This document shows, one piece after another, positions 1 to 64,000 of a stretch of DNA of 64,000 nucleotides. This stretch comes from Hyphomicrobiales bacterium (GTDB taxonomy: Bacteria; Pseudomonadota; Alphaproteobacteria; Rhizobiales; MH13). The notes under the pieces were generated by a model. It searched no databases and was not told the origin of the DNA. It saw only the letters and a list, made by a program, of their open reading frames with translations. The stretch lies in contig JBKAGZ010000004.1 of NCBI GenBank assembly GCA_046290645.1, positions 196,327 through 260,326 on the forward strand, in the 5' to 3' direction. The translations under genes were made by a program, and so were the position numbers. How positions within the stretch are numbered: position 1 is the stretch's first letter; the number at the start of each line of letters is the position of its first letter.

Positions 1-12
1 GGAGTCCCATCC

Positions 13-858
13 ATGACACAGGCCGTCGCCCTTCTGGGAGCCGGAGGCAAAATGGGCCTTCGCGTCACCAAGAAACTCGTCGATGCAGGCTATGATGTTC
101 GCGCTGTCGAGACCGCAGATGTCGGCAAGGCTCGCCTTGCCGAGGCCGATATTCAAGCCGTCGACCAAGCCACCGGAATTGCTGGCGCTGATGTTGTGGT
201 GCTTGCTTTGCCGGACAACATTATCGGCAAGGTTTCGCGAGATATTATGCCGTCGCTCAAGTCGGGCGCACTGCTCATCATCCTGGATGCAGCGGCCCCC
301 TATGCTGGCGATGTGCCAACCGAGCGAGATGATGTCTCCATCGTCATCGGTCATCCTTGCCACCCGCCGCTCTTCAACGATGAAACCGAGTGGGATGCCC
401 GGCGGGATTATCATGGCGGCATTGCACGCCAATCCATCGTTTGCGCCCTGATGAAGGGGCCCGAAGAAGCCTACACATTGGGCGAAGACATCTGCAAAGC
501 CATGTGGTCGCCGATCACCAACTGCTACCGTGTCACCGTGGAGCAATTGGCCATTCTGGAACCTGGCCTGTCAGAAATGGTGGCCATGCCCTTTGTGGAC
601 ACGATGGTGGAGGCCGTCGATCTGTGCGCGTCCAAATATGACATTCCGCGCGAAGCAGCGTTTGATTTCATGATTGGGCATTTGAATGTCGAGATCGCCA
701 TGTGGTTCGGCTACTCGCCCAAGGTACCCTCCGATGCAGCCCTAAGGCTGATGCGCTTTGCCAAGGGCGTGGTGGTGCGTGAGGATTGGGAAGAGGCTCT
801 CAATCCGGCCAAAGTGAAAGAAGCCGCCGAACTGATCGTCTACGGTAAAGGCGCTTAA
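13..858 (+). CDS. NAD(P)-binding dehydrogenase; candidate acid-sugar (D-apionate-type) oxidoisomerase
   Basis: 281-aa ORF with N-terminal Rossmann motif LLGAGGKMG. GGAG lies 8 nt upstream of the ATG, and only 6 nt separate it from the next gene. The specific function is inferred from context with the RLP and DUF1537 kinase downstream. Confidence 0.7.
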   Translation: MTQAVALLGAGGKMGLRVTKKLVDAGYDVRAVETADVGKARLAEADIQAVDQATGIAGADVVVLALPDNIIGKVSRDIMPSLKSGALLIILDAAAPYAGDVPTERDDVSIVIGHPCHPPLFNDETEWDARRDYHGGIARQSIVCALMKGPEEAYTLGEDICKAMWSPITNCYRVTVEQLAILEPGLSEMVAMPFVDTMVEAVDLCASKYDIPREAAFDFMIGHLNVEIAMWFGYSPKVPSDAALRLMRFAKGVVVREDWEEALNPAKVKEAAELIVYGKGA

Positions 859-864
859 GTCCTG

Positions 865-2529
865 ATGCGCGAGTCACGCCGCCTATCTGTCGGGGATATT
901 TCCTTTCTCTACGAACCAGGCCTGATCCGACGATTAACGGTGGCTGGCATCGAAGTTGTTCGCATGATCAGCGCACCGGTGCGCGACGCCAACTGGGGCA
1001 CCTTTTCGCCAACGCTGCTGTCCAGTTCGATAGACGAAGCAACAGACAGCGTGCGTATCGAAGAGGTGTTCTCGGTTGCCGATGGCAAGCTGTTGGCAGA
1101 CCTCGTTTTCGACGTCCACGCCGATGGTTTTGTGTCTGCCGAACTGACTTTCACTGGAAAGGAAGATGTGCAGACAAACAGAGCCGGCTTCACACTGCTT
1201 CACCCCATTGCTGGAACGACGGGCACCGCCCTGACCGTCTCGCACAGTGATGGTCGCGTGACCAAAACACGATTCCCCGAGCACATCGCGCCCGGACAAC
1301 CTGCCATCGATATCGTCGGACTTTCCCACACGGTGGGCGATGTGGATGTTAGCATCACTTTCGAAGGTGAGACGTTTGAGACCGAAGATCAGCGCAACTG
1401 GTCGGACGCTTCTTTCAAAACCTATTGCCGCCCGCTTTCGCTGCCGTTCCCTTACACGATTGCAAAAGGCGAAATCGTCACACAGCGCATTGCGATCAAT
1501 CTGAACCGCAAGCCAGAAAGCACCCGTCAGGGCGTGACCGCAACACCGACGCAGAGAATTGAAAAGCCTGTGGGTTTGCCGCAAATCTGCTTGGCGGTCG
1601 AACCAGATTGGCTGACGCATGCGCCGCTGCCACATAACATGGTTCCCGTCTTACGCTTTGCTAGCGCAGACTCTTGGAGCGATGAAAAGCTAGCTCAGAT
1701 CGCGCAGACGCATCGTGATGTCGATATCGAAATCATCGTTCCGGAGGGCAAGGCTGCGCCCAGCGTTTGTGAGGCCGTGAAAGCCTGCCTTGAGGGGTGC
1801 GGGTTAAACGCCAGGCACGTTGTCGCGCTGCCGCAAGCCTATCTCAAAAGCTACCAGCCGACCGGTCTCTGGCCAGAAGGCCTTTCGCCAGAGTCTTGCG
1901 CGCAATCTGCACGCCAAATCTTCACGAACGCGCGCATCGGTGTGGGCATGCTGACCCACTTCACCGAGTTCAACCGCAGACCACCCGATACCTCGCTTGG
2001 CGATTTTGTGACGTTCGCGAACACCGCCATCGTTCACGCTGCTGATGATCTGTCGGTGTGGGAAACGCTTGAAACTTTGCCGCATATCTTTGCCTCAGCC
2101 AAAGCACTTTCAGGCAACTTGCCGATTCGTCTTGGACTGGTCTCCATCGGCATGCGCTCCAACCCATATGGAGACGGTTTGGCACCGAACCCTAGTCACG
2201 CCAAGATCACCACGACAGGTGACGACCCACGGCAGAGAGAGCCGTTTGCCGCTGCCTATGCTGTGGCTGCGTTTGCGCTTGCTGCACAGGCAGGCGTTGA
2301 GGCCATCACGCTTGCCGCACCGACTGGGCGATTGGGCATGATGAACGATGATGGTTCGCTCCTTCCTATCGGCAAGGCATTGAACGCCATGGTCACTCTC
2401 GGCTCACAAGCAAACCTTCTGATGGGTGAAAACAAGGTGACACTCTCAAACGCGACCGGGTCACTATCAGCCGACATCTACGGCCAAGGCGCCGTGCATG
2501 TGTCAGGCTTTGGGGGGCAAGATGACTGA
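865..2529 (+). CDS. uncharacterized 554-aa protein (no recognisable motif), member of the RLP/DUF1537 operon
   Basis: Long ORF in the operon frame with no signal peptide or TM segment. Its stop (2527-2529) overlaps the next start (ATG 2522) by 8 nt. Confidence 0.75.
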   Translation: MRESRRLSVGDISFLYEPGLIRRLTVAGIEVVRMISAPVRDANWGTFSPTLLSSSIDEATDSVRIEEVFSVADGKLLADLVFDVHADGFVSAELTFTGKEDVQTNRAGFTLLHPIAGTTGTALTVSHSDGRVTKTRFPEHIAPGQPAIDIVGLSHTVGDVDVSITFEGETFETEDQRNWSDASFKTYCRPLSLPFPYTIAKGEIVTQRIAINLNRKPESTRQGVTATPTQRIEKPVGLPQICLAVEPDWLTHAPLPHNMVPVLRFASADSWSDEKLAQIAQTHRDVDIEIIVPEGKAAPSVCEAVKACLEGCGLNARHVVALPQAYLKSYQPTGLWPEGLSPESCAQSARQIFTNARIGVGMLTHFTEFNRRPPDTSLGDFVTFANTAIVHAADDLSVWETLETLPHIFASAKALSGNLPIRLGLVSIGMRSNPYGDGLAPNPSHAKITTTGDDPRQREPFAAAYAVAAFALAAQAGVEAITLAAPTGRLGMMNDDGSLLPIGKALNAMVTLGSQANLLMGENKVTLSNATGSLSADIYGQGAVHVSGFGGQDD

Positions 2530-3571
2530 TCGACCTCTACGCGGTGTGCTGATCGGCTGCGGATTTTTCTCCGACAATCATATGAATGCCTGGACCCGTC
2601 AGGATGGCGTAAAGATCACCGCCGTGTGCGATCTTGATGAAGACAAAGCGCGCACAACTGCGCAGCGCTTTGGCGTGAAAACCGTCTACACCAACGCTCA
2701 AGAAATGTTGGCCACAGAAGCACCAGATTTCGTCGATGTGGCCACCACAGTCGGGTCACACCGCGCATTGGTTGAGCTGGCAAGTGGCTATGCCAAAACG
2801 ATCATATGCCAAAAGCCCTTCGCTGAAACCATCACTGATGGCCAGGCTATGATTGCGGCCTGCGAAGCATCTGGCAGCACACTTATCGTGCATGAGAATT
2901 TCCGCTGGCAGCGCGCCTTCACTGTGATGAAAGCAATGATCGAAAATGACGATCTTGGCACGCTCCATTTCGCGCAGTTTTCGTTTCGTCACGGCTACGA
3001 CAACTACGTCAATCAACCCTATTTGGCCGAAATTGAACGTTTCACGATCATGGATGTGGGGCTTCATCTCTTCGATCTTGCCCGGCACTTTCTTGGCGAG
3101 GTGGACACGCTTTCCTGCACCACCCAGCGCCTGAATCCAATTGTGCGTGGTGAGGACGCTTTTACCGCGATGCTCGTCCATACCAGTGGCGCGACCAGCA
3201 TCTGCGACTGCTCCTTCTTCAGCAAGGTCGACCCTGATCCGTTCCCTCAAACATTGGCGCGCATTGAGGGCGTAAAAGGCACATTGCTGCTTGGCCAGGA
3301 TTACCGCCTTACCCTTCACACCGGCAGCGGCGCGCGCGAAATCGACGCCGCGCCCGCCATTCCAAGCTGGGGCGCAGCACCCTGGCAGGGTGTGCAGGAC
3401 AGCGTGATCCGCTTTCAGAACCATGCCGCCGACGTGGCACGCGGACAGGCAGACCCTGCGCCCTCGGGCGCGGACAATCTAAAAACACTTGCGCTGGCCC
3501 TTGCCGCTTACGACGCGGCAGAAACTGGGTCCAGCATCACAATGGCCGATTGGCAGGAGACCACTTCATGA
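2522..3571 (+). CDS. Gfo/Idh/MocA family NAD(P)-dependent oxidoreductase (candidate sugar 1-dehydrogenase)
   Basis: N-terminal RGVLIGCGFFSDNH Rossmann segment and ICQKPF (EKP-like) motif. ATG 2522 (MTDRPL...) is preferred over ORF-track start 2498 because of the overlap with the upstream stop. Confidence 0.85.
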   Translation: MTDRPLRGVLIGCGFFSDNHMNAWTRQDGVKITAVCDLDEDKARTTAQRFGVKTVYTNAQEMLATEAPDFVDVATTVGSHRALVELASGYAKTIICQKPFAETITDGQAMIAACEASGSTLIVHENFRWQRAFTVMKAMIENDDLGTLHFAQFSFRHGYDNYVNQPYLAEIERFTIMDVGLHLFDLARHFLGEVDTLSCTTQRLNPIVRGEDAFTAMLVHTSGATSICDCSFFSKVDPDPFPQTLARIEGVKGTLLLGQDYRLTLHTGSGAREIDAAPAIPSWGAAPWQGVQDSVIRFQNHAADVARGQADPAPSGADNLKTLALALAAYDAAETGSSITMADWQETTS

Positions 3572-4833
3572 CCGCATCGATGTCCGTTACCGACAGCATC
3601 GAGGCTGATTATATCATCGAGACGGCGATAGACCCGCGCAAAGCTGCCGAGACCATGGCAGGCGAACAATCCTCTGGCACGTTTCTGCCCATTCCCGGTG
3701 AAACCGAAGAGCTGAAAGCCCGCTCCGCCGCCCGTGTTGAGCACTTGGAAGTTTTTCAGACCGTCGACACGCCATCCTTGCCCGGTGCAGCGGAGGGAGA
3801 AACCTATCAGCGCGCCCGAGTTACCTTGTCCTGGCCGCTGGGCAATGTTGGCCCGTCACTGCCCAACCTTATGGCCACCGTCAGCGGCAATCTGTTTGAG
3901 CTCAAGCCATTTTCCGGCCTGCGCGTTATGGACATTCGCATGCCGCAGGCTTTCGCAGATGCTTATCCAGGCCCGCAGTTCGGCATTGAGGGCACGCGCC
4001 ACTTAACTGGCGTCTCCAAAGGTCCGTTGATCGGTACAATCATCAAGCCAAGCGTCGGATTTTCCCCGCAAGAAACCGCTGAGCGCGTGGCGATTTTGGC
4101 GCAGGCCGGCATCGATTTCATCAAGGACGATGAGCTGCAAACCGATGGACCCTTTTGTCCGTTTGAAGAGCGCGTAAAAGCGGTCATGGCGGTGATCAAT
4201 GCGCACGCCGAGAAGACCGGCAAGAAAGTGATGTACGCCTTCAACCTTACAGGTGAGATCGATGAGATGCGCGCGCGGCACGATTTCGTGCGTGACCTGG
4301 GCGGCACCTGCGTCATGGCAAGCGTCAATTCGGTGGGGCTTGGCGGCATGATTGCGCTTAGCCGTCATACGCAACTGCCCATCCACGCGCATCGCAATGG
4401 CTGGGGCTACCTGTCTCGCCATCCCATGCTGGGTTGGTCGCATGTTGCCTGGTCGAAATTCTGGCGCCTGGCCGGTGCGGATCATCTGCATGTGAATGGG
4501 CTTCGCAACAAGTTTTGCGAACCAGATGCCAGCGTCATTCAATCAGCGCAGTCTTTGCTGACGCCGCTCTTTGACGACAAGCCGTGCCTGACCATGCCAG
4601 TGTTTTCCTCGGGTCAAAGCGCCATTCAGCCCGCTGAGACTTACCGGCGCATGCAAACCAGCGACCTTATCTACGCGGCAGGCGGCGGCATCGTCGGGCA
4701 CCCAGATGGCATTGAAGCCGGTGTACGCAGTCTGCGTGAGGCATGGGACGCTGCAGAGCAGGGCATCCCAGCGGCAGACTATGCCAAAGAGCATCCGGCC
4801 TTGGCCCGCGCCTTGGATGCCTACGCACAATGA
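3568..4833 (+). CDS. form-IV RuBisCO-like protein (RLP)
   Basis: RuBisCO large-subunit blocks GTIIKPSVGFSP, GIDFIKDDELQ (KDDE) and LPIHAHRNGWG. ATG 3568 makes an ATGA overlap with the upstream stop. No small-subunit or CBB genes are nearby. Confidence 0.9.
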   Translation: MTASMSVTDSIEADYIIETAIDPRKAAETMAGEQSSGTFLPIPGETEELKARSAARVEHLEVFQTVDTPSLPGAAEGETYQRARVTLSWPLGNVGPSLPNLMATVSGNLFELKPFSGLRVMDIRMPQAFADAYPGPQFGIEGTRHLTGVSKGPLIGTIIKPSVGFSPQETAERVAILAQAGIDFIKDDELQTDGPFCPFEERVKAVMAVINAHAEKTGKKVMYAFNLTGEIDEMRARHDFVRDLGGTCVMASVNSVGLGGMIALSRHTQLPIHAHRNGWGYLSRHPMLGWSHVAWSKFWRLAGADHLHVNGLRNKFCEPDASVIQSAQSLLTPLFDDKPCLTMPVFSSGQSAIQPAETYRRMQTSDLIYAAGGGIVGHPDGIEAGVRSLREAWDAAEQGIPAADYAKEHPALARALDAYAQ

Positions 4834-6185
4834 GCCAACCCAACGCGCCGTTGCTTGCCTGGTACGGCGATGATTTCACCGGCTCAGCAACTGTCATGGA
4901 GGAGTTTGCGTTTGCCGGCGTGGAAAGCGTTCTCTTCCTCGATATCCCTGATGCAGAGCAATTGGCGCGTTTTGCAAGCGCACGCACCACTGGCCTGGCG
5001 GGTACCAGCCGCGCCCACAGTCCGGACTGGATGGAACAGAACTTGCCCGCGCCCTTTGCATTTCTGCAACGGCTGAACGCGTCGCTTAACCTCTACAAGA
5101 TTTGCTCCACGCTTGATTCCTCGCCTGAGATTGGTTCCATCGGCAAGGCGCTGGCGATTGCCAGAAAGCAGTTTGGGCAGGGCGTGATCCCCCTCTTCCC
5201 CGCATCACCGAAGATGGGACGCTACCAGTGCTTTGGCACGCTTTTCGCCCGCGCTGATCAAACGGTCTATCGTCTGGACCGACACCCTGTCGTCTCTCAC
5301 CATCCCGTTACGCCGATGGATGAAGCTGATGTGGCCAGGCACATTGCGCGCCAAACCGATGAACCTATCGGATTGATCACACTGACAGACTTGCCGCGGG
5401 CTCAAGAGGTGTTCGCCACGCTGGCAAAGACCGGTGTTGGAATGGTTTCCATTGACGCTGTTGGCTCAGCCGATCTCATCGCCTGCGGGCAGCTTTTCGC
5501 CAGCCTGCCGCATGGCAGCTTGTTAGCAGGCTCCCAAGGCGTGGCGGAAGCGCTGGTGGAGTACTGGCGAACCATTGGCGAGAACGTTGGCGGCAGCGCC
5601 CAATTGCAAACGCCTGGCAGGGCAAACAAAATGGTGGGCCTGTCGGGGTCTTTGTCCCCAACGACACACAGTCAAATTGATCAAGCGCTGGCCGACGGTT
5701 TTGTTGGCGTGCCGCTTGATACCGAACGGTGCCTGGGCACTAAAAAGCAAGCGGCTGTTCGTCAAAGTGTCGAGGCGACACTCGCTATTTTGTCAGAGGG
5801 CAAATCGCCTTTGGTCTACTCCGCACGTGGCCGTGATGACCCGGCGGTAGCCAAACACCAGAACGCAGCAGAGCGGCTTGGCTTGACCAGCGAAGTTGCC
5901 AATCAGAAAATCGGTGAGGCACTGGGTGAGGTGTTAAGCCAGCTGGTCACTACGGGCGCGGTAACACGGGCAGCAATCGCAGGAGGCGACAGCTCTGGCT
6001 ACGCCCTGAAACGCCTTAACATGTTGGCTCTGACGGCATTGATGCCAACGGCTCCCGGCGCTGCGCTTTATCGTGCCCACCCAATGTCGAAGGAGGGTGC
6101 GACGCTCGAAGTGGCTCTAAAGGGCGGGCAGATGGGTTCGCGCACCTACTTTGCCGAAATTCGCGATGGAAATCAGCGCGCCTAG
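4830..6185 (+). CDS. DUF1537 / four-carbon acid-sugar kinase family protein
   Basis: N-terminus MSQPNAPLLAWYGDDFTGS, the hallmark DDFTG motif of this family. ATG 4830 forms an ATGA overlap with the RLP stop. The ORF-track extension from 4743 lies inside the RLP gene. Confidence 0.85.
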   Translation: MSQPNAPLLAWYGDDFTGSATVMEEFAFAGVESVLFLDIPDAEQLARFASARTTGLAGTSRAHSPDWMEQNLPAPFAFLQRLNASLNLYKICSTLDSSPEIGSIGKALAIARKQFGQGVIPLFPASPKMGRYQCFGTLFARADQTVYRLDRHPVVSHHPVTPMDEADVARHIARQTDEPIGLITLTDLPRAQEVFATLAKTGVGMVSIDAVGSADLIACGQLFASLPHGSLLAGSQGVAEALVEYWRTIGENVGGSAQLQTPGRANKMVGLSGSLSPTTHSQIDQALADGFVGVPLDTERCLGTKKQAAVRQSVEATLAILSEGKSPLVYSARGRDDPAVAKHQNAAERLGLTSEVANQKIGEALGEVLSQLVTTGAVTRAAIAGGDSSGYALKRLNMLALTALMPTAPGAALYRAHPMSKEGATLEVALKGGQMGSRTYFAEIRDGNQRA

Positions 6186-6201
6186 AAGGTGATGGAAAGC
6201 G

Positions 6202-6915
6202 CTAAAAAAGATCAAGCACGGATCTAAAGCGTTTGACGCTATCGGACACGTGATACGCGACCCGGCCAGGCGGTACAGGAACCTGGACGGCGCTTGCTTC
6301 GATCATGATCCCGAAACGCTTGGGGGCCATGTTGACCATAGATGGCAGCCGAAACCGCCGAGATTTGCCCCAGTCTCGCCAACTCTGTTCATCGGCATTA
6401 GGCAAAAAGCGCAAGGAATTATCCCACATGCGATCACGGATTGTATCGCTCTTGGCAACAAGTGCGTTGTAGATCGCAACCCGTTCCTTGCGATTGGAGG
6501 GCTCAAACGCTGCTGAAAAACAAAGGTCATGAGCCCCGATTTGAAGATCAAATTGCGGGCTGAGCTCCACCTCATCAAGGGTACGCCAAGCGATGTGGAC
6601 AAGGGCTTCTTCCCAAACGCGTCCAGGGTGCAGCCGCCCCAACCCTGGGTCATATTCAAGCGCGGCGTAGGGTTGGTTCAGAGCGGTGGAAAGATAGCGT
6701 GCGATATAGTCAGCCAACTCACGCGCTGAACTGGGAAGCAAGGCAACATCTCGTTCGAACCGACCACCAAACCGATGTCTTGGAGCCGACGCAGGGGCTC
6801 GCTTCAAAGCGCGCGCGATTGTCGAGAAGGTCTCAGACAACCGGTCACCACCGCGCTCATAAGGTGTTTGGAAAAAGGCAGCGTTACCCAGATCGTTTTG
6901 CGTGTGCTGCTCCAT
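6202..6915 (-). CDS. hypothetical cytoplasmic protein, co-transcribed with RND pump
   Basis: 237-aa ORF starting 6 nt after the RND permease stop. No TM segment, signal peptide or motif I recognise. Confidence 0.6.
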   Translation of the reverse strand: MEQHTQNDLGNAAFFQTPYERGGDRLSETFSTIARALKRAPASAPRHRFGGRFERDVALLPSSARELADYIARYLSTALNQPYAALEYDPGLGRLHPGRVWEEALVHIAWRTLDEVELSPQFDLQIGAHDLCFSAAFEPSNRKERVAIYNALVAKSDTIRDRMWDNSLRFLPNADEQSWRDWGKSRRFRLPSMVNMAPKRFGIMIEASAVQVPVPPGRVAYHVSDSVKRFRSVLDLF

Positions 6916-6921
6916 AATCGA

Positions 6922-9900
6922 TCACTCCGCTGCGATAGGTTGGGGGGTAAGGAGGCCACCGCCTTTACCTTCATCATTGTCGGCTTTGGCGGACTTGCGG
7001 GCAGCTTGCCTGGCAAGCTTGCGTTCGTCCTTTGCTTTGCGTTTGGCTGCCTGCCTCACGGCGTTCTCAGCCCGGCGCTCCTTGCGCAGATAGCTGTGGT
7101 AGAGCACCGGCACACCGACCAGGGTTAGAACTGAGGCGAACCCCAAACCGCCCATAATGCTAACTGCCATGGACGCAAAGAACGGATCGCTTAGCAGAGG
7201 GATCATGCCCAGTATGGTCGTGCCAGCTGCAAGCACCACCGGTCGCAAACGGCTGATCGACGCAGCAACAATCGCATCGCTTTGGAACGCATGATCCTTT
7301 TTCTGCTCATCGATTTCTTCAACCAAAACGATGCCGTTCTTGATCAGCATCCCTGACAGAGACAGCAGCCCCAGAAGCGCGGTGAAACTGAAAGGTAGCC
7401 CGGTGAAAAGCAGGCCAAGCGCCACGCCGTTCACGGCCATAGGAACGAGCGTCCAGATCACCGCCGTTTGACGCAGCTTTCCGAAAACCAAAATGGTCAG
7501 CAGAAGCATGGTGCCAAACGCCAGCGGCATTTGCCGACCCAGGCTTTGCTGCGCGGTGCTCGCGCTTTCAAATTCACCGCCCCACTCCATGCGGTAGCCA
7601 GGTGGGAGCTGCATGTCTTCGATAAGCGGGCGTACTTCGCTGAACACGCTTGGTGGCATGACGCCGGGCGGCGTGAAGGATTGCACAGAGATGGTCGGCA
7701 CGCGGTTGCGCCGCTCAATGACCGTGTCTCGGACTTCCACGTTGAAACCATCAACGACTTGTTCAAGCGGAACGAAACCCTCAGTCGCGCGAGAATACAC
7801 CGGTTGGTCGAGAACAAGGCCGTTGGCCGACTGCTCTTCACGTGGTGTGCGCACCAGGATTGGAATCTGACGTTCCCGCTCGCGGTAGACGCCAGCTTGA
7901 ACGCCATCCGTTGCCAGGGCGATGGCTTGGGAAACATCCTGGCGACCAATGCCGAGGGCCTGCGCGCGATCTGTTGCGAAGATGGGCTGGACGGCAAGTT
8001 CACGCTCACGCCAGTCGATGCGCTCGGTGAGCAGCAAATCGGTTTGTGTTTCAAAAATTAGCTGCGCTTCATCTGCCAAGGTGCGCAGCACATTTGGGTC
8101 GGGACCGGAGAACCGTACCTCGACATCAGCGCTAACTGGCGGACCGTAGATAATCTGCTCTGTTCGCACCTCAGCCCAAGGCAGGGTTTCAAAGCTGAAC
8201 GCATCCAAATCCGCACGCAGCTCTGGAATGGCCTCAAAACTCTCTGCGCGGATAATGATTTGACCAAAAGCAGGATCAGGGTTCGGTGGCGTATAGGTGA
8301 GGATGTAGCGTGAGAAAGGTCCGCCAGCGGTGGTCGTGAAAGCTCGCACATCCTCGCGCTGGGCAAGCCAGGCTTCCACTTTGACAAGGTCGCCTGCCGT
8401 CTCGTGGACAGATGTGCCCTGGGCTGCCTGGTAGTTCAGATAAAACAAAGGTGTATTGGCAGGCGGAAAGAACTGCTGGGTGACCATGCCGAATGCCCAC
8501 AAGCAGGCGACCGTGGTGCCAAGCAGCATCGTGATGACCAGCCAGCGGACGTAGAGCGCGCCGCGCACCACCTGGCCATAGAGGCGGAAAAACACCGTGT
8601 CATACGGATCTTTTCCCTCTTTCAGCCCACCAACCTTGAACACATAGTTGGCGAGCAGCGGTGTAACGGTAACAGCGATCAACCAGCTGAGCATGAGCGA
8701 GATGCCAATGACGGCAAACAGCGAGAACAGGAACTCGCCGGAGCTGTCCGGGCTCAAACCAATGCCCGCGAACGCCATGATGCCGATAACCGTGGCGCCA
8801 AGCAGAGGGAACTGCGTTTTACGAGCAACTTCGGAGGCAGCGTCCTTGGCTTTGCGGCCCCGGCGCATTTCCACCTGCATGCCTTCAGCAACAACAATTG
8901 CGTTGTCAACAAGCATGCCCATCGCGATGATCAGGGCGCCAAGGCTGATGCGTTCCACCTTCACATCAAAAATGTTCATGAAGAAGAAGGTGAAGCTCAC
9001 GGTCAGAAGCAGCGAAACGCCAACAACCAGCGCTGAGCGCCAACCCATGAAAACCGCCAGAACCAGGATCACGATGCCCACCGACATCATGAGGGAATTG
9101 AGGAAGTCGCCATTGGCTTCATCAACAACACGGTGCTGCTCATAAATGGGTGCAAGCTCGACACCAACTGGAAGAATGGTCTCAAGCTCGGCAAGCTTCT
9201 CTTCAACGCGCGCGCCCACCGCGACGATGTTTTCAGAGGTCAAACCAGCGATGGCGATCGTGAACGCTTCCTCCCCATTGTGGCGGATGATCTGGCCGGG
9301 CTGATCAACGCGGCTGCGATAGACGCGTGCGAAATCGGTGAGATTCAAAACCTCGCCATCAACACCAAAGCTCAGCGATCCAATCGATGAAACGCTATCG
9401 TCGGCTTCCGGCGCATCAATCTCAACTTGTCGCCCGCCGTTACTGGCTTCCCCGGTCGGGTTAAGGGCTGTTGAGCCACCGATGACAGAGAAGATCGTGG
9501 CCGGATCAACACCAAGATTGACGATGGACCGAGTGGACGGCTCAACGTAGATCGCCTCTTCCGGCAGGCCAAAAACCTCAACATTGGCCACACCGCCAAC
9601 AGTGAGGACTTCCCGGCGCAAGAACGTGGCAATTTCCCATATTTGCGCATCGCTGAAGCCTGTTGTCTTCACCGCATAATAGAGGCCGAAAACATCGCCG
9701 AAACTGTCATTGATGGTGGGGGGAAAGCTACCATCGGGAAGGACGGAGCGAGCATTGTCGATCCTGTCGCGCAAATCATCCCAAATCTGAGGCAGATCGC
9801 CGCCATCATAAATATCCTTCATCTCAACTTCGATAACCGAGACGCCAGGAATGTTGCGTGAGGAGATGATGTTCACCTCGCCCATCTGTTGAATTTCAGC

Positions 9901-10104
9901 CTCAAGAACCTCTGAAACTTCTATGGCAACCTCACTAGCCGAGGCGCCGGGATAGGGCGTGATGACGAGCGCTGATTTGAGCGTGAAAGTGGGGTCTTCC
10001 AACTTGCCGACCCCGGCATAACCAGCCAAGCCACCAAACAAACAGAAGAGTATCAAAAGCCAGGTGTAGAGTGGCTTCTCAATCGACAAACGAGCGATCT
10101 GCAT
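6922..10104 (-). CDS. RND efflux transporter permease (AcrB/HAE family)
   Basis: 1060 aa with the typical N-terminus (SIEKPLYTWLLILF) and 12-TM/large-loop organisation. It has a Lys/Ala-rich C-terminal tail. The start lies 4 nt after the adaptor gene stop. Confidence 0.95.
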   Translation of the reverse strand: MQIARLSIEKPLYTWLLILFCLFGGLAGYAGVGKLEDPTFTLKSALVITPYPGASASEVAIEVSEVLEAEIQQMGEVNIISSRNIPGVSVIEVEMKDIYDGGDLPQIWDDLRDRIDNARSVLPDGSFPPTINDSFGDVFGLYYAVKTTGFSDAQIWEIATFLRREVLTVGGVANVEVFGLPEEAIYVEPSTRSIVNLGVDPATIFSVIGGSTALNPTGEASNGGRQVEIDAPEADDSVSSIGSLSFGVDGEVLNLTDFARVYRSRVDQPGQIIRHNGEEAFTIAIAGLTSENIVAVGARVEEKLAELETILPVGVELAPIYEQHRVVDEANGDFLNSLMMSVGIVILVLAVFMGWRSALVVGVSLLLTVSFTFFFMNIFDVKVERISLGALIIAMGMLVDNAIVVAEGMQVEMRRGRKAKDAASEVARKTQFPLLGATVIGIMAFAGIGLSPDSSGEFLFSLFAVIGISLMLSWLIAVTVTPLLANYVFKVGGLKEGKDPYDTVFFRLYGQVVRGALYVRWLVITMLLGTTVACLWAFGMVTQQFFPPANTPLFYLNYQAAQGTSVHETAGDLVKVEAWLAQREDVRAFTTTAGGPFSRYILTYTPPNPDPAFGQIIIRAESFEAIPELRADLDAFSFETLPWAEVRTEQIIYGPPVSADVEVRFSGPDPNVLRTLADEAQLIFETQTDLLLTERIDWRERELAVQPIFATDRAQALGIGRQDVSQAIALATDGVQAGVYRERERQIPILVRTPREEQSANGLVLDQPVYSRATEGFVPLEQVVDGFNVEVRDTVIERRNRVPTISVQSFTPPGVMPPSVFSEVRPLIEDMQLPPGYRMEWGGEFESASTAQQSLGRQMPLAFGTMLLLTILVFGKLRQTAVIWTLVPMAVNGVALGLLFTGLPFSFTALLGLLSLSGMLIKNGIVLVEEIDEQKKDHAFQSDAIVAASISRLRPVVLAAGTTILGMIPLLSDPFFASMAVSIMGGLGFASVLTLVGVPVLYHSYLRKERRAENAVRQAAKRKAKDERKLARQAARKSAKADNDEGKGGGLLTPQPIAAE

Positions 10105-10108
10105 CGGT

Positions 10109-11332
10109 CTATTCCTCGACTTTCAGGCCGGTGTACCGGCGCACAGATTGCCCATCGCGTAGCAGGTGTGCGCCCACATTCACAACTTCAACATCAGGCG
10201 ACAGGCCGGTGACCTCAAAACTGGTGCCGTCAATGCTGGTGACGTCCACTTCAACAGCGCGCACTACACCTTCCTCGGCGCCTGCCGGCTCAAAAACCAT
10301 GACATAGGGATCACGGTTTTCATCCGCGGCGATGGCTGTGGTTGGGAGGATCAGCGAGGCGGTTGGGTGCGGAAGAGCCGCCGTGACGGTTAATGAGCTC
10401 CCGGGCAGGAGAGCCGTAGATGACACATCGGGCAGCGCCAAGCTGAACTGGTAGCTTTGGCCAACCCGCTCGGTTTGCGCTTGGAACTCAATGATCGAAA
10501 GCTCGATGGGAGCGTCCATGCCCAAAGGATGCGCGGTGAACGTCACCTGATCGACCCTTGGAAACCGTTGGATTAAACGCTCGGGAACGTCAATTTCCAC
10601 CCGCATCTGCGAGACGTCATGAATGCGGACCACTGGGGTGCCAGGCGCTATAATGACATGATTGGCAATCAGACGCTCAGCGATAAGACCGCGATACGGG
10701 GCCGTGATCGTCGCGTCTGCAAGAGCATCGCGCGCCTCACGCAGAGCAACGTCTGCAAGGTCACGGGCCGTTTCCGCATCTTCGGCCTGTGTGCGAGGCC
10801 CAACGTTCTGGCGCGCCAATTCCTGTGCGCGCTCTAGACTGCGCTCAGCCTGTATGAGCTGGAGTTCGGCGCGCTCCACCGCCCGTTCAAACGGTGCCAG
10901 GTCAAGCTGCGCGAGAAGCTGCCCTGGCTCCACAATTGTTCCTTCCTCAATCGGGAAAGATGTCATGGTTCCGTTGAGCGGAAAGGCCAAGTCGGCCGTC
11001 TCACGCGCGACCACGCGGCCGAAGAAATTGCGTTGCAGGATGGTTTGCCGATCCGCTGGCATCGCCAACTCCACTGCCCGCAGAACTGGCGCAGCAGTTT
11101 CATCGACAACCTCTTCGGCTGGTTCTTCGCCATCAACGGGTTCTTCAGCGCCTATGCCAATCAAAGCCAGCGCTTGCTCGATAAAGGACGGCGAAGCACC
11201 CGCCGGTTCCTGTTGTTTAGAGGCCGCAACAACGGGCGTGGCTTCTTGAGCATGCGTCTGCGGCGCCAAAACCAAAGCGCACATCAAGCCCGCACTGATG
11301 AGCAATGTCTTGGATGGGGGGATGACTTGCAT
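10109..11332 (-). CDS. RND efflux periplasmic adaptor subunit (HlyD/MFP family)
   Basis: 407 aa with a signal peptide (LMCALVLAPQTHAQE) and coiled-coil/barrel-sandwich type sequence. It sits immediately upstream of the RND permease. Confidence 0.9.
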   Translation of the reverse strand: MQVIPPSKTLLISAGLMCALVLAPQTHAQEATPVVAASKQQEPAGASPSFIEQALALIGIGAEEPVDGEEPAEEVVDETAAPVLRAVELAMPADRQTILQRNFFGRVVARETADLAFPLNGTMTSFPIEEGTIVEPGQLLAQLDLAPFERAVERAELQLIQAERSLERAQELARQNVGPRTQAEDAETARDLADVALREARDALADATITAPYRGLIAERLIANHVIIAPGTPVVRIHDVSQMRVEIDVPERLIQRFPRVDQVTFTAHPLGMDAPIELSIIEFQAQTERVGQSYQFSLALPDVSSTALLPGSSLTVTAALPHPTASLILPTTAIAADENRDPYVMVFEPAGAEEGVVRAVEVDVTSIDGTSFEVTGLSPDVEVVNVGAHLLRDGQSVRRYTGLKVEE

Positions 11333-11366
11333 TGTGCTATGCCTCGCACTAACTCTGTTTTAGTCT

Positions 11367-11380
11367 ACCGACCGGTCGGT
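11367..11380. promoter_or_regulatory. perfect 14-bp palindrome ACCGACCGGTCGGT, candidate TetR operator
   Basis: Located in the 72-nt divergent region between the adaptor gene (start 11332, -) and the TetR gene (start 11405, +). Confidence 0.6.
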
Positions 11381-11404
11381 TGGTTTATAGGTTAGGAAAA
11401 GTAC

Positions 11405-12049
11405 GTGGCAAGGTCGGCGCGAAAAAAAGAGGGCACTCTGGTGTCGACTGCTGACACAATCGTCGAAACCGCGACTGCGCTTTTTATGGCGCAGGGCTAC
11501 GCCGGCACGTCGATGAGCGCGTTGGCAAAAGCATCGGGCATCCAGAAAGCAAGTCTGTACCATCACTTTGATAGCAAGGAGGCGGTACTGTTTGCCTGCT
11601 TGCAAAGCGGGTATGCCGATCACGTCGCGCAGATGCGCGAAGCAGCGACCAACTCCAGCCTGTCATTTCGCGAGCGTCTCAGCCCACTTTTGGATGCTGT
11701 TTATGGCGCGATCGTTGAATCCAACGCTGGCAAGATGGCACCGATCATTGCTGAAACAACCGGTCGGTTCCCCGAGATAGCCGAGCGTTTCAACGACGAA
11801 TTCATGGCTGAGATGCAAGCGATATTTCAGGCCTATGTTGAGGGAGGCATGCAAGCTGGCGCGTTTGATCAGATGAACACAGAAACACTTGATCACGCGC
11901 TGTTTGGTATCCCGGTGAACCTCACACTGTGCCGCTCGATGTTCGATGGGTTCGAAATTGCTGATACCAAGTATGACATCGCGACCGTCAAAGCCCACCA
12001 CCTGCAAATCATGAGCAAGCTGTTCGGTATCGACGCTCAGACCAACTAG
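11405..12049 (+). CDS. TetR/AcrR family transcriptional regulator
   Basis: N-terminal HTH ATALFMAQGYAGTSMSALAKASGIQKASLYHHF. GTG start, divergent from the RND operon. Confidence 0.9.
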   Translation: MARSARKKEGTLVSTADTIVETATALFMAQGYAGTSMSALAKASGIQKASLYHHFDSKEAVLFACLQSGYADHVAQMREAATNSSLSFRERLSPLLDAVYGAIVESNAGKMAPIIAETTGRFPEIAERFNDEFMAEMQAIFQAYVEGGMQAGAFDQMNTETLDHALFGIPVNLTLCRSMFDGFEIADTKYDIATVKAHHLQIMSKLFGIDAQTN

Positions 12050-12051
12050 GT

Positions 12052-12522
12052 TTAGCGGCGTGTGCGCTGCTCAAAGGTCTTTTTCGCTCGCTTGTGCGCA
12101 TCAGCGATCAGCGGAATGCAGGCCTGCCACGTTGCTTCAGTGGGTGAGAGAACCGCAATCCACCCCATCCAGGCATAGACCGGATGCGGCATGATCATGT
12201 CTGCTTGGGCGAAGTCCCAGGGCCCTTCGATGGTTGCGCCGTTGCCAGGTCGCTGCGGTGTCGCGCCAAACATCGAAACATAGGTTGACTTCTGAACGCC
12301 AATGTTGAGCCGCCAAATACCCTCTCGATCGAGATTTGAGCCGCGGTCATTCTCGCCATCCTTTTCTTTGACGGTGGCAAAGTAGGTGCCGCGCTTCAAA
12401 GCCTCTCCTGGATTGTAGAAGTAAGATGTTTCACCCCAGGCCTGCCTTGGGGTAACACCCGGCAATCGCGCCATGATATGATCATGGACGCTGCTGATTG
12501 TGATCCATGTGCTTTGCGACAT
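12052..12522 (-). CDS. DUF6194-like conserved protein
   Basis: Block WGETSYFYNPG...YFATVKEKDGENDRGSNLDREGIWRLNIGV...MPHPVYAWMGW matches my recollection of DUF6194. The start is ambiguous: 12522 overlaps the YafY gene by 41 nt, and ATG 12474 is the alternative. The stop is 2 nt from the convergent TetR stop. Confidence 0.6.
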   Translation of the reverse strand: MSQSTWITISSVHDHIMARLPGVTPRQAWGETSYFYNPGEALKRGTYFATVKEKDGENDRGSNLDREGIWRLNIGVQKSTYVSMFGATPQRPGNGATIEGPWDFAQADMIMPHPVYAWMGWIAVLSPTEATWQACIPLIADAHKRAKKTFEQRTRR

Positions 12523-13183
12523 GAAGGAGATAGTCCTCAATGGTTTTGCCGGGTTCGGTTGCGAAAACCTCTCCAGTAACGTCACACGCTGTCATCCGAT
12601 CAATGCGAAAAGCACGAAAACCCCGGCGCAGCTCACACCAGGCTGAACACGTCCATGCGCGCCCCCAGTAGTCGGTTTGAAGCGGGCGGATCACACGCTC
12701 ACTCAGTTTGTCGGATAAGCTTAGATAGGTAAGGTTGACCTTCAGCCTGTCCCGGATGGCGCGGCGCAAAAGCGGCATGTATTTGAGCCCGGCTCTAACA
12801 CGCTCAAACTCGTAAAGACCGAAACCCCAGCTATCGGGCGTCTTTCTTCGGTTGGGCGCATGACTTGCAATTTTCTCATGCAGCGTTCTAGCGGCGCCCT
12901 GAAGTTCGGTATCCGCCACTTCCTGCACAATCGACATCCCAAGGCTGAGAGCTTCAAGTTCACTGAGCGATAACGCCAGGGGCGGAAGAAAGATCGGCTC
13001 GCGTAGGAGATAGCCAACGCCCCGCTCGCCTTCGATTGGCACCCCGGACGCAACGAGCGTGCCGATGTCCCTGTAAATCGTGCGCTCAGAAACCTCCAAA
13101 GCCTCTGCCAAGTCGCGAGCCAGGTGAAGCCGTCCATCACGGACGATCTCCACAATCTCGCTGAGCCGCTCACTGCGCCTCAT
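12482..13183 (-). CDS. YafY family transcriptional regulator (HTH + WYL domain)
   Basis: N-terminal RRSERLSEIVEIV...ARDLAEALEVSERTIYRDI HTH followed by a WYL-type C-terminal region. Confidence 0.85.
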   Translation of the reverse strand: MRRSERLSEIVEIVRDGRLHLARDLAEALEVSERTIYRDIGTLVASGVPIEGERGVGYLLREPIFLPPLALSLSELEALSLGMSIVQEVADTELQGAARTLHEKIASHAPNRRKTPDSWGFGLYEFERVRAGLKYMPLLRRAIRDRLKVNLTYLSLSDKLSERVIRPLQTDYWGRAWTCSAWCELRRGFRAFRIDRMTACDVTGEVFATEPGKTIEDYLLHVAKHMDHNQQRP

Positions 13184-13192
13184 GTCTGTCGA

Positions 13193-13513
13193 TCAGTTCA
13201 CAGACACTTCAAGTTCGGTGTGATGCATTTTCACGGTTGAACCGTCGATTGCCGATAAAAAAGGACGGTTGGTTTCCACCGCCCCAAGCGCAGCAGCGGC
13301 ACCTTTAGCCGCTTCCATCGTCTCCCACTCGATATGCTCAATCCACGCACCGTCTTCGCCACAAGACAAGCGGCGAGAGATGAAGCCGGGCCGTGCGGTC
13401 ACAAAATCATTCATCGATTGGGCGGAGGCGGAAAATTGCTCCCGGCTTACGCCCTCATTGAGCTTGAAGGTTACGGTCTCAATAACGTGCTTGGTCATGG
13501 GCTTCATCTCCAC
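13193..13513 (-). CDS. small ABM/Dabb-fold (antibiotic biosynthesis monooxygenase-like) protein
   Basis: 106 aa, 9 nt upstream of the YafY gene. Typical ~100-aa ferredoxin-like pattern (ETVTFKL...W.S.EA). The start could be GTG 13513 or ATG 13507. Confidence 0.6.
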   Translation of the reverse strand: MEMKPMTKHVIETVTFKLNEGVSREQFSASAQSMNDFVTARPGFISRRLSCGEDGAWIEHIEWETMEAAKGAAAALGAVETNRPFLSAIDGSTVKMHHTELEVSVN

Positions 13514-13675
13514 TTCGAGTTCTTAGATGTGGAGATGGTAGATGAGCCCAACTGACAAAGCCTGTCAGTTGATCGCATCACCGAAGCGCCGGAGCCGCTT
13601 ACATCATTTGCGAGCACCTAAGATCGGAGGCGGCAAAGAACTGGACGTAATAAAGCGGCAGATCCTCAAACACCA

Positions 13676-13957
13676 CTATGTCTCATCTTCAGGCGTTTCA
13701 GAGGATTTTTGGCTTGATCGCGCGCCGTCAGAGTTTGGATGTGTGCCGCGTGGCCAACGCTTGGCCTTGCGCATACCGTGGATGGCTACGCCAAGGACCA
13801 AAACCGCGAGAACCAGCGGCACCGCATGAAAAGGTGACGCCAAGAAATGATCGACCAAAGATGATGGTGCCATTGCATCATGATGACCGGGATGCGCCGC
13901 TGCGATCTGCGTTGAAGCCAGCATCAAGAGTGCGGTTCTCGATATCAGAGTCTTCAC
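13676..13957 (-). CDS. small secreted/membrane-anchored His-bearing protein (signal peptide, HPGHHD, one TM)
   Basis: GTG 13957 is preceded by AAGGGA and lies 1 nt after the His-rich gene stop. Predicted signal peptide KTLISRTALLMLASTQIAAA, then HPGHHDAMAPSSLVDHFLASPFH, then TM segment VPLVLAVLVLGVAI. Last gene of the riboswitch operon. Confidence 0.55.
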   Translation of the reverse strand: MKTLISRTALLMLASTQIAAAHPGHHDAMAPSSLVDHFLASPFHAVPLVLAVLVLGVAIHGMRKAKRWPRGTHPNSDGARSSQKSSETPEDET

Positions 13958-13958
13958 G

Positions 13959-14456
13959 TTAGTTCCCTTCGGTTTGAGTGTGTTTGGCATCGAGTGCGTC
14001 GACCAAGTCGACATCGGCCCGTTCGGTCAGCGACACGTAAACGAATGTCATGGTCTCACGCTCTTCAACCATGGATGCTGGGTAAGGAAGGTAGACCAGG
14101 TCGCGCTGCGCAAACGCTGGCGATGCTGTGCCCAGCTGCCATTTGCTTTCAATCACGGTATCAACGAGGTGCATCTTTAGGCCATCGCTCCCCGTACGAC
14201 TGATCGGGATGCCGGCCAGCTCCATGAAGGAAGGTTTATCGTCTGCCTTTCGGAACCCCTCAATAAAGGATGCGGCCAAGGACTGCAGACGATGCTGACG
14301 CTCCTTTTTTGGATCAACATGCACATGGCTGTGCATGTGCTCGTGGTCATGCGTGTGATTGTGACCAACGCCATGGTCATGGCCATGATGATCATGCCCA
14401 TCGTGATCATGGCTGTGGGTGTGGGTGTGCTCGTTTTGATGGCGATGTTGGCTCAT
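13959..14456 (-). CDS. extremely His-rich protein, putative metallochaperone
   Basis: 20 of the first 46 residues are His (HTHTHSHDHDGHDHHGHDHGVGHNHTHDHEHMHSHVH), followed by a ~110-aa non-repetitive domain. The ATG overlaps the ureohydrolase stop (ATGA). Confidence 0.8.
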   Translation of the reverse strand: MSQHRHQNEHTHTHSHDHDGHDHHGHDHGVGHNHTHDHEHMHSHVHVDPKKERQHRLQSLAASFIEGFRKADDKPSFMELAGIPISRTGSDGLKMHLVDTVIESKWQLGTASPAFAQRDLVYLPYPASMVEERETMTFVYVSLTERADVDLVDALDAKHTQTEGN

Positions 14457-15715
14457 GGCTTCAAATCCCAGCCTTGAGAGTCAACATCCGGCCCCTGAGG
14501 AATGGAAACAGGTTTGTCGATGATCGCCTTGTGAGAGCCGAGCTTCCCGTGGCTCACAAGAGTGCCAAGCACATCAACGATGACCCGTGTGGCCAGCAGC
14601 GCCGTGATGTCTGAGGTGTCATAGGGCGGAGAAACCTCGACCACTTCGAGCCCGCATATGCCTTCCTTGGCAACCAGCGAGACAAGCTCTAGCGCTTCAC
14701 GTGGCAGAAACCCGCCGGGCTCCGGCCAACCGGTTCCAGGCACGAAGCCACAATCAACGCTGTCAATGTCGAATGAGATGTAGACTGCGTCCGCGTCTTT
14801 CCATGCAAGTTCAAGCGCACGTGCTGCGGTTTCCGCCAGTCCCATCTCTTCGATGTCACGCATTGTAAAAATGTTGGTGTTGCGCTTGCGCGCTTCCTCA
14901 ACGCCCTCGCGCGGCACCTGCCAACCACCAATGCCCACCTGCACCAGGTTGACTGCCGGCACATTGGCAAGGTCCGTCGCATGGAACCAGGGCGTGGTGT
15001 GCATGCGTTCATCCAAGTCTTTTTCCTGGATGTCGATATGCCGGTCGAAATGGACAATACCGATGCGTTTGGACGTACATTGGGCAATACCGCGCACGCA
15101 TGGGAAGCCAATCGAATGGTCACCGCCGATCATGATCGGCAGCGCACCTGAGGATGCAACATGGCTGACTGCACGGGAAACCTGATCAAAGGTTTTTTCG
15201 ATGTTGGCGGGAATTGTGAAAACATCCCCGACATCACACAGCGTCATCTGCTCGCGTAGATCGATACCCATTTCATAATTGTAAGGCGTGTAGAGCGCCG
15301 AGATCTTGCGCACGCCTTGCGGGCCAAAGCGTGTGCCTGGGCGATAGGTGGTGCCGCCATCAAAAGGCACACCAATGATGGCTGCATCATAATTACCAAC
15401 CAGAGTGGCGTCTTCAATGTAAGGTGCCTTCAAGAAGGTGTTGATGCCGGCATAATGGGGCAGCTCACCACGGGCGAATGTTGGTATCGTCTTGTCTTCC
15501 AGACTGTCGGAGCCTGTCAGTCCCATACGCAGCGCCCAGGCGCGTTCTTGCTGCCAGGCGGCGGACGGCAGCGTGCCTTCCTTCTGGGCAGACTTCCAGC
15601 CGCGCATCTGGAGCTTGTCAAAATCAGGGTGGTGCTGCCGCGCACGACGGCCCTTTTTGGCCCGGTCCGATTTCCGAGAGGCACGGCGTGGCCCCATTCC
15701 AAACAGTTCTTCCAT
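14453..15715 (-). CDS. arginase-fold ureohydrolase (agmatinase family), candidate guanidine hydrolase
   Basis: Family motifs IGGDHSIGFP, HFDRHID, SFDIDSVD and GLEVVEVSPPYD. There is a ~70-residue Arg/Lys-rich N-terminal extension relative to SpeB-type enzymes. GGAG lies 7 nt upstream of the ATG. The gene is in a guanidine-I riboswitch operon. Confidence 0.85.
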   Translation of the reverse strand: MEELFGMGPRRASRKSDRAKKGRRARQHHPDFDKLQMRGWKSAQKEGTLPSAAWQQERAWALRMGLTGSDSLEDKTIPTFARGELPHYAGINTFLKAPYIEDATLVGNYDAAIIGVPFDGGTTYRPGTRFGPQGVRKISALYTPYNYEMGIDLREQMTLCDVGDVFTIPANIEKTFDQVSRAVSHVASSGALPIMIGGDHSIGFPCVRGIAQCTSKRIGIVHFDRHIDIQEKDLDERMHTTPWFHATDLANVPAVNLVQVGIGGWQVPREGVEEARKRNTNIFTMRDIEEMGLAETAARALELAWKDADAVYISFDIDSVDCGFVPGTGWPEPGGFLPREALELVSLVAKEGICGLEVVEVSPPYDTSDITALLATRVIVDVLGTLVSHGKLGSHKAIIDKPVSIPQGPDVDSQGWDLKP

Positions 15716-15730
15716 GGTTGGCTCCAGTCG

Positions 15731-16543
15731 TCAGTTAGGGTGTGCTGCTGGGGTGCTGAAGAGCTGTTCTGGCTCGGGCACCGTTGCACCGGTCTTTTGA
15801 TCAAGTGGTAGGTCGTAAGTGATGGTCGCCCCGTAGCGCTCCGGCGCGTGGGGGTCATGGCGCGTCTTGTCAAAAACGAGCACGCGGCTTCCAAGCTTGA
15901 AGGCTTCGTTGATATCGTGGGTGACCATGAAGATGGTCATTTCGAGCTCTTGCCAGAGGTCGAGCAGCAACGCGTGCATGTCCAGCCGGATGCCCGGGTC
16001 GAGCGCGCCAAAAGGTTCATCAAGAAGCAGAACGCTAGGTCGCTTGAGAAGCGCTTGCGCAATCGCCAATCGCTGCTGCATGCCGCCCGAAAGTTGGGTT
16101 GGAAAGCGCTTGCGTGCGGCCGCCAACCCAATTTTCTCCAGCGTTTCGCTGACTGCCTCGCGCGCTTGGCGGCGCGTGGCACCGAATAGCCGCCCCGTCA
16201 CAAAACTGCGCTCAAATTCGCTCGCCAGTATCAGATTGTCTTCGACCGACAAATGCGGAAACACCGAATACCGCTGGAACACGATGCCGCGGTCGGGGGT
16301 TGGCTCACCTGGCAGTGGCTCGCCATCAAGCAGGATCTCACCGCGCGTCGGTGTTTCCTGCGACAACAGCATGCGCAGGAATGTTGATTTCCCACAGCCG
16401 GACGCACCAACAATCGTGCAAAACGCTCCTTGGTCCACATCAAGCGAAACACGCTCCAGCACAATCGTATCGCCATAAGACTTGCCAACATTGCGCACAG
16501 CAAGCTTCGGTAGGGCGCCAGTCTCTGCCGCAGCCTCACTCAT
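15731..16543 (-). CDS. ABC transporter ATP-binding protein (NitT/TauT family)
   Basis: Walker A GASGCGKST, signature LSGGMQQR, Walker B LLLDEPF. Overlaps the permease gene by 4 nt. Confidence 0.9.
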   Translation of the reverse strand: MSEAAAETGALPKLAVRNVGKSYGDTIVLERVSLDVDQGAFCTIVGASGCGKSTFLRMLLSQETPTRGEILLDGEPLPGEPTPDRGIVFQRYSVFPHLSVEDNLILASEFERSFVTGRLFGATRRQAREAVSETLEKIGLAAARKRFPTQLSGGMQQRLAIAQALLKRPSVLLLDEPFGALDPGIRLDMHALLLDLWQELEMTIFMVTHDINEAFKLGSRVLVFDKTRHDPHAPERYGATITYDLPLDQKTGATVPEPEQLFSTPAAHPN

Positions 16544-17361
16544 AAGCTTTCACCTTGCATATGGTGCCAAGGGAAAGCTCGGCGCGAGAGCATTAAAAGC
16601 AACTGATCCAAAATGTAGGCGAGCAGGGTGATCCACAGCACGTAAGGCAAGATGACATCCATCGCCAAAAACCGCCTGACCAGAAAGATGCGGTATCCAA
16701 GACCGGACGTTGATGCGATGGCTTCGGCGGAGATGAGGAAAATCCAGCCAGGCACAAGCCCAAGCCGGACCGCTGTAATCAGCTTGGGCAACACTTGAGG
16801 CAGAACCAGTCGTACGATCATGTGCCAGGTGTTGGCGCCCAATGTCTGGGCCTTGATAACCAGCTCTTTGGGGATGTCGATAACGGCCTGGGCGATGGAT
16901 CGGGTCATGACCGGTGCAGTGCCCAGCGTGACCAACATGACCTTCGACGTTTCGCCCAAGCCAACCATGATGAAAAGGATTGGCAGGATGGTGATCGGTG
17001 GGATCAGCGAAATCGCCGCGACATAGGGCGCAAGCATCGTGCGCGCATGTGGCAGAAACCCGATCAAAATGCCCAGCACCAGTGCAACGGTAGTTGCCAG
17101 GCCCACCCCAATGCCGAGCCGCCAAAGACTATCGAACGTGTCGACCCACAACAGAAGGTCCCCTGTTCGGCGATCTGGGACAAAAGCCATGCGCCAGAAT
17201 GTTGACCCCATCTGCCCCAGTGAAGGCAACAGCTTGTCGGCTGGGTTTTCCAGGCGGCGATAGTGGCTCGCCACCGCGTAGGCAATCACAGTCGCCGCAA
17301 AGGGAAGCGCGACGAGTGTGAAAGCCGCAACCCGGCCAGGGGATCGATTGATCAGGCGCAT
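16540..17361 (-). CDS. ABC transporter permease (NitT/TauT family)
   Basis: 273-aa polytopic membrane protein of the BPD-transport type, lying between the SBP and ATPase genes. Confidence 0.9.
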   Translation of the reverse strand: MRLINRSPGRVAAFTLVALPFAATVIAYAVASHYRRLENPADKLLPSLGQMGSTFWRMAFVPDRRTGDLLLWVDTFDSLWRLGIGVGLATTVALVLGILIGFLPHARTMLAPYVAAISLIPPITILPILFIMVGLGETSKVMLVTLGTAPVMTRSIAQAVIDIPKELVIKAQTLGANTWHMIVRLVLPQVLPKLITAVRLGLVPGWIFLISAEAIASTSGLGYRIFLVRRFLAMDVILPYVLWITLLAYILDQLLLMLSRRAFPWHHMQGESL

Positions 17362-17387
17362 GGTTGCCGACGTCCGATCAGCGCGGC

Positions 17388-18449
17388 TTACAGCGCGCCG
17401 TCAGCTGCCATCTGCATGTAGGTGGTGTCAAAGCGCAGCTGCACATTGTCAGGGTCACCAAAGATCGACCCGTCGGGGAAGCTCACACCGACGAACTCCG
17501 GTGATGGTGCACCTTCACCAAGAATACCGTTGTCAAACAGGAATTCAGCAACGAATTGCATCGTTGTTGAAAGCTCAGGCGCGCTTGTGAAGGCCACCGC
17601 ATCGGCAGGATCATAAAACATGGTGGTTGTATCAAGCTGGGCCTGATAGCCAGCCAAATCGGTGCCTGATGCGGATGCCAGCGCATCAAGCACATCCGTA
17701 TCACCTGCCGCCATAAGATCCATCATCTCGTACCAAGCGCCAACCAGCGCCTTGCCAAAGTCTGGATTGGCCGCAAGCGTGTCGGTGTTGACCATCATGA
17801 CGTCAATGATTTCGCCGGGGATGTTCGAGGAATCAAAAACCTGCGTGGAACCGGGCATGGCAGTGATTTCCGACAGGAGTGGGTTCCACGTCACAACCGA
17901 AGTAACATCGTCGGTGGCATAGGCCGCGATCATGTCAGCGTCCGATGTGTTGACGACGGTTAGGTCACGTTCGCTCAAACCAACGCCATCAAGCGCACGG
18001 GCCAGCAGATAGTGTGAGACCGACAGTTCGACGAGATTGACGTTTTGACCGGCGAGATCGTCAACGCTGTCACCATCTTTCAAGACAATACCATCATTGC
18101 CGTTTGAGAAATCACCGACGATCAGTGCTGTTGTGTCGACCCCACCGCCAGCGGGAATGGAAAGTGCGTCCATGTTCGTCATGGAACAGCCGTCGAATGC
18201 ACCGGCCGTGTATTGGTTGATAGATTCCACATAGTCGTTGATCTGAACGATCTCGACGTCAATGCCGTATTTGTCGGCCCATTTATCCATGATGCCGGAT
18301 GTTTGTAGGTAGCCCCATGGCATCCAACCCACATAGATCGACCAGCAAACGGAGAACTCGGTCCGTTCCTGCGCCGATGCCGCTTGGGGAGCGCCCAGCG
18401 TCAGCAGTGTTGCAGACACCAGTGCCGCGGTTTTGATTGTCTTGATCAT
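17388..18449 (-). CDS. ABC transporter substrate-binding protein (NMT1/NitT/TauT-like), candidate guanidine-binding
   Basis: Signal peptide ALVSATLLTLGAPQAASAQE. AAAGAGG Shine-Dalgarno lies upstream. First gene downstream of the guanidine-I riboswitch. Confidence 0.85.
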   Translation of the reverse strand: MIKTIKTAALVSATLLTLGAPQAASAQERTEFSVCWSIYVGWMPWGYLQTSGIMDKWADKYGIDVEIVQINDYVESINQYTAGAFDGCSMTNMDALSIPAGGGVDTTALIVGDFSNGNDGIVLKDGDSVDDLAGQNVNLVELSVSHYLLARALDGVGLSERDLTVVNTSDADMIAAYATDDVTSVVTWNPLLSEITAMPGSTQVFDSSNIPGEIIDVMMVNTDTLAANPDFGKALVGAWYEMMDLMAAGDTDVLDALASASGTDLAGYQAQLDTTTMFYDPADAVAFTSAPELSTTMQFVAEFLFDNGILGEGAPSPEFVGVSFPDGSIFGDPDNVQLRFDTTYMQMAADGAL

Positions 18450-18553
18450 TGATACGCGCCTCTTTGCTCATTCGGCGATGTGATCGCCATGGTGAAAAGA
18501 GGTTTGAGCACGCATACCGGGAGAAGGTTCGCGCGCGCAAACCAGTGCAGTTA

Positions 18554-18655
18554 TCTCCCGGGATTTTGTCCCGCCGTGTTCACCGACCTGATCGCCGGTT
18601 GGCATCTCTCGGACCTGCATCATTTGCTAATATCAAATGATCGGAACCCTAGACG
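18554..18655 (-). promoter_or_regulatory. guanidine-I (ykkC) riboswitch aptamer
   Basis: Minus-strand RNA: GUCUAGGGUUCCGAUCAUUUGAUAUUAGCAAAUGAUGCAGGUCCGAGAGAUGCCAACCGGCGAUCAGGUCGGUGAACACGGCGGGACAAAAUCCCGGGAGAUAAC. It contains the three hallmark blocks CUAGGGUUCCG, GGUCCGAGAG and ACACGGCGGGA..AAA..CCCGGGAGA, plus a perfect 8-bp hairpin AUCAUUUG/CAAAUGAU. Confidence 0.9.
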
Positions 18656-18678
18656 CCCGCTGCACATACGCCTTGCTA

Positions 18679-18694
18679 TTCAACATTCGTGCCA
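18679..18694 (-). promoter_or_regulatory. candidate sigma-54 (-24/-12) promoter TGGCACGAATGTTGAA
   Basis: Minus-strand TGGCACG-N4-TTGA lies ~27 nt upstream of the riboswitch CUAGGG block. It matches the TGGCACG-N4-TTGC consensus except for the last base of the -12 element. Confidence 0.3.
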
Positions 18695-19583
18695 GTTGAC
18701 CAGAAGCCCGCCTGGACCGGACCTTGGACTTGATAGAGTTTGGTATAGGCGGCTTTGGCGCCTCTCTTTTGGGCGTTTGTGCAGGCATGCCCTTTTATTA
18801 TGCAATCCATGTAAAGCGCATCGCCGGGCTTTGGGCGCCCATCAGGTGGACCCAAGTGATAGGTCAGAACTGCCGGTGTGCGTGCATGATGTGATTGCAG
18901 CAACGCATTGGAGACGTTGGCCCACTCATGCGCGGTTGGCGCAGCCAGCCGCATGACCAATGCCTGTAACCATTCAGTACGATGAGGTCCGGTCGTCGGA
19001 AGGTCGCAAGAGCCAGCCGTTTCTCCGGCTGATTTGCCAGAGCCGGACTCGTGCAGCGAAAGCCATTACTTCTTATACAACAATTTGGAAAACATGAGGG
19101 GCTCGCCGCCACCGCTATAAGCGGTTTCTGTTTCAATCCGTAGATCGAAACGAGTTCATAATGCCACGGCCATGCGCGGTTGATTCACCGAAAGAGTATT
19201 TGGGGGTCAAACGCACCCCGATTGATCGTTGAGCCCCGCTGCCCACGCCTTAGGTTTCGACTGCAGAACCTACTTGGCAAATCCAGGCAGCGCTGCAGAA
19301 CAGGACCGGGTTGGGCGAAAAGCAGACCTTGACAGCGGCGCAACCTCATTTCCTGGAAAATCTGTATATCAGCTCTAAGCGGCATGCTGCAGCAGAGGCC
19401 TCATCCAGGTGGGGAACGGTCATCCAGTTTTTGTTTTTGCCAGAGCCAAAAAAGCTAAAAGGCCAGTCGCCCGAACAAGCCTGTTTCTGGCTATGCCAAC
19501 TGCGGCAGTCCGACCATGATCATCATTGAACTGTAAGCAAATCGTCATGGCCATGTCATGGAAACGCTCCACTGATAGCAGCG

Positions 19584-19599
19584 ATGTACACGTGTACAT
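19584..19599. promoter_or_regulatory. perfect 16-bp palindrome ATGTACACGTGTACAT, candidate LacI-family operator
   Basis: Lies 40 nt upstream of the SBP start (19640) of the operon that ends with a LacI regulator gene. Confidence 0.5.
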
Positions 19600-19639
19600 A
19601 TCCATTTTTCCTAGCTTTCACGCATCATTGGGGAATGCC

Positions 19640-20992
19640 ATGACCATCACTCGCACCTTCACCTGCTTTTCACTTGCAGCGGGCCTTTTGGCCAGCACCG
19701 CCGTGGCCGCTTACGCCGAAGATTACACGTTCCGTGTCTGGGCCGGCGGCTCAGGTCCGGTTGACGATTACCGCACGATCGCCATTGAAATGGCTGCTGA
19801 CATCCTTGAGCGCGAGGCTGCTATTCGTGGCGAAGAGCTCACCATCACCATTGAAGGTCGCACCACTTTCGATGGATGGGACGATTTCAAGCAGGCCATC
19901 ACCTTAGCGTCTGAAGCAGGCGATGCGCCGGAAATCGTTGTCACCTCGCACACCGATATCGCGCCCTGGTCACAAGCTGGCATTATTGTTCCGGTTGAAG
20001 ACTATGTGAATCTTGATGCCTGGCCACTCAACGACATCTTCCCCAACCTCATGGACATCGGCTCATTTGGTGGCACCGTCTGGGGTATCCCGCAAGACTC
20101 TGAAAGCCGCCCCTTCTTCTTCTGGAAGGAGCATATGCGCGCCATCGGTTACACCGATGATCAGATTGATGCGCTACCCGCCATGGTTCAAAGCGGTGAA
20201 TACACGCTGCAGAACGTGTTGGCAGACGCCGTCGCCATGCAAGAGGCTGGAGTGGTTGAACCCGGTTACGGCTTCTACCCACGCGTTTCCAACGGCCCGG
20301 ATTATTGGCAGTTTTATCTCTCGTTCGGAGGTACGATCGAGGAAGATGGCCAACTGGTCTTTGACCGGGACTCCATGCAGGATTTCTACCAGTTCTTCGC
20401 TGATGCTGTGGATGCCGGGATCACGCGGCAAAACCACATCGGCACCCCATGGGACCAGTGGTACGCTGAAGTCGCCTCCGGTCGCGCCGGCATGTGGCAT
20501 GGCGGCACTTGGCACTATGCGCGCTACACTGGTCGCGAGGGCTTGGAAGACTTTTTCAACACCATCCAGTTCACGTTGATTCCAGCTGGTGATGAGAATG
20601 GTGCTGCCAACACAATCACCCATCCGCTGATGTATCTGATCACCGATCAGGGTGATGAGGACAAGCACCAGATTGCTGCTGAACTGGTGACCATCGCATC
20701 AGAGCCGCGCATCAACACACTGCATGCGATCCGTTCCGCTCACCTGTCGATTGCTGAATCACAATCTGACATTGATCTGTTCGCCAATGATCGTTGGGCA
20801 TCGCAAGCGACCGAGCGTTTGCTCCCCTATGCGTCCGCACAGCCAAACAACACCGACTTCGGTGCCTACATTGACGTGATGTGGTCAAACCTTGAAGCGA
20901 CCTGGACCGGTCGCAAAAGCGCTGAGGAAGCCGTTGCTGACGCTGAGGCCGAACTCATCGCCACTTTGGGCGATGCCATCAGCATCCGCTGA
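19640..20992 (+). CDS. ABC transporter substrate-binding protein (family 1, sugar/glycerophosphodiester type)
   Basis: ATG 19640 gives signal peptide MTITRTFTCFSLAAGLLASTAVAAYAE. The ORF-track start 19526 adds an implausible N-terminus. Confidence 0.85.
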   Translation: MTITRTFTCFSLAAGLLASTAVAAYAEDYTFRVWAGGSGPVDDYRTIAIEMAADILEREAAIRGEELTITIEGRTTFDGWDDFKQAITLASEAGDAPEIVVTSHTDIAPWSQAGIIVPVEDYVNLDAWPLNDIFPNLMDIGSFGGTVWGIPQDSESRPFFFWKEHMRAIGYTDDQIDALPAMVQSGEYTLQNVLADAVAMQEAGVVEPGYGFYPRVSNGPDYWQFYLSFGGTIEEDGQLVFDRDSMQDFYQFFADAVDAGITRQNHIGTPWDQWYAEVASGRAGMWHGGTWHYARYTGREGLEDFFNTIQFTLIPAGDENGAANTITHPLMYLITDQGDEDKHQIAAELVTIASEPRINTLHAIRSAHLSIAESQSDIDLFANDRWASQATERLLPYASAQPNNTDFGAYIDVMWSNLEATWTGRKSAEEAVADAEAELIATLGDAISIR

Positions 20993-21002
20993 TCTCCCTC
21001 GT

Positions 21003-21030
21003 CGGGGCGGCTCGAAAGCAAGCCGCCCCG
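21003..21030 (+). other. intercistronic GC-rich hairpin after SBP gene (10-bp perfect stem, no U-run)
   Basis: CGGGGCGGCT-cgaaagca-AGCCGCCCCG, 10 nt after the SBP stop. Confidence 0.5.
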
Positions 21031-21066
21031 GCACTCCTTAGTGTTCGGTTGGATCGGTCCATCACT

Positions 21067-22374
21067 ATGACGTCACGCCAGCTCGGTTTTTTGTTCCTAG
21101 CCCCAGCGACAGCGTTCGTTATTGTTCTCTTTCTTGTACCTGTCGTGCTTACGGCCGTGTTCGCGTTTACCAATATGTCGACGGCCACCGGCATTACCGG
21201 CGGAGCGTGGCAAGTGAACCCGGGTGCTATGCGGCGGCTTGCTCTTGAGCATGAAGAACCGCAGCTTGCCGAGGCACTTCAAGTCCAAGTCTTTGCAGTT
21301 GACGATCTTGGATTGGAGCGATTGGTCCAAGACGGCCAGTCACAAGCTCTTATCAGCGAGATCGACGCAGAACTTTTTGGGCAGAGCTTTGACTCGCGCC
21401 GCGAGATCGCCCGTGCTTTGCGCGCCTTGGAGAACCGGCCCCGCTCGACTCGTGACATCAATGCGCTTGCCTCCATCTTTGAACGCTCTTTGGTCGGCAA
21501 CCGCTATGAGAGCGAGCAAGCGCTGTTCGAGGCCATCGCCATCAGCGGATTTGATCTGGACACTGATCAGCAACAGGCTGTCGCTGCAGCAACCTGGACG
21601 GGTTGGAATTGGACCACCGAAAACTTCAAGCGCATGGTCAGCCTGCCCGACACCCGCACGATCCTTCTCAACACTGTATTTTACGTCTTCACGACGCTTA
21701 TCATCTTCAACACCTTCTTCGCGCTCGTTCTTGCGATCACCACCCACTACATGCCCGAGCGCGCTGCGGGGGTTTTCCGCTCCATGTGGCTTTTGCCGCG
21801 CGTCTTACCGCCGGTTCTGTATGTCCTGATGTGGAAATGGTTGGCGTGGGACACGGGTTTCCTATCATCCCTGTTTGGCTATTTCGGCGTCGCACCGCGC
21901 AACTGGATGCTGCATGACGCACCGAGCGCGTGGACCTTCGTCATCATGATCAACGGCGTGATCGGTGCCTCGATGGGCATGCTGATTTTCGCCTCAGCCA
22001 TTAAGGCTATTCCACAACCAATTTTCTACGCCTCCGAAGTCGATGGCGCCTCACGTTGGCAGCAGATCCGCCACATCATATTGCCGCAGCTTAAATGGCC
22101 AATCCTGTTCATCACAACCTATCAGTCGCTGTCGCTGCTGACCTCATTTCAGGAAATTTTGCTCGCGACTGATGGGGGCCCGGGGGGTGCGACGGAGGTA
22201 TGGGCTTTGCATGCCTACCACACCGCACTTTCCAACTATGCTGGCAACCTTTCCTACGGTTATGGCGCCGCCCTGGCTCTTGTTTTGGTGGTGATCGGGG
22301 TGGTCTTGTCCCTCGCCTACCTCTTCTTTTTTGATTTCAAAACGCTGGTGCGACCGCCCAGAATTGAACGTTGA
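21067..22374 (+). CDS. ABC sugar-type permease (MalF-like, with ~160-aa periplasmic insertion)
   Basis: ATG 21067 (MTSRQLGFLFLAPATAFV); position 21049 is a TTG. A long hydrophilic segment lies between TM1 and TM2, and an EAA-type region sits in the C-terminal half. Confidence 0.85.
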   Translation: MTSRQLGFLFLAPATAFVIVLFLVPVVLTAVFAFTNMSTATGITGGAWQVNPGAMRRLALEHEEPQLAEALQVQVFAVDDLGLERLVQDGQSQALISEIDAELFGQSFDSRREIARALRALENRPRSTRDINALASIFERSLVGNRYESEQALFEAIAISGFDLDTDQQQAVAAATWTGWNWTTENFKRMVSLPDTRTILLNTVFYVFTTLIIFNTFFALVLAITTHYMPERAAGVFRSMWLLPRVLPPVLYVLMWKWLAWDTGFLSSLFGYFGVAPRNWMLHDAPSAWTFVIMINGVIGASMGMLIFASAIKAIPQPIFYASEVDGASRWQQIRHIILPQLKWPILFITTYQSLSLLTSFQEILLATDGGPGGATEVWALHAYHTALSNYAGNLSYGYGAALALVLVVIGVVLSLAYLFFFDFKTLVRPPRIER

Positions 22375-22384
22375 GGAGGATGCG

Positions 22385-23227
22385 ATGAGCCAGAACAGCG
22401 CCCCGTCACGCAACTACAACCCTTGGCCGATGATGATCCTGCTGGGCATCCTCACAGGGCCTTTGGCGCTGATGTATGTGTATCTGTTCGTTGACACAGT
22501 CACGAACACCGAGGCTGGATCGCTCATTCCTTCAGAGTTTACTCTGGAACATTGGCGGTTTCTGCACACCGATATTGAAGGGCGGGCCAACATTTGGGCT
22601 GTCACACTCAACACACTTGTTTTCGCCGTCTCACACACTGCTGTCGTGCTCTCAATCTCAATGACGGCTGGCTACGCGCTCTCCCGGCTTAATGTGCCAT
22701 TTCGTGGTTTCTTTCTGGCTGGGGTGATGGTCCTGCATGCCTTCCCAACCGTCACCTTGTTGATCGCCATCTTTCTGGTTCTGCAATTCCTCGGCCTCTA
22801 CAACACACTTGGCGGCGTAATCTTGGTGAAGGCCGCGCTGCTTCTGCCTTTCGGCATTTGGATCATGAAGGGGTTCTACGACACCGTACCCTGGGAGATC
22901 GAGATGGCGGGCATCCAAGATGGCGCCAGCCGCTTCACCGTCTGGCGACTTCTCGTGCTGCCACAGGTCCAGCCGGCGCTCTTTGCGCTCGGCTTGTTCG
23001 CGTTTCTCGATGGATGGTCCGAATACATCCTACCCCAGGTATTGGCGCCTGGTCAGGAGGTGCAGGTGCTGTCGGTTTATCTGGCAGGTCTGATCGCCGA
23101 TGATGCCAATTTTGACATGAACCTCTTCAAATCGGTTGGCGTCTTCTACGTTGTCCCGGTCCTGGTTCTGTTCGCTTTGTTCCAAAAACGACTCTTGAGC
23201 ATGTATGGCGGAGGCACGAAGGGCTAA
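22385..23227 (+). CDS. ABC sugar-type permease (MalG-like)
   Basis: ATG 22385 is preceded by GAGGAGGA at 4-nt spacing. Polytopic membrane protein. Confidence 0.9.
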   Translation: MSQNSAPSRNYNPWPMMILLGILTGPLALMYVYLFVDTVTNTEAGSLIPSEFTLEHWRFLHTDIEGRANIWAVTLNTLVFAVSHTAVVLSISMTAGYALSRLNVPFRGFFLAGVMVLHAFPTVTLLIAIFLVLQFLGLYNTLGGVILVKAALLLPFGIWIMKGFYDTVPWEIEMAGIQDGASRFTVWRLLVLPQVQPALFALGLFAFLDGWSEYILPQVLAPGQEVQVLSVYLAGLIADDANFDMNLFKSVGVFYVVPVLVLFALFQKRLLSMYGGGTKG

Positions 23228-24273
23228 TGGACATCAGACTTGAAAATTTCACCAAGCGCTTTGGACCCATCACGGTTATCCAGGACATGAACCTTGAAAT
23301 CCATGATGGCGAGATGCTGGCATTGCTCGGCCCATCAGGATGCGGCAAATCAACCACTCTGTTCGCCGTTTGCGGTATCCATCGCATTGATGGCGGACGA
23401 CTGTATTTCGGGCAGGACGATGTAACCGATACGCCCAGTCAGCAGCGCGCGGTTGGCGTCGTCTTCCAATCCTACGCGCTTTATCCGCACATGACCGTGG
23501 CGGAGAATATCGGCTTTCCTTTGCGGGTCCGCGGCGATGATACGGCGAGCCGCAAACGGGCCATCGCAGAAATGGCCGAGCTTGTGCAAATCACGCCCTA
23601 TCTGAAACGGCGGCCTGCTGAGTTATCCGGCGGTCAGCAACAAAGGGTGGCGCTGGCGCGTGCGCTCATTCGCCGGCCGGATGTGCTTCTGCTCGATGAA
23701 CCGCTGGCCAATCTGGATGCCAAGTTACGGCTTGAAATGCGTTCGGAGATACGCCGCATTCAGCGTGAAACAGGTATCACCGCAATTCTGGTGACCCATG
23801 ATCAGGTGGAAGCCATGTCGATGTGCGACCGTATTGCGATCATGGAAGAGGGCAAGATTGTCCAGATCGCCGCGCCGATGGATATGTACAACGAGCCTGC
23901 GTCCGATTTTGTCGCTGGCTTTTTGGGCAACCCACCCATTTCGTTCTTGGATGGCCGCATCGAGCAAGGGGCGTTCGTGCACCAGCAGAGCGGTCTGCGG
24001 ATCCCGTCCAATGGTGCAGCAGATCAAGCCAACGTCCGCGCAGGCATTCGGCCAGAGCACGTCCAAGCCAATGCGGGTGTGCCTATCGAAGGCGAAATTA
24101 CCTTTTTTGAAGCCCATGGCCGTGAAACGCTGTACGAGCTTGCACTCGCCGGTGGAGGCGCTTTGCGGTCTATCCAAGCAAGCACCCCGGACAAGCAGAT
24201 TGGCGACCGCGTGAACTGGGGCATCGACCCCAATGCTGTCTTTCTGTTTTCAGAAAATGGCGCCCGCCTGTGA
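23227..24273 (+). CDS. ABC transporter ATP-binding protein (MalK/UgpC-like)
   Basis: GPSGCGKST, LSGGQQQRVALARAL, LLLDEPL, and a C-terminal regulatory-type domain. TAATG overlap with the upstream stop. Confidence 0.9.
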   Translation: MDIRLENFTKRFGPITVIQDMNLEIHDGEMLALLGPSGCGKSTTLFAVCGIHRIDGGRLYFGQDDVTDTPSQQRAVGVVFQSYALYPHMTVAENIGFPLRVRGDDTASRKRAIAEMAELVQITPYLKRRPAELSGGQQQRVALARALIRRPDVLLLDEPLANLDAKLRLEMRSEIRRIQRETGITAILVTHDQVEAMSMCDRIAIMEEGKIVQIAAPMDMYNEPASDFVAGFLGNPPISFLDGRIEQGAFVHQQSGLRIPSNGAADQANVRAGIRPEHVQANAGVPIEGEITFFEAHGRETLYELALAGGGALRSIQASTPDKQIGDRVNWGIDPNAVFLFSENGARL

Positions 24274-25772
24274 ACGGTGCCCGCGCCTTCCTTGAGCGGT
24301 TTGGCTGGACACAATGGTCAGATGAGGCGCTGCCAGTTGCGATTGCCCATCGTGGCGCAAGCGACCATGCACCGGAAAACACACTCAAAGCCTTTCGCAT
24401 TGCCCACGAGCTAGGCGCTGAAATGTGGGAACTTGATGTGCGCGTTGCCGCATGCGGGACCGTTGTGGTCAGCCACGATGCCAGCTTAGAGCGCGTAGCA
24501 GCAGATGCGCGAGCAATACGTGACACAACGGCTCAGGCCCTCAAAGAAACACGTCTACCTGACAGCGAGCAGATACCAACTCTATCAGATGTCATTGACC
24601 TTGCTGAGAATACGGCAACAGCACTCTACATTGAACTGAAAGACAAAAATAGCGGATCAGCCACGTGGCAACTCCTGAAGGAAAAGGGTTTCAAGCGGGC
24701 TGTCATCGGCGCGTTTGATGCCGATTGGATTGCAGACTTGCGCGATCAGGGCTGCGAATGGCCGCTTTCTGTTCTGGTACCAAATGGCGAAGACCCGCTT
24801 GCCTACACAGCATCTGCCAAACCCGACATCATTCATCTGTGTTGGGAGAAGGCTGCGCAGCAACCCGATACACTTCTGACCGATGACCTCATTGAAGCGA
24901 TTCACAGCACGGGCGCAGCCATCGTTACCTGGCATGAAGAGCGTTTTGACGTGGTGGAAGCACTTCGCACCAAACCGGTTCTCGGCACATGTTCCAACCG
25001 ACCTGAACTGTTAAAGCCAGCACAGCACACGCACTCCATCGCAACTGTGTGCCATCGTGGAGCCAATAGCTTTGCTCCGGAGAACACGCTGGAAGCCGCA
25101 CGCATCTGCTTTGACCAACGACTTGATTTCGTTGAGCTAGATGTGCGCGCCACCAAGGACGGGCACCTTGTGGTGATGCATGACGCAACGCTGGAACGTA
25201 CCACCAATGGCACCGGCTTGGTCACGGATTTCACCCTGGATGAAATACGATCCTTGGATGCAGGAAGTTGGTTTTCCGAAACGTTCGCGGGAACGCAGGT
25301 GCCAACACTGCGTGAAATGCTCTCCTTGGCTCATAACCATCCTTACGCTGGCGCTGGTATCTACATTGAGATCAAATATGCCAGCCCACGCCATGTGCTT
25401 GATGAAATCAGGGCTACGGGCATGCAGGATCACGTTTTCCTCTGGGGCGCTGACACTGACGCGCTGGAATGGTTGCGCGCTCAGTCTGACGATCTGCAAT
25501 TGATGGCGCCTTTCTGGCTTTATGGCTCGGTGGAGAAGGCGCATGAGCATTATCGCGCTCAAATCATAGAATTTGATGTGACCCGGGATGATCTAAGCCA
25601 GATCGAACGATGCAGATCTTTGGGTTTGAAATCGATGATCTACTCTCAAGCCCATGATTGGGATGAACTTGCTGGCTATCTCAAGTATAGACCCGACATG
25701 GTCAATTTAGACCGGCCAGATCGTTTCAAGCTTTTGACAGATTATGCTTGGCATGAACGCGAGCAGACATAG
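24270..25772 (+). CDS. tandem glycerophosphodiester phosphodiesterase (two GDPD domains)
   Basis: Two copies of the GDPD N-terminal motif: VAIAHRGASDHAPENTLKAF...ELDVR and ATVCHRGANSFAPENTLEA...ELDVRATKDGHLVVMHD. GTGA overlap with the ATPase stop. Confidence 0.85.
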   Translation: MNGARAFLERFGWTQWSDEALPVAIAHRGASDHAPENTLKAFRIAHELGAEMWELDVRVAACGTVVVSHDASLERVAADARAIRDTTAQALKETRLPDSEQIPTLSDVIDLAENTATALYIELKDKNSGSATWQLLKEKGFKRAVIGAFDADWIADLRDQGCEWPLSVLVPNGEDPLAYTASAKPDIIHLCWEKAAQQPDTLLTDDLIEAIHSTGAAIVTWHEERFDVVEALRTKPVLGTCSNRPELLKPAQHTHSIATVCHRGANSFAPENTLEAARICFDQRLDFVELDVRATKDGHLVVMHDATLERTTNGTGLVTDFTLDEIRSLDAGSWFSETFAGTQVPTLREMLSLAHNHPYAGAGIYIEIKYASPRHVLDEIRATGMQDHVFLWGADTDALEWLRAQSDDLQLMAPFWLYGSVEKAHEHYRAQIIEFDVTRDDLSQIERCRSLGLKSMIYSQAHDWDELAGYLKYRPDMVNLDRPDRFKLLTDYAWHEREQT

Positions 25773-25781
25773 GGGCGAAGC

Positions 25782-26807
25782 GTGAGTGCTAGCGAACGAC
25801 GCAAACAGGCCGTCACATCCCATGACGTCGCGCGCACAGCTGGCGTCTCCCGTGCCTCTGTAAGCAGGGCATTTGCCACTGATGGTAACATCTCGCCGGA
25901 GCTGCGCACCCATGTGCTGCAGGTTGCACAGGACATTGGCTACAGCGTCAACCAGATTGCTCGCGGTCTGAACCGGCAGCGCAGCGACCTTGTCGGCATC
26001 ATTGCATCGCGCCTCGACAACCCCCACCGCTCTGCCCAGGTGGAGGCGCTGACAAAGGCGATTGTTGCTGAGGGCTTGCGTCCTCTTCTGTTCTGCATTG
26101 AACGGCACGAACCAGTGGGGCAAATTCTCCGGCTTCTGCTCGACTACCAAGTGTCCGGCGTCATCATCACGTCGGGCTCTCCTGATGAGAGCATCGTCGA
26201 ACGTTGCGCGACAAATGACGTGCCACTGATCCTGGTCGACCGACCCGAAACAGGCTGGGATCGGGTTGACCATGTCAGCGGCGACAATATCGCCGGCGGA
26301 CGTATTGTTGCCGAAGCTTTGCTGGCCAAAGGACGCAGCACCGTTGTCGCTCTGAAACCTAAAGCAATTACGTTTGCAATGGGTGAGCGGGTGGACAGCC
26401 TTCAAGCGGCTTGCCGCGATGGAAGCCTTGCGTTCCAAACAATTCCAACGAATGGGTCAGACTATGAGGCGGCACTGCATGCCGTCACAGATTTGTTCGG
26501 TTCCCAAAGCGCACCGCCTCGCGATGGCAGCGTCGCGTTTTTTGTCCCTAATGATGTATCAGCCCTTGGCGCTCTTGATGCCATGCGCCAGGCGGGGGTC
26601 TTAGTCCCTGATGAGATTGGCCTCATGGGGTATGATGATATCCCCCAAGCCGCATGGGTCGGCTCAAGTCTAAGCACCGTACGCCAAGACCCCAAGGCAA
26701 CGGCAAGGGCCGTCCTTACCCTACTGAAGCAACGCATTGCCTCACCAGACAGCCCGCGACGTGTTGTTCGGATTCCCGTCACTCCTGTCCTTCGGAACAC
26801 CCATTGA
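25782..26807 (+). CDS. LacI family transcriptional regulator
   Basis: N-terminal HTH VTSHDVARTAGVSRASVSRAF plus a periplasmic-binding-fold effector domain. GTG start. Confidence 0.9.
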   Translation: MSASERRKQAVTSHDVARTAGVSRASVSRAFATDGNISPELRTHVLQVAQDIGYSVNQIARGLNRQRSDLVGIIASRLDNPHRSAQVEALTKAIVAEGLRPLLFCIERHEPVGQILRLLLDYQVSGVIITSGSPDESIVERCATNDVPLILVDRPETGWDRVDHVSGDNIAGGRIVAEALLAKGRSTVVALKPKAITFAMGERVDSLQAACRDGSLAFQTIPTNGSDYEAALHAVTDLFGSQSAPPRDGSVAFFVPNDVSALGALDAMRQAGVLVPDEIGLMGYDDIPQAAWVGSSLSTVRQDPKATARAVLTLLKQRIASPDSPRRVVRIPVTPVLRNTH

Positions 26808-27655
26808 CCTCAAATCCTGCCTCCTCCAGTCTTCTTTCCACCCCACTTGATCCGTCAGAAATAGAAAATCGGCTAACCTTCGCGTGTGACTTGGTACGCC
26901 GCGCTGGAAAAGCGGCACGCGTGGCGTGGCAAACCGGCAGTCTCGCCGTTGAAGTTAAGGGGCCGCAGGACTTCGTCACCGCCATCGACCGCGATACCGA
27001 AACCTTGATCCGCAATGAGCTGGCCCAAGCCTTTCCTGGTGACAGTGTCTTGGGCGAGGAGTTTGGAGGCGCTGAGAGCGATGGCCCCTTATGGGTGGTC
27101 GACCCCATCGACGGGACAGCCAATTTCATCCGCGGGCTCGGGGATTGGGCAGTCTCACTCGCGTTGGTGCACCAAGGAGAACTCATCCTTGGCATTGTTT
27201 ATGATGGCGGACGGGATTTGCTCTATTGGGGTCGATCTGGGCATGGCGCATTTTGCGAGGCGCGCGCGTTGCATGCGGCAACCACGGATCAGCTTAGCAA
27301 AGCCTTGATCATGTTGGGCACCAATCAAAAAACCGCGCTTGATGACCATCTGGACGATCATCGTACTTTAAGAGCGCTTGGCACAGAGTATCGCCGTCAT
27401 GGCTCAGCTGCTACAGGGTTGTTGATGGTGGCTGATGGACGGGTGGATGCTTACTATGAGCGCTATCTCAACGCATGGGATGCGCTTGGTGGCCTTTGCA
27501 TCGCCCAAGAGGCCGGCGCGCTGAGCAAGTTACCAGCAATGGATGCTTTTCTGACCTCAGCCGGTCCGGTTCTTTGCGCCACCGCTACGCTTTTTGATGA
27601 CGTGAACAGTGCATTGAATGCAAACCGTTCGAGCCCTCCCATCGTCCAACTCTGA
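26804..27655 (+). CDS. inositol monophosphatase family protein
   Basis: Motifs GEEFGG and WVVDPIDGTANFIRG. The proposed TTG 26804 start (TTGA overlap with the LacI stop) is tentative. The ORF-track start 26654 overlaps the LacI gene by 154 nt. Confidence 0.75.
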   Translation: MTSNPASSSLLSTPLDPSEIENRLTFACDLVRRAGKAARVAWQTGSLAVEVKGPQDFVTAIDRDTETLIRNELAQAFPGDSVLGEEFGGAESDGPLWVVDPIDGTANFIRGLGDWAVSLALVHQGELILGIVYDGGRDLLYWGRSGHGAFCEARALHAATTDQLSKALIMLGTNQKTALDDHLDDHRTLRALGTEYRRHGSAATGLLMVADGRVDAYYERYLNAWDALGGLCIAQEAGALSKLPAMDAFLTSAGPVLCATATLFDDVNSALNANRSSPPIVQL

Positions 27656-27801
27656 ACGTGCGCTAGCGCCCGATGGCATGTGCTTAGCGTTCCTCGCGCA
27701 AAGTCCAAATTGGGCTCAAGACTGCCAATGCGGCCTTGTATTCTTTGAGCTATGATCGATTGCTCGAATGTCGGGAGTGAGGTGGTGTGGAGGGATTGGG
27801 A

Positions 27802-28695
27802 TCATTGGCCTGCCTGATCGATCTGTTGCTCAAAAGCTTCTATCTCTGACAGCCCAAAGGCGGTCGGCTGCAAAGCAGGCATCCTATCTCTCGGTTCCAG
27901 CAACCCGATCTGCTTAGCGACAAGTCGCTTGCCGTAACATAACATTCCAGGAATCGACCGCGACATGAACACGATAGCGGGCAGTAGTTGCTGATGGATC
28001 GCTTCGGCACGCACGACATCACCTGACTGCCACGCCTCGAACAGGATAACCTGTGCTTTCAGGAAGTCCGGTGCCGGGATCAAACCAGCCCCGCCTGAGC
28101 GCAAAAGTGCAGGAAACTCGATACCGCCATATCCACCAAACACTTGGTAGGCTCCACCCGAACCTTCGATGGTCCGGGCAATGTCAACCGAGAACCCCTC
28201 GCCCTTCAATATCGAGATGTTGGGGTGGACCTTGTTCAGATCGACCAACGCATCCGGTGAGAGCGAAACATCCAGATCAATCGGATTGTTTTGGATAGCG
28301 ACGTCAACGTCCAGCGCATCAGCGACGCTGCCGAAGAACCTTATCAGATCACCCTGGGAGGTTCCTTTGATTGGCGGTGGTTGAAGGATCACCCAGTCAG
28401 CACCGGCCTTGGCGGCAGCTTTGGAAAATGCAACCTGCCCGGCAAGCGACGGCTCACCAACGGTGACGGCATAGGGCAGACGGCCATCGATCATTGTGCC
28501 GACCACCTCGACCAGGTGCAGGCGCTCGTTCACATCCATCTTGTGAACTTCAGTAACCAGTCCAAGCACGGCAATGCCATGGGCGCCCGATTCGATACAA
28601 TGCTCAACCTGTGCACGCATCGCTGCTTCATCAAGCGCGCCATGTTCATCCCAGAAAGCATAGAGAATGGGGTAAATGCCCGACCAATTTGCCAT
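27802..28695 (-). CDS. DHDPS/N-acetylneuraminate-lyase superfamily protein (candidate 2-keto-3-deoxy-acid aldolase)
   Basis: 297 aa with DapA-like pattern (GIAVLGLVTE..., WVILQPPP). Last gene of a nine-gene operon that contains dgoD. Confidence 0.75.
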   Translation of the reverse strand: MANWSGIYPILYAFWDEHGALDEAAMRAQVEHCIESGAHGIAVLGLVTEVHKMDVNERLHLVEVVGTMIDGRLPYAVTVGEPSLAGQVAFSKAAAKAGADWVILQPPPIKGTSQGDLIRFFGSVADALDVDVAIQNNPIDLDVSLSPDALVDLNKVHPNISILKGEGFSVDIARTIEGSGGAYQVFGGYGGIEFPALLRSGGAGLIPAPDFLKAQVILFEAWQSGDVVRAEAIHQQLLPAIVFMSRSIPGMLCYGKRLVAKQIGLLEPRDRMPALQPTAFGLSEIEAFEQQIDQAGQ

Positions 28696-28697
28696 GA

Positions 28698-29795
28698 TCA
28701 GATGGTCATCTGGAAAGGCGCTGCAACCTCGCAGCCAGTTGCGGTGACGATCAACATAAACTCGCAGCGCGCGCCACCAAGGCCGGGGATGTAGCTTCCC
28801 GGCTCGACCATCAGCACCATATTCTCTTCAATCAGTGCTGTTTCATCGGGCAGCAAGCGGGGGAACTCATGCACTGAGGTGCCAATGCCGTGCCCGGAAT
28901 GGTGAGGGTAGGAAAATCCATGACGCTGCATGTTAGCCCGCAACATGGCATCAAAATCGCAAACGCGCAGACCCGGGCGCAGTTCTGCAATGGCAAGGTC
29001 CAGCGTTTCTTTCGACGCATTAAAGAGCTTCACATAGGGTTCGGTCGGTTCATTGCCGACGACAAACGCACTGCAACTGTCACCCCAATACCCACTCACA
29101 CGCGGCGCCAGATCACAGACAATTGGATCGCCATTTTGCAACGCGCGCTCGGTCGGCTGAAGACCAAGAACGCTCGTGCGCTCTATGCCGCTAAGATACT
29201 CGCCAGCCAAGGCGCAACGTTCACCCGCGGCACGCTCCATAGCCGTGCGGATGCGCCCCCAAACCTCCAGTTCAGTTATGCCTGGCACACTCTGCGCCCG
29301 CGCTGCTTCCTGTCCGGCTGCAGCCACTTCAGCGGCTTTGCGCAGCTTGGCAATTTCACGGTCGGTTTTCACAGCACGAAGGCGTGCCAGCTCCTTATCG
29401 AAAGGCATGAGGTCACTGCCAAGCAGGTCAACGGCACTGGCAGGCAGGCTGCCACCTTCATAGGCGATGCTGCCAGATACACCCAACTGCCTCAGCATTG
29501 AGGCCAGGGCGTTTTGATAGTTGGCGGGCTGATCTGTTACCGCCCGCGCGAAACCTTCATAGGTCTCATAGGCAAGTCCATCGATTTGCGCGCCATCCAC
29601 GTTGGCAGCGACGACACCAACTGCCCCATCCTTGCTGATGAAAGCTGTACACGGCCCGCCGGTGAACGGTGACATGCCGATCTCAATGGGCACGATATGG
29701 CCGGTCGCAAAACAGACACTGTCGGCACCCGTGAGCACGACCCAATCATGGCCTGCGTCTGCCAGCAATTGCCCAATGCGTTTCACATTCTCCAT
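28698..29795 (-). CDS. M24 family metallopeptidase/creatinase-like hydrolase
   Basis: Pita-bread motifs HHSGHGIGTSVHEFP and LMVEPG. ATG 29795 is preceded by AAAGGA. The ORF-track start 29936 runs into the dgoD gene. Confidence 0.8.
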   Translation of the reverse strand: MENVKRIGQLLADAGHDWVVLTGADSVCFATGHIVPIEIGMSPFTGGPCTAFISKDGAVGVVAANVDGAQIDGLAYETYEGFARAVTDQPANYQNALASMLRQLGVSGSIAYEGGSLPASAVDLLGSDLMPFDKELARLRAVKTDREIAKLRKAAEVAAAGQEAARAQSVPGITELEVWGRIRTAMERAAGERCALAGEYLSGIERTSVLGLQPTERALQNGDPIVCDLAPRVSGYWGDSCSAFVVGNEPTEPYVKLFNASKETLDLAIAELRPGLRVCDFDAMLRANMQRHGFSYPHHSGHGIGTSVHEFPRLLPDETALIEENMVLMVEPGSYIPGLGGARCEFMLIVTATGCEVAAPFQMTI

Positions 29796-29817
29796 CTGAA
29801 ACGTCCTTTCACTTGCC

Positions 29818-30966
29818 CTACCACTCGGCCACTGAGCCGTCCTCGTGACGCCACAAGGGCGGACGCCAGCTGTGGCCATCTTTCGCCATCGCGCGCACAT
29901 GCTCTTCGTTGATTTCCAGCCCCAGGCCTGGCCCATCGGGAATGCTCAGCGATGCATTGTTGATCGCAAAGACTTGCGGGTTGGTGACATAATCCACCAT
30001 GTCGCCGCCCTGATTGTAGTGGATGCCCAAACTCTGTTCCTGAATGAAGGCATTGTAGCAAACCGCATCAACCTGCAGGCAGGCTGCCAGCGCGATCGGG
30101 CCAAGTGGGCAATGCGGGGCAAGCGCGACATCATAGGCTTCAGCCCAATGCCCAATGCGCACCATCTCTGAGATACCGCCGACATGGGCGGTGTCAGGGT
30201 TGATGATATTGGCCGCACGTTTTTCAAAAACCTGTTTGAAATCATAACGCGAGTGCAGTCGTTCGCCGATGACCAGAGGTATGGCTGTGGCACTGGCAAG
30301 GTCCGCCATTGCATCGACTTGCTGAGAGACCACGGCGTCTTCAATGAACATGGGGCGCATCGGCTCAAGTTCAGCAATGAGTTGACGTGCCATAGGCACA
30401 TGAACGCGCCCATGAAAATCGAGCGAAATGTCCAGCTTGTTACCCACAGCCTCGCGCAAGGCGAACAGTTTGGCGACGATCTGATCGAGCTTGGCGTGCG
30501 TGTCGACGATGCGAAGCTCAGCGCAAGCATTGAGTTTCACAGCGTTGTAACCCTGCGCGATAAGCGCTTCAGCCTCTTCGATCAAATTGTCCGGACGGTC
30601 ACCGCCAATCCAGCGATAGGTGCGGATAGTATCGCGCACTTTGCCACCAAGAAGCGCATGAACAGGGGCGTTGTGATATTTGCCCTTGATGTCCCAAAGC
30701 GCCATGTCCAGTCCAGAGATGGCACTCATCAACACCGGACCGCCGCGATAGCAGCCAGCGCGGTAGATGGATTGCCACATATCCTCAATGAGCAGTGGAT
30801 CCCGCCCAATGACGAGGTCTTTCAACTCTTCAATTTTAGCAGCCAGCGTTTCTGCGTGCCCCTCCAGTACGGGCTCGCCCCACCCCACAAAACCTTCGTC
30901 AGTGGTGACCTTGAGGAACAGCCAACGCGGCGGAACAAGAAACGTTTCAAGACGGGTAATCTTCAC
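29818..30966 (-). CDS. dgoD: D-galactonate dehydratase (enolase superfamily)
   Basis: 382 aa. N-terminus MKITRLETFLVPPRWLFLKVTTDEGFVGWGEP and C-terminus WRPPLWRHEDGSVAEW closely match my recollection of E. coli DgoD. GTG start with a GTGA overlap on the upstream stop. Confidence 0.85.
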   Translation of the reverse strand: MKITRLETFLVPPRWLFLKVTTDEGFVGWGEPVLEGHAETLAAKIEELKDLVIGRDPLLIEDMWQSIYRAGCYRGGPVLMSAISGLDMALWDIKGKYHNAPVHALLGGKVRDTIRTYRWIGGDRPDNLIEEAEALIAQGYNAVKLNACAELRIVDTHAKLDQIVAKLFALREAVGNKLDISLDFHGRVHVPMARQLIAELEPMRPMFIEDAVVSQQVDAMADLASATAIPLVIGERLHSRYDFKQVFEKRAANIINPDTAHVGGISEMVRIGHWAEAYDVALAPHCPLGPIALAACLQVDAVCYNAFIQEQSLGIHYNQGGDMVDYVTNPQVFAINNASLSIPDGPGLGLEINEEHVRAMAKDGHSWRPPLWRHEDGSVAEW

Positions 30967-32186
30967 GTGACATCACCAGCGATCAGAATTGCTCCGTCGA
31001 GTGCCAGCTGCTCAATACTCTCTTCTGCAAACCCGAAGTCTGCCAGAACGTCCCGGCTGTCAGCACCATAGAGGGGCGCTGGCGTGACATAAGGCTCGGG
31101 TGCCTCAGAAAAGCGGACGGCTGGGGTAACAGCTTTGTATGTGCCGCCGACAGGATGGATCACATCCATCAATCGACCTTGCGACTGCGGATGGGCCAAA
31201 AATGCATCGTAATCATTCACAACCACGCACCACACACCCAGCGGTGCAAGCAGTGCATCCCAGTTGTCTGCAGTATCAGTGAGAAGCTTTGCCGCGACGG
31301 TCTGGTAGATATCGTCCCGCCAAACGGCGACATCCGCGCCATCACCAGTGTCCGGTCGCGCAGCCTTTTTTTCCGCCAGCATAGGGAGCTTTAGCGCGGA
31401 GGCCAGCACATCAAGATCGGCCTGCGCGATGGCAAAAAAGCCGTCAGAGCATTTGTAGATACCGTAAGGCGGCTCTTGATAGATGGAGACCTGCGGAGAA
31501 CTGCCGCGCTGGGGCGGTGTATCGGTGGCAAGGTAGGAGGTAATCTCCTGGCACTGCATCTCCATAATAGCAGCCATCATGGAAACGCTTACGGCTTGCC
31601 CTTCGCCCGTATGCGAACGTGCAACCAGCGCAGCCAAGACACCCTCACACACCATGTGCGAGGCTGTCACATCCACCATATAAAGCGGCGAAGCCTGGGG
31701 CAGTTGGCCAGCCTTGCCACCATTCATGGTCAGGCCAGTGAATGATTGCAGCAGCAGGTCCTGACCTGGACGGTCCTTCATCGGACCTTCCTCGCCATAA
31801 CCATTGATCGAACCGTAGACCAGACGCGGGTTCATCGCCCGCAACGTCTCATACGCAATGCCCAGTTTGGTGGCCACGCGCGGACGGAAATTCTGCACCA
31901 AAACATCCGCCTGTCGGACCATGTCGTAAAGCACGTCCCGTCCGGCATCGGACTTTAGATCAAGCACCAAAGAACGCTTGTTTTGGTTCAGCGTCACGTA
32001 GCAGGTTGCATCACCAAATTTCGTAATGTCGGCCATCGGGGCATGACGGGAAAAGTCACCGCCCCCAGGCGCTTCAATCTTGATGATGTCGGCGCCCATT
32101 TCACCCAGACGCTGGGTGCATAAGGGTCCAGCCATGGCAATGGTAAGATCAAGAACTCTGATCCCTTCCAGCGGTCTTCGGCTCAT
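30963..32186 (-). CDS. family III CoA-transferase (CaiB/BaiF-like)
   Basis: PLEGIRVLDLTIAMAGPLCTQRLGEMGADIIKIEAPGGGDFSR. ATG 32186 lies 1 nt after the crotonase stop (TAGgATG). Confidence 0.85.
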   Translation of the reverse strand: MSRRPLEGIRVLDLTIAMAGPLCTQRLGEMGADIIKIEAPGGGDFSRHAPMADITKFGDATCYVTLNQNKRSLVLDLKSDAGRDVLYDMVRQADVLVQNFRPRVATKLGIAYETLRAMNPRLVYGSINGYGEEGPMKDRPGQDLLLQSFTGLTMNGGKAGQLPQASPLYMVDVTASHMVCEGVLAALVARSHTGEGQAVSVSMMAAIMEMQCQEITSYLATDTPPQRGSSPQVSIYQEPPYGIYKCSDGFFAIAQADLDVLASALKLPMLAEKKAARPDTGDGADVAVWRDDIYQTVAAKLLTDTADNWDALLAPLGVWCVVVNDYDAFLAHPQSQGRLMDVIHPVGGTYKAVTPAVRFSEAPEPYVTPAPLYGADSRDVLADFGFAEESIEQLALDGAILIAGDVT

Positions 32187-32187
32187 C

Positions 32188-32982
32188 CTATTTACCCCGG
32201 AACACTGGTTCGCGTTTTTCAGCGAAAGCGGCCATGCCCTCGCGCGCATCCTCAGTCATCATGCACAGCGTGTAGCCATCATTTTCCCAAGCCAGACCTT
32301 GCGCAATGGACGTGCCCTGGCTTTGTTTGATGACGTTTTTGGCGGACTGAACTGCAATGGGCGGGTTCTTGGCAATGCGGGCAGCAATGGTCTGAACGCT
32401 CGCCAGCAAATCATCCGGCTCGGCAATCTTCTGAACAAAACCAACACGGTGTGCCTCATCGGCAGGCACAATATCGCCGGTCAAAATCCACATGGCAGCA
32501 TTGCCGTAACCGATCAGGCGCGGCAAAACACTGGTGTTCCCACTGCCTGCGTGCCAGCCGCGTTGAACTTCTGGGGCGCCAAAGCGCGAGCGCGGGGTCG
32601 CGACGCGAATATCGCAACAGATCGCAACTTCCAGGCCTCCACCCAGACAGTAGCCATCAATGGCCGCGATAGCTGGTTTGCGCAGCTTAAGCAGCGGGTC
32701 GATATAATCGCGATCATACTCAGCTCGGTTCCGTCCCTCCCAGGGCGTTCCCAGATCATCAAGCATGTTGACGTCGCTTCCAGCAGAAAACGCCCGTTCT
32801 CCAGCACCATCAATCACCAAAACCTTGATGCTGTCATCGGTGTCCACGCGCCGCGCATGCTTCACAATCTGCCCTCCCATGGCCGCCGTAATGGCATTCA
32901 TTTTGGCCGGGCGGTTGAGCATGAGATAGGCCACACCATCCTCAACGCGGAACAGAATATGCTCGTCTGGATTATCAGACAT
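32188..32982 (-). CDS. enoyl-CoA hydratase/isomerase (crotonase) family protein
   Basis: VLVIDGAGERAFSAGSDV and GYCLGGGLEVAICCDIRVA oxyanion-hole blocks. Confidence 0.85.
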   Translation of the reverse strand: MSDNPDEHILFRVEDGVAYLMLNRPAKMNAITAAMGGQIVKHARRVDTDDSIKVLVIDGAGERAFSAGSDVNMLDDLGTPWEGRNRAEYDRDYIDPLLKLRKPAIAAIDGYCLGGGLEVAICCDIRVATPRSRFGAPEVQRGWHAGSGNTSVLPRLIGYGNAAMWILTGDIVPADEAHRVGFVQKIAEPDDLLASVQTIAARIAKNPPIAVQSAKNVIKQSQGTSIAQGLAWENDGYTLCMMTEDAREGMAAFAEKREPVFRGK

Positions 32983-32994
32983 GGTGGTCTCCTC

Positions 32995-33864
32995 TCATTG
33001 CGGCGCAAGCAGTGTGATGGTCGATGTCCAGGCGCGGCTTTGAACCGGCTTTAGCCAAACGGCATGCTCACCGGCAAGCGCGCCTGCAAGGTCATCGGTA
33101 GGGCTGGTGGTGGGTTCGATAGCAATCTGATGGACTGGCGCGTCTTCTGGCCAGCCACCATAATCAAACCAGAAACCTACATAGGGGGCGTCTTCAGCGT
33201 TCCAGGAAAAGGCTATGCCGCCATTGTCCCCGGCAATTGATATCCGCGCCTGGTCCGTCAGGCTTCCATAGGCCTTGAGCGCCAAGCGAGAATCCAAATC
33301 ATGGACTTTGGTGAAATCAGTGCCATCAACATTGGTAAGATCGATGGGCTGACCATCAGCTCTGATGTCCGTGATCCCCTCCAGTGTCAGTCTTTCACCT
33401 GGTAGACAGGCAAGCAGACAATGCTGGCTCCAAAGGGCTGGCATCAGCGTTTCATTTGCGTTGGTGGCTTTATAGGAAGCGACGATTGATGTGCCATCCA
33501 GCGCAAGCGTTCGGGTAAAGCGGATCTGGTCATCTGTGTATGTTGCTGAGATGCCGGCGGGCGTGCGTGCGCATTGCCAAGAACGGCCCCATAGATCGCC
33601 GTGATCGCGTAGGGTCCGCCTCCAAGCGATGGACATACAGCGACCAACAGTTGGATAACACTCATCCCAGCCGCGGGCTTGCGGGCCCAAAAAAGGTGCC
33701 TCATTGTCTTGTCTGCCAACCAGATCACCTTGAACAAGCCAGTCTCGCCCCGTCCGCTTGTCAATCAACGACGTCACACGTGCTCCAAATTGGGGTGCGA
33801 GTGTGAGCTCGACATACTCATTTTCCAGAGTCAGCCAGTCATCCATCTGTAGTGTCTCAGCCAT
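32995..33864 (-). CDS. aldose 1-epimerase (galactose mutarotase-like) family protein
   Basis: 289 aa, all-beta type sequence with an aldose-epimerase-like N-terminus (LTLENEYVELTLAPQFGARVTSL). The start overlaps the permease stop (TGATG). Confidence 0.6.
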   Translation of the reverse strand: MAETLQMDDWLTLENEYVELTLAPQFGARVTSLIDKRTGRDWLVQGDLVGRQDNEAPFLGPQARGWDECYPTVGRCMSIAWRRTLRDHGDLWGRSWQCARTPAGISATYTDDQIRFTRTLALDGTSIVASYKATNANETLMPALWSQHCLLACLPGERLTLEGITDIRADGQPIDLTNVDGTDFTKVHDLDSRLALKAYGSLTDQARISIAGDNGGIAFSWNAEDAPYVGFWFDYGGWPEDAPVHQIAIEPTTSPTDDLAGALAGEHAVWLKPVQSRAWTSTITLLAPQ

Positions 33865-34925
33865 CAGTTACCGCCGGAGGCTGCGATGCGGGCCTGTGCT
33901 TTTTCCGAGCGGGCAATGCGCCACTGGCCGATAGCAACGGCAATCACAAGCAAAAGCCCCTTGGCGACCAGCTGATAGAAGGTCGGAATACCCAGCAAAT
34001 TCATGCCGTTGGATAGGGTGGCGAGCAGCAAAACCGCTAACATTGTGCCAACGATTGTGCCCTTGCCACCAGCAAGCAACGCGCCGCCAAGAAACACAGC
34101 CGTGATGGCCTCAAGCTCCAGCCCTTGCGTTCCCGAAGCAGGTTGGCCGGAGCTGGTACGAGCAGTAACAATGACACCAGCAAGCCCTGAAAGCGCTCCT
34201 GAGATGGCATAAATGTAGTAGCGCATGCGCGTGAGATTGATGCCAGCAAGACGCGCCGCCGCTGGGTTGCCACCCATCGAATAGATGGACCGGCCAAAGA
34301 CCGTTGATGTCATCACGAAATGGGCAATGACAGCCACAACAACCAGAATGATGAACGCGATGGGAATGCCTGGGAAATCACCGGCCTGAAAAAGTCGGCC
34401 TGACCCCAGCAGCGCAAGGGTTGGATCAAGAACGCCGATGGGCCGACCGTCCGGGGCAATCAAGAAAGCGACGCCGCGAAAGGCCGAGAAGGTCGCCAGC
34501 GTTGCCACCACGGGGTTCACACGCAAGATGGATATGATGGAGGCGTTGACCAGGCCAAGCACCACGCCGATGCCCACACCGAACACAACGCCGCCCATCA
34601 CGGTACCGACCTGGGTGACCATAAGAGCGCAGACGACAGAGGCGCAGCCGGCAATCGAACCAACCGAGATATCCAGACCTGCTGAAACGATCACCAGCGT
34701 CATGCCTACGGCGATAAGCCCGACGACAGCCATGTTCTGGCCGATGTTGAGGATGTTTCGGGGGGAGAAGAAGAACTCTGTCTGACTGGCGATCAGCGCC
34801 ACCATGATGATCAGAGCAATAATCAGCGACAGGTTCTCAGCGCCAATGGAATGCAGAAGTCGTTGGGGTAGCCCAGGACGACGAGGATGCGAAGTGCCAG
34901 CGGATTGAGCAGGTGTGTCGGTCAT
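33864..34925 (-). CDS. ABC sugar permease (RbsC/AraH type)
   Basis: Polytopic membrane protein of the monosaccharide (CUT2) type. The start is ambiguous: ATG 34925 is chosen, with ATG 34934 and TTG 34955 as alternatives. Confidence 0.85.
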   Translation of the reverse strand: MTDTPAQSAGTSHPRRPGLPQRLLHSIGAENLSLIIALIIMVALIASQTEFFFSPRNILNIGQNMAVVGLIAVGMTLVIVSAGLDISVGSIAGCASVVCALMVTQVGTVMGGVVFGVGIGVVLGLVNASIISILRVNPVVATLATFSAFRGVAFLIAPDGRPIGVLDPTLALLGSGRLFQAGDFPGIPIAFIILVVVAVIAHFVMTSTVFGRSIYSMGGNPAAARLAGINLTRMRYYIYAISGALSGLAGVIVTARTSSGQPASGTQGLELEAITAVFLGGALLAGGKGTIVGTMLAVLLLATLSNGMNLLGIPTFYQLVAKGLLLVIAVAIGQWRIARSEKAQARIAASGGN

Positions 34926-34960
34926 GGAAAACATTGCTCCATTGTGAGGGTACAAGACCC

Positions 34961-36472
34961 TTAGGCAGCAGCCTGTGTTGTTGGTTCTTGGCCGAGCGCG
35001 AGGGTGACGATCACCTCTTCGCTGGCCTCAGATTTTTCGATTGGGTCTGAAATTTTACCATCGCTCATGACGATGATGCGATCTGACATCGCAAGCAGCT
35101 CGGGCATCTCCGAGGAGATCATCATGATCGCCATGCCCTGCTGGGCCAGCTCGTCCATCAAGCGATAAATTTCCGCTTTTGCGCCTACGTCTACGGCGCG
35201 TGTTGGCTCATCGAGAATAAGAAGTTTCGGCTTGGCTGCCAGCCATCGGGCCAGCACCACTTTTTGCTGGTTGCCACCGGAAAGCTTCCCAACCTCCTGT
35301 TCCATGGACGGGGTTTTGATATCCAGCTGCCGCACATAGGGCACGACAGCGTCGATCATCTCGCGATTGCGCAAAATGCCCATTTTGGACAGCGAAGAGT
35401 AGATCGCCATCGACACGTTTTCGATGACCGAACGCACCAGAATAAGACCTTCGGCTTTCCTGTTTTCTGGCGCAAAGCCAATGTTGGCGGCAATGGCATC
35501 CGAAGGTGAGCGAATGTTGGTAATCTGCCCATCGATTTTAACGGTGCCACCTTCACGCGCATATTCACCGAACAGGACTTTGGCGAGCTCCGTGCGACCC
35601 GCTCCTACAAGGCCCGCAAAACCGACGATTTCTCCGGCGCGAATGGAGAAGCTGATATCGTCATGCCAACGGCTTTTCAGGTTCTCCACCTCAAGCACCA
35701 CATGGTCTGTGGTCGTTTCTTCGCGCTGGTAGCCATGCTCCAACTCGCGCCCAACCATAAGCCGAACGATCTCTTCTTCATTGGTCTGTTCAATGCGCAA
35801 GTCGCCGGTCGGCTCGCCATCTTTCAGGATCACCACGCGGTCTGCGATGCCCATGATCTCATGCAGGCGATGGGAGACGTAGATGACGCCCAGGCCTTCT
35901 TTTTTTAAAATCTCAATCAGCGCGAAAAGCGCATCCGTTTCCTTGCTGGTCAGCGATGATGTTGGCTCATCAAATGCAACAACCTTCACGCCATCTTTCA
36001 GCGCGCGCATGATCTCAACAATATGCATCTGCGCGGGGGACAGGGTGCGCCCAAGCTGATCAACATCGACCATGCCAGCGAACCCATAACGCTCAAGCAG
36101 GTCGTTGACCTTGCGGCGCATGGCAGCAAAATTCACTTTGCCGCGGGTGCTGGGGTATTCACCGACAAAGATATTTTCGATGACCGAAATATGGGGGACG
36201 ATTTCGGGCTCTTGGCGTACCAGCCGGAACCCGGCATTGCGCGCCGCCAGAGGGCTGGCGTGGCTGACCTCGACACCATCAAGACTCACTGAGCCTTCAT
36301 CAAGCTGATAGTCGCCGGAAAGGATCTTCAGGAGCGTCGACTTGCCAGCGCCGTTTTCGCCAACAAAGGCAACAACTTCACCTGCGTGGACGGACATGGA
36401 AACGTTGTAAAGCGCGCGAACACCGGGAAAAGACTTCCCAATTGCCCTGGCTTGAAGAAGGACCTTCGTCAC
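34961..36472 (-). CDS. sugar ABC transporter ATP-binding protein (RbsA-like, duplicated ABC domains)
   Basis: GENGAGKST, LSGGNQQKV and two nucleotide-binding domains. GTG 36472 (preceded by GGGGAAGAG) is preferred over GTG 36493. Confidence 0.9.
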   Translation of the reverse strand: MTKVLLQARAIGKSFPGVRALYNVSMSVHAGEVVAFVGENGAGKSTLLKILSGDYQLDEGSVSLDGVEVSHASPLAARNAGFRLVRQEPEIVPHISVIENIFVGEYPSTRGKVNFAAMRRKVNDLLERYGFAGMVDVDQLGRTLSPAQMHIVEIMRALKDGVKVVAFDEPTSSLTSKETDALFALIEILKKEGLGVIYVSHRLHEIMGIADRVVILKDGEPTGDLRIEQTNEEEIVRLMVGRELEHGYQREETTTDHVVLEVENLKSRWHDDISFSIRAGEIVGFAGLVGAGRTELAKVLFGEYAREGGTVKIDGQITNIRSPSDAIAANIGFAPENRKAEGLILVRSVIENVSMAIYSSLSKMGILRNREMIDAVVPYVRQLDIKTPSMEQEVGKLSGGNQQKVVLARWLAAKPKLLILDEPTRAVDVGAKAEIYRLMDELAQQGMAIMMISSEMPELLAMSDRIIVMSDGKISDPIEKSEASEEVIVTLALGQEPTTQAAA

Positions 36473-36498
36473 GTTCTCTTCCCCGGGAAACACTGTGC

Positions 36499-36537
36499 AA
36501 GAAAAGGCGGGCCCAGGCTTTTTTGCCCGGACCCGCC
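36499..36537 (-). terminator. intra-operon Rho-independent-type hairpin after SBP gene (attenuator/mRNA stabiliser)
   Basis: Minus strand: GGCGGGUCCGGGC-AAAAAA-GCCUGGGCCCGCC (13-bp stem with 2 mismatches) followed by UUUUCUU. It sits 14 nt after the SBP stop. Confidence 0.5.
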
Positions 36538-36550
36538 CTCGGGAGAGACC

Positions 36551-37522
36551 CTAATTGCAGGGCATGATGTCCGCATAGTTGGACGGATCAACGATCGTTG
36601 TGTTGGCGACTGTCTGTAAAGGCAGCGCTTCACCAGTTGTGACCGAGTTGATCAAGGCGCGGGCCGCAGCATCACCAACGTCAACGCCGGAGATGTACAG
36701 AGCCGCTTTGAAGGCGGTATCGATGCCTGCTTCCCAAGGGCGGCAAGCTTCATACGCACCCAGGCCGACAGCAATGATGTCGTCGGGCGCAAACCCGGCA
36801 TTGGCCAGCGCGTTGTTTGCACCCAACACGCCTTCATCATTGCATGCAAAGACCACCCATTTGTCGACCTGTGGATGGGCGGTGATCACCGGACCGGCGG
36901 CTGCCAGGCTGGTGTCCGCCGTGCCTTCATAGGCAACAGCGTAGATGTTCGCTTCATCGGCACCAGCTGCCAAAACCTGCTCACGCGCAGCATTGGTGCG
37001 GTCGTTGCAAACAGAGAGCGTCTGCACTTCAACGCTCAAAATGCCGTACGTGGCTCCGTCGAGCCAACCGGAAGCGGCCAGAAGTTCACCGGCGCGTTCA
37101 CCAACCTTGGTGCCCATGGCCGTGCCATCAAACCCGGCAAACGGAACAGGATTTCCATCACCATCCTCCAGCGGATCATCTGTCGCGATGACGGGGATGC
37201 CCGCTTCAGCGGCGGCCGCCGCGATTGCCGGGCCGAGCGCCTGATCTGGAGCGGTAATGGCGATGGCGTCCGCGCCACCTGCAATGGCATCAGAAATTGC
37301 GCTGATCGCAAGGTTGGCATCAAGCTCGACATTGATTGTGCGGGCGGTGAAGCCCAGCTCCTCAGCAGCTGCGACAAAGCCGTTGGCCTGATCGATGAAA
37401 TATTGCTGGGTGCCGCTCTTATAGATGGCGACAATCTCATCAGCGTTGGCAGCAACCGTTCCAGCAGACATGATAAGCGCTGCGGTTGTGGCCAGGGAAA
37501 GTGAAAGGCGTGTCGATCTCAT
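36551..37522 (-). CDS. sugar ABC transporter substrate-binding protein (RbsB-like, PBP type I)
   Basis: ATG 37522 is preceded by GGGAGG at 5-nt spacing. Signal peptide MRSTRLSLSLATTAALIMSAGTVAANA. Confidence 0.9.
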   Translation of the reverse strand: MRSTRLSLSLATTAALIMSAGTVAANADEIVAIYKSGTQQYFIDQANGFVAAAEELGFTARTINVELDANLAISAISDAIAGGADAIAITAPDQALGPAIAAAAAEAGIPVIATDDPLEDGDGNPVPFAGFDGTAMGTKVGERAGELLAASGWLDGATYGILSVEVQTLSVCNDRTNAAREQVLAAGADEANIYAVAYEGTADTSLAAAGPVITAHPQVDKWVVFACNDEGVLGANNALANAGFAPDDIIAVGLGAYEACRPWEAGIDTAFKAALYISGVDVGDAAARALINSVTTGEALPLQTVANTTIVDPSNYADIMPCN

Positions 37523-37566
37523 TGTTTCCTCCCGGGTATGGACCTTAGACATAAATGTTATTATCC

Positions 37567-37581
37567 GTTTATCTTATAAAG
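37567..37581. promoter_or_regulatory. GntR-type operator GTTTAT-CTT-ATAAAg
   Basis: Located in the divergent region between the SBP operon (start 37522, -) and the SDR gene (37610, +). A 14-nt core identical to this site occurs upstream of the GntR gene at 40436-40450. Confidence 0.65.
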
Positions 37582-37609
37582 TCAATTGACGGCAGGGAAG
37601 TGACAAAAA

Positions 37610-38389
37610 ATGCAACGACTTCAAGGCAAAACAGCCATTGTGACAGGTGGAGGCCAAGGCATAGGGGAGGCGATTGCCCGCCGTTTTGCACAAGAGGGTG
37701 CCAAGACAGTCGTCGCTGAACGCAACGCTGAGATAGGCGCGGCGACCGCGCAAAAACTGGCTGATGAAACTGGAAGTCAGGTACTGTTTGTGCACACCGA
37801 CGTTGCCGATGAGCCAAGTGTTGCCGCCATGTATCAGGCAACAAAAGCCGCTTTCGGGTCAGCTGATATTCTGGTCAATAACGCTGGTATCGCTGTGTTC
37901 AAAGAGCCTCTAGACTGCACGCGCGAAGATTGGTTGCGCTGCATGTCTGTCGATCTGGACGGCGTATGGACCTGCTGTCGAACTGTTTTGCCAGATATGC
38001 TGGAAAAGCATGACGGAGCGATCATCAACATCATTTCCAATCATGCCTTCTCAGTGATCAAATCCACCTTTCCCTACCCGGTTGCCAAGCACGCTTTGCT
38101 TGGCCTCACGCGCTCACTGGGGTTGGAGTACGCTGACAAAGGTGTCGCAGTGAACGCCATTTCACCGGGCTACACAGAAACACCTCTGGTGCGGGCCTAT
38201 TTTGAAACGTTTGACGACCCTGCTGCTGAGCGAGCTCGAGTTGAGGCACAACAGCCAGTTGGCCGCCTCTGTCAGCCCGACGAGATAGCAGCCGTCGCAG
38301 CGATGCTGGCTTCAGATGAAGCACGCTTCATGGTTGGCGAAAACATTGTGATCGACGGCGGCGTCACAATCCGCATGTATGAGGATTAG
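37610..38389 (+). CDS. SDR family oxidoreductase
   Basis: TGGGQGIGEAIA cofactor motif, NNAG, and catalytic YPVAK (YxxxK). Confidence 0.9.
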   Translation: MQRLQGKTAIVTGGGQGIGEAIARRFAQEGAKTVVAERNAEIGAATAQKLADETGSQVLFVHTDVADEPSVAAMYQATKAAFGSADILVNNAGIAVFKEPLDCTREDWLRCMSVDLDGVWTCCRTVLPDMLEKHDGAIINIISNHAFSVIKSTFPYPVAKHALLGLTRSLGLEYADKGVAVNAISPGYTETPLVRAYFETFDDPAAERARVEAQQPVGRLCQPDEIAAVAAMLASDEARFMVGENIVIDGGVTIRMYED

Positions 38390-38488
38390 AGCGTTTCGCG
38401 TTTAGCTCAAGACACAGAGCATCACATAACGCGTTGAAATCTTTGATTTCAGGCAGCGTTCTATGAATCAAGTTTAACGCAAAACGCT

Positions 38489-39568
38489 TTAGGATTGGAA
38501 CGCCTTGCGCGCAGCAATCGCGGTCAGCACCGGCCCTTGACCCCAAGGCACGATTTTGTTCACCGGCACGTGCCAGTAGTGTTCTTCCACGAGCGCGGAC
38601 ATGACCGCAGCCGATACGCCCATCAGATTGCCTTGCGCGTCCAGATTGCCAACCATAGCCTGATAGGCAAGCTCAGCAGGTTCTTCAAATTGCTCGCGTG
38701 GCAACAGCCCCCAAGCCATGCCGCGATAAAAAGCCGTAGCCATGAAGGCCGCTGTTGAAGATTCCTCGCCCGAACGCGGCTCATGCGCCAACGACCACCA
38801 ATTGCCGTCAGCGCGTTGATAGCCGAGCATCTGCCGCGCCAAGGCCAGCCCTTCGGCTTTGACCTGGTCCAGCTTGGCGTGCGCGCTGACATAATGGGCT
38901 ACATCAAGCAGACCCAGCAACGCCCAACCCTGACCACGCGCCCAGCCACGGGTGTAGGATCGGCCAACATTTTCAAGCCAAAAATGATTGTAGAGCCCCG
39001 TACCTTCATCAAACAGCAGGGGCCCGTAACCCAAAATCTCATCAACTGCATGGTCGTCCCAGCCATTGCCTGGATCGAGCCGCGAGAGATGGGCAAAGAA
39101 CGGCGGATCAAAATGCATACAGTCAAGATAAATGCCTGGACCAGGGTTTCTCATCTGATCGGCTTCCTCGGTTGAGAGTTTTACACCCCCATAAGGCTCG
39201 CGCAGAGACCGCAGCGTGTCCTCAAACGTCACAGAAACACCGCCAACCTTGCGTCGATCACGCAAATGACAGGCCAGCTCCAGCACAGCGGCTTTTAGTA
39301 CGTCGTCGCCGGTACGCTCCACGACATCACACATCACATGACCCGGCGCCGTGTTATCATCAGGTAGGAAGGGGCAAACGCGCGTGCCCCAAGCGCGGAA
39401 AAAGCCGTGCGAGAAATCAAGCCATTTGCGATCTTCCAGGGTATCGGAAGCGGCAACAAGCCCTTCGAACCCGATGGAATCGCCGTAAAACCAGCCCTGA
39501 AAGGCGTGCGCCATCAGCCGGTCGGCAACCGCGCTAACCAGCGGTGCACGAACATCATTGTCTTGCAT
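38489..39568 (-). CDS. glycoside hydrolase family 88/105-like (unsaturated uronyl hydrolase-like)
   Basis: 359 aa with alpha/alpha-barrel type blocks (WARGQGWALLGL, EESSTAAFMATAF). No signal peptide. Lies 14 nt downstream of the GntR gene. Confidence 0.7.
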   Translation of the reverse strand: MQDNDVRAPLVSAVADRLMAHAFQGWFYGDSIGFEGLVAASDTLEDRKWLDFSHGFFRAWGTRVCPFLPDDNTAPGHVMCDVVERTGDDVLKAAVLELACHLRDRRKVGGVSVTFEDTLRSLREPYGGVKLSTEEADQMRNPGPGIYLDCMHFDPPFFAHLSRLDPGNGWDDHAVDEILGYGPLLFDEGTGLYNHFWLENVGRSYTRGWARGQGWALLGLLDVAHYVSAHAKLDQVKAEGLALARQMLGYQRADGNWWSLAHEPRSGEESSTAAFMATAFYRGMAWGLLPREQFEEPAELAYQAMVGNLDAQGNLMGVSAAVMSALVEEHYWHVPVNKIVPWGQGPVLTAIAARKAFQS

Positions 39569-39582
39569 GACTATCCTGTTTG

Positions 39583-40419
39583 TTATCCGCTCTGACGTCT
39601 CTGAACAGCACCGTCAGATCCAGGGGATTGATCAAGCAATTGAAACCCTTGCTTGGCATCGTCAATCGCACATTGAATGAGGGTGCGCATGGCCGCTTCT
39701 GTTGCCTCTGGATCACGCGCTATGAAAGCCTGAAAAACACGCTCATGGAGGGCGTGGCTTTCATCCATACCAATCATTGTGCTGGTGTAGCCTTTTGCCG
39801 TCATCTGCAGGTCCAGCAGCAAACCGAGCGCCGCCTCAATGACCGAGAACAGCTGCTCCAGCAGTTCCGATTGCACCGCTCCAATCAGTGCGCGGTGGAA
39901 CTCAAGGTCCGTTGTGATGAAGGCCTCGCGGCGCGCCTCATGTGACCCAGTCGCATTGTCATACACATACTGCTTGGCCTGCCATGCGGCCTTGACTCGC
40001 TCAATGTGCTCCTGGTGCGCGCTTTGCGCTGCGAGATAGGCAATGCCTGGTTCCATGACCAAGCGCAGTTTTAAAAGATCGCGCAACAGTGACTCAGTAT
40101 CACCTGCTTTGATCCGCCATTCCATAACGTCGGGGTCAAGCAGTCGCCATTTTGACCGCGGCTGGATACGCGTACCATCGGACGTTTTGGAGCGTATCAT
40201 GCCCTTGGCACCAAGAATGCGGAAGGACTCACGAATGACGGACCGACTGACCCCCAGTTGATCCACCAGATCGGCTTCGCGTGTAACCGCTTCGCCTTCA
40301 CCCCATTCGCCTGAGGCAATGCGCGTACCCAAATGCTCAACGGCGCTGCCTAAGATGCCGCGTAGCTCAATCGCGCCGTCCAGCAATGAATTTGGCCCGA
40401 TTCCGCCACGATTGATCAC
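39583..40419 (-). CDS. GntR family transcriptional regulator (FadR/FCD subfamily)
   Basis: HTH EADLVDQLGVSRSVIRESFRILGAKGMI plus a helical FCD-type C-terminus. GTG start preceded by GGAGG at 7-nt spacing. Confidence 0.9.
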   Translation of the reverse strand: MINRGGIGPNSLLDGAIELRGILGSAVEHLGTRIASGEWGEGEAVTREADLVDQLGVSRSVIRESFRILGAKGMIRSKTSDGTRIQPRSKWRLLDPDVMEWRIKAGDTESLLRDLLKLRLVMEPGIAYLAAQSAHQEHIERVKAAWQAKQYVYDNATGSHEARREAFITTDLEFHRALIGAVQSELLEQLFSVIEAALGLLLDLQMTAKGYTSTMIGMDESHALHERVFQAFIARDPEATEAAMRTLIQCAIDDAKQGFQLLDQSPGSDGAVQRRQSG

Positions 40420-40435
40420 GAAGATTCCTCCATTT

Positions 40436-40450
40436 GTTTATAAGATAAAC
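40436..40450. promoter_or_regulatory. GntR-type operator, perfect inverted repeat GTTTAT-AAG-ATAAAC
   Basis: 17 nt upstream of the GntR start codon. Reverse complement of the 37567-37581 site. Confidence 0.65.
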
Positions 40451-40964
40451 CGACTTATAGGGAGGGGCAAGCCTCAATTGTCTCCACATGAGCCGTTGCA
40501 GTCGGGCTGGCCATCTCCCCCAGAACCACCACGAGAAGTTTCCATCGACAGACGGTCAGACCATTGTCTGGCGTTTGATTGGACAAAGCGCAAGAAAGGA
40601 TAGGGGGGCCTTAAATCTGTATCCCGTTTAACTGCCGAAACAGCAAACCCCAAAAATCGAAGGATACCGCAGCAGAGAAACGATTGGGATTCAATCGATC
40701 AGAAGGTCTGCTCTCAGCCCAATTCAAAGCTTGGTTGTGGATTGCCACTTGGCCGCTTGGCCCACATCACGGACCTCAGATCCATCCGCCCGCGCGTTTT
40801 CAACCAATGGCGGCTGTCAGGAAGGTAGGCTGCAGGCTTGCCGCTGCTCTTGAACTGCGATTTTGGGCCCATTGCGTTGAAAAAGTCGTTTGATCTGACG
40901 TTCTGATACCCGTTACCAATCTCTTTCGAAGCCCGATCTGGGGTTCGCGTCTCGCAACGCACTT

Positions 40965-43013
40965 TTAGAACGCCATACCCACTGTGATTTGGCCATCGAA
41001 GCCTTGGGCTGTGTCGCCGAGGAGGTAGTTGGCATCGAGTTCCAAAAAGGCTGTCTCGCCCAAGGCGCTGCGCAAGGTGGCGCCGAGGGTGGCAGCGTTG
41101 AGGTTTTGGGTGTCTGAGGCCACGGTTTGGGTGACACTGTTGAGCGTGATGCTGGCGCCATCATCGCCGGTGCTCCAGCGACCCAGATAGCCGATGCGTC
41201 CGGTGAGGGTGCCGAACGCGAAGTTGCGGGTGACATCCAGCCCGGCGCGGGCTTCCAGGGTACCGACAAAGCGATCCTCGACAGTTGCATTGGCGGCTGG
41301 GCTGACGGCGCCGGATTCTGAATAGCCGCCCAGCCATTGCGCTGCGTAGCGTAGGCCCGCATTGGGTGTCAGTGTCTGGCCGCTTTCCAGCGCGATGTCG
41401 GTAGAGAATCCAAGTTCTGGGCTGACAAAGAACCCGCCATAGTCGGCGCTGACCCAGCTTTCGCCCAGCGGTGCCAGATTGTCGTTGACGAAGCGATTGT
41501 GATCGATTTGAGAATAACCCGCGGTCAGCCCGAACTGTAGGGCACCTGAACCAAAAGTCCCCCAACCCAGTTGGTGCTCGCCATGCAGGCTGGCAAACAG
41601 GGTGTGGGTGTCATGATCGAAGGAGGGCGCCCATACCGCATCGGCTTCGTTGGAGCCCATCACATAGCCCGCCATGGCCGACAGCGTCGTCCCTGGCGTG
41701 TGCTGCCAAGTGGTGCCACCGGCAAAGCCAAAATGCCCGATGGTGCTGTCGAGTGTCGTGCCGCCGCCGTCATGGTCCATCTGACCACCAAGCACGGTCG
41801 CCCAGACCTGGCCAAAACGGTGGCCAGCGTCCCTGTGCATGGCCCGTTCGGCAGCCTGGACGCCGGCCGGATAGCTTTCACCCGGCTGATAGGCCAACGG
41901 ACCAGTGCCGCCTGACCCAAAACCCGCACCCAAACCCGCACCAAAACCTTCCACTGCGCCAAGACCGACCCGTGACAGAAGGCGTGTCAGGTCGCCCAGC
42001 GCGTGGCTCTCAGAGGCCAACAACGTTGGATCGAATGTCGCAACAGTCTGCGTCGCGGTATTGTAGAACCAAGGCACGCTGCCAGAGAAGTTCGGTGCAC
42101 CACCAGCCAAGTCATTGGGCGCCCCCATTTCCCAAAGAATCGAATGCGATGGCCCGGTGACGATGTTGACGGTTGTTTGCGTGCCACCAACGCTTCTGCT
42201 TCCAAAATCAATATTGCCGCCGATGAAACCAGGCGCCAGCAGGTTGATGGTGTCGTCGGCAGCGCTGGCGTCGGAGACACTGATCGCTTCGCCTTGCACC
42301 GAGATGATGCGGCCCGAATTGGTCACCACCACGCCGCCGCTTAGTTCAATACCCTCGGCATTCAATCCAGTGGTCCAAATGGTGCCTGTGTTAACGACGA
42401 CCCCGCCCTCGTTCAGTTGCACGGCCGCAGCGTCTGTCGAACTGGTGGCAATGAGACCGGAGTTAATCACCGTGCCGGGTCGGAGGAAAAAAACGGCCGA
42501 ATTGCCATCGTCGGTGGTCCTTATTATGCCGGTGTTAACCAGTGTGGTTCCGCCACTGTTCACTGTAGCAAAGAGGGCATGGCTAGTCTGGCTCTCAATG
42601 GTTCCGTTGTTCACAATGTACGAATTGGCGCCCTCAACTTGCACGCCGATGGTCGCTGTGCCGCCTGGGGCGACGACACCGTCAACCGTGCCGTTGATTG
42701 TGATGCGCGCATTGGCCCCGCGTGACTCGATACCGCGGGCTGTGCTGTCCGTACTCACCACCCGAACACGTCCGTCGACCACGATCACATTGTTTGCCCC
42801 GTCTGCGAAGATGCCCTCTGCGGCGTCGCCGGTAACCGTGATTGAGCCATTCTCGGTGACGGTTATCTGGTCGTCACCATCAATCGTCGGGCCACGATTG
42901 GTGCTTGTCTGCGCATCATCGATCACGATGACTTGCTGCGCGGGCGCCGGGCTGATGGCCAGCGCCAGGGCTATGGCGGTTGAAGAGGCAAGGACGCCCA
43001 AGCGACCACGCAT
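40965..43013 (-). CDS. autotransporter outer-membrane protein (repeat-rich passenger + C-terminal beta-barrel)
   Basis: ATG 43013 gives signal peptide MRGRLGVLASSTAIALALAISPAPAQQ. The passenger is Gly/Thr/Asn/Val-rich with beta-helix-like repeats. The C-terminus ends in ...QITVGMAF (terminal Phe). Confidence 0.85.
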   Translation of the reverse strand: MRGRLGVLASSTAIALALAISPAPAQQVIVIDDAQTSTNRGPTIDGDDQITVTENGSITVTGDAAEGIFADGANNVIVVDGRVRVVSTDSTARGIESRGANARITINGTVDGVVAPGGTATIGVQVEGANSYIVNNGTIESQTSHALFATVNSGGTTLVNTGIIRTTDDGNSAVFFLRPGTVINSGLIATSSTDAAAVQLNEGGVVVNTGTIWTTGLNAEGIELSGGVVVTNSGRIISVQGEAISVSDASAADDTINLLAPGFIGGNIDFGSRSVGGTQTTVNIVTGPSHSILWEMGAPNDLAGGAPNFSGSVPWFYNTATQTVATFDPTLLASESHALGDLTRLLSRVGLGAVEGFGAGLGAGFGSGGTGPLAYQPGESYPAGVQAAERAMHRDAGHRFGQVWATVLGGQMDHDGGGTTLDSTIGHFGFAGGTTWQHTPGTTLSAMAGYVMGSNEADAVWAPSFDHDTHTLFASLHGEHQLGWGTFGSGALQFGLTAGYSQIDHNRFVNDNLAPLGESWVSADYGGFFVSPELGFSTDIALESGQTLTPNAGLRYAAQWLGGYSESGAVSPAANATVEDRFVGTLEARAGLDVTRNFAFGTLTGRIGYLGRWSTGDDGASITLNSVTQTVASDTQNLNAATLGATLRSALGETAFLELDANYLLGDTAQGFDGQITVGMAF

Positions 43014-43362
43014 CACGACATGACTGGCGCAGACAGGGACCCTCTTGCTGGGCTTGGTGTCGCTTGGCCAAACAGTGTGTGTCATCATGGTGTCCGCATG
43101 GAGAGTGAAGCACGCGCGACGCGCCCCTCGTCACGGGCCAAGACATAAACGCCCATGCAAGGCGATGATATTCCACTGGATTCTCATCTTTGTTGGCTGT
43201 GCGTCTCACCGGCTCGCTCTCTTGGCTAGCCGTCTCACAAATCTTGGCTGTACGTCTTATGGCACCGACCGACGGACGTGCCGTGACAGCGGACTCGGCT
43301 TGGTCGGTGTCGCTTGCTGATGCAGGTTGTCTGTGATTCCCAAAGCTAGGCGGTCCGGTGAC

Positions 43363-44337
43363 CTAGCTGTGCCGAATATGGTCTAGCCAATGTTCGACAA
43401 TGCGGATTTGATCCGACGGCGCACCCGAACCCGGGTGTATGCCTGTCGAAAGACAGGCCGATGGCGATAGGCCGAACCGGTCACGAAACAGCCGGTTGAA
43501 ATGCTTGGGGTCGGTGAAGTGCCATCGCCGAGCGACCGCTGAGACTTGACCGCGCGACGGCTTGGCTCCCGCAAGTTCAAAAAAGCATCGGTCTAAACGG
43601 CGGTTGCGGATGTGGCGCGCGACGCCGCCTTCTTTCTCAAAGTGCCGGTAGAGCGTTGCACGCGACACGTCGAAAACGGCCGCGAGCGTATCGACACCAA
43701 GGCTGGGATCATGAAGGTTCGTGGCAATGTAATCCTGCACAAGAAGCGTCAAGGGAAGGTCGCGGTCCTCGCTCGGCGCTTCGCCAGGTCTCGGCCCGAG
43801 CATGAGCTGGCGCACCAGCCCAACAAAGGTCTGCGCAATCAGCGCGGCGTCCTGTGCGGTTCTGTCGGTGTGTGTGTTCAGCAGTTCGGCATGCGCAGCG
43901 GCCAGCAACCGGCCCTTGGGCGAGTCCATCTCAACCGAGGTGAAGGCGGGCTCCTCGCCGCGTTGGTAGCCGAGCAGCGCGTGTGGAATGCAAATGCCGC
44001 GGCTAAGGCTGCGCGCCTTCATTGACACATAACGCTGGGACATATCGATGACGTGCAAGCGCGAGGGCGAAACATCGAACCCGATATCACCGACTTCGGC
44101 CTGCCCGCCGCCCTCATAGAAGCGCTCGAACAGCAGATAGTCGTGGCATACATCCTTACGGGTGGTCGGGTCGTGAATGAGCATCTGGGCAGGCGTGGCG
44201 ACCTTGGCCATAAAGAGACCGTCTGTCTCCTCAATCTCAATGTCGACGCCTGCGCGCTCAGCCGGCTCGCGCGGGTAGACCTCGTAGATAGGCGAGGCAA
44301 GCTCTCGCCACTGTTCCAGATCAAGGTGCATGATCAC
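43363..44337 (-). CDS. AraC family transcriptional regulator
   Basis: C-terminal double HTH (VDTLAAVFDVSRATLYRHF ... WHFTDPKHFNRLFRDRFGLSPS). Confidence 0.9.
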   Translation of the reverse strand: MIMHLDLEQWRELASPIYEVYPREPAERAGVDIEIEETDGLFMAKVATPAQMLIHDPTTRKDVCHDYLLFERFYEGGGQAEVGDIGFDVSPSRLHVIDMSQRYVSMKARSLSRGICIPHALLGYQRGEEPAFTSVEMDSPKGRLLAAAHAELLNTHTDRTAQDAALIAQTFVGLVRQLMLGPRPGEAPSEDRDLPLTLLVQDYIATNLHDPSLGVDTLAAVFDVSRATLYRHFEKEGGVARHIRNRRLDRCFFELAGAKPSRGQVSAVARRWHFTDPKHFNRLFRDRFGLSPSACLSTGIHPGSGAPSDQIRIVEHWLDHIRHS

Positions 44338-44462
44338 ATCGTGTTGTGCATTCCAAACGACCTACCCGCGCACTGATCACAAGTGTGGCAACAACAGCGC
44401 AGGCGAGCGGACCGAAACGGCCCGCCAGCCCGGTTTACTAGCAGCTACCAAGCCGACTGTCG

Positions 44463-46106
44463 TTAGGTAAGGTTGCAAATGCTCTGCGAGTTGCTGAACC
44501 ATTTACCGTCATTGTAGGAGGCCGCGACCCCTTTGAGCTTTGTCAGATTGGGTCCGAAATAGAGCTCTAGGGCATCTTCCAAGGGCGGCGTATCGGCTGC
44601 AGTGCTGCCAAGGTCAATGTCGGGATAGTTGTAGTAACACCCCTGCAACCCAGTCCCGGATGGCACGCCGCCGGTCGCCACATAGACGCCTTCATAGATG
44701 TCCCTCATCCAAGTCAGGTGTGCATCCTCGAGCGCCTCATCATCATAGCCAGGGCCGACATTGGTGGTCCAATAGCTCTGATACTGAAGCTTGGCGATCG
44801 AGTCGCGCTGATAGATGGCCGTGGCGTCATAAGGGATTTGATTGATTTGGCCGCCATAGGAGTCAAACTGGATAAGCGACTGGCTCATATCGACAAAACC
44901 CGGCTGACTGGGAATGGAAACCGGCGTCGTCAATCCCTGATAGGCTCGTTCCAACATGGTCGTGGTGAACGCGGTCATATGGTAGGCTGATTTGTACTTG
45001 CCATACCGGTTCGGGCCAGAGCCGTTAAGTGTCTGCATGCCTTCCAGGAAGGTGTAGATATGGTCGGGCCCATAGCCCACTGATGTCGATACGCCCTCAT
45101 ACTGGACGCCCAGCGCGTGGGTGCTGGCAATGTAGGGATGGCCAACCAGCTTGCAGTCCCGGTCCGACAATGGCGCGATCTCCTGCGCCAGTTTTCGATT
45201 GGCGGCAAGACGCTCACTGCGCTCAGCTCTGTAGTCCGGCAGGCTTTGCCCAGAGGATTCATAATAGGTATCGATGTCAGCCAAGCTGATCGATTTGGCG
45301 TCCATGTGGCTGCCGTGAAGAATGCCAAAAATGTTGTTGGTTATGCCGCTTTGGTCGCAATACTGCCCAAAGAAGAACGTGTTGACGATGCCGTTGAACT
45401 GATCCTGAGTCAGCGCAATGTTGCCGTCCGCATCAAACCAATCCCAGCTGTAGGTCGTCGTGAAAACGTAGGACGGCGCATCTGGCAGTGTCTCAGTGGC
45501 AAAATAGTAGCGGGTGATGATCCCAAACTGGCCGCCGCCACCGCCTCTTACAGCCCAGAACAAATCGCTATGAACATCTTTTGTGCAAGTGATCAGTTGC
45601 GGCGTACCATTTTGGACGACGACGATGTCGACGGCGGATAGATAGTCGATCGACAGGCCCATCAGCCGGGAAAGAACGCCATAGCCTCCGCCGGTGATAT
45701 GGCCGCCAAGTCCGACCGAATAGCACGAACCGGCCGGAATGGTTTTCTGGTAGAGATTGTTGAGAAGCCGGTACATGTCCCAATTGCCCATCCCCACATC
45801 CAGATAGACCATGGCAACACCGCCAAGGGTGGTCTCACCATAGCCTTTCAGAGCGGTCACATCGATGATCGCCTGCGTGTTTTCGTTGTAGACAAAGCCT
45901 TCATAGCAATGGCGGCCACAGGTGACCTGCACGGCCGACCCGCTGATGCCGGATGCCTGAATGGCGATGACCGCGTCATAAACGCCTTGCGCACTTGTCG
46001 GTCGATAAACCTGGAGTGCTGAACTGTCGGCAAACCATCGTTTGTTAAAACCCTGACGGTCACTCAATGAGGGAGGTAATAGCGCGTCCATAATCCTGTC
46101 CTTCAT
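44463..46106 (-). CDS. FAD-linked oxidase, berberine-bridge-enzyme-like (VAO/PCMH fold), probably bicovalently flavinylated
   Basis: FAD_binding_4-type region with TCGRHCYEG (His site) and PAGSCYSVGLGGHITGGGYG (Cys site), plus a BBE-type C-terminus (CYYNYPDIDLG). No signal peptide. Confidence 0.85.
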   Translation of the reverse strand: MKDRIMDALLPPSLSDRQGFNKRWFADSSALQVYRPTSAQGVYDAVIAIQASGISGSAVQVTCGRHCYEGFVYNENTQAIIDVTALKGYGETTLGGVAMVYLDVGMGNWDMYRLLNNLYQKTIPAGSCYSVGLGGHITGGGYGVLSRLMGLSIDYLSAVDIVVVQNGTPQLITCTKDVHSDLFWAVRGGGGGQFGIITRYYFATETLPDAPSYVFTTTYSWDWFDADGNIALTQDQFNGIVNTFFFGQYCDQSGITNNIFGILHGSHMDAKSISLADIDTYYESSGQSLPDYRAERSERLAANRKLAQEIAPLSDRDCKLVGHPYIASTHALGVQYEGVSTSVGYGPDHIYTFLEGMQTLNGSGPNRYGKYKSAYHMTAFTTTMLERAYQGLTTPVSIPSQPGFVDMSQSLIQFDSYGGQINQIPYDATAIYQRDSIAKLQYQSYWTTNVGPGYDDEALEDAHLTWMRDIYEGVYVATGGVPSGTGLQGCYYNYPDIDLGSTAADTPPLEDALELYFGPNLTKLKGVAASYNDGKWFSNSQSICNLT

Positions 46107-46122
46107 TCAAAAGCCCCAAGCC

Positions 46123-46158
46123 ATATATTACATAATAAAGTAATATAATACGTAATAA
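46123..46158. promoter_or_regulatory. tandem AT-rich 16-nt elements (20-bp phasing), candidate shared operator
   Basis: ATATATTACATAATAA (46123-46138) and ATATAATACGTAATAA (46143-46158), 17 nt upstream of the oxidase start. The first is the exact reverse complement of 55625-55640. Confidence 0.5.
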
Positions 46159-46480
46159 GGTATCATCAGAATCGCGCCTTGCCTAGCCATTGGGGCAAAG
46201 TATGAAGTCTTTCGACGAGGGAAATCAGGAGACGATCAGATCTTGTCTAGCAAGTTGTTGAAAGACTGCATGAAAAAGCTTCGTTTCAAGCGCGTAGATC
46301 GCTCTTGCGAAATAAAACATTGCTGATAGTGCTAAGCATACCGTGCAGACACGCCAGATGATGGCCATCTTTGATCTGTGATTGACTGTCTAACAGAACC
46401 GATTCGCCACGCGCCATGATTGCAACCGATGTGGCAAAGCCCATAGTCTTGAACGCAGACTTGGCGCGCGTTCGATCAAC

Positions 46481-47704
46481 TCAATTGTCGCTGAGCCAAC
46501 CCAAATACCCTTTCACACCACCATTGCGGGCGCGGTGAAGGTCATCAGGTTCCTGCGAAAAGTCTTGCCCGCGCTTCAGCACATCATAGACGGCCTGGCC
46601 AACAACCTCGCCCTGCCCTGGAACAAGGTTGCAAGGGTCAAGTTGGAAATAGCCAAGCTCAACTTCGTGATCGCGCACGATTATGGCCGGCTTTTGCTGG
46701 CTTAAGACACGTGCAAACGTCGCAGCGCTCGCTCCGGCTTGCCGGGCATCCACTTCCACCTGCAGCCGGTTCAGCGGATTGCCTGTCGGATCGGCGATGA
46801 CGATGGGGTTGATGCCAGGAAGTTGCGCCAGACGCGCGCGCCACGTTTCCAACACCCGGTCTTCGGCCTCGCGCATGGCCTCATGATCACGTGCCATCCA
46901 CGCCTCCATGGCGGCGATCGCGCCGGCGATGCTTTCTTTGCCGATTTTCATGCCTCGGCCCAGATTGATGTTTTGAAGATAGGCGGCACGAACAGCGGCG
47001 CGCTTCCCAGCTATGATCCCACCGGTTGGACCACCGAGAAATTTGTGCGCCGAATACACAGCAAGATCGGCCCCCGCGGCAATGAAGCCGCGCAGATCAT
47101 ACTCCGATGCCGCATCGACAATCACCGGCACGCCCTTGGACTTGCAGATCGATACAAAGCGATCGAACGGGATCTGCCCATAATGGACCACATGGTGAGA
47201 CACCACATACAGCGCGGCAGCGGTTTGATCGCCCAAAGCGCCTTCAAGCTGATGGTCCATGGCGAGGGTCGACTGGCCGATCTGTCGCGTTCTCGCCCCG
47301 GTCAGCGCAATGGCCGTATCGATCGGAGCGCCATAGCCGCAAAGATGCCCGGCCTGGACAACCACCTCAGAACGCGGTCCGGGCTGCGCGGGCAAAGCCT
47401 CGGCCTTGGCAGGGTCCAGCCCGCTCATGCATCCAGCAACCGCAAGGCTAATGCCGGCGCTTGCCGATGCCGTCATGCAACCGGCTTCGGCCCCGGTTAG
47501 ACGGGCGATGACGCCGCTGGCGTGGGCTTGCAACTCGTGCATGTTCACAAAACGCGCCATGGCTTGGCTGGTCGCATCGCGAACTTTTTGCGAGGTGATG
47601 GATGCACCCAGGCCCGTCATCGTGCCGGAAACATTGATGAGGGGCGTGTAGCCGTGCTGGTCGTACCAGTGCCAGTTGTCGTTGAGATCGGTCGACTGAG
47701 TCAT
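46481..47704 (-). CDS. SelA-like PLP-dependent enzyme (DgaE / glucosaminate-type ammonia-lyase family)
   Basis: PLP-lysine block YSAHKFLGGPTGGIIAGK, as in the SelA/DgaE family. ATG 47704 (AAGG upstream) is preferred; ATG 47737 is the alternative. Confidence 0.8.
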   Translation of the reverse strand: MTQSTDLNDNWHWYDQHGYTPLINVSGTMTGLGASITSQKVRDATSQAMARFVNMHELQAHASGVIARLTGAEAGCMTASASAGISLAVAGCMSGLDPAKAEALPAQPGPRSEVVVQAGHLCGYGAPIDTAIALTGARTRQIGQSTLAMDHQLEGALGDQTAAALYVVSHHVVHYGQIPFDRFVSICKSKGVPVIVDAASEYDLRGFIAAGADLAVYSAHKFLGGPTGGIIAGKRAAVRAAYLQNINLGRGMKIGKESIAGAIAAMEAWMARDHEAMREAEDRVLETWRARLAQLPGINPIVIADPTGNPLNRLQVEVDARQAGASAATFARVLSQQKPAIIVRDHEVELGYFQLDPCNLVPGQGEVVGQAVYDVLKRGQDFSQEPDDLHRARNGGVKGYLGWLSDN

Positions 47705-47777
47705 CGTTTTACCTTGCGTTATGAGAAGCGTTTCCATAATAGTGGAATATGAGAATCGAACCGAGGTTTATCACGCG

Positions 47778-48548
47778 ATGAACGCACCACCACGCAAACG
47801 CACCAGCGGGATAGATCGCGCTTTGCAAGTCATGGACCTTTTGACCCAGCACCAACGGCCGATGACGGCCTATGAGCTTGCAAAGCTGGCCGGCGCGCCG
47901 GTTTCGACGATCTATCGGTTGATCGACGAACTGGTCGAGCGCGACATGCTTTCGCGCCTTGATGGCACGCAGATTTGGCTCGGCCCACGCCTGATGCGGT
48001 ATGGCTTGGTCTACCGCTCCAACATGGACATGTTTGTCGAAGCCAAGCGTGAAATGAATGCGCTGAGCAAAAGAACCGGCGAAACGGTGCAGGTTTGCGC
48101 GCGCGATGACAACATGATGGTCGTGGTTGCGATGGTTGATGGCGGCGGGCATTTGCGCGTCACATCGGATGTCGGCACGCGCGTGCCGCTTAACTGGACG
48201 GCGTCTGGTCGCCTGTTGCTCGGCCACCTTTCCGACGATGAACGCCTGAAAGCCTTCCAAGAATGTGCCGAGCCGTCGGAAACCGGTCGCGCCGAAACAA
48301 ATCCGCAACGACTGGCCGAACAGTCGCGGGCTGACTTTGAGCAGGGGCTGGCGCTGCAAATGAGCAACTCCGAATACTCCGTCGCTTGCCTTGCTGCGCC
48401 GATCCGCGATGTGTCCGGCGCGTGCGCCCTGACCATGTCGGTCGTGCTTTCCGAGCAGCGCGCGCAGGAACGCCTGCCGGAACTGACCAAAGAGGTGCAA
48501 CGAGCCGCTTTGTTGGTTGAGCGTGCGCTGGGTCGGGAAGCCGCCTAA
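47778..48548 (+). CDS. IclR family transcriptional regulator
   Basis: ATG 47778. HTH IDRALQVMDLL...MTAYELAKLAGAPVSTIYRLIDEL plus an IclR effector domain. Confidence 0.9.
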   Translation: MNAPPRKRTSGIDRALQVMDLLTQHQRPMTAYELAKLAGAPVSTIYRLIDELVERDMLSRLDGTQIWLGPRLMRYGLVYRSNMDMFVEAKREMNALSKRTGETVQVCARDDNMMVVVAMVDGGGHLRVTSDVGTRVPLNWTASGRLLLGHLSDDERLKAFQECAEPSETGRAETNPQRLAEQSRADFEQGLALQMSNSEYSVACLAAPIRDVSGACALTMSVVLSEQRAQERLPELTKEVQRAALLVERALGREAA

Positions 48549-48561
48549 CGGTTTCATGGCG

Positions 48562-49083
48562 TCAATCGAGCCGCGTCTCGAAGACGGCCTCGATCTCGAC
48601 GGTGATCTGGTTGGGTAGCGATCCGACGCCGAAAGCGCTGCGCGCATGCACGCCGTCCTCTGCGCCAAAGACCTCCGTTAGCAGTTCCGACGCACCGTCA
48701 ATCACATAGGGATGATTGGCAAATTCCGGGACGGCGTTCACCATGCCCAGCAGCTTCACCACACCATTGATCTTGTCCAAACTGCCCACATGGGCGCGCA
48801 ATGCGGACAGGATGTTGATGGCCACAAGGCGGGCATGGCCACGCGCGTCTTCATCGCTAACGTCCAAACCAACTTTGCCGCATTTCAACGTGCCGTCGGG
48901 CAAAACAGGACCCTGGCCGGAAACAAAGACCAGCGCTCCAACCTGCCGCACATTCTTGAAGGCACCTATCGGCTTGGGCGCCAAGTCAGGAAGGCTCAGT
49001 CCGATTGCCCTTAGGCGACCTTCCGGTCCAAGTGGCTGGCTGGTTTGCGCTTTGGATGGATGATCGGACTCAGACAGAGTCAT
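48562..49083 (-). CDS. RidA/YjgF family reactive-intermediate (enamine/imine) deaminase
   Basis: VFVSGQGP ... ARSAFGVGSLPNQITVEIEAVFE. Overlaps the upstream ATPase gene by 14 nt. Confidence 0.85.
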   Translation of the reverse strand: MTLSESDHPSKAQTSQPLGPEGRLRAIGLSLPDLAPKPIGAFKNVRQVGALVFVSGQGPVLPDGTLKCGKVGLDVSDEDARGHARLVAINILSALRAHVGSLDKINGVVKLLGMVNAVPEFANHPYVIDGASELLTEVFGAEDGVHARSAFGVGSLPNQITVEIEAVFETRLD

Positions 49084-50035
49084 TAAGAGCCTCGATTCGT
49101 TTGCAATAGCTGGTATGAGAAGGCGAGAGCATCACCGGATCGGGCACGCCCGAACCACATGGCTCCTGGGCGATTGGGCAACGCGTTCTGAACACGCACC
49201 CCGATGGTGGATTGAGCGGACTTGGAATATCGCCCCGCAAAATCGTACGGGTTTGCGCAGCCTTGGGGTCGGGCACTGGAATGGCCGAAAGCAAGGCGCG
49301 CGTGTAAGGGTGCGAGGCGCGCTGATAAAGGTCGCCAGAGGCCCCCTTTTCAACAATCTTGCCCAAATACATGACGATCGTCTGATCGCACAGATACTCA
49401 ACAACTGACAGATCATGCGCGATGAACAGCATCGTCAGGTTGCGCCGTTCTCGCAGTTCCAGCAGCAAGTTCAACACTTGGGCCTGAATGGAAACGTCCA
49501 ACGCCGAAACGCTTTCATCAGCAACGATGAACTCCGGCTCCAAGGCCAGAGCCCGGGCGATGCCGATACGCTGGCGCTGGCCGCCGGAAAACTCGTGCGC
49601 GAAGCGCTCCATATGGTCGGCCTTAAGGCCAACTTCCTCAAGAAGCGCTGCCACCCTTTCGCTTTGCTCGCTGGCTGAGCCAATCCCATGGGCCACCAGC
49701 CCCTCGGCGATGATCGCTTTCACGCGAAGCCGTGGGTTCAGCGAGGACACAGGGTCCTGAAAGATAATCTGCATGCGCTTGCGCATGGCGCGCAACGCGG
49801 CGTGGGACAGGGTGTTGATGTCATGGCCATCAAACAATGTTTGGCCGCTGGTGGGCTCAATCAGTCGCAAGAGCGTGCGCCCAAGCGTCGTTTTGCCCGA
49901 TCCACTCTCGCCAACAAGGCCGGTAATCGAGCCTCTTTGCATATCAAAACTAACGTCGCTGACGGCCTGAACCAGCCCATCGCCGGTCTTGAACGTCTTG
50001 GACAGATTGCGGATTTGGACCAGGGGTTCAGGCAT
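49070..50035 (-). CDS. ABC transporter ATP-binding protein (DppF/OppF-like)
   Basis: ATG 50035 ([15 protein letters not shown]), GESGSGKTT, FSGGQRQRI. 8-nt overlap with the upstream ATPase gene. Confidence 0.9.
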   Translation of the reverse strand: MPEPLVQIRNLSKTFKTGDGLVQAVSDVSFDMQRGSITGLVGESGSGKTTLGRTLLRLIEPTSGQTLFDGHDINTLSHAALRAMRKRMQIIFQDPVSSLNPRLRVKAIIAEGLVAHGIGSASEQSERVAALLEEVGLKADHMERFAHEFSGGQRQRIGIARALALEPEFIVADESVSALDVSIQAQVLNLLLELRERRNLTMLFIAHDLSVVEYLCDQTIVMYLGKIVEKGASGDLYQRASHPYTRALLSAIPVPDPKAAQTRTILRGDIPSPLNPPSGCVFRTRCPIAQEPCGSGVPDPVMLSPSHTSYCKRIEALNDSV

Positions 50036-51026
50036 CGGCCAACGCCCCTTCGACCTTGATGCACGCGACCTGGTGGGCCGGCCGAAGAGGCATGAGGTCG
50101 ACCGGGTTCCGACAGGCGTCGTCGGCACGCACACAGCGCGGGGCAAACGCGCATCCTGGCGGCATGGCACTCAACGCTGGAACAGTCCCAGGAATGGGCA
50201 CAAGCCTTGTTTCCGGATCGCGGCCAGGCCTGGGTATCGAGGCCAGCAAACCTTGCGTGTACGGATGAAGTGGCAAGGCAAACAGATCATCGACGCCGGC
50301 ATCTTCGACCACGGCACCGGCATACATCACCGCCACGTCATCGGCCATTTCGGCGACCACGCCCATATCGTGTGTGATGAACAGGATGGACATGCCCAAC
50401 TCGCTCTGCAAACGGCGCATCAGGTCCAAAATCTGCGCCTGAATCGTCACATCCAGTGCAGTCGTGGGTTCATCGGCGATCAACAAAGAAGGATTGCACA
50501 CCATCGCAAGGGCGATCATCACCCGTTGGCGCATGCCACCGGAAAGCTCGTGCGGGTAGCTGTCTATGCGCTGGCCAGCTGCTGGGATCTCCACCAGATC
50601 GAGCATGTCTAGAACGCGTTTACGACGGGCTGCTGGATCTAGCTCGGTGTGCAGAAGGAGCATTTCGCCGATCTGATCGCCGATCGTGAAAAGCGGGTTC
50701 AGGGACGACATCGGCTCCTGGAAAATCATCGCGATGTCCGAGCCGCGCATGCCGCGCACCTCAGCCTGGGAGGCCTTTGTCAGGTCAACCGCGCTGCCGT
50801 CGCGGTGATGATAAGTGATCGAGCCGCCAGCCACCGATCCATTGCTGGGAAGAAGGCCCATAATCGCCAGCGAGGTCACCGACTTACCCGAACCGGATTC
50901 TCCAACGAGCGCCAGTGTCTTGCCGGCGTGCAGTTGGAAGCTTACATCGCGCAAGGCACGCACCTGTCCGCGCGGCATCTGAAAGGCGACGCTCAAGCCT
51001 GCCACGTCAAGGATCGGCGCGCTCAT
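50028..51026 (-). CDS. ABC transporter ATP-binding protein (DppD/OppD-like)
   Basis: [30 protein letters not shown]. The start overlaps the amidohydrolase stop (ATGA). Confidence 0.9.
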
Positions 51027-52153
51027 GCCAGCCCCTCGCCGTCTCGGCGCGCCGCTGGTTCCAATGACGCACCGATGACACTCATGCGCGGTTCGAACAC
51101 TTTGCTCAGTGTGAGGACATTGCCCTGACTGTCGCGGGCGCCAAGGCTGGCATCGGTGAAATCAAAGATCGTAAAATCGGCCTTTGTCCCAACCGTCAGC
51201 CCGTCGGCACCGCCCAGCCCTAGGATGGACCGTGGACGATTGGTGATAGCTTGGACGCATTCCTCAAAAGACAGGCCAACGGCCGCCAGTTTGGAAACTG
51301 TTGTTGCCAGATCGTGCACCGGTCCATCGATATTGCGCAGATGCAGGTCGGTGGAGATGGAAAATGGCACCAATCCATCACCAATCGCTTGGCGCGCCGT
51401 CTCAAAATCAAAGGACGCCACGCCATGACCAATATCCATATGCACGCCACTGTCGGCCAGGTTGCGCGCCTGCGCATAGAGCGCAGCCGTATCGGTGATG
51501 GATCCAGCTTTTTTACCATTAAAACAGTGCGTTATGATGTCGCCAGGTGCAAGGATATCAAACACCTCATCGATCAGCGGTGGCGGCTCTCCAACATGCA
51601 CCATCAACGGTAGGCCTGCGATTTCAGCCACACGTTTGGCGATCTTGGCAGGCGTGATGCCCCAACTGCCAACGATCACGCCGCTGGCACGCACCTTGAC
51701 CCCGCAAATCACATCACGATTGGCGTCGATCACCGCCAGCGTGCGGTCGATATCGATCGAGCGCAGATCGATCAGTTCCGGCACCCTGTTGCAGGCAACC
51801 AGGCCGATAGAACCGATATTGAGAAACGCACGGATCGTTTCCGTGCTCGGCTCAATCACATACTCGCGCAAACCGTGAAAACTTGCTTCGCCCGCCGAGC
51901 CGGCATCGGCCATCGCCGTGACGCCCGTCGCTCGCCCCGCATCGCCTGGACGCACGGAAATGTCGGTGCCGCCATGCCACACATGTACATGCAAATCACA
52001 CCAACCCGGCGACAGGTAAGCGTCGCCGCAATCGACCGTGTGAGAATCTGGGGCCGGCGTATCAGAGACCAGCCCAGCATCATCCACGTGGATGACTGTC
52101 TTGTCGGCGCCGTCAAAACCGATGGCACGAAAATTGGTCAACGTGAGCGCCAT
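51023..52153 (-). CDS. amidohydrolase/deacetylase family metallohydrolase
   Basis: Metal-binding HxH block SPGWCDLHVHVWHGG plus later His/Asp blocks (MVHVGE, ITHCFNG, ISTDLH). The gene is embedded between the permease and ATPase genes. Confidence 0.85.
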   Translation of the reverse strand: MALTLTNFRAIGFDGADKTVIHVDDAGLVSDTPAPDSHTVDCGDAYLSPGWCDLHVHVWHGGTDISVRPGDAGRATGVTAMADAGSAGEASFHGLREYVIEPSTETIRAFLNIGSIGLVACNRVPELIDLRSIDIDRTLAVIDANRDVICGVKVRASGVIVGSWGITPAKIAKRVAEIAGLPLMVHVGEPPPLIDEVFDILAPGDIITHCFNGKKAGSITDTAALYAQARNLADSGVHMDIGHGVASFDFETARQAIGDGLVPFSISTDLHLRNIDGPVHDLATTVSKLAAVGLSFEECVQAITNRPRSILGLGGADGLTVGTKADFTIFDFTDASLGARDSQGNVLTLSKVFEPRMSVIGASLEPAARRDGEGLA

Positions 52154-53011
52154 CTAGACCTCCTTGGCCAATCTGGGATCAAGCGCATCACGCAAGCCAT
52201 CGCCGACCAATTGTAAGGAGAGAACGGAGATCGAGATCGCGATTCCTGGGAAGAAAATCAGGTAAGAGGCCTGATCGATATATTGCCGCCCCTCATTGAT
52301 CATCGTGCCCCAGGTCGGCGTGGACGGGTCTACGCCGACGCCGAGGAAAGACAGACCGGCTTCGGCCAGCATGGCATAGGCAAAGATGAACGTGCCCTGC
52401 ACGATGATCGGCGACATGATGTTACGCAGCACGTGGGTGGTCATGATCCGAGACGTCGAGGTGCCCAGCGCCCGGGCCGCTTCCACATAGGGCAGCTCGC
52501 GGATCACCAGCGTTGAGGCGCGCACGATGCGTGCGATGCGCGGGGCGTAAACAATGGACAAGGCAAGGATGACATTGACCATCGATCCACCCAGGATCGA
52601 TACCAAAGCGATGGCCAGCAGAATATCGGGAAAGGCCATCATCGCATCGATCAACCGCGACAGCAGTCCGTCCAACTGGCGAAAGAACCCGGCAAGCAGG
52701 CCGATAAAGATGCCAACGATGGACGACAGGATCGCCACGCCTAGCCCGATGGCAAGCGACACTTGGCCGGCAAAAAGCAGCCGCGAGGCGACGTCGCGAC
52801 CGAAGGCGTCCGCCCCCAACCAGAACGCGGAACCGGGTGGCGTCAACCGCTGACGAACGGACATCTGCGCCGGATCAGCCGGCGCGATAAGGGCAGCAAG
52901 AGCACACAGAGCCAGGATGATGAGAAAAATGATCAGCGCCACAAGGACAGAACGGCGCGAGAACAGGAGTTCCAGAAATTTCGGTTCATCGGCAAACGCG
53001 GAAACAGCCAT
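52154..53011 (-). CDS. ABC permease (DppC/OppC-like)
   Basis: Polytopic membrane protein. Its stop abuts the amidohydrolase start codon. Confidence 0.9.
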   Translation of the reverse strand: MAVSAFADEPKFLELLFSRRSVLVALIIFLIILALCALAALIAPADPAQMSVRQRLTPPGSAFWLGADAFGRDVASRLLFAGQVSLAIGLGVAILSSIVGIFIGLLAGFFRQLDGLLSRLIDAMMAFPDILLAIALVSILGGSMVNVILALSIVYAPRIARIVRASTLVIRELPYVEAARALGTSTSRIMTTHVLRNIMSPIIVQGTFIFAYAMLAEAGLSFLGVGVDPSTPTWGTMINEGRQYIDQASYLIFFPGIAISISVLSLQLVGDGLRDALDPRLAKEV

Positions 53012-53018
53012 CAGACCC

Positions 53019-53960
53019 TCAATATTTCACGCGTTTGTCGACGACCAGATAGAGCAGATCGACGACGAGATTGATAACCACATAAAGCGTGGCAACAACG
53101 ATCAACGTGCCTTGGATAACTGGGTAGTCGCGTCGCAGCACCGCCGACACTACCAGATTGCCCATGCCAGGAATGTTGAACACACGCTCTGTCACCACCG
53201 CGCCAGACACCAGCAACGCGAAGGTCAGACCGACAACAGTCAGGATGGGAATGGCCGCGTTCTTGAGGGCATGGCGCAGCACAACCCTCCGCTCGCCCAT
53301 ACCCTTGGAACGGGCGGTGCGAATGTAATCCTCACCCAAAATGTCGAGCATGGACGCACGCGTAAAACGCAAGATGATGGCCGAGTTGGCGATACCCAGA
53401 ACGATCGATGGCAGGATGAGAAAGCCCATGCGATCGAAAAAATCCGCGTCCGGCCCGCCATATCCGGACGCCGGGAACCAGCCGAGCTCTGTGGCCAGAT
53501 AGCGCTGGAACATCAAACCGGTCCAAAAACTGGGAACGGAGGCCGCCAGCATCGCCGCTGAGATGGCTGTTTGATCAAGCCACGATCCGCGCCGATAGGC
53601 AGCATAAATGCCGATGGGCGTGGCAATGACCAGCGCGATCAGCAGGGAAAAAAGGGCTAGAAAGATGGTCGGCTCGGCCCGGCCCGCGAGAACCGTCGTC
53701 ACCGGTTGATTGAAGAAGATCGAAGTCCCCAGATCACCGCGCAGCGCATTCGCCGCGAAGGTGAGATACTGCACGATGATGGGACGGTCGAGACCAAGGC
53801 GTTCGCGCAACTGCGCTGCGTCTTCGGGCGTCGCATCCGGACCCAGCATCAGCGCCGCAGGGTCCCCAGGCGCCAACCGCACGATCACAAAGGCGATTGT
53901 CAGAACCATCAGGATCACGACAATCATGCCAAAGGATCGCCTAAGAAGGTATCGGGTCAT
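53019..53960 (-). CDS. ABC permease (DppB/OppB-like)
   Basis: N-terminus MTRYLLRRSFGMIVVILMVLTIAFVIVRLAPGDP is typical of DppB. Confidence 0.9.
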   Translation of the reverse strand: MTRYLLRRSFGMIVVILMVLTIAFVIVRLAPGDPAALMLGPDATPEDAAQLRERLGLDRPIIVQYLTFAANALRGDLGTSIFFNQPVTTVLAGRAEPTIFLALFSLLIALVIATPIGIYAAYRRGSWLDQTAISAAMLAASVPSFWTGLMFQRYLATELGWFPASGYGGPDADFFDRMGFLILPSIVLGIANSAIILRFTRASMLDILGEDYIRTARSKGMGERRVVLRHALKNAAIPILTVVGLTFALLVSGAVVTERVFNIPGMGNLVVSAVLRRDYPVIQGTLIVVATLYVVINLVVDLLYLVVDKRVKY

Positions 53961-54041
53961 AACGCCTTTACTTCTCGCAACGGTTGGGGGCGGCGGGGGT
54001 GCAGTCTAGGGGGAGACGGCGCGGGATGCACACATTGGATC

Positions 54042-54074
54042 CATGGGATCGACCCGCATAGGACCGATCCCATG
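54042..54074 (-). other. intercistronic hairpin after SBP gene (10-bp perfect stem)
   Basis: CATGGGATCG-N13-CGATCCCATG, 14 nt after the SBP stop. No U-run. Confidence 0.4.
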
Positions 54075-54087
54075 TCGCTTTTCGGCG

Positions 54088-55611
54088 TCAGTTCGCGCTG
54101 GCGTTCCAGAAGAACGGCCAGGGTGTTGGGGTAACGCCAGTCAATCCTTGGCGATGACCCATCAGCGCATTGAAACCGCCAATCTTGATAAAGCCAACAT
54201 CTTCAAAAACGCGACGTTGCAGATCAGCAAACAGAGCTTGACGTTCTGCCGGATCTGTCTCGGTCGTAAAGGCAGCCAAGATGGCATCCTTTTCCTCATC
54301 CGACCATCCAAGACGAGACGTCGCCGCATAGAGGCTGGTGAGCGCCGGTTCTGGGAGGAACGGCGAGTGGGTGATGTAGATATCCCACAGAGCCGGATCA
54401 TTGCGGCGCTGGCCGAGTGTGGCCCAGTCCACCACGTCCATGTGAACGGAAAATCCAGCCTGCTCCAGGGCAACGGCGGCAACTTCAGCCATCTTGAAGT
54501 GGAATTCATACTGGCGCGACGTCAGGATGCGTAGCGGCGTGCCGTCATACCCAGCTTCGCTCAGCAGATCGCCAGCGCGTTGCTGATCGTTCTGATTGTA
54601 AAGCTCAACGCCTTCATCCGTGCGCCATGACCAGCCATCAGGGTACATCGGGCCGTCAACCACGAAAAAGTTATCATCGCCAAAGGCTGCAAACAGCATA
54701 TCATCAATCGGCAGTGCAGCCTGCAAAGCCTGGCGCACCGGCAGATCGGTCAACAGGCCAGCCTTGTGGTTGATCGCGAAGATCGGCCAACCAAACGGCC
54801 GCAGCAATAGAGGGTCGGCAACATCGCTGGCCTCTATGCGCGCTAAAGATTCTGCCGGCAATCCATCGGCAAAATCGAACTGGCCAGAAAGCAAACCCTC
54901 AACGCGTGTGTTGGCATCCGGCACCGGCACGAAACGAATTTCATCAGCAATCTGCGACCGCATGCCAGCGGCACCGCTGGACGGCTCCTGGCGCGAAACA
55001 TAGCCGTCAAACCGGCTAAGCTGTAAATATTGGTCGGGCACATGATCGACGATTTGATACGGTCCTGTCCCGACAATCTCGCCCATCGTCTCCGCCAGCG
55101 TCTCTTCGGGATAGATCACAGCCGCCGAGTTAGAAAACGCAAGCAGGGAAAGCAGCGGCGAGTACGCTTCGTTCATCTGAATTTCGATCGAATAATCCGA
55201 CGTTGCCGTGACCGCAGCGACTTGCTCCGCCACCCCGCGACCACGCGTGGCGACCTCCAGCCAGCGATTGAGCGACGCCACCACATCAGCGGAGTCCATC
55301 GATGAGCCATCATGGAATGTGATGCCCTGGCGCAGATCGATCGCGTAGGTAAGCCCATCATCACTGATCATCGGCAGGTCGACGGCAAGCAGTGGAGCCA
55401 CCGCCCAACTTTCATCGAAGGTGTAGAGCGTTTCGACAAAATGCTGGGTGACGATGCTGACAACATCCTTTGTCGACATCATCGGATCAAGCGTTTCAGG
55501 TTCGCCGACAATGGCAACATTCAAGGTTTGCGCTGACGCTGGCGTTGCCAGCATTGCACCGGCCAAAAGGGCCGCGCAGAATGCACTCTTTTTCAGAAAC
55601 TGGACTGGCAT
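54088..55611 (-). CDS. ABC transporter substrate-binding protein, family 5 (peptide/nickel/oligosaccharide type)
   Basis: 507 aa with signal peptide FCAALLAGAMLATPASAQ. GGGAGG Shine-Dalgarno upstream. Confidence 0.9.
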   Translation of the reverse strand: MPVQFLKKSAFCAALLAGAMLATPASAQTLNVAIVGEPETLDPMMSTKDVVSIVTQHFVETLYTFDESWAVAPLLAVDLPMISDDGLTYAIDLRQGITFHDGSSMDSADVVASLNRWLEVATRGRGVAEQVAAVTATSDYSIEIQMNEAYSPLLSLLAFSNSAAVIYPEETLAETMGEIVGTGPYQIVDHVPDQYLQLSRFDGYVSRQEPSSGAAGMRSQIADEIRFVPVPDANTRVEGLLSGQFDFADGLPAESLARIEASDVADPLLLRPFGWPIFAINHKAGLLTDLPVRQALQAALPIDDMLFAAFGDDNFFVVDGPMYPDGWSWRTDEGVELYNQNDQQRAGDLLSEAGYDGTPLRILTSRQYEFHFKMAEVAAVALEQAGFSVHMDVVDWATLGQRRNDPALWDIYITHSPFLPEPALTSLYAATSRLGWSDEEKDAILAAFTTETDPAERQALFADLQRRVFEDVGFIKIGGFNALMGHRQGLTGVTPTPWPFFWNASAN

Positions 55612-55624
55612 GGTAATACCTCCC

Positions 55625-55660
55625 TTATTATGTAATATATATCATTGTTAAGGAGTATAC
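55625..55660. promoter_or_regulatory. tandem AT-rich 16-nt elements (20-bp phasing), candidate shared operator
   Basis: TTATTATGTAATATAT (55625-55640) and TTGTTAAGGAGTATAC (55645-55660, 11/16 match), starting 14 nt upstream of the SBP start. The first is the exact reverse complement of 46123-46138. Confidence 0.5.
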
Positions 55661-56215
55661 GCTTTTTCGTTCCAATCGGTCAAGACAGTGGATTGACGTT
55701 ACGATCGACGGCGATGAAAACAGGTTGGAAAGCGAAAGTTGGCACGACGAAAAGTGCAGAAAACCCAGCGCCCTGCGAAAAGGGCGTTCGACATCCAACA
55801 CTGGATGTGGGCGTTTAAAGGTTGGTCTTGGGCTGATGTAAGAACGGCACTGCGGGCCGAACTGGCTGGTCAATGTGTGATTGAATTGACAGCGGAAAGG
55901 CTCAAGCCCCAGCGCACCAACCGCGGATCATATCGGCCATAAAGGCACAGGTCAGCGAACGCCTGTGGCTGCCAATTCGCCACTCAGGGCAATTGGTCTG
56001 CGTCGCCATCCATCAAAACGCTGGCTTGATAGCTAGCTGTTTGAATAGCGCGTTGCGGGTCGGTTGTGCGTTGACGAGAACCTAGGAGGATTGTGATGCC
56101 AAACGGCTTTCGGCAACCCCACAACTGAGGGCCGAACCAAAGCGAAAGCAAACGGCTGCGGCAACCAGACCATGTTCTTCGACGGCCGACGACATGCGCC
56201 AATTGTTGCCCGCCA

Positions 56216-56932
56216 TTAAGGCGCCATTTCGTCAATGATTTCTTCGATCGCTCGATCGTCATTTTCTTCCGCCCGCGCGATCGCTGGTGTCGCGCCGATC
56301 CAACTGCCGTCCTCAACGCATGTAAGCATCAAATGCGCAAGGTCCCCATGCCGCGTGCGGATCAGATTTTTTGGAATTGCATCTGGCTGTACCACATAGT
56401 CGTCGGTGCATGCACCGTCCATCAGCCATCCTGGCCTCACGGCTGTCCAGTTGAGATCGGTGCCGCGCAGTTGGCTTTCCATTTCCGCCATCTGCGCAAA
56501 CACACGTGCCAGCGCTGGTAACGCCGTTAGCTTAAACGCCAGTGGACCTCGGTTCAGGGTTTCGACAAAACTGGCCGAGATCACAACCAAGCGTTTGACG
56601 CCGACCTCGTTCATCGCCTGACAAATCCGCGCCGTCCCTTGGGTGTAAAGCGGTGGCGGGTCCAACAAAGTTGGAACATCATTGGCAACGCCCAATGCCG
56701 ATAGGACAGCGGTTGAACCATCGATGATGTCGCCGAGCGGATCGCTGAGAACATCAGCATTGTGCCAGCTTAGTCCATCTCTGGCTTCAAGTGCCTCGGC
56801 ACCTTCGTGAACTATACCCCTCACCTGAAATCCGCGCGCGAGCGATTGGGCAACAAGATGTTCGCCGGTCGCGCCATCCGCGCCAAAAATGGTAACAGTT
56901 CTGGTGTTGCTCTTCGTCACATTGAACTCCAT
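56216..56932 (-). CDS. NAD(P)H-binding (NmrA/atypical SDR-like) oxidoreductase
   Basis: N-terminal VTIFGADGATGEHLV glycine-rich motif; 238 aa. Confidence 0.75.
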   Translation of the reverse strand: MEFNVTKSNTRTVTIFGADGATGEHLVAQSLARGFQVRGIVHEGAEALEARDGLSWHNADVLSDPLGDIIDGSTAVLSALGVANDVPTLLDPPPLYTQGTARICQAMNEVGVKRLVVISASFVETLNRGPLAFKLTALPALARVFAQMAEMESQLRGTDLNWTAVRPGWLMDGACTDDYVVQPDAIPKNLIRTRHGDLAHLMLTCVEDGSWIGATPAIARAEENDDRAIEEIIDEMAP

Positions 56933-56990
56933 TTGAAATAATCTGCTTGTCGGCTCCGCCGAACCGGCTCTCAGGGGTTTAGCCCCTAAG

Positions 56991-57677
56991 CTAGCCTTGC
57001 TCAGGATTGGCTGTTTTCAAGACCGTTGCGAGCATGTCGCCCTCGCCATAGACAAGCAGGGTGTCGCCGCTTTCCAGCGGCCGATCCAAAGACGGGACGC
57101 CTTCCCAACTGCCATCCTCGCGCTCAATACCCAGAACGATGACCTGGCTGTCGCGGAGCCAAAGGTCGCGGAGCGACTGGCCAATAAAAGGCGAACTGGC
57201 GTCGAGCTGAAACTCGGCAACACGCCAATTGTCGCGCAGGTGAAGAAGCGCGGCGTAATCCCGCAAATCCAGTGCCGGTGTGGTCTTGAGGATGCGCTCG
57301 ATGAACGGGCGCGTCAGGCGCGCCAAGGACCCGGAGCGAGCTATGAAGATAATGGCAGCGCTGCCCAAGAGGAACGTCGCAAGCTTCGCCTCGGTCGAAA
57401 AACTGTCGCCAGCAAAGGAGAGCATGAGCGTGGTAATGGCCGTCACGATGCCAGCCGACCCCGCGCGTATGAGCATCGCAATGATGCGGCGGCGCGCCGG
57501 CCCATTGACGACGTTCTCAGCCTCCCCGGTCGTGAACCCCGCTCCAGAGAACGCTGAAAGCGCCTGAAATTTTGCAACGTCTTCCGAAACGCCAGTCATC
57601 GTCAGCGCGATCGCGCCAACCCGTACAAACAGCAGCGAGAAAGCGATGACCAAAAGAAGTGATGCGATAGCAAGCAT
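56991..57677 (-). CDS. membrane protein with C-terminal TrkA-C (RCK_C) domain
   Basis: ATG 57677 (MLAIASLLLVIAFSLLF). Two to three TM segments with SAFSGAGFTTGE, then a TrkA-C-like domain (VAEFQLDASSPFIGQSLRDL...GDTLLVYGE). Confidence 0.7.
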   Translation of the reverse strand: MLAIASLLLVIAFSLLFVRVGAIALTMTGVSEDVAKFQALSAFSGAGFTTGEAENVVNGPARRRIIAMLIRAGSAGIVTAITTLMLSFAGDSFSTEAKLATFLLGSAAIIFIARSGSLARLTRPFIERILKTTPALDLRDYAALLHLRDNWRVAEFQLDASSPFIGQSLRDLWLRDSQVIVLGIEREDGSWEGVPSLDRPLESGDTLLVYGEGDMLATVLKTANPEQG

Positions 57678-57691
57678 GGTGGCAAACTCTC

Positions 57692-59026
57692 CTACAAAAG
57701 CCCTTCGCGGCGGGCAGCAATGAGTGCGGCCGCACCACCCAGCACATTGCCGACAGCAAGCGCGGCATAGACCGCCCAAACGTCGAACAGATAAGCGGCA
57801 AGAAACGCCAGCGGAATGGTGACAACGAACATGCGGATCGACGCTGCAATAGTGCCAGGTATCGGTTTGCCAGCAGCATTGAGCGCACCAATGACGACGA
57901 TCAGCGCGCCATACCCAAAGACCGACGCTGGCACGATCATGAGGAACAATGCGGCCTGATCGGCGATCGTCTGGCTATCGGTGAAGAGCGCTGTGACCTG
58001 CCCGCCAAATAGCGCGAGAGCAACGGCAAGGACCGCGGTATAGCCAACGATAATCTTCAGGCAGAGCATGAGAGCGCCGCGTACGCGTTCCGACAGGTCG
58101 GCGCCGTAATTCTGGCCGATCAGCGGACCGATCGCCGCCGAAAGACCAAGCAGTGGCACTTGAGCGAAGTTCAAGACGCGGCTGCCAACCCCGAAAGCCG
58201 CGACAGCCTGCTCCAAGATCAGTGCCAGAGACGCGGTCAGGGCCGCCAAGCCGAGCGGATTGATCATATTGGAGGCGGCAGCCGGCGCCGCGATCTGACC
58301 GATCTCGGTAAATCTATCCGATGAACCAAGCTGCAAATGCGTTGCGATGGAGCGTCCGTCACGAAGCAAGAACCAAACGGCGATCCCCGCCATGGCCAGT
58401 CGCGCGATGATCGAGGCGAAGGCTGCGCCATCGAGGCCGAATTCCGGGATCGGACCTAGGCCGAAAATAAAGATCGGGTCGAGGGCAGCGTTCACGACTG
58501 CGGTGGTTGTCATGACCAAAGCAGCGCGCGAGCTTTCGCCTTCGGCACGCATGATGCCGTTTGACACGATACCAAAGACAAGAAAAGGCAGGCCAATCAA
58601 CCAAAGGCGCATGAAGCTGGTTACAAGCTCCAGGCTCTCACCCGACGCGCCTTGCAAGCGGAAAATGGCTGGCGCTGCAATGGCCCCGGCAAGCGCAACA
58701 AGCGTCGCAACACCGACTGCGACCGCTAAGACGTTGCGAGCATGTCGCCTGGCAAGCTTGGTTTCATCACGCCCTCGCGCCTTGGAAACCAGAGACGTCG
58801 CAGCCGCGGACAAGCCAATCCCCAAGCTTGTCAGAACCATCTGCATCGGAAAGGCAAAACCTAACGCGGTGAGCGGTTTTTCGCCGTATCGACCAACGAA
58901 GAAGGTATCAACCAGAGCGACCGACATCACCATCGCGACGCCCCAGGTCATAGGCACCCAGAGACGGAGGAGGTGGTTGGCAAGCGATCCGTCGGTGAGG
59001 TCGCGTTCGCGCAGGGCATCAGCCAT
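57692..59026 (-). CDS. MATE family efflux transporter
   Basis: ATG 59026 (MADALRERDLTDGSLANHLLRLWVPM). 12-TM MATE-type sequence. Confidence 0.85.
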   Translation of the reverse strand: MADALRERDLTDGSLANHLLRLWVPMTWGVAMVMSVALVDTFFVGRYGEKPLTALGFAFPMQMVLTSLGIGLSAAATSLVSKARGRDETKLARRHARNVLAVAVGVATLVALAGAIAAPAIFRLQGASGESLELVTSFMRLWLIGLPFLVFGIVSNGIMRAEGESSRAALVMTTTAVVNAALDPIFIFGLGPIPEFGLDGAAFASIIARLAMAGIAVWFLLRDGRSIATHLQLGSSDRFTEIGQIAAPAAASNMINPLGLAALTASLALILEQAVAAFGVGSRVLNFAQVPLLGLSAAIGPLIGQNYGADLSERVRGALMLCLKIIVGYTAVLAVALALFGGQVTALFTDSQTIADQAALFLMIVPASVFGYGALIVVIGALNAAGKPIPGTIAASIRMFVVTIPLAFLAAYLFDVWAVYAALAVGNVLGGAAALIAARREGLL

Positions 59027-59241
59027 GAAGGTCACCTGACAAAGAAGGGAAACAGTAGGAATCGCGCCGCAGTGCATGGTCGGCATCACAGCTAAGAAAG
59101 GCGCGCGAGAGAGAACCAAGCGCAGACATTCCGAAGCCTTTAGGATACATGGGCGAATGCGCAGCCTGCCCAATCGTTCCAGCCGAGCCACATTTTTTTG
59201 CCTATGATGGAACGCCGTGGCGGTAGCAGCATTGGCCCTTC

Positions 59242-60525
59242 ATGATGGATTTGCCGCTGACGCTTGATCTCCGCGATCTTTTTTATGTTCTCGTCGGCTT
59301 GGCTTTGCTCGGCCTCACGCTGCAATCAGCCCTTGCGCACGTCCGTTGGATCAACATCCCTGCGTTCTATGTGTTGACCGGGATCGTGGCAGCGGCCTGG
59401 GGCTTGCCGACGCTCACACCGCTTGGGTCAGAGCTGGAAGCGAAGATACTGGAGCACCTGGCCGAGTTGATCGTCATCATCTCGCTCGCAGGTGCGGGCC
59501 TTGCTATCGACACGCCGATGACATGGCGCAATTGGCGACCTGCCTTCCTTCTCCTGCTCATCACCATGCCGCTGACCATGGCAGCCGTGTTCGCGCTAGG
59601 CTTCTGGGGCGCCGGGCTGTCGCTTGCAAGCGCTATGCTGCTGGCGGCCGCACTGGCCCCGACCGACCCGGTTTTGGCCCGTTCAGTGCAGGTGGGGCCG
59701 CCGGGAACCACTGAAAAGCCAATGAAGCTGTCGCTAACCGCCGAAGCAGGCCTCAATGACGGCTTGGCATTCCCTTTCATCTATCTTGCAATTGGCCTTG
59801 CGACTTACGGCGTCTCGAACGGTCTAGGATGGCTGGCCAACTGGGCATTTATCGACCTCGTCTACCGTGTTGCCGCCGGCATCGGTGCCGGCTATGTGGT
59901 GGGCTTCGCCATCTCCCGTTGGACCTTTTCCCCGCAAGGTGATGCCGCGCAGGGATCGTGGAACGCCACCGTCGTGGCGCTTGGCGCAACCTTACTCAGT
60001 TATGGCATTGCCGAGGCCATTGATGGGTATGGGTTCCTTGCCGTGTTCTTCGCCGCGCGCGCTGGACGCATCCTTAGCCGCAAACGTGGCAAAGCTGGAT
60101 ACGAAGAGCATGCGCATCATGGCGCCGATCAGTTGGAAACGATCCTCTTGGCTTTGCTGCTGTTGTGGGTCGGTAGCTTTATCGGCCAAGGCGGCTTGCA
60201 AGGGCTGACATGGGTTGACATCGCAATTGCCGTTGGGCTCATTTTCCTCATTCGGCCGATATCCGGCGATCTTGCCCTAAGGCTGTTTCGTTGCAAGGAA
60301 TTGGAGCGCCGCAAGGTGGCGTTCTTTGGCGTTCGCGGCATGGGGTCGATTTTCTACATCGCCTACGCTCAAAACCATGCCGACTTCAGCGATATGGATG
60401 CTGTTTGGCGCATCGCGGTCGTTACGATCGCCCTGTCGATCTTCGTGCATGGCTTTGCTGCGAACGTTCTGGTTTCCGACGATGGTCCCAATGAGCCCCG
60501 CGCCCATCCTCGTAAATCTGGTTAG
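59242..60525 (+). CDS. cation:proton antiporter (CPA1, Na+/H+ exchanger-like)
   Basis: Polytopic membrane protein with LAPTDPVLA and TAEAGLNDGLAFPF blocks. Confidence 0.85.
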   Translation: MMDLPLTLDLRDLFYVLVGLALLGLTLQSALAHVRWINIPAFYVLTGIVAAAWGLPTLTPLGSELEAKILEHLAELIVIISLAGAGLAIDTPMTWRNWRPAFLLLLITMPLTMAAVFALGFWGAGLSLASAMLLAAALAPTDPVLARSVQVGPPGTTEKPMKLSLTAEAGLNDGLAFPFIYLAIGLATYGVSNGLGWLANWAFIDLVYRVAAGIGAGYVVGFAISRWTFSPQGDAAQGSWNATVVALGATLLSYGIAEAIDGYGFLAVFFAARAGRILSRKRGKAGYEEHAHHGADQLETILLALLLLWVGSFIGQGGLQGLTWVDIAIAVGLIFLIRPISGDLALRLFRCKELERRKVAFFGVRGMGSIFYIAYAQNHADFSDMDAVWRIAVVTIALSIFVHGFAANVLVSDDGPNEPRAHPRKSG

Positions 60526-60543
60526 CGGGAGAGAAAAGCGCGG

Positions 60544-61908
60544 CTACTCAACCGGGCGCGCATCATTGAGAAGATCTTCCTGGTCACCTTGCGCGCGCTC
60601 TTTCTCGACCTGTTTTTGAACGTCGAGCTCAGGCGTGACATCAATGTCGGCGGCATCCACGCTGCGTGACCGAGAGGCAGGTTTCTCAGGCACCTTCTGA
60701 CGCACCTGCGATGTTGCTAGGTCGGCAAGATCCATACCGTCGATACGCAGCCGATAGATCGGTTCTGGCAAGGTGAACCCTTGTTCTTCCAAAACCTGTT
60801 TAACGGCATTGATAGCCCCACTGCGGGCCTTCAAGAAGTTGGCGTCGCGCTGATCCACCCAGGCGGCGAACCAAATAATGATGCTGGAATCGCCGACTTC
60901 CTTGATCCCGGCCAGCGGCTGCGGATCGGTCAGAATGAAAGGCAGCTTTTTCAGTGCCAGATCGCCTGCCTCCATGGCGGCCAACGGATCGTCATCGGCA
61001 TCCACGCCAAGCTCAAACTCCAGCCGGCGCTGGGGATTGCGCGTGTAATTGAGGATAATGCCCTTAAACACCTGTGCGTTGGGAATGCGCAGATGATTGC
61101 CTTCCAGTGTCATCAGAATTGTCGCTCGCGATGTCAGGCGAACGACGATCCCTTCATGGTTGTCGATAACGACATGATCGTTGGCGCGGAACGGTTGCCG
61201 CAAGCTCAACATTACGCTGGCAATATAGTTCTCGATCGTATCGCGGACGGCAAACCCGACGGCAAGGCCGATGAGCCCCGCGCTGCCCGCCGCCGCGCCG
61301 AAAAGCGCCATGGCATCAAGAATGCTCAGCGCCAGCAGCAGGCCCAAAAGAATGCCTACGATGCGAATGGTCTGAACGATAAGGCGGGCTATGAACGGGT
61401 TGGGCGCAACCGTCGCCCACAGTGTAGAAGCCGAAGCAATGGCGTAACCAAAAAGCGCGACAAGCACGAAGGCGGTGAGCGCCACCGCATAGAGTGGCCA
61501 GGCACGCGCCAACCCTTCAAGGGTCGCCTGGTAGCGTTCTAGAAGCGGGTTGAGATTGTCTTCAACGCTCAGTGTCCGGTCGATAGCGTCTTCGACGGCA
61601 ACAATGCCTTCCAGGCGTTCGGTGAGCGATAAGGCCCGCTCTGCAGCACTCTCATTGGGCACCGAACCCGACAGCACGACCACACCTTCGCGAACAGTAG
61701 GCTGAAGGTCCTGCAACTCATCGATCTCTGAAAAAATGGCAACGAGCCGCTGGCGGATATCAGCATCGGTTGTGGCGCTGGCCTCCACCGCAATGGGTGT
61801 TGACGGGTCGCCGCCGTCCGCTGTCTGCGCAAGGGCGGCCCCAGTAACCAGCCAAAACCCGATGATGGCCAAAGCAAGGTTTTTGGCGAGGCCGGGTAGA
61901 CTGGGCAT
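60544..61908 (-). CDS. mechanosensitive ion channel (MscS family) with N-terminal BON domain
   Basis: ATG 61908 gives a signal-like N-terminus. BON-like VREGVVVLSGSVPNESAAERA, TM helices, then an MscS beta-domain (ANDHVVIDNHEGIVVRLTSRATIL). Confidence 0.8.
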   Translation of the reverse strand: MPSLPGLAKNLALAIIGFWLVTGAALAQTADGGDPSTPIAVEASATTDADIRQRLVAIFSEIDELQDLQPTVREGVVVLSGSVPNESAAERALSLTERLEGIVAVEDAIDRTLSVEDNLNPLLERYQATLEGLARAWPLYAVALTAFVLVALFGYAIASASTLWATVAPNPFIARLIVQTIRIVGILLGLLLALSILDAMALFGAAAGSAGLIGLAVGFAVRDTIENYIASVMLSLRQPFRANDHVVIDNHEGIVVRLTSRATILMTLEGNHLRIPNAQVFKGIILNYTRNPQRRLEFELGVDADDDPLAAMEAGDLALKKLPFILTDPQPLAGIKEVGDSSIIIWFAAWVDQRDANFLKARSGAINAVKQVLEEQGFTLPEPIYRLRIDGMDLADLATSQVRQKVPEKPASRSRSVDAADIDVTPELDVQKQVEKERAQGDQEDLLNDARPVE

Positions 61909-62183
61909 AGCAAACCCAGAGCCTGCGCAGACGCTTGGCGGAAACTGCATTTCTAACTGCTCCAAGACGCACGTGGCGAGTGCAAGTTAACAAGAACCAA
62001 CGCATGGTAACCGATCAAGTTCCAGTGCTCGTCCACGCGGTCGCGGTTTCGTCGATGCATTCAAGGCCATTAAGTTGGTCGGCGCTGATGCTGGCCACCA
62101 GGTCCAAAATGGCGCGTTCCTCAACGTCGAGCTATCAACGGTCCGGTGTTCACATCGTCCATGCTGCAAGCATGGAGGTCGCA

Positions 62184-63407
62184 CTATCCAGCCAGCTTGC
62201 GATCGTGTGTTGGAAGCAGATGATCGTCTAAGGGGCCTGGTTTGCCAAGCAGATAACCTTGGCCGGTGAAGATGCCGAGCGCTTTTAACGTTTCCTTCTC
62301 GGCGTCTGTCTCAATGCCCTCTGCAATGACCATGGTGCCCATTTCTCGGGCAAACATCACCATTCCGCCAACAAGCGACCGCTTTGCGTCATCCTGATCG
62401 ATGTCGCGTACAAGCCCCATATCGAGCTTGATCACATCTGCCCTCAGTTGAAGAATATGACTGAGACTAGCGTATCCCGCACCAGCGTCATCTACGGCCA
62501 GTTTGAGCCCACGCTCGCGCAACGGCTTCAAAGTGCGGTGCAATGCCTGATAGTCTTCAACTTGCGAGTGCTCGGTGATTTCCAGCATGAAGCTGTCGAG
62601 GTACTGCTCGGCGGCGAGAATGGCCAAGAAGGCATCCTCAAATACGTTCTCAGGCGAGATATTCAGCGACACATAAATGTTCGACGGCAAGGTTTTAGCC
62701 TGCTCAAGCGCGCGTTGAATGGCAAGGCACTCAAGTTCTGTGCCCAGCCCAACGCTGGCAGCATCGTCAAACCAAACATTCGGGGGTCGGTAGGGTTCTG
62801 ATGTGAACCGGGCCAGGCTCTCATAACCTTTGACGGTGTCGTTTGCCAGGTTCACGATGGGCTGGAAAACCATCCGAAACGTGTCGCCCTGGATCGCTCT
62901 TTCAATGCCCTGCTTCTTTGCATCTAACTCCCGCTCTTGCCCAATTCTCTCGGCAACGCGTTCAGCTGCCAGGTCGGCAAACATTCTCATAGTGTTGAGG
63001 TCACGCGTATTGAGCGAGGGATTGGGCGCAGCACTCAAACAGCAAAACATCCCGTAGAGCTCACCATCGGGAAGCCGCAAAGGGATCGACATATGCGATC
63101 CGATCGGCGCTTGCTGCGTGATCGGCATCGATTGTGCCAATGCGCTTGCGCCGGTATCGGGGATAAGCTGCGGCAGGCGGCCTTCGATGATGTGCTTGCA
63201 GTAGACGTCGTCGAGCGACCTTCTATCGCCTGGCTTTACAAGGTCTTCCAAGCCGGGAGCATCGACGAGTTCAAAAACCGAATCGTTGCCATCGATGCGA
63301 GACAGGTAGGCCACATCCATATCGAGATGTTGGCGCACAGCAGCAAGCGCCCGTTGCAGAGACATGTTGCCGGCATCGCCAGCACTTGGCAGCGCAGAAT
63401 TTAACAA
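62184..63407 (-). CDS. GAF-EAL protein (candidate c-di-GMP phosphodiesterase)
   Basis: N-terminal GAF-like domain. EAL-domain blocks YESLAR, SLNIS, LEITE, VDDAGAGYASL, IKLD, IAEGIET and GQGY. Confidence 0.85.
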   Translation of the reverse strand: MLNSALPSAGDAGNMSLQRALAAVRQHLDMDVAYLSRIDGNDSVFELVDAPGLEDLVKPGDRRSLDDVYCKHIIEGRLPQLIPDTGASALAQSMPITQQAPIGSHMSIPLRLPDGELYGMFCCLSAAPNPSLNTRDLNTMRMFADLAAERVAERIGQERELDAKKQGIERAIQGDTFRMVFQPIVNLANDTVKGYESLARFTSEPYRPPNVWFDDAASVGLGTELECLAIQRALEQAKTLPSNIYVSLNISPENVFEDAFLAILAAEQYLDSFMLEITEHSQVEDYQALHRTLKPLRERGLKLAVDDAGAGYASLSHILQLRADVIKLDMGLVRDIDQDDAKRSLVGGMVMFAREMGTMVIAEGIETDAEKETLKALGIFTGQGYLLGKPGPLDDHLLPTHDRKLAG

Positions 63408-63767
63408 TGATCATATCCTTAAAATCTTGGCACTTGCCCAAAGAAAACCTGAGCGTGTTTGTCCGTTGTCACGATCCTCGAATGAAGCAGGCAACAAGAA
63501 AGTATCTTCGTCCGACAGAGGCTAACAATCGGTTTAACGAACGGCGATGTTTAGAGTTGAACACTGACGGTCAAACAAAGATCGTGTTCGCCGATTCCAA
63601 AATCGCCCAGCTTTGGTGCGTCTCGCGGCACCTTTCAAAGTTGGCTTGAACTCTCATTCTAAAAGAACCGAGAAACCCGATCCTCCATGCCGACAAGCTA
63701 CCCAAGAGGGTGATCGACAAGATTTGCGCTGAGGCGACTGTTTGGTGTGGATGCAAGGTTATCGAGC

Positions 63768-63995
63768 TTAGCTCTGAGCCTGGAAACGCAACAAGCGACC
63801 ACTCCAAACCAAAAGTATTGGAACGACCAACAGCTCCATGGCCAGGCCAAGTTGGTGACCAACCGACGGGGTGCCATCCACGATGAGAGATAAAAGCCGG
63901 GCGCATCCGCCCGCGATCGTGAGGATCGCAAGGAACTGGAACCGGTGGAGATAATTGCCGATTTGGATCGCAACGCTCCAGTAAGCCAAGCCCAT
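63768..63995 (-). CDS. small membrane protein (possibly DUF4345-like); N-terminus may lie beyond the window
   Basis: Hydrophobic 75-aa ORF at the window edge. Weak support only. Confidence 0.3.
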   Translation of the reverse strand: MGLAYWSVAIQIGNYLHRFQFLAILTIAGGCARLLSLIVDGTPSVGHQLGLAMELLVVPILLVWSGRLLRFQAQS

Positions 63996-64000
63996 GGTCA

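Follow-up and report, generated by a model that had tools for sequence, protein, structure and literature searches.

What does an operon degrade in which the gene of a form-IV RuBisCO-like protein (RLP) directly precedes that of a DUF1537 kinase, and which reaction does its RLP catalyse? Such a pair lies at the beginning of the window, the whole stretch of 64,000 nucleotides of DNA from a marine Ahrensia (Hyphomicrobiales) analysed here (window coordinates are L001 coordinates minus 16000). At positions 13–6185 we found five intact open reading frames on the plus strand: the first two lie 6 nt apart, the second and third overlap by 8 nt, and the remaining two junctions are ATGA overlaps. The ORF calls thus agree with the initial annotation, and Pfam agrees with its description of an RLP before a DUF1537 kinase, together with a Gfo/Idh/MocA dehydrogenase and a small NAD-binding enzyme. 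The genes and their upstream neighbours are as follows:

L001:10234-10947, minus strand: NanR-like GntR/FCD regulator, divergent from the operon.
L001:11174-12181: ABC binding protein, upstream of permease 1.
L001:12287-13468: ABC permease 1, upstream of the ATPase.
L001:13465-14964: ABC ATPase, upstream of permease 2.
1..16, plus strand: 3' end of the second ABC permease gene (whole gene L001:14961-16016), whose TGA overlaps the gene 1 ATG (ATGA).
13..858, plus strand: gene 1, ApnO-like oxidoisomerase, 281 aa (PF16896, 196 bits; PGDH_C, with an NAD-binding N-terminus).
865..2529, plus strand: gene 2, ApnL-like lactonase, 554 aa (NCBIfam NF049900 ApnL; no Pfam family).
2522..3571, plus strand: gene 3, Gfo/Idh/MocA NAD(P) dehydrogenase, ApsD-like, 349 aa (PF01408, PF22725).
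3568..4833, plus strand: gene 4, form-IV RLP, 421 aa (PF00016, 227 bits; RuBisCO_large and RuBisCO_large_N).
4830..6185, plus strand: gene 5, OiaK-like DUF1537 kinase, 451 aa (PF07005 and PF17042, SBD_N and NBD_C).

Because the gene 1 ATG overlaps the stop codon of the upstream permease, the operon begins outside the window and not at its edge as first proposed; the five genes make up the 3' portion of a translationally coupled operon of nine genes, which extends ~4.8 kb further upstream. A transporter and a regulator, neither of which the initial annotation saw inside the window, are present directly upstream of position 1, where it had suggested looking for a binding protein or a regulator. 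That the genes are real is shown by synteny of the entire operon with Ahrensia marina ac1 and three MAGs, and by purifying selection on all nine genes (dN/dS 0.01–0.19). As a separate observation, the ApnL-like protein and the kinase show low identity among Ahrensia strains. Pseudogenisation and recombination were considered as causes and rejected, since dS of these genes resembles that of their neighbours and dN/dS is 0.15–0.19.

The importer consists of a binding protein, two permeases and an ATPase, with permease 2 belonging to the ribose-type (CUT2) BPD_transp_2 family. When binding proteins were compared with the PDB, only weak matches were obtained, at 62 bits (the operon's own protein, only a distant relative) and 83 bits, to 5IBQ, presumably a D-apiose-bound entry; matches this weak say nothing about the ligand. 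In the regulatory region, a conserved 25-bp element overlaps an extended -10 box; this candidate operator was picked by eye and its conservation was then checked. Consensus scans found neither a promoter nor a terminator, and a repeat search of the regulatory region turned up no inverted repeat. The element is probably the site through which the divergent NanR-like GntR repressor controls the operon.

What is the substrate? Gene content matches the oxidative D-apiose pathway one to one. The best NCBIfam matches of genes 2, 4 and 5 are ApnL, OiaX and OiaK, respectively, and gene 1 is an ApnO homologue, which bears out the D-apiose/D-apionate architecture recognized in the initial annotation. 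Every enzyme for which a curated equivalog model exists falls under the cutoff of that model. The operon most likely represents a diverged version of an existing pathway rather than a new one, and we lean towards the reading that it imports D-apiose, a sugar of plant cell walls, and breaks it down along the described oxidative route, ending in an OiaT-type RLP step. Gene order, family membership, the conserved catalytic residues, synteny and purifying selection are observed; the substrate, each reaction, the product of the RLP and the regulation are inferred. In this scheme, the CUT2-family ABC system would bring in a furanose-type pentose, most likely D-apiose, which the Gfo/Idh/MocA enzyme would oxidise to the lactone and the ApnL-like protein would open to D-apionate. 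The ApnO-like enzyme would then couple NAD+-dependent oxidation to hydroxymethyl migration, yielding 3-oxo-isoapionate for 4-phosphorylation by the DUF1537 kinase. Finally, the RLP would perform an intramolecular carboxyl transfer followed by hydrolysis to 3-phosphoglycerate and glycolate (OiaT-type chemistry). 3-Phosphoglycerate would pass straight into central metabolism, and glycolate would be handled by a GlcD/GlcE-like oxidase from another part of the genome, where a GlcD-like gene (458 bits) adjoins a GlcE-like gene.

The front end of this scheme is made of genes 3 and 2. Gene 3 is 44–50% identical to the Gfo/Idh/MocA proteins of OiaX-type clusters and 52–56% identical to those of clusters sharing its binding protein type, and is predicted to convert D-apiose to D-apionolactone. 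Gene 2 matched the NF049900 ApnL model over its full length (E = 8.5e-114), reaching 381 of the 750 bits that its cutoff requires. On the same model, R. johnstonii ApnL, a bona fide member, scored 1061 bits and a Shinella protein from a cluster of the Ahrensia type 313 bits. Gene 2 is thus an ApnL homologue and not a certified equivalog, and is only 35–42% identical to all other ApnL-type proteins compared. The family alignment of 32 homologues contains 31 invariant columns. In the AF2 model of gene 2 (pLDDT 90), a beta-sandwich is combined with an alpha/beta barrel and a beta domain, and Foldseek matched the model to GH36/GH97-like enzymes; the ApnL family shows a glycosidase-like three-domain architecture. 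We predict that gene 2 converts D-apionolactone to D-apionate.

Gene 1 is the sole PF16896 gene of the genome, and NCBIfam returned no family for it. Against the PDB, it matched 3c24 at 412 bits and 5t57, the C. necator N-1 ApnO, at 255 bits. It retains each of the ten residues that mutagenesis has tied to catalysis, metal or coenzyme (D68, D92, H113, H116, E183, S187, E188, F218, H222 and S239) and is predicted to be an NAD+-dependent enzyme converting D-apionate to 3-oxo-isoapionate. Nevertheless, it belongs to a third ApnO subfamily (C), 43–48% identical to either of the others. In the published ApnO model, D-apionate places its migrating C3(S) hydroxymethyl group in a hydrophobic pocket. 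The pocket positions F133/V225/L226/F238/C242 read H/V/E/P/A in gene 1, with V225 alone kept, and not F/I(V)/L/F/C. Published ApnO enzymes act on D-apionate with kcat/Km of ~77–520 per min per mM, and one characterised ApnO also takes D-erythronate, D-ribonate, L-lyxonate and L-rhamnonate.

The altered pocket and this broad specificity raise the possibility that the same chemical logic serves another imported and oxidised sugar, either one with a C2(R),C3(R) aldonate or another branched sugar; D-ribose, L-lyxose and some branched pentose or hexose are candidates. The products of genes 1, 5 and 4 would then act on the corresponding 3-oxo-acid phosphate. The ApnL-like protein, at half its cutoff and remote from all its relatives, points the same way, as does the binding protein, a distinct type kept only among clusters with the same front end (70–82% identity). 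D-apiose, if used at all, would then enter through a second lactonase locus: a more canonical ApnL homologue (640 bits) is encoded at G000:C1 together with an ABC system and an epimerase-family SDR dehydrogenase. Contrarily to this idea, a 71%-identical binding protein in Shinella and Pseudorhizobium is paired with ApnO subfamily B, of the kind found in ordinary ApnO-kinase-RLP triads, and one binding protein type shared by subfamilies B and C suggests a single substrate for both. Moreover, published mutagenesis treated the pocket residues apart from the completely conserved ones, and pocket alanine mutants retained activity; the closest described relative of every component also comes from the apiose pathway. 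Taking both sides together, we consider another substrate doubtful, if a serious contender. Its most far-reaching form, in which Ahrensia-type operons constitute a sister pathway that degrades some other sugar (either branched or C2(R),C3(R)) and D-apiose is degraded via the contig C1 locus, is rather unlikely; if true, RuBisCO-like transcarboxylation and ApnO-type oxidoisomerisation would reach a new substrate. Such operons would be marked by a subfamily C ApnO whose pocket for the migrating group is polar and remodelled, by an ApnL-like lactonase that has diverged strongly, by a binding protein type of their own and by an OiaT-like RLP.

The kinase scored 423 bits on the OiaK model (NF042436, cutoff 700). 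On this model, the kinase of a genuine OiaX cluster reached 477 bits and that of C. necator N-1 769 bits; the OiaK cutoff thus takes in C. necator-like kinases alone. A tetronate kinase was rejected, gene 5 scoring 165 bits against 350 for OtnK and 76 against 450 for DtnK. Grouping with the threonate/erythronate kinases, which the initial annotation had named as evidence against itself, was therefore not observed. The true OtnK (556 bits) belongs to a separate and complete L-threonate/D-erythronate set at G000:C2, three of whose four proteins exceed their equivalog cutoffs. Gene 5 is predicted to be a 3-oxo-isoapionate 4-kinase.

What is the reaction of the RLP? The initial annotation named OiaC beside OiaX for comparison; the two apionate RLPs are in fact OiaX and OiaT, and OiaC is a non-RLP decarboxylase (PMC13753588). 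The OiaX model is the best and sole apionate-specific NCBIfam match of gene 4, whose 475 bits compare with a cutoff of 700 and with 780 bits for the R. johnstonii OiaX control. OiaT was absent among its NCBIfam matches, and NCBIfam probably contains no OiaT model. An ESM Atlas look-up returned generic RuBisCO names alone. A true RuBisCO (forms I–III) was rejected because the form III model scored 242 bits (cutoff 497) and six of 21 RuBisCO active-site residues are changed (W66F, T173I, K177S, H298W, L335F and G380S). The methionine-salvage enolase MtnW, another grouping raised beforehand as a counterargument, was likewise rejected (190 vs 409 and 158 vs 514 bits).

The tree and the residues separate the RLP from OiaX. 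In a tree with PGAP-named OiaX proteins and the C. necator N-1 RLP, OiaX branched off with 100% support, and the window RLP fell with the C. necator N-1 RLP (60% identity) in one clade supported at 98%. OiaX proteins carry E60D, N123G, H327Q, L335Y and S379G/C, substitutions that are missing from the window RLP, which keeps E60, T65, N123, K175, K201, D203, E204, H294, R295, H327, K334, S379, G381, G403 and G404. All nine carboxyl-handling and hydration residues (E60, N123, K175, K201, D203, E204, H294, H327 and K334) are therefore present, a criterion for OiaT derived here from RuBisCO chemistry and not a published definition. In addition, the genome, 97.7% complete, contains a single TIM-family gene and zero RpiB/LacAB genes, so the EryH/LerI and EryI/DerI types needed by a decarboxylase product are absent. 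JGI calls clade members 68–70% identical to the RLP "3-oxoisoapionate-4-phosphate transcarboxylase/hydrolase", an annotation and not an assay. Judged by sequence, the RLP is clearly not OiaX. An OiaT-type reaction is favoured, indirectly, by the non-OiaX clade, the kept RuBisCO residues and the lack of TIM- and RpiB-type erythrulose-phosphate isomerases: the RLP is most likely an OiaT-like transcarboxylase/hydrolase, with 3-phosphoglycerate and glycolate as predicted products.

Alternatively, the operon could degrade D-apiose with an OiaX-like decarboxylase that releases L-erythrulose-1-phosphate and CO2. Besides the top NCBIfam match, the Gfo/Idh/MocA-ApnL front end fits this possibility, as it is that of the PGAP-annotated OiaX clusters examined, and a Roseovarius triad was labelled "OiaX" in a paper of Feb 2026. 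Conversely, the score is 225 bits under the cutoff, identity to PGAP-named OiaX proteins is 45–48% (46% for R. johnstonii), and the fully supported branch, the missing OiaX-specific changes and a genome devoid of a second TIM-family or any RpiB-family gene for L-erythrulose-1-phosphate all speak against it; we regard decarboxylation as improbable.

How is this non-OiaX clade distributed? Among 94 distinct clade RLPs, 84 have a DUF1537 kinase at their locus, right next to the RLP in 80 cases, and 59 have an ApnO homologue; where both flanks covered at least 5 kb (59 loci), the kinase was present in 56 and ApnO in 43. In some sublineages an SDR stands in place of ApnO, and the clade is thus not strictly bound to apionate. 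The same gene set in shuffled order was found beside RLPs 65–69% identical to that of the window, for example on a Shinella plasmid, in Pseudorhizobium and Rubellimicrobium, and on a plasmid of Rhodobacteraceae SC52. Two RLP matches were also obtained on the R. phaseoli plasmid NZ_CP013541.1, with identity of up to 65.9%. In C. necator N-1, the ApnO beside the RLP is identical to PDB 5T57 (F8GV06), which is listed as assayed on D-apionate (PMC13753588, Table 1), and the kinase there exceeds the OiaK equivalog cutoff. Roseovarius-type ApnO-OiaK-RLP triads are assigned to route 2 with OiaT by Watanabe et al. (PMC13753588), an annotation and not an assay.

One of the nearest described systems is oxidative D-apionate route 2, consisting of ApnO, OiaK and OiaT (Carter et al. 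2018, Nat Chem Biol 14:696, as summarised in PMC13753588 and PMC6302742). Like route 2, the Ahrensia operon combines an ApnO-like enzyme, a DUF1537 kinase and a non-OiaX RLP, with no need for tetrulose-phosphate isomerases; the kinase gene adjoins and overlaps the RLP gene (ATGA), and ApnO lies in the same operon. Unlike route 2, which begins at D-apionate, the operon also carries the genes of a dehydrogenase and a lactonase as well as those of a sugar ABC importer. Its ApnO is of another subfamily with an altered pocket, and its kinase is 41% identical to that of C. necator N-1. The OiaX route (ApsD, ApnL, ApnO, OiaK and OiaX; R. johnstonii 3841 pRL12) shares all five enzyme families and likewise unites them in one cluster with a NanR-like regulator and an ABC importer of the ribose type; identities are 46% (RLP), 35% (ApnL), 44% (Gfo/Idh/MocA), 41% (kinase) and 47% (ApnO). 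However, the R. johnstonii transporter has one permease and a DUF2291 protein where Ahrensia has two permeases, and the Ahrensia RLP lacks the OiaX signature. The L-threonate/D-erythronate pathway (LtnD, OtnI, OtnK and OtnC) also uses a DUF1537 kinase on a 3-oxo acid sugar but has no RLP, and Ahrensia has its own separate copy. Lastly, Watanabe et al. (2026, PMC13753588) describe clusters in which route 2/3 genes occur together with those of D-apionolactonase and of a putative dehydrogenase, an uncharacterised context not found by the Gerlt laboratory. The Ahrensia operon similarly joins a D-apionate back end to a lactonase and a dehydrogenase, although the second locus, with its ApnL-like protein and epimerase-family SDR, may fit that context better.

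Thus, a D-apiose front end and a presumed transcarboxylase/hydrolase back end appear to be joined under one regulator. The operon also brings forward a third ApnO subfamily with a changed substrate pocket, which includes the solved but unassigned structure PDB 3C24, and a five-residue signature (E60D, N123G, H327Q, L335Y and S379G/C) that sets OiaX apart from the rest of the clade; under the NCBIfam cutoffs for OiaK, OiaX and ApnL, most natural clusters of this type go without a name. Apiose-rich pectins occur in seagrasses and duckweeds, and would be a plausible carbon source for marine Alphaproteobacteria. RLPs are our main view of RuBisCO-fold chemistry besides CO2 fixation and few have assigned reactions; since the same operon is present in Ahrensia marina ac1, it offers a cultivable test case.

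The window spans G000:C4:196327-260326. The five plus-strand open reading frames that open it, and their junctions (one gap of 6 nt, one overlap of 8 nt and ATGA twice), are as the initial annotation described them, and the G+C content of this region is even, at 55–60%. That annotation also noted that the window itself contains neither a transporter nor a regulator, which is true, but examination of the 16 kb 5′ of it (L001, whose coordinates minus 16000 give window coordinates) revealed both an importer and a NanR-like GntR/FCD regulator just upstream of position 1. Gene 1 begins with an ATG that overlaps the stop codon of a ribose-type permease gene. With the importer genes included, the unit thus comprises nine genes, plus the divergent regulator.

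Genes of the transcription unit and its regulator (window coordinates unless L001 is given; best NCBIfam models with score and cutoff in bits)
L001:10234-10947, divergent from the operon: GntR/FCD regulator, NanR subfamily
L001:11174-12181: Peripla_BP_4 binding protein, signal peptide present
Coupled genes from the binding protein down to gene 1: second permease, ATPase, ribose-type permease
13-858, plus: gene 1, 281 aa; Pfam PGDH_C with NAD-binding N-terminus
865-2529, plus: gene 2, 554 aa; no Pfam family; D-apionate lactonase ApnL, 381 (cutoff 750)
2522-3571, plus: gene 3, 349 aa; Pfam Gfo/Idh/MocA
3568-4833, plus: gene 4, 421 aa; Pfam RuBisCO_large with N-domain; OiaX, 475 (cutoff 700)
4830-6185, plus: gene 5, 451 aa; both Pfam DUF1537 domains, SBD_N and NBD_C; OiaK, 423 (cutoff 700)

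The regulator and binding-protein genes are separated by a 227-bp gap containing a 25-bp element, AACTGGTATAATGACTATAACAGTA (L001:11019-11043, window -4981 to -4957). Its ends read ACTG...CAGT, and it includes the hexamer GGTATA as well as an extended -10 box (TGGTATAAT). This element is kept in three near relatives and is also retained amid diverged surroundings in a relative with a 76% identical regulator; we infer that it is a putative promoter plus operator. At the other end of the operon, a convergent ORF ends 16 nt past gene 5, and no terminator-like site was found 3′ of gene 5. The convergent minus-strand genes at window 6202-11332 are a 237-aa ORF that matches no family, a 1060-aa RND efflux permease and its 407-aa periplasmic adaptor. 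Farther upstream, L001:4717-7176 and 8203-10138 code for an 819-aa fused E1 alpha/beta dehydrogenase or transketolase-like protein, a regulator of the SorC/DeoR type and a sugar kinase of the PfkB family.

What do the family scores mean? Genes 2, 4 and 5 all fall under their respective equivalog cutoffs. We calibrated the same models with proteins from Rhizobium johnstonii pRL12, where PGAP names the RuBisCO-like protein (RLP) OiaX, and from two other clusters. The OiaK model gave 477 bits for the R. johnstonii kinase and 769 bits for that of Cupriavidus necator N-1, and a score under this cutoff is therefore little informative. The OiaX model gave 780 bits for the R. johnstonii RLP and 446 bits for the C. 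necator N-1 RLP; here a score under the cutoff tells two RLP types apart. The ApnL model gave 1061 bits for the R. johnstonii lactonase and 313 bits for that of a Shinella cluster of the same type as the Ahrensia operon, pointing to a diverged lactonase subfamily. Gene 1 matched PDB 3C24 with 412 bits and PDB 5T57 with 255 bits. The latter is identical to the ApnO gene product of C. necator N-1 plasmid pBB1 and matches F8GV06, for which PMC13753588 tabulates D-apionate kinetics. In the nomenclature of that paper, OiaX is the RLP decarboxylase, OiaT the RLP transcarboxylase/hydrolase of route 2 (ApnO-OiaK-OiaT), and OiaC a non-RLP decarboxylase of route 3, with LerK, EryH and EryI; the "OiaC" of the initial annotation should thus read OiaT. 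A complete L-threonate cluster lies elsewhere in the genome (G000:C2, L214:6876-10469, minus; LtnD 411 vs 350, OtnK 556 vs 350, OtnC 285 vs 250, OtnI 291 vs 325), and because OtnK sits there, the genome's tetronate kinase is a gene separate from the operon kinase.

Which reaction does the RLP catalyze? We collected 94 distinct proteins at least 59% identical to the window RLP from genome contigs and added annotated plasmid examples. A DUF1537 kinase was present at 84 of the 94 loci (directly adjacent at 80) and an ApnO homologue at 59. Where at least 5 kb was available on both sides (n = 59), the counts were 56 for the kinase, 43 for ApnO, 24 for an ApnL homologue and 15 for a Gfo/Idh/MocA gene. 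In a maximum-likelihood tree, computed besides a FastTree overview, a branch with 100% support set the OiaX proteins apart, and the window RLP fell with the C. necator N-1/Paraburkholderia group in one clade (98% support). Its closest neighbours are Rhodobacterales and Rhizobiales RLPs from ApnO-kinase-RLP triads or full Ahrensia-like clusters. Some clade members, 68–70% identical to the window RLP, carry the JGI label "3-oxoisoapionate-4-phosphate transcarboxylase/hydrolase", an annotation rather than an assay. Likewise by annotation and not assay, the Watanabe group assigns ApnO-OiaK-RLP genes adjoining a C4/C5/C6 sugar-acid cluster to route 2 and OiaT (PMC13753588), and their earlier paper gives Roseovarius sp. 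CAU 1744, whose RLP is 71% identical to the window RLP, as a genome with such genes. In a few sublineages of the clade, R. etli and A. tumefaciens plasmids among them, the place of ApnO is taken by an SDR plus a permease of the KDG type, and Methylobacterium and Bradyrhizobium sublineages are likewise without ApnO near the RLP. Thus, the clade is not uniform in upstream chemistry.

Five plasmid loci (L158, L162, L160, L164 and L161) carry RLP-kinase pairs, with RLPs 48–59% identical to the window RLP, next to SDRs, VOC proteins, BKACE enzymes, TRAP or KDG permeases and LysR regulators, and ApnO is absent from their surroundings. Of these pairs, those of R. etli and A. tumefaciens lie inside the window RLP's clade and the other three just outside; these pairs apparently belong to unassigned acid-sugar pathways. 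The genome also contains a second RLP-like gene, for a short protein of 376 aa, in a minus-strand gene group at G000:C3 (L213:8196-15118). An MtnW-type model matches it best (184 bits, cutoff 409), and immediately preceding it are a transketolase, split into N and C subunits, and a CUT2 ABC importer. To our knowledge, an RLP adjoining a transketolase fits no known RLP pathway.

Aligned with form I RuBisCO, taken from a genome within the same order, the window RLP keeps 15 of 21 active-site residues (E60, T65, N123, K175, K201, D203, E204, H294, R295, H327, K334, S379, G381, G403 and G404) and changes six (W66F, T173I, K177S, H298W, L335F and G380S). Both OiaX proteins aligned carry extra differences: E60D, N123G, H327Q, L335Y and S379G/C. 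In RuBisCO, the place where CO2 enters and becomes a carboxylate is lined by E60, N123 and K334, and H327 lies where hydration and cleavage occur. Their retention in the window RLP would fit carboxyl re-addition plus hydrolysis, and their loss in OiaX would fit a simple decarboxylase. If the window RLP were a decarboxylase, it would yield L-erythrulose-1-phosphate, which would need the isomerases EryH/LerI (TIM family) and EryI/DerI (RpiB family), as in described routes. In the genome, which is 97.7% complete, TIM is represented by a single gene and RpiB/LacAB by none. The products of a transcarboxylase/hydrolase would require no special downstream enzymes; a GlcD-like gene adjoins a GlcE-like gene in the genome.

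Is the substrate that of the characterised enzymes? ApnO homologues form three subfamilies: type A, the one that has been characterised (in C. necator, Paraburkholderia and OiaX clusters); type B, the alphaproteobacterial triad type; and type C (the gene 1 protein, Rubellimicrobium, Sulfitobacter D35 and PDB 3C24), which is 43–48% identical to each of the others. Gene 1 keeps 10/10 ApnO residues that bind metal or coenzyme or whose mutation (nearly) abolishes activity. In gene 1, the hydrophobic pocket that accommodates the migrating C3(S) hydroxymethyl group has the residues H/V/E/P/A, as against F/I(V)/L/F/C for type A and F/I/E/F/A for type B. PDB 5IBQ, a D-apiose-bound entry, is no more than a distant relative of the operon binding protein, which is 70–82% identical to those of other clusters with the same front end. 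Some of these clusters carry type B, which argues that types B and C share one substrate. Characterised ApnO is itself promiscuous towards C2(R),C3(R) aldonates (PMC13753588). Type C proteins 74–79% identical to gene 1 also occur at further loci (L179-L188; Tianweitania, Shinella pollutisoli, Nitratireductor, Mesorhizobium, Aliihoeflea and Mongoliimonas) with binding proteins 40–43% identical and a different RLP lineage, only 53–56% identical to the window RLP; ApnO subfamily and RLP lineage have thus reassorted.

Pfam offers no model for the ApnL family, and sequence search found no solved structure of any gene 2 relative. An AlphaFold model from a 32-sequence alignment with 31 invariant columns (pLDDT 90, pTM 0.89) predicts three parts: a beta-sandwich at the N terminus, an alpha/beta barrel in the middle and a beta domain at the C terminus. 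The best Foldseek matches were GH36, GH97 and GH101 glycosidases of the same three-part architecture, with E-values of ~1e-12 but low global TM-scores (~0.28). A second ApnL homologue of 649 aa scores 640 bits on the ApnL model, above the operon copy, and is encoded in a cluster of its own (G000:C1:667561-674441, L212:4531-12441). That cluster also holds genes for a GntR/FCD regulator, an ABC system (Peripla_BP_4 binding protein, ATPase and permease) and an SDR of the epimerase/dehydratase family; neither ApnO nor a kinase or RLP lies near it. Watanabe et al. mention a context of a lactonase with a putative new D-apiose dehydrogenase (PMC13753588), and this ApnL-like/SDR cluster may correspond to it.

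The whole operon is syntenic in Ahrensia marina ac1 and three MAGs, with identities in A. marina ac1 of 99% for ApnO and the binding protein, 95% for the RLP, and 80% for ApnL and the kinase. The other searched genome of the genus, complete in a single contig, has no RLP, so the operon is accessory. Among the Ahrensia relatives (L174-L177), dN/dS was 0.01–0.09 for seven genes and 0.15–0.19 for ApnL and the kinase; at the protein level, ApnL (865-2529) and the kinase (4830-6185) evolve 2–10 times faster than the other seven. Recombination was ruled out as the cause because their dS is similar to that of the other genes. All nine genes are maintained, with ApnL and the kinase under looser constraint.

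With corrected names, the apiose/apionate interpretation first proposed for these genes holds. The operon reads as the known oxidative apiose/apionate pathway logic, diverged and fused: its front end resembles that of OiaX-type clusters, its back end is most likely the OiaT-like route 2, and one NanR-like regulator stands over both. The separate ApnO subfamily with its altered pocket, the promiscuity of characterised ApnO, the distant binding protein and the second lactonase locus all speak of divergence, and the substrate may be other than D-apiose. What still makes the operon interesting is the predicted RLP reaction, an ApnO subfamily C with an altered pocket, and the presence of two lactonase loci in one genome.

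Follow-up and report, generated by a model that had tools for sequence, protein, structure and literature searches.

The gene directly downstream of a guanidine hydrolase gene (gdmH) in an alphaproteobacterial genome encoded a 165-aa His-rich protein that, judging from sequence comparisons, is a member of an undescribed family, and the linkage of this family to gdmH was, in both directions, essentially absolute. We read the 165-aa protein as a dedicated nickel-maturation partner of GdmH and the 93-aa protein encoded beside it as an optional periplasmic metal-capture peptide, and we assign this reading a probability of roughly 55%. Nickel binding, docking on GdmH, metal transfer, membrane topology and signal-peptide cleavage were inferred from the anatomy of the two proteins and from their context. 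The window, i.e., the whole stretch of DNA analyzed, comprised 64,000 nucleotides of contig JBKAGZ010000004.1 from a Hyphomicrobiales bacterium.

All features of the locus lay on the minus strand, in the order riboswitch, ABC importer, gdmH, 165-aa gene and 93-aa gene (Table 1). The guanidine-I riboswitch, which the initial annotation had presupposed, was present, with a match that covered the full model (1-107) at an E value of 9.6e-12 and, at 76.1 bits, exceeded the gathering score of 63. Of 12 diverse related loci, 10 had the same riboswitch upstream, and the genes for the binding protein, the permease and the ATPase were all three kept upstream in related loci. A guanidine-related role has been reported for the cyanobacterial homologue of the binding protein (PMC12704784), and the importer was presumed to be a guanidine uptake system with a GimA-like binding protein. 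The best reading of the locus was that of a guanidine-inducible operon ending in two accessory genes. A scan for a terminator after the small gene gave nothing convincing. A 106-aa ORF (13193-13513), a WYL regulator gene and a DUF6194 gene further downstream were considered as parts of the module and set aside, as their conservation was limited to a single near-identical locus (L001).

Table 1. Coordinates of the features of the guanidine locus, in window numbering.
Feature	Position	Strand	Basis or remark
Guanidine-I riboswitch aptamer, operon head	18553-18663	-	Rfam RF00442
ABC periplasmic substrate-binding protein, NitT/TauT-type	17388-18449	-	NCBIfam TIGR03427 ABC_peri_uca, E 2.3e-165; Pfam NMT1
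ABC permease	16540-17361	-	PF00528, E 1.5e-18
ABC ATPase	15731-16543	-	PF00005, E 1.9e-33
GdmH orthologue, arginase family, 420 aa	14453-15715	-	PF00491, E 5.6e-78
165-aa His-rich ORF	13959-14456	-	Shares bases 14453-14456 with the gdmH stop (ATGA overlap)
His-rich tract (residues 1-46 of the 165-aa protein)	14319-14456	-	20 His; alignment
Conserved core domain (residues 47-165 of the 165-aa protein, with stop codon)	13959-14318	-	Family outside Pfam
93-aa small membrane protein	13676-13957	-	GTG start; signal peptide residues 1-21, one TM helix

The 420-aa enzyme appeared from its PDB sequence matches to be a close orthologue of GdmH, the Ni-dependent guanidine hydrolase, which agreed with its earlier assignment as a ureohydrolase. 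Its best match was Synechocystis Sll1077/GdmH (7esr/7oi1; E 1.4e-161, residues 44-393), followed by the guanidinase of Nitrospira inopinata (9fek; E 3e-157), and the next relatives, proclavaminate amidinohydrolase and guanidinobutyrase, reached only ~1e-50. Nickel loading of the Synechocystis enzyme requires GhaA and GhaB (PMC12186494, PMC12704784), and ghaA-ghaB accompany gdmH in cyanobacteria (PMC12704784). A 2024 study of comammox bacteria found no nickel chaperone for their guanidinase and called the loading mechanism unclear, and the enzyme produced in E. coli contained only ~0.4 Ni per subunit (PMC11410670).

The association of the family with gdmH was approached from both sides. Among the genome loci fetched via the 165-aa protein, the family gene lay directly 3' of gdmH in 80 of 80, with gdmH orthologues of 86-97% identity and ABC genes upstream. 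Among 80 metagenome loci fetched independently via GdmH (73-94% identity), 74 carried the family gene directly downstream, and in one (L158) the contig ended within the gene; the remaining five ended no more than 145 nt past gdmH and were uninformative, hence 75 of 75 informative loci. Taken together, the genome and metagenome loci showed one-to-one adjacency to gdmH in 155 of 155 cases. Co-occurrence with homologous hydrolases had been proposed at the outset as a check on the two proteins, and for the 165-aa protein it was complete in both sets. Members that were 28-44% identical to the window protein (L081 and L083-L087) still followed GdmH orthologues of 71-82% identity. The partner was far more divergent than GdmH, and hence evolves much faster than the enzyme, yet it kept its place. 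One family member (L174) followed a gene assigned to the arginase family, and two extra look-ups (P0131 and P0149) yielded one short contig and one more ABC-type locus. The start codon of the family gene overlapped the gdmH stop or lay within 30 nt of it in 151 of 160 loci, a statistic that is approximate because upstream in-frame GTG and TTG codons confuse the automatic choice of start; a 4-nt overlap was seen in the window and in L174.

Both small ORFs are real genes and not chance reading frames, as they were conserved as proteins in many other genomes. The 165-aa protein contained 20 His in residues 1-46, 23 His overall and 0 Cys, and a motif scan found neither GxxxxGK[ST] (the P-loop) nor CxxC; its initial description as a protein with 20 His in 46 residues, an ATGA overlap, no P-loop and no zinc-ribbon Cys was accurate. 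Searched against Pfam and NCBIfam, it gave no match at E<=0.1, and a PDB profile search returned only His-tag-like matches (E>=0.058). The first homologue search recovered 155 relatives from marine Alphaproteobacteria (Hoeflea, Roseibium, Thalassospira and Oricola), all of them labelled hypothetical and with no Pfam domain, and a second search with a broad alignment recovered 216 proteins, again all hypothetical. A profile of the core (residues 47-165) run against 1.84 billion representative proteins matched 145 clusters at E<=1e-3, of which 77 reached E<=1e-10. Ten diverse family members were compared with Pfam and showed no domain of their own; the only significant match among them was HupE_UreJ in P0180, within a fused downstream segment, and P0185 gave merely a sub-threshold match to DUF6632 (E 0.049). 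The P0180 sequence (locus L086) was a chimeric read of the partner gene plus HupE_UreJ arrangement. The initial annotation had called both small proteins unrecognisable, and profile searches of Pfam and NCBIfam indeed assigned neither to a family; for the 165-aa protein, a match to a known unrelated family was likewise lacking in profile, PDB sequence and fold searches. The two features by which the new family was defined, the core motif and a gene position directly 3' of gdmH, were both found in the 165-aa protein.

The core consensus read F-x-x-G-F...D-K/P-x-x-F-L-R-L-A-x-I/V-P...V-G-x-A-S-P-x-F...L-x-Y-x-P-x-P...F-x-Y-V-S, and the alignments of the family core contained zero conserved His or Cys. 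This lack of conserved His and Cys in the core, together with the lack of detectable kinship to any known metallochaperone, counts against our reading of the protein as a maturation partner. An earlier AF2 model of the full-length protein had a pLDDT of 72.6, and a later model of the core alone, built from a 51-sequence alignment, reached a pLDDT of 94 and a pTM of 0.78. The modelled core consisted of two helices, a sheet of long, intertwining hairpins and a C-terminal helix. Foldseek searches of the PDB with both models returned nothing below E 0.1, the best match of the core model having an E value of 0.17 and a TM score below 0.3. Matches to COMMD (E 0.12-2, TM 0.17-0.40) and domain-swapped cystatin folds were non-significant and were rejected. 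The weak top matches of the model were intertwined oligomers, which hints at oligomerization, not homology.

The tract of the 165-aa protein was modelled by AF2 at a pLDDT of ~47-50, consistent with disorder, and carried the conserved motif G-x-G-H-N-H...H-(L/M)-H-S-H-V-H. Its length and position varied among family members. In 76 full-length representatives, a tract of at least five His was N-terminal in 33, C-terminal in 9 and at neither end in 34; thus, ~45% had fewer than five His on either side of the core, although several of these tract-less representatives were visibly frame-shifted or shortened gene calls. Variable His tails are also known in UreE and HypB. Because the tract moves between the two ends of the protein, it looks like a selected metal-binding module, and because it is often absent, the constant function of the family lies in the core. 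Binding of metal by the tract cannot by itself account for that function, which is most plausibly the recognition of GdmH.

A core with a constant function could also mean that GdmH has in the 165-aa protein a structural or regulatory subunit without catalytic function, needed for folding, stability or hexamer assembly, with the tract as an accessory. What stays invariant across the family is the His-free core, and a clear tract is lacking in many members; strict adjacency and translational coupling would suit a subunit, as would the extended beta-hairpins and the finding that the only weak fold matches were intertwined oligomers (domain-swapped cystatins and COMM domains). A precedent exists among Ni ureohydrolases, some of which are heteromeric, as metformin hydrolase needs a second subunit (PMC11399263). 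However, the GdmH enzymes of Synechocystis and N. inopinata are active as homohexamers and have no partner subunit (PMC11410670), and the GdmH of the window is very similar to these enzymes. That 42 of 76 representatives have a tract at one end or the other further points to selection on metal binding, and we therefore consider a purely structural or regulatory role unlikely.

Less likely still was a role as a nickel store or buffer, in the manner of Hpn, the tails of HspA or CooJ, with no specific transfer to GdmH. A disordered tract with 20 His in 46 residues would serve such a store well, and the variable length and position of the tract are what a simple sponge would be expected to show. 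However, a sponge needs neither a 110-residue core kept at 28-44% identity across clades nor a strict one-to-one adjacency to gdmH (155/155 loci), and the tract-less members could not hold metal at all.

In the preferred reading, i.e., a nickel-maturation partner, the His-free core, probably oligomeric, would dock on (nascent) GdmH. Ni2+ would be collected by the flexible His tract and passed to the di-metal site of newly made GdmH. By acting in this way, the 165-aa protein could fill the role of GhaA and GhaB, although it has neither a GTPase domain nor a zinc ribbon.

The known chaperones themselves were sought with E. coli HypA and HypB as tblastn queries; none was found in the 64-kb window, and the sole match in 167 related loci was the UreG of a urease cluster in L081, a locus that adjoins ureABCEFGD. 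The absence of GhaA and GhaB, noted earlier for this DNA, thus held for the window and for all 167 loci. An ORF with a GxxGxGKT motif (49070-50170) was considered as a hidden HypB and proved instead to be an Opp/Dpp-type ABC ATPase. In one locus (L150), a HupE_UreJ gene (E 1.2e-54) followed the family gene by 20 nt under a guanidine-I riboswitch. The initial annotation had suggested that the two small proteins form a metal-delivery module. The linkage to GdmH and the absence of the known chaperones strengthened that suggestion, delivery itself is suggested by the genetic context, and the small gene turned out not to be obligate.

The GTG start of this second gene (position 13957) lay 1 nt after the TAA stop of the 165-aa gene, with GAAGGGA upstream. 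A 112-aa reading from the first ATG (13676-14014) was rejected, as it overlapped the His-rich gene by 56 nt and homologues start at the GTG. The 93-aa protein had a signal-peptide-like start ending in A-A-A, followed by HPGHHD...H...SPFH, one hydrophobic helix and a basic C-tail; its first description (signal peptide, HPGHHD...H...H, one TM helix) was correct, and the GTG start on which it relied fits the homologues. In the alignment, A21, H22 and H26 were invariant and G24, H37 and H44 near-invariant. In mature numbering after the predicted cleavage, His1 and His5 were therefore invariant and Gly3, His16 and His23 (SPFH) near-invariant, and the predicted periplasmic peptide was HPGHHDAMAPSSLVDHFLASPFH.

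The 93-aa gene followed the His-rich gene in 47 of the 76 genome loci with room for it, often with a 4-nt overlap. In more distant metagenome loci it was rarer, with an HMM count of 8 of 61 that is an underestimate, since divergent forms in L098, L110, L125, L131, L139, L155 and L160 escape the model; these forms had the same design. The small protein is facultative, present in ~60% of close loci and in far fewer distant ones. Of the pair of genes initially proposed, the 165-aa part was constant, and obligate pairing did not hold. The absence of the small protein from ~40% of close loci and from most distant ones also counts against our overall reading.

A resemblance of the 93-aa protein to HupE/UreJ, proposed from its His-first mature end, was upheld in its layout and by the HupE/UreJ gene in the same slot of L150, and the similarity in profile comparison was weak. 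The protein and 29 homologues gave no match to PF04955 or PF13795 even at E<=10, and hhalign of the small-protein profile with a real HupE aligned 36 N-terminal columns at E 0.0029 and a probability of 10.6%. A search with the small-protein profile found 23 relatives, one of which bears the JGI name HupE. A 71-aa relative headed a hypA-hypB-hypF-hypC-hypD-hypE operon beside a NiFe hydrogenase (L169 and L170), and another lay between an ABC ATPase gene and ureD (L172); other distant relatives had an Fe/Mn superoxide dismutase gene as neighbour or stood in surroundings that gave no clue. Weak matches to DUF6732 (PF20506) were found for 11 of 29 homologues (best E 0.0076) and for two divergent forms (E 3.6e-4 and 5.6e-3); membership was rejected at 8.1 bits for the window protein and 20.7 bits for the best homologue, against a gathering threshold of 27 bits. 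For periplasmic proteins, among them domains fused to HupE/UreJ-2, an N-terminal His exposed by signal-peptide removal has been reported to act as a chelator of Ni or Cu (PMC12537917).

We propose that the 93-aa protein is exported and that cleavage after A-x-A would expose His1. The protein would stay tethered by one helix, with its four conserved His facing the periplasm, and at the surface of the membrane it would most likely capture Ni2+ or a comparable metal, aiding uptake. In this respect it would resemble the N-terminal part of HupE/UreJ reduced to a minimum. That both proteins are unrelated to metal, serving in protection from the chaotrope guanidine or in regulation of the ABC importer, with the small ORF as a generic membrane peptide, is improbable: the metal link of both proteins rests on inference, distant relatives of the small protein also lie beside non-nickel genes, and the small protein is dispensable in many loci, but its 25-residue periplasmic part holds four conserved His with an invariant His at predicted mature position 1, HupE/UreJ occupies its slot in L150, hyp and ure clusters contain relatives of it, the 165-aa family is enriched in His tracts, and the partner enzyme is nickel dependent.

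A more ambitious form of the maturation-partner reading can be put forward only tentatively, and we would sooner expect it to fail than to hold. In that form, the core would be a new fold and a nucleotide-independent nickel insertase specific for the di-nickel site of GdmH. It would provide the main proteobacterial route of loading and a lead on how guanidinases without HypA/HypB, such as those of comammox Nitrospira, obtain their nickel. The small protein, for its part, would be a minimal element for nickel capture or uptake, with a single helix and His1, that shares its evolutionary origin with the N-terminal end of HupE/UreJ and recurs in hydrogenase and urease clusters.

A description of either protein was not found in the literature on guanidine hydrolases and guanidine riboswitches. 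Guanidine is now recognised as a source of nitrogen, and comammox nitrifiers draw energy from it as well; its hydrolase needs nickel, and the sole known loading system for GdmH is the GhaA/GhaB pair of cyanobacteria. The 165-aa family is the best candidate for a nickel-loading helper where the known one is absent. Found with gdmH in all proteobacterial-type loci examined, this unnamed family offers a candidate to co-express for fully active enzyme. If the preferred reading is true, nickel accessory proteins would gain a new, GTPase-free type. The family would also bear on guanidine turnover in marine Alphaproteobacteria and in soils, and with the small membrane peptide and its His1, a part of the machinery by which bacteria acquire nickel may have been overlooked.

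GhaA and GhaB (sll1078/sll1079), the HypA/HypB-like nickel maturases of cyanobacteria, are also encoded next to gdmH in a locus controlled by a guanidine riboswitch (PMC12704784). The 165-aa protein showed no sequence or fold relationship to them and is a single small protein, whereas GhaA and GhaB form a GTPase-driven pair. Membership in the HypA/GhaA family (two CxxC pairs, N-terminal MHE, PF01155) was rejected on 0 Cys, no Pfam or NCBIfam match and a negative tblastn. Membership among the HypB/GhaB/UreG proteins (G3E GTPases, cobW PF02492) was rejected as the 165-aa protein has no GxxxxGK[ST] and no Pfam match, and UreE (UreE_N, UreE_C) was rejected as there was no Pfam or NCBIfam match at E<=0.1 and no PDB sequence match beyond His-tag-like ones and no Foldseek match. 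His-rich nickel accessory proteins include UreE with its C-terminal tail, HypB with its N-terminal tract, SlyD, CooJ and Hpn. Like the 165-aa family, they place a flexible tract on a structured domain beside a nickel enzyme; unlike them, the 165-aa family has a core without a PDB neighbour and includes many members without the tract.

The 93-aa protein shares with HupE/UreJ (PF04955) an A-x-A end of the signal peptide, a mature His1, an H-x-G and a second His motif where the first TM helix starts. It differs in having one TM helix versus six and in the absence of FHGxxHGxE. Membership in HupE/UreJ, with about six TM helices, HPxxGxDH in TM1 and FHGxxHGxE, was rejected, and the protein alone cannot be a permease unless it is oligomeric. 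An exposed His1 is common to the 93-aa protein and to the "signal strapping" binders with an N-terminal His (DUF4198, DUF6702, and the Ang-1/Ang-2 "anglerase" on HupE/UreJ-2), which capture Ni or Cu next to a permease (PMC12537917). Those binders are folded domains of at least 100 residues, whereas the 93-aa protein has a periplasmic part of ~25 residues on a single-helix tether, and a sequence relationship between them was not found. DUF6732 is also without known function, and the weak matches to it add nothing functional.

A parallel in layout was the operon of the Ni-dependent metformin hydrolase, hypA-hypB-enzyme-enzyme-hupE, which joins chaperones and a transporter to the enzyme (PMC11399263). 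The same two slots are taken here by an unrelated His-rich protein and by an optional mini-HupE-like peptide or a full HupE. What appears familiar in this system is a His-tract accessory protein beside a nickel enzyme; what appears new is the family, its fold and a design that dispenses with a GTPase.

In one of the related loci compared, a metagenome contig (L081), gdmH and its partner, the unnamed His-rich family gene, came immediately after an entire urease cluster (ureABC-E-F-G-D) together with a Na/Ca exchanger gene. Guanidine hydrolysis and the breakdown of its product urea are therefore linked within one neighbourhood. Another locus, L083, carried one guanidine-I riboswitch ahead of the binding-protein gene and the other ahead of the permease gene. 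Genes for a porin-like BBP2 protein and a metallo-beta-lactamase-fold protein separated these two riboswitches.

Features of the window and of related loci
Feature	Location	Strand	Remark
GdmH terminal segments outside structure alignment	window 14453-15715, residues 1-43 and 394-420	-	
106-aa ORF	window 13193-13513	-	just downstream of guanidine operon
WYL/HTH regulator ORF	window 12482-13183	-	
DUF6194 ORF	window 12052-12585	-	follows WYL/HTH regulator ORF
RND efflux pump and TetR regulator	window 6922-12049		adjoins guanidine locus
Peptide/nickel-type ABC transporter (PepT family)	window 48562-55611	-	
Two guanidine-I riboswitches, single locus	L083:1321-1424 and 4961-5065		
Urease cluster, Na/Ca exchanger gene, gdmH and partner	L081:1-5336		metagenome contig
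Full-length HupE/UreJ nickel permease gene	L150:6600-7136	+	Pfam E 1.2e-54
71-aa relative of 93-aa protein	L169:7001-7216 and L170:2237-2452		heads hyp operon

The GdmH of the window carries a basic extension of roughly 40 residues (MEELFGMGPRRASRKSDRAKKGRRARQHH...) at its N-terminus, and it ends in a C-terminal tail to which neither the Synechocystis nor the Nitrospira structures aligned; both segments could serve as contact sites for the partner. Several database "proteins" (P0122, P0180, P0224 and P0234) were chimeric gene calls: they ran from the GdmH C-terminus into the partner, or from the partner into the small TM protein or HupE. Such calls probably reflect frame-shifts in the assemblies; incidentally, they bear out the gene order in additional organisms. 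Two plus-strand ORFs antisense to the His tract (14270-14614 and 14292-14477) were rejected as genes, their Met/Val/Ala-rich translations being artefacts of the mirrored CAC/CAT repeats.

The 106-aa ORF had no match in Pfam or NCBIfam and was conserved only in L001, a near-identical MAG locus; the terminator-like hairpin inside it (13285-13262) belongs to a class of sites whose count was at chance level. The WYL/HTH regulator and DUF6194 ORFs overlap by ~100 nt as listed, and the true DUF6194 start probably lies further downstream. The RND pump comprises an AcrB-like ORF (1060 aa) and a HlyD-family adaptor (10109-11332), with the TetR regulator (11405-12049) divergent beside it. The PepT-family cluster, where "peptide/nickel-type" names the class and is no evidence of nickel transport, encodes a binding protein of the SBP_bac_5 type, two oligo_HPY-containing ATPases, an amidohydrolase, a YjgF-like protein and two ORFs presumed from position alone to be the permeases.

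Relatives of the 93-aa protein were found in hyp and ure clusters. The 71-aa protein of L169 and L170 shares its design (signal peptide, AHPGH start and one TM helix), and its gene precedes hypA-hypB-hypF-hypC-hypD-hypE in one operon. This operon belongs to a Chitinophagaceae MAG and is transcribed divergently from NiFe hydrogenase genes. In L172, a relative of 92 aa was flanked by an ABC ATPase gene and ureD. In L150, the HupE/UreJ gene belongs to a guanidine-I riboswitch operon, follows the His-rich family gene at a distance of 20 nt and takes the operon position that the 93-aa protein gene has in the window.

Follow-up and report, generated by a model that had tools for sequence, protein, structure and literature searches.

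A riboswitch-led operon for guanidine import and hydrolysis in a marine alphaproteobacterium, with two histidine-rich genes of proposed nickel-related function

The locus lies in a window of 64,000 nucleotides (the whole stretch of DNA that was analysed) from a marine alphaproteobacterium whose closest relative is Hoeflea. A guanidine-I riboswitch is followed on the minus strand by six close-set genes, which encode the periplasmic binding protein (SBP), permease and ATPase of an ABC importer, an arginase-family hydrolase, a His-rich protein and a small membrane protein (Table 1). As read from the sequence, 103 nt separate the riboswitch from the SBP start codon. The SBP and permease genes are 26 nt apart, the permease and ATPase genes overlap by 4 nt, the ATPase and hydrolase genes are 15 nt apart, the gdmH stop and the start of the His-rich gene share a 4-nt overlap (ATGA) and a single nucleotide lies between the His-rich gene and the small gene. 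The original prediction, of six minus-strand genes behind a riboswitch, overlapping or at most 26 nt apart, thus describes the unit correctly. The order riboswitch, SBP, permease, ATPase, hydrolase and His-rich gene is common to all 80 related genome loci (73 of them with a detected riboswitch core, and 6 of the other 7 truncated upstream), and because it recurs in this way it reflects more than chance.

Table 1. Features of the operon, with positions counted from the first nucleotide of the window
Feature	Position	Strand	Basis
Guanidine-I riboswitch aptamer (ykkC class, RF00442)	18553..18663	(-)	cmscan match
Expression platform and leader	18450..18552	(-)	MFE fold, leader comparison
GimA-like periplasmic SBP, 353 aa with signal peptide	17388..18449	(-)	TIGR03427, Pfam
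GimB-like NitT/TauT-type ABC permease, 273 aa	16540..17361	(-)	PF00528
GimC-like ABC ATPase, 270 aa	15731..16543	(-)	PF00005
GdmH orthologue, arginase family, 420 aa	14453..15715	(-)	PF00491, phmmer
His-rich GdmH partner protein, 165 aa, cytoplasmic	13959..14456	(-)	adjacency to gdmH
Small membrane protein, 93 aa, GTG start	13676..13957	(-)	same-design ORFs in relatives

The aptamer matches RF00442 over the full length of the model (positions 1–107 of 107) with 76.1 bits (gathering score 63; E 9.6e-12), and it is the single Rfam match above gathering score within the 64-kb window. The presence of a riboswitch had been predicted correctly, but its end had been placed too early, as the aptamer extends 8 nt further. 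Helices P1, P2 and P3 covary across 15 related leaders, with compensatory changes in 20 of the 38 predicted pairs. The aptamer sits in the 5′ leader and shares its strand with the guanidine-related genes. Wherever a riboswitch core was detected in the related loci (73/80), the SBP gene is the first gene behind it, at a distance of 84–359 nt (84–162 nt in all loci except one).

Between the aptamer and the SBP gene, the leader contains a CUCCCGG segment complementary to the 3′ CCGGGAG of the aptamer, a GC-rich hairpin and, paired with the Shine-Dalgarno sequence AAAGAGG, a CCUCUUU segment; its MFE fold has a z-score of -2.9. The alternative pairing offered by the first of these segments is conserved: of 69 related leaders, 39 have CTCCCGG at a fixed 30–35 nt past the aptamer, compared with 1.1% of random 150-nt windows. 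Just 12 of the 69 have a U-tract, and no canonical intrinsic terminator was found in the leader studied here. The expression platform probably acts translationally, by freeing the ribosome-binding site.

The importer genes are readily assigned. The SBP scores 549.6 bits against the TIGR03427 (ABC_peri_uca) equivalog, for which the cut-off is 333.9, and also matches Pfam NMT1 and NMT1_2. The permease (PF00528, 67.6 bits) finds its best NCBIfam matches in TauC and an SsuC-like model, both below their cut-offs, and the ATPase matches PF00005 with 116 bits; the positions of both genes are kept in related loci. In Synechocystis, GimA (Sll1080) binds guanidine with a KD of 97 nM, and its guanidinium pocket is formed by W59, W62, F205, D135 and D233. 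Read from the motif itself, the SBP has a GWMPWG sequence with the W-x-x-W spacing of the GimA pocket. The SBP is a putative guanidine-binding protein.

The gene behind the importer encodes a PF00491 protein (262.7 bits) that phmmer relates to Synechocystis Sll1077 (PDB 7ESR/7OI1, E 1.4e-161) and to PDB 9FEK (E 3e-157); the next-best match after the GdmH structures is proclavaminate amidinohydrolase (1.3e-50). The metal-ligand residues of the Nitrospira inopinata enzyme (H182, D207, H209, D211, D299 and D301) are found in identical motifs as H200, D224, H226, D228, D316 and D318. The residues associated with guanidine specificity are also kept: (i) the threonine known from Synechocystis (T97) and N. 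inopinata (T105) is represented by T122/T123 in GGTTYR, (ii) the tryptophan (W305 and W313, respectively) by W330 in GTGWPEPGG and (iii) the published H222 and E344 by H239 and E360. Taken together, the ten residues published as metal ligands or as guanidine-specificity residues are all kept. An arginase-fold hydrolase had been predicted as the catabolic enzyme and, judged by this homology, it is an orthologue of the characterised Ni2+-dependent GdmH, a Ni-dependent guanidine hydrolase (guanidinase).

Could the operon instead serve a substituted guanidine, such as methylguanidine, agmatine, guanidinobutyrate or taurocyamine, and not free guanidine? We regard this as very improbable. Among NCBIfam models, those for agmatinase give the best names for the enzyme, and an orthologue is labelled ‘agmatinase family protein’ in RefSeq, but both agmatinase models score below their cut-offs (207.5 versus 302 and 168.6 versus 174.3) and the enzyme is far closer to guanidine-specific GdmH (E 1e-161) than to any agmatinase or guanidino-acid hydrolase structure (1e-50 or weaker). 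MgdH/MgdL-like genes for methylguanidine demethylation occur in some related operons; both are absent from the window and, because they make free guanidine, finding them in relatives favours guanidine as the substrate of the hydrolase. Guanidine-I aptamers are also reported to discriminate against methylguanidine (PMC12508155). This discrimination, together with the conserved Thr and Trp that define guanidine specificity and an SBP at the TIGR03427 equivalog level, makes a preference for substituted guanidines unlikely.

The similarities described above support an operon that would sense guanidine, import it and hydrolyse it to urea and ammonium, and NitT/TauT-type import coupled to arginase-fold hydrolysis, as originally predicted, is borne out at the level of homology. 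The locus is another member of a known guanidine system, and the pathway itself is not new. Indeed, a system that combines a guanidine-I riboswitch and gdmH with nickel maturases and the GimABC importer has been published for Synechocystis (PMC12704784, PMC12186494); the core reading is therefore correct yet not novel, since the route, the riboswitch and GimABC were described there in 2022–2025. What sets the locus apart is that two histidine-rich genes of uncharacterised families stand in place of the usual nickel-loading proteins.

GdmH and the related metformin hydrolases require nickel chaperones for activation. Nitrospira-type guanidinases work with no chaperone gene nearby and lack the His-rich partner family, which is absent from 80 Nitrospira-type loci, so a dedicated chaperone is not universally needed. 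In the present window and in the 80 genome loci, no HypA, HypB or UreG-like gene or motif was found, and an ENVGNL-type motif is likewise absent from both. GhaA and GhaB (HypA/HypB homologues) were considered for the two downstream proteins and rejected for both: a HypA zinc-ribbon/nickel domain and a HypB/UreG-type P-loop GTPase are lacking, neither protein hits any Pfam or NCBIfam model and neither has a P-loop.

The partner protein encoded directly behind gdmH consists of a variable His-rich N-terminus, inside which G31-H32-N33 and H40 are invariant, and a folded domain of ~110 aa. Its family is unannotated and comprises at least 1,860 clusters. Searches of Pfam, NCBIfam and PDB sequences gave no match, and the folded domain, modelled by AF2 with pLDDT >90, has no Foldseek match in the PDB (best E 0.15). 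The protein has no nucleotide-binding motif, P-loop, recognisable fold or conserved Cys, and no His is invariant in the structured domain. Histidine-rich tails are also known in proteins that are not chaperones.

Among loci with a readable flank, the partner family is found directly downstream of a GdmH orthologue in all 80 genome loci (79 by profile search and the 80th by tblastn on an incomplete locus) and in 10 more distant loci (8 contigs from an exact-protein look-up and 2 plasmid records). Across loci, the partner drops to ~30% identity while GdmH keeps 71–78%. Full-length HupE/UreJ nickel permease genes accompany the partner in two of these loci, one of them also with NikR. In Ancylobacter, the riboswitch governs gdmH and the partner gene alone, and NikR and HupE/UreJ lie directly upstream; in Chthonobacter, a full-length HupE/UreJ gene directly follows the partner gene. 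On the basis of this association it is plausible that the two His-bearing genes serve metallocentre assembly, and the partner is a candidate nickel metallochaperone for GdmH.

It is unlikely, in our estimate, that the partner is not a nickel-insertion chaperone and acts as a structural or regulatory subunit of GdmH, or as an Hpn-like general nickel buffer or store that protects the cell. Strict adjacency to gdmH and translational coupling with it would be expected of fixed-ratio subunits, and heteromeric ureohydrolases provide a precedent (metformin hydrolase needs an inactive second subunit). The folded domain has no invariant metal-ligand residue, and the AF2 monomer has long β-hairpins; its only fold matches, all weak, are oligomers of the domain-swapped or intertwined kind (cystatin dimers, COMMD), a sign that the protein may form an obligate oligomer or complex. 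However, the crystallised GdmH enzymes of Synechocystis and N. inopinata are homo-hexamers that need no extra subunit, and the invariant G-H-N...H motif and His-rich N-terminus of the partner point to metal handling. In addition, the gdmH–partner pair clusters with NikR and HupE/UreJ genes in two lineages, and no other nickel maturase gene is near the pair.

The last gene was delimited mechanically as an ORF at 13676–14014. Translation almost certainly starts at the GTG at 13957, because a public protein collection contains the exact 93-aa product (P0275) and homologues begin at the corresponding position. The predicted signal peptide ends AAA/H (A-x-A/H, with the slash marking cleavage), so that the mature N-terminus would be HPGHH (H-x-x-x-H); an SPFH motif, a single transmembrane helix and a basic tail complete the protein. 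In 40 of 79 loci, an ORF built in this way lies behind the partner gene and is translationally coupled to it, mostly through a 4-nt overlap; among these homologues A21 and H22 never vary and H26 is kept in at least 90%. On a Limimaricola plasmid, a 54-aa equivalent is called as a gene by RefSeq.

Pfam matches of this family are weak: of 36 members, 10 match DUF6732 (PF20506) and 3 match HupE_UreJ. Against DUF6732 the protein itself scores 8.1 bits (E 3.1) where the gathering score is 27 bits, and the best E in the family is 0.0022; the two may be distantly related, a relationship that would carry no functional information. A HupE/UreJ permease (PF04955) was considered and rejected, as the protein is 93 aa long, has one predicted helix and has no HPxxGxDH motif. 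The PF04955 matches (3/36) have E-values of 0.006 or weaker, and hhalign against HupE gives a probability of 12.9% with an alignment limited to the signal peptide and AHPGH, a start that the small protein has in common with real HupE/UreJ proteins. Some JGI source annotations give the name HupE to homologues of the small protein. Nor is a transporter role obvious for a protein with a single helix.

These features suggest that the small protein may be a periplasm-facing helper in nickel capture or uptake. There is a minor but appreciable chance that the ORF has no relation to nickel and is a generic small membrane peptide carried along, or is not expressed at all. This type of ORF is missing from 39 of 79 related loci and its conservation is low (mean column identity 27%, with only A-H and one other His conserved); its Pfam matches, all below gathering scores, extend to unrelated small membrane families such as TrbC, and the low hhalign probability for HupE points the same way. 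Against this, the position is conserved with the usual 4-nt start/stop overlap, the design (signal peptide, A-x-A/H, His at +4, one helix and basic tail) is kept across families as far apart as Rhizobiaceae, Stappiaceae and Paracoccaceae, public pipelines independently call the gene and Chthonobacter has a true HupE/UreJ in this slot. We infer that GTPase-independent nickel supply to GdmH is most likely the role of the two His-bearing proteins.

Overall, we think it likely that the locus is a guanidine-inducible nitrogen-scavenging operon with nickel-helper accessory genes. The core steps rest on close homology and published work, and the accessory roles are those that we infer from sequence. 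In this scheme, free guanidine would bind the 5′ guanidine-I aptamer and turn on the downstream genes, and the GimABC-type importer would bring in guanidine at low external concentration. The GdmH orthologue, as a di-nickel arginase-fold hydrolase, would convert it to urea and ammonium, and a urease encoded elsewhere would complete the breakdown; a crude motif scan found no urease gene in the window. The partner, translationally coupled to gdmH, would be a dedicated cytoplasmic nickel chaperone or store that uses its folded C-terminal domain to dock on GdmH and passes on Ni2+ held by its GHN...H motif and His-rich N-terminus, replacing, with no GTPase, the cyanobacterial HypA/HypB-like maturases GhaA/GhaB. 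Once cleaved, the small membrane protein would present an N-terminal His (H-x-x-x-H) to the periplasm and may aid nickel capture or import there, as a minimal and optional counterpart of the HupE/UreJ permease that some relatives encode in this slot.

The Synechocystis sp. PCC 6803 locus contains gdmH (sll1077), ghaA/ghaB (sll1078/79) and gimABC (sll1080-82). The two systems have in common a guanidine-I riboswitch, orthologous GdmH enzymes (E 1e-161), a NitT/TauT-type importer with a periplasmic binding protein and nickel-supply genes (here proposed) directly behind gdmH, and the same logic of sensing, import and hydrolysis to urea and ammonium. The gene order is reversed, however, with the importer first and all genes behind one riboswitch, whereas gdmH-ghaAB and gimABC of Synechocystis are two transcription units with NtcA promoters, a system not expected in an alphaproteobacterium. 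The accessory genes of Synechocystis encode HypA/HypB homologues, and those described here a GTPase-less His-rich protein and a 93-aa membrane protein.

Comammox Nitrospira have an operon of guanidine-I riboswitch, APC permease and guanidinase (PDB 9FEK). It resembles the present one in riboswitch-controlled uptake, a GdmH-type guanidinase (E 3e-157) and the lack of HypA/HypB genes nearby, but uptake there is by an APC-family secondary permease rather than an ABC system, and no nickel-related gene is reported in that operon. The partner family is absent from the 80 Nitrospira-type loci. Other Ni-enzyme accessory sets include HypA/HypB with HupE/UreJ in metformin hydrolase operons and the His-rich nickel proteins UreE, HypB and Hpn. 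As in those sets, the gene for a His-rich cytoplasmic protein adjoins that of a nickel enzyme, an adjoining membrane protein has the HupE/UreJ-type ‘signal peptide-AH(P)GH’ start, and the clusters of relatives hold full-length HupE/UreJ and NikR. The partner differs in that it resembles none of HypA, HypB, UreE, UreG and SlyD in sequence or fold and has no GTPase partner, and HupE/UreJ proteins are ~190 aa long with several helices, compared with 93 aa and one helix for the small protein, for which homology to them is not established. Finally, guanidine carboxylase operons, for example those of Pseudomonas syringae and Vreelandella boliviensis, consist of a riboswitch, an ABC importer, Gca, CgdAB and allophanate hydrolase. 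[quoted passage not shown]

The operon opens with a full-length guanidine-I riboswitch aptamer, the sole Rfam match above the gathering threshold in the window (76.1 bits against 63), followed on the minus strand by six genes. Read 5′ to 3′, the aptamer lies 103 nt from the gene for the periplasmic binding protein (SBP), which lies 26 nt from the permease gene; the permease and ATPase genes overlap by 4 nt, 15 nt precede the enzyme gene, this gene overlaps that of the His-rich protein by 4 nt, and 1 nt separates the latter from the small gene. The Rfam match, ORFs and spacings bear out the original prediction of a riboswitch leading six tightly packed genes. The small gene starts at GTG 13957 in the public gene call (P0275, 93 aa) and in all homologues; the mechanical ORF begins at ATG 14014. 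The SBP matches NCBIfam TIGR03427 at the equivalog level (549.6 bits, cut-off 333.9), a family that accompanies guanidine and 'urea' carboxylase operons, and family matches place the permease and ATPase in the NitT/TauT type.

Features of the guanidine operon, its same-strand neighbours and the inserts found in related loci (handles beginning with L denote loci from other genomes, with coordinates referring to each locus)
Feature	Locus	Coordinates	Strand	Remark
Guanidine-I riboswitch aptamer	window	18553-18663	-	Rfam
Periplasmic binding protein (SBP)	window	17388-18449	-	353 aa
Permease	window	16540-17361	-	273 aa
ABC ATPase	window	15731-16543	-	270 aa
Arginase-family protein	window	14453-15715	-	420 aa
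His-rich protein	window	13959-14456	-	165 aa
Small membrane protein	window	13676-13957	-	93 aa
106-aa ORF	window	13193-13513	-	no family match; same strand, beyond operon
WYL/HTH_11 regulator	window	12482-13183	-	same strand, beyond operon
Dioxygenase insert	L009	5300-6352		nothing else fits gap
Dioxygenase insert	L038	5300-6352		nothing else fits gap
Dioxygenase + ~240-aa hypothetical protein	L026	4599-6399		
Dioxygenase + ~240-aa hypothetical protein	L028	4523-6335		
Dioxygenase + ~240-aa hypothetical protein	L033	4529-6335		
Dioxygenase + ~240-aa hypothetical protein	L087	2383-4169		
Dioxygenase + ~240-aa hypothetical protein	L040	about 4580-6285		dioxygenase reading frame looks disrupted

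The closest structures to the enzyme are those of Synechocystis Sll1077/GdmH (7ESR and 7OI1, E = 1.4e-161) and the Nitrospira inopinata guanidinase (9FEK, E = 3e-157). The runner-up, proclavaminate amidinohydrolase, is far behind (1.3e-50), agmatinases are weaker still, and the enzyme falls under the cut-offs of the NCBIfam agmatinase models. Guanidinases are defined by six metal ligands together with Thr105, His222, Trp313 and Glu344, of which the Thr and Trp are markers of guanidine specificity (PMC11410670). All 10 defining residues are present in the window enzyme (T122/T123, H200, D224, H226, D228, H239, D316, D318, W330 and E360), and on sequence grounds it is a GdmH orthologue.

Guanidine has been recognised only recently as a widespread nitrogen source, and GdmH is, to our knowledge, among very few nickel-dependent arginase-fold enzymes. 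It converts guanidine to urea and ammonium, requires Ni2+ and is activated by the HypA/HypB-like proteins GhaA/GhaB. In Synechocystis, gdmH sits with a guanidine-I riboswitch and the ABC importer GimABC, whose binding protein has a KD for guanidine of 97 nM (PMC12704784). From close homology and the published experiments on orthologues, the window operon would likewise sense guanidine, import it through the ABC transporter and hydrolyse it to urea and ammonium with nickel-GdmH. The orthology and diagnostic residues thus confirm the original proposal of an arginase-fold hydrolase rather than the carboxylase route. Because the GdmH/riboswitch/GimABC system has already been published, however, the core of the proposal is established biology, with pathway, riboswitch and importer all known, and the pathway itself contributes nothing new. 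To the known GdmH systems the window operon adds a member in which the genes are ordered differently and stand in a single riboswitch-led transcription unit.

The helices of the aptamer covary among 15 related leaders. A CTCCCGG element complementary to the aptamer 3′ CCGGGAG is found 30-35 nt downstream in 39 of 69 related leaders, as compared with 1.1% of random windows, and in the predicted minimum free energy fold of the window leader the Shine-Dalgarno sequence AAAGAGG pairs with CCUCUUU. This conserved pairing and the paired Shine-Dalgarno sequence make a ligand-dependent rearrangement of the leader likely. No canonical intrinsic terminator was found above shuffled expectation in the leader or the operon interior, and a run of at least four T occurs in just 12 of the 69 leaders; we therefore do not assert a transcription-termination mechanism, and favour translational or Rho-dependent control over intrinsic termination. 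A mechanical plus-strand ORF at 18480-18956 (158 aa) overlaps the riboswitch in antisense and is not a gene; the tblastn conservation that it seems to show in relatives arises from the conserved aptamer, translated in antisense.

Searching one genome per species with the window enzyme as query yielded 80 related loci, drawn from Hoeflea, Oricola, Roseibium/Labrenzia, Stappia, Thalassospira, Bauldia, Kiloniellaceae, Pelagibius and many Rhodobacterales, with Hoeflea the closest (enzyme identities of 93% and 91%). The order SBP, permease, ATPase, GdmH and His-rich gene is kept in all 80, the SBP being scored where the locus extends far enough upstream, and a profile search confirmed the His-rich gene in 79, the exception being a truncated locus. 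In 73 loci a riboswitch core precedes the SBP start by 84-359 nt, the distance exceeding 162 nt in a single case; of the remaining seven, six end short of the expected position of the core. Five additional loci have riboswitch matches at the Rfam gathering score. Riboswitch, importer and GdmH thus form an operon shared by marine and soil Alphaproteobacteria, including Hoeflea, Roseibium, Thalassospira, roseobacters and Sinorhizobium fredii (the window and about 90 loci). The genes flanking the window operon show no conserved adjacency to it in relatives, and the unit therefore runs from the riboswitch through the small gene. The flanking minus-strand genes are not beside the operon in any of the 80 loci; the 106-aa ORF and the WYL/HTH_11 regulator are probably unrelated neighbours. 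About 105 nt past the small-gene stop, a perfect 9-bp hairpin lacking a T-tract (CAACTGACA GGCTT TGTCAGTTG, 13549-13571, minus strand) may mark the operon 3′ end or belong to the upstream region of the next gene.

What appears not to be described in Pfam (2025), NCBIfam (2026), the PDB (2026) or RefSeq annotation is the accessory pair, that is, the His-rich protein, which we refer to as the partner, and the small protein. A full-text literature search on His-rich proteins and guanidinase, the coverage of which did not extend to the GdmH discovery paper (Funck et al. 2022, Nature 603:515), returned nothing relevant. The window partner has no Pfam or NCBIfam match even at E = 10 (C-terminal 119 aa), and a distant subfamily has none at a threshold of E = 1. 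A word-indexed search retrieved 155 close clusters, all named 'hypothetical protein', and an exhaustive profile search gave 154 representatives (50% clustering), including a second, more divergent subfamily that, used as query, finds at least 1,860 clusters. Comparison with hhalign shows the two subfamilies to be homologous (probability 99.65%). Family-wide invariants are, in window numbering, H32, N33, H40, F64, G92, L97, P113, P124, P126, R133 and F138, with G31 near-invariant; a fixed G-H-N...H motif is thus embedded in an otherwise variable His-rich N-terminus, and the conserved domain beyond it spans about 110 aa.

Two AlphaFold2 models of the partner were built, the second of which (55 sequences) predicts the domain with pLDDT >90 as two helices, a β-sheet with long hairpins and a C-terminal helix. 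Foldseek searches of the PDB with both predicted models gave nothing significant (best E = 0.09 and 0.15, TM ≤0.22), the top weak matches being domain-swapped cystatins and COMMD proteins, and the partner profile likewise found nothing among PDB sequences (best E = 0.62). On these null Pfam/NCBIfam, PDB profile and Foldseek searches we rejected HypA, HypB, UreE, UreG, SlyD and CooJ as identities of the partner. At its N-terminus the GdmH orthologue carries a strongly basic extension (residues 1-43, RRASRKSDRAKKGRRARQHH), about 24 residues longer than that of the Synechocystis enzyme and partly kept in close relatives; the acidic, His-rich partner could dock there.

The association of partner and enzyme extends to distant loci. 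On eight contigs found by exact-protein look-up, the partner gene lies 2-20 nt downstream of an arginase-family gene. On a Limimaricola variabilis plasmid the annotated enzyme and partner genes overlap, and the RefSeq names there are 'putative urea ABC transporter substrate-binding protein', 'agmatinase family protein', 'hypothetical protein' and a 54-aa 'hypothetical protein'. In the unannotated record of the Sinorhizobium fredii SMH12 megaplasmid, tblastn places a partner match just 3′ of the GdmH match. The distant enzymes are GdmH orthologues with 71-78% identity, as against about 30% for the partner (tblastn). Ancylobacter lacus has NikR, HupE/UreJ, a guanidine-I riboswitch (7456-7563), GdmH and partner, and no ABC importer (L082, 5957-9549); from this arrangement the riboswitch is predicted to control enzyme and partner alone, as a minimal unit with nickel regulator and permease genes adjoining.

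In 40 of 79 loci an ORF built like the small gene comes after the partner gene, whose stop it usually overlaps by 4 nt. The encoded proteins start with a basic N-terminus and a hydrophobic stretch that resembles a signal sequence. Next come an invariant Ala-His pair, at a cleavage-type A-x-A site, and, four residues further on, another His that is at least 90% conserved; an SPFH motif is frequent, and one hydrophobic helix and a basic tail complete the protein. Cleavage would leave a His as first residue, exposed to the periplasm. Some public source annotations (JGI) name these homologues 'HupE', true HupE/UreJ proteins of related loci start alike (for example, '...AFAHPGHGE'), and Chthonobacter albigriseus has a full-length HupE/UreJ gene immediately after that of the partner. 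A truncated HupE/UreJ is nevertheless marginally supported: Pfam gives sub-threshold matches alone (DUF6732 in 10 and HupE_UreJ in 3 of 36 members), profile comparison aligns just the signal-peptide/AHPGH-type segment (probability 12.9%) and pairwise BLASTP gives E = 5e-4. We regard this as likeness and not membership, a resemblance in sequence that is backed by shared genomic position.

What might the accessory pair do? In place of GhaA/GhaB, the partner may deliver nickel to GdmH or store it for this enzyme in the cytoplasm, and the small protein may aid nickel acquisition at the membrane. We infer these roles because (i) GdmH-type enzymes are known to need chaperones; (ii) known chaperone genes are absent nearby; (iii) the partner is strictly coupled to the enzyme across a wide evolutionary range; (iv) the His motifs are conserved and (v) NikR and HupE/UreJ genes share the clusters. 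A crude motif scan of the 64-kb window, with its 53 ORFs, detected neither urease genes nor accessory genes of the hyp, nik or ure kinds outside the operon, and a HypB/UreG-type motif is absent from the window and the first 86 loci (80 genome loci and six distant ones). Against nickel roles, the partner has no GTPase and no ligand residue is invariant in its folded domain, half of the lineages dispense with the small gene, and Nitrospira guanidinases work without a neighbouring chaperone, the partner family being absent from 80 Nitrospira-type loci.

Comammox Nitrospira combine riboswitch, APC permease and guanidinase without a nickel chaperone, and a 2024 comammox study considered the nickel-loading mechanism unclear where HypA/HypB-like genes are missing. 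In 80 metagenome loci (L093-L172), whose guanidinases share 82-97% identity with that of N. inopinata, neither the partner family nor a HypB/UreG motif was present in the vicinity of the guanidinase, in agreement with the published statement on chaperones; in these loci the partner family thus does not answer the comammox question. At least three accessory configurations of GdmH appear to exist.

On balance, we think it quite possible, though rather less than probable, that arginase-fold nickel enzymes have in the partner a dedicated nickel-insertion factor, hitherto unrecognised and independent of a GTPase, which would occur widely in Alphaproteobacteria (at least 1,860 clusters) and apparently have a new fold, and that the 93-aa protein is a minimal single-helix relative or analogue of HupE/UreJ feeding it periplasmic nickel. 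The pair would then constitute a second, independent route to metallating GdmH beside the HypA/HypB-like GhaAB. How arginase-fold enzymes gain nickel, not manganese, is an open question; accompanying GdmH in all these operons, the partner is a specific and widespread candidate for alternative nickel delivery to such enzymes. Better annotation may also be possible for thousands of 'hypothetical proteins' and 'agmatinase family proteins'.

Two further observations concern the related loci. In some relatives (Roseibium, Hoeflea, Chthonobacter) the SBP and permease genes are separated by one for a 2-oxoglutarate/Fe(II) dioxygenase (about 350-370 aa), in several cases together with a gene for a ~240-aa protein; neither gene is present in the window. 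This pair looks like the recently described methylguanidine hydroxylase/lyase MgdH/MgdL, reported so far with the carboxylase pathway (PMC12508155). Finally, two metagenome-assembled genomes labelled Flavobacteriaceae (L030) and Anaerolineae (L044) carry an alphaproteobacterial-type operon, with GdmH identities to the window of 87% and 81%, respectively, which suggests mis-binned contigs or lateral transfer.

Follow-up and report, generated by a model that had tools for sequence, protein, structure and literature searches.

In the 64-kb stretch of DNA analysed here (hereafter the window), a set of minus-strand genes begins with the gene of an ABC substrate-binding protein, and the leader ahead of this gene raises the question of what it senses and how it could act on the genes behind it. 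A sequence-only reading had proposed a guanidine-I (ykkC) riboswitch at this place. The explanation that fits the locus best as a whole, and in which we have high confidence, is a guanidine-I riboswitch that leads an operon for guanidine import and hydrolysis, with a probable sigma-54-type start and a putative switch that would turn translation ON.

A guanidine-I aptamer and its conservation among related loci

When the 4227 families of Rfam were searched against the window with Infernal, RF00442 (Guanidine-I) was the sole family above threshold in the whole 64 kb. Its match on the minus strand, at 18553-18663, scored 76.1 bits (E = 9.6e-12), above the gathering score of 63, and spanned the model in full length (positions 1-107 of 107), so the covariance-model check that the sequence-only reading had proposed was passed. 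No second Rfam family appeared at the aptamer site, even at E ≤ 1, and a covariance model of our own gave the window aptamer 83.4 bits. The architecture that had been claimed was recovered as well: the three ykkC blocks (CUAGGGUUCCG, GGUCCGAGAG and ACACGGCGGGACAAAAUCCCGGGAGA) lie in order on the minus strand, a perfect 8-bp hairpin stands between the first two, the ACCG...CGGU helix between the second and third is P2, and the 105 nt to the start of the binding-protein gene are correct, counted from the A of GGGAGA at 18554 to the ATG at 18449. The extent first given, 18554-18655, had the site right and fell slightly short of the Rfam match. The pocket elements of the aptamer in the window are GGUCC-GA-GAG, ACACGGCGGG, CAAAAU and CCCGGGAGA. 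This RNA is a genuine riboswitch of a well-known guanidine-sensing class, and the call was thus correct but ordinary, apart from some minor peculiarities.

Table 1. Features of the leader and operon, with positions in the window
Feature	Position	Strand	Remark
Sigma-54-type -24/-12 promoter-like site TGGCAC-GAATG-TTGA	18694-18680	-	motif match with one deviation
P0-like helix, 5' strand GUGCAG	18665-18660	-	abuts P1; partner strand CUGCAC
Guanidine-I (ykkC subtype 1) aptamer, helices P1/P1a/P1b/P2/P3	18553..18663	-	RF00442 and own covariance model
Conserved block 1, CUAGGGUUCCG	18652-18642	-	
Perfect 8-bp hairpin, AUCAUUUG / CAAAUGAU	18641-18634 / 18626-18619	-	between blocks 1 and 2
Conserved block 2, GGUCCGAGAG	18615-18606	-	
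P2 helix, ACCG...CGGU	between blocks 2 and 3	-	
Conserved block 3, ACACGGCGGGACAAAAUCCCGGGAGA	18579-18554	-	
3' strand of P3 and tail, CCGGGAGA, switching sequence	18561-18554	-	pairs in P3 or with UCUCCCGG
P0-like helix, 3' strand CUGCAC	18550-18545	-	7 nt after P3
Local hairpin GGUUUGC-GCGC-GCGAACC	18543-18526	-	folds
Segment 1, GGUUUGCGCGCGC, hairpin 5' half and loop	18543-18531	-	can pair with segment 3
Anti-P3 sequence, UCUCCCGG	18524-18517	-	complementary to 18561-18554
Segment 3, AUGCGUGCUCAAACC, then anti-Shine-Dalgarno CCUCUUU (18502-18496)	18515-18496	-	
Variable central hairpin GGCGAU-CAC-AUCGCC, within sequestering helix	18488-18474	-	folds
Shine-Dalgarno AAAGAGG	18465-18459	-	
Spacer, CGCGUAUC	18458-18451	-	CGCGUAU part (18458-18452) pairs with segment 3
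ATG of first gene	18449-18447	-	
ABC substrate-binding protein, NMT1/TauA-like, GimA-type	17388..18449	-	TIGR03427, 549.6 bits, cut-off 333.9
ABC permease, TauC/SsuC-like	16540..17361	-	PF00528
ABC ATPase	15731..16543	-	PF00005
Guanidine hydrolase (GdmH) orthologue, arginase family	14453..15715	-	PF00491; phmmer against PDB
His-rich 165-aa protein	13959..14456	-	start overlaps GdmH stop by 4 nt

Relatives of the locus were collected by a scan with one genome per species, which yielded 80 loci, nearly all from marine Alphaproteobacteria, with binding proteins 68-88% identical. The closest genome is a Cohaesibacter MAG (88% identity in the binding protein), and the exact locus, or its binding protein, is recorded only in an unannotated Logan assembly (run SRR22269038). 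A strict regular expression for the three blocks recovered 47 of the 80 loci and a looser one added few; we replaced it by a covariance model, built from 48 leaders. In 78 of the 80 loci, this model found one aptamer, on the correct strand and directly ahead of the binding-protein gene (31 of these 78 were absent from the model-building set). Of 11 related loci to which RF00442 itself was applied, 10 passed its gathering score, and so did two annotated plasmids; a BLAST search of the leader against plasmids gave two matches only, which served as annotated comparators. The aptamer of one locus, L007, lies under the Rfam gathering score, yet reaches 79 bits by our own model.

The helices are conserved as helices. 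In an alignment of 79 sequences, standard pairs filled 95.9% of the pair cells, compared with 81.4% after shuffling and 18-57% when the partners were slid along each other. Compensatory changes were found in 14 of 23 pairs, with double changes in 298 cells, and none of 500 shuffles matched any of the observed covariation measures. Covariation supports the helices P1, P1a, P1b, P2 and P3 as a set, the shuffle and slide controls being far lower; the four pairs of P3 are nearly invariant and so uninformative. Alignment A1, of 48 sequences, shows no change in ACACGG or GGGAGA; over all 78 sequences these invariant cores shrink to CACGG and GGGAG.

Two departures from the usual aptamer sequence occur among the relatives. 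In 14 leaders that precede the same GdmH operon (L008, L017, L019, L023, L025, L026, L036, L041, L052, L053, L063, L066, L069 and L079), GGUCC-AA-GAG replaces GGUCC-GA-GAG; the G that is changed to A is a pocket guanine that has been called highly conserved (PMC8457001), and these leaders may have an altered affinity or specificity. The bulge G is canonical in the window. Seven loci (L003, L007, L008, L015, L017, L020 and L024) carry GGGAUCC...GGACC instead of GGGUUCC...GGUCC, so that two unpaired positions have changed together from U to A, which suggests a non-canonical contact.

Operon content, predicted ligand and the end-closing helix

The riboswitch is followed by five tightly packed minus-strand genes, for the binding protein, a permease, an ATPase, GdmH and a His-rich protein (Table 1), and this order is kept wherever the contig is long enough; the transporter is GimABC-like. 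In a phmmer search of the PDB, the fourth product aligned over residues 44-393 with 7ESR/7OI1 (Sll1077) at 541 bits (E = 1.4e-161), the next families reaching at most 176 bits; Sll1077 of Synechocystis is the Ni-dependent guanidine hydrolase GdmH (PMC12186494, PMC12704784). A close solved structure for the substrate-binding protein was not found. From this gene content, the operon is predicted to carry out guanidine uptake and Ni-dependent hydrolysis for nitrogen. Past the operon the character of the genes changes, with a WYL-domain HTH regulator (12482-13183, minus strand) and a DUF6194 protein (12052-12585, minus strand) in overlapping ORFs, and an RND efflux pump also lies downstream.

The His-rich protein, translationally coupled to GdmH, follows it wherever the locus extends that far, and its homologues are called "hypothetical protein" in all sources. 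It combines an HGxGHNH...HxHMHSHVH motif with a conserved C-terminal domain of ~110 aa, and it matched no Pfam or NCBIfam family (for Pfam, none even at E ≤ 10). AlphaFold gave a moderate-confidence model (pLDDT 68.9), for which the PDB had no fold match at E ≤ 0.001. The ORFs next to gdmH on its downstream side matched no Pfam or NCBIfam family, and no HypA/HypB-like GhaA/GhaB was seen among them. Since GdmH needs nickel and no HypA/HypB-like gene is adjacent, nickel delivery is a reasonable guess for its role, and we regard the protein as a candidate nickel chaperone for GdmH. The product of a small ORF past the His-rich gene (13676-14014, minus strand) has a stretch that resembles a signal peptide, the motif HPGHH and a single transmembrane helix; weak tblastn matches to it were seen at the same position in L001, L017, L019 and L026, and on a Limimaricola plasmid (NZ_CP139692.1) a 54-aa hypothetical gene lies at the corresponding place.

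Which ligand the aptamer would bind can be judged from its pocket and from its genes. Other RNAs with the ykkC fold sense ppGpp, PRPP or nucleoside diphosphates, and the marks by which we told the subtypes apart come from two papers (PMC6031431, PMC8457001): in all ppGpp/PRPP (subtype-2) RNAs, a pyrimidine stands where the two-residue P1 bulge otherwise has its adenine. In the window and in 78 of 78 homologues, the guanidine-type adenine of the GA bulge is present, and the pyrimidine of subtype 2 was not found at its position; the subtype 1 pocket is completed by the ACGG/GGGAG internal loop and by a P3 loop rich in A. The genes behind the aptamer (TIGR03427 binding protein, permease, ATPase and GdmH) are those associated with guanidine, and the same set occurs in the 78 loci. 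With this adenine kept and with this gene content, guanidine is the only reasonable ligand, and the window aptamer is predicted to bind it. The adenine bulge and the genes, together with the RF00442 score and the presence of the aptamer in 78 of 80 loci, uphold the guanidine-I assignment of the sequence-only reading. The same riboswitch class binds guanidine with a Kd of about 58 µM and switches gdmH on in Synechocystis (PMC12704784).

The leader also contains a helix that the Rfam model does not cover. Sequences flanking the aptamer on its two sides are joined by a P0-like helix of 6 bp, the 5' strand of which abuts P1 and the 3' strand of which follows P3 after 7 nt. Its core GCAG:CUGC (4 bp) is paired in 71-75 of the 78 homologues, changes on both sides occur in six of seven pairs, and 0 of 500 shuffles reached its covariation score. 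Compensatory variants are GCGG:CCGC (L014, L060), GAACAU:GUGUUC (L069, L077) and, in several loci, GCGCAG:CUGCGC. These column-wise counts are conservative, as MAFFT had displaced four rows, the window included, by 2 nt; we used them for the P0-like helix because a test on the longest helix (native 5.96 versus cross-locus 5.65) was uninformative for a helix that is mostly conserved. A helix formed from both ends (P0) has been described in PRPP and ppGpp aptamers and is reported to be neither present nor conserved in guanidine aptamers (PMC6031431). In the guanidine-I leader of a carboxylase-type operon from Caballeronia, we saw no P0-like pairing.

This helix is what speaks for a different ligand, namely for a variant like those of ykkC subtype 2 that would have ppGpp, PRPP, a substituted guanidine or a nucleoside diphosphate as its ligand; an ends-formed helix is described as a PRPP/ppGpp feature that guanidine aptamers lack (PMC6031431). 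Yet the P0-like helix by itself is insufficient for membership in subtype 2: the RNA retains the discriminating adenine, in contrast to the pyrimidine of subtype 2 (PMC6031431, PMC8457001), RF00442 is the sole Rfam family at the site up to E ≤ 1, the pocket blocks show the invariance described above, and the genes serve guanidine import and hydrolysis and not purine or amino-acid biosynthesis. We consider such a variant very unlikely. Less probable still, to the point of being negligible, is a chance or decayed match without regulatory role, or a stretch conserved for its coding. It draws on the ORFs that overlap the site, two of them mechanical, 18480..18956 (plus strand) and 18283..18540 (minus strand), and one a 45-aa ORF of the gene caller; the claim of the sequence-only reading that no ORF explains the region was therefore too broad as to the presence of ORFs and held as to what is conserved. 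Aptamer lengths ignore the reading frame, being spread evenly over the three residues modulo 3 (27/25/27 among 79 homologues), and the helices vary in a compensatory manner, which places the conservation at the level of RNA and not of coding. The called ORFs overlapping the aptamer have no Pfam match, and the E-value for RF00442 speaks against chance or decay, as does the recurrence of the aptamer, in the same place and with compensatory changes, in 78 of the 80 loci (one genome per species). A guanidine-I aptamer thus stays the preferred reading of this RNA.

A putative translational switch and a promoter-like site

Downstream of the aptamer, the leader can form two sets of helices. In one set, the switching sequence CCGGGAGA leaves P3 and pairs with UCUCCCGG, and AUGCGUGC...CCUCUUU (18515-18496) pairs with AAAGAGG-CGCGUAU (18465-18452), which buries the Shine-Dalgarno sequence (SD). 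In the other, P3 is formed and GGUUUGCGCGCGC (18543-18531) pairs with GCGUGCUCAAACC (18513-18501), which removes the lower half of the sequestering helix. As pairing between segments 1 and 3 would make a pseudoknot with the helix of the P3 strand and UCUCCCGG, the two sets are mutually exclusive. In the window, the CCGGGAGA:UCUCCCGG duplex has an energy of -16.4 kcal/mol (z = -3.2 versus shuffles); UCUCCCGG lies at a constant offset (27-29 nt) in the eight listed loci of the subgroup and in the window, with duplex z values of about -2 to -3. Segment 3 has two possible partners, segment 1 at -21.1 kcal/mol and the SD region at -15.9 kcal/mol.

This layout is common to 27 sequences (26 related loci and the window). 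The sequence of the local hairpin is conserved within this subgroup set, and the central hairpin differs in length and sequence among loci. The SD and its anti-SD covary across loci (AAAAGG/CCUUUU, AGGAG/CUCCU, AGAGG/CCUCU), and a GUGCGC-like element covaries with both of its partners. Pairing was more stable between native partners than between partners taken across loci, both for the sequestering helix (p = 0.0014) and for the competing helix (p = 0.0002), in permutation tests that leave shared ancestry uncorrected.

Folding models pointed to a modest shift. Folds constrained to the ON and OFF states were nearly isoenergetic (-82.8 versus -82.4 kcal/mol), the SD was unpaired to 0.28 in the ON fold versus 0.07 in the OFF fold and the AUG to 0.80 versus 0.47, and the core CCUCUUU:AAAGAGG pairing remained in both constrained minimum-energy folds, so that the modelled opening of the ribosome-binding site is partial. 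Over all 78 loci, the gain in modelled SD accessibility between a blocked and a free aptamer at equilibrium was small (0.32 to 0.35, Wilcoxon p = 0.018). The anti-SD duplex taken alone gave z = -1.2 in the window, which is not significant in a shuffle test, and duplex energies against mononucleotide shuffles have little power in this G+C-rich leader. Given the weak shift in accessibility and the low power of the shuffles, we relied on positional conservation and on native versus cross-locus pairing in the subgroup of the window.

A terminator-like site was found nowhere on the minus strand within 18200-19000, a range that includes the stretch from aptamer to ATG. With no terminator after the aptamer and with competing helices that covary, we infer that the window leader would act as a translational ON switch. 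In the mechanism that we propose, the P3 3' strand CCGGGAGA would, without guanidine, pair with UCUCCCGG (18524-18517) around the small hairpin; segment 3 and the anti-SD (18515-18496) would then be free to pair with the SD and spacer (18465-18452), and this sequestration would block translation of the first gene. With guanidine, the folded aptamer would hold both P3 and the end-closing helix (18665-18660 with 18550-18545), UCUCCCGG would be released, segment 1 (18543-18531) would pair with segment 3, and the ribosome-binding site would open, turning expression ON.

The same aptamer might instead control transcription for the most part, by intrinsic or Rho-dependent termination within the leader. 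Guanidine-I riboswitches are often called transcriptional (PMC11410670), and an untranslated leader could expose loading sites for Rho. Among the relatives, five Rhodobacterales leaders (L033, L042, L051, L062 and L068) carry C-rich stems followed by U-runs about 50-70 nt past the aptamer; the same leaders also hold a conserved GUUCCGCC...GGCGGAAC pairing ahead of the SD. The platforms thus differ between subgroups, with terminator-like ones in some, so that no single mechanism holds for the whole family, and one aptamer seems, from the leader sequences, to have been wired to different expression platforms in different lineages. In the window itself, however, the minus strand shows no terminator-like hairpin with a U-tract between aptamer and ATG, and the conserved downstream pairing partner is the SD with its spacer, which covaries. 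We therefore regard mainly transcriptional control as improbable here, if still worth some weight, and keep the translational switch as the preferred reading.

Sigma-54 promoters follow the consensus GG-N10-GC (-24 TGGCAC, -12 TTGC) and sit a short, fixed distance away from where the transcript begins. The window has a site of this type directly ahead of the riboswitch (Table 1), the one deviation being a -12 element that reads GA and not the consensus GC (C to A). Of 77 related loci, 28 have a perfect TGGCAY-N5-YTGC whose end lies 13-18 nt before the aptamer, where the background rate is 0.0015 per 60 nt; a motif of the sigma-54 type occurs at the same position in L001-L008, L010-L026 and others. 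The two loci without a riboswitch, L009 and L071, retain the sigma-54-type site. A scan of the leader region for a sigma-70-like promoter found none. Judging from the position of the promoter-like site, transcription probably starts at about 18668-18670, and the site would be functional in the window, with transcription depending on sigma-54.

Known guanidine systems and the meaning of the locus

Crystallised guanidine-I aptamers come from Dickeya dadantii, Sulfobacillus acidophilus and Burkholderia sp. TJI49. The window aptamer shares with the known members of RF00442 the helices P1/P1a/P1b/P2/P3, the pocket blocks, the GA bulge and the AAAA loop of P3, and with examples such as the gdmH leader of Synechocystis sp. 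PCC 6803 it shares guanidine genes and an expected ON logic. It differs from them in the extra covarying helix, which runs from 5' of P1 to 3' of the GGGAGA tail, and in a platform that looks translational and not terminator-based. Aptamers of subtypes 2a and 2b (ppGpp, PRPP) resemble the window RNA in overall fold, in the ends-formed P0 helix and in four-way junction topology, but they have a pyrimidine in place of the guanidine-type adenine, another gene context and other P0 linker lengths.

Operons of the carboxylase type consist of a riboswitch, an ABC transporter, a carboxyguanidine deiminase and a guanidine carboxylase. One such operon, on a plasmid of Caballeronia sp. M1242 (NZ_CP071131.1), has in common with the window a guanidine-I riboswitch immediately ahead of the genes for a TIGR03427-type binding protein, a permease and an ATPase; unlike the window, which has the hydrolase route, it encodes UAAP1/UAAP2 and urea (guanidine) carboxylase and has a second riboswitch, guanidine-II. 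The latter (L082, 10310-10356, 46.5 bits) lies before the urea (guanidine) carboxylase gene, and the pair of riboswitches agrees with an arrangement already described (PMC12186494).

In Synechocystis, the locus for guanidine assimilation consists of riboswitch-gdmH-ghaA-ghaB plus gimABC (Funck et al. 2022, cited in PMC12186494; PMC12704784). A guanidine-I riboswitch, a GdmH orthologue and an ABC importer with a substrate-binding protein are common to that locus and the window, and the sigma-54-like site of the window would, as an additional nitrogen-type promoter layer, parallel NtcA in Synechocystis (PMC12704784). In the window, by contrast, the transporter genes are the ones that come behind the riboswitch, in one apparent operon of five genes, the platform looks translational, and it is the His-rich protein that is found adjacent to gdmH in place of the HypA/HypB-like GhaA/GhaB.

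Much of this was to be anticipated. The guanidine-I class and its ties to ABC importers and GdmH are already known (PMC12186494, PMC12704784, PMC11410670), riboswitch-controlled guanidine hydrolase operons with ABC importers have been described in cyanobacteria (PMC12186494, PMC12704784), and specialists would expect a guanidine-I element at such an operon; only the end-closing helix and the His-rich partner could repay more work. A bolder reading, that marine alphaproteobacterial gimABC-gdmH leaders are a distinct guanidine-I variant, in which a P0-like helix closes a four-way junction as in the ppGpp/PRPP relatives and links ligand binding to a translational platform, and that a His-rich nickel-delivery protein replaces the HypA/HypB-like maturases, is one that we put forward tentatively and think somewhat more doubtful than probable.

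The leader and operon gain a secure functional label, guanidine uptake plus Ni-dependent hydrolysis. The P0-like helix bears on how the ykkC fold gained its P0, and the His-rich partner bears on a question raised by the comammox guanidinases (PMC11410670), that of nickel supply to GdmH in the absence of a neighbouring HypA/HypB-type chaperone. The GdmH route, so far known from cyanobacteria and comammox Nitrospira, is widespread under riboswitch control in marine Rhodobacterales and Hyphomicrobiales, in part of which it stands behind a sigma-54-type promoter.
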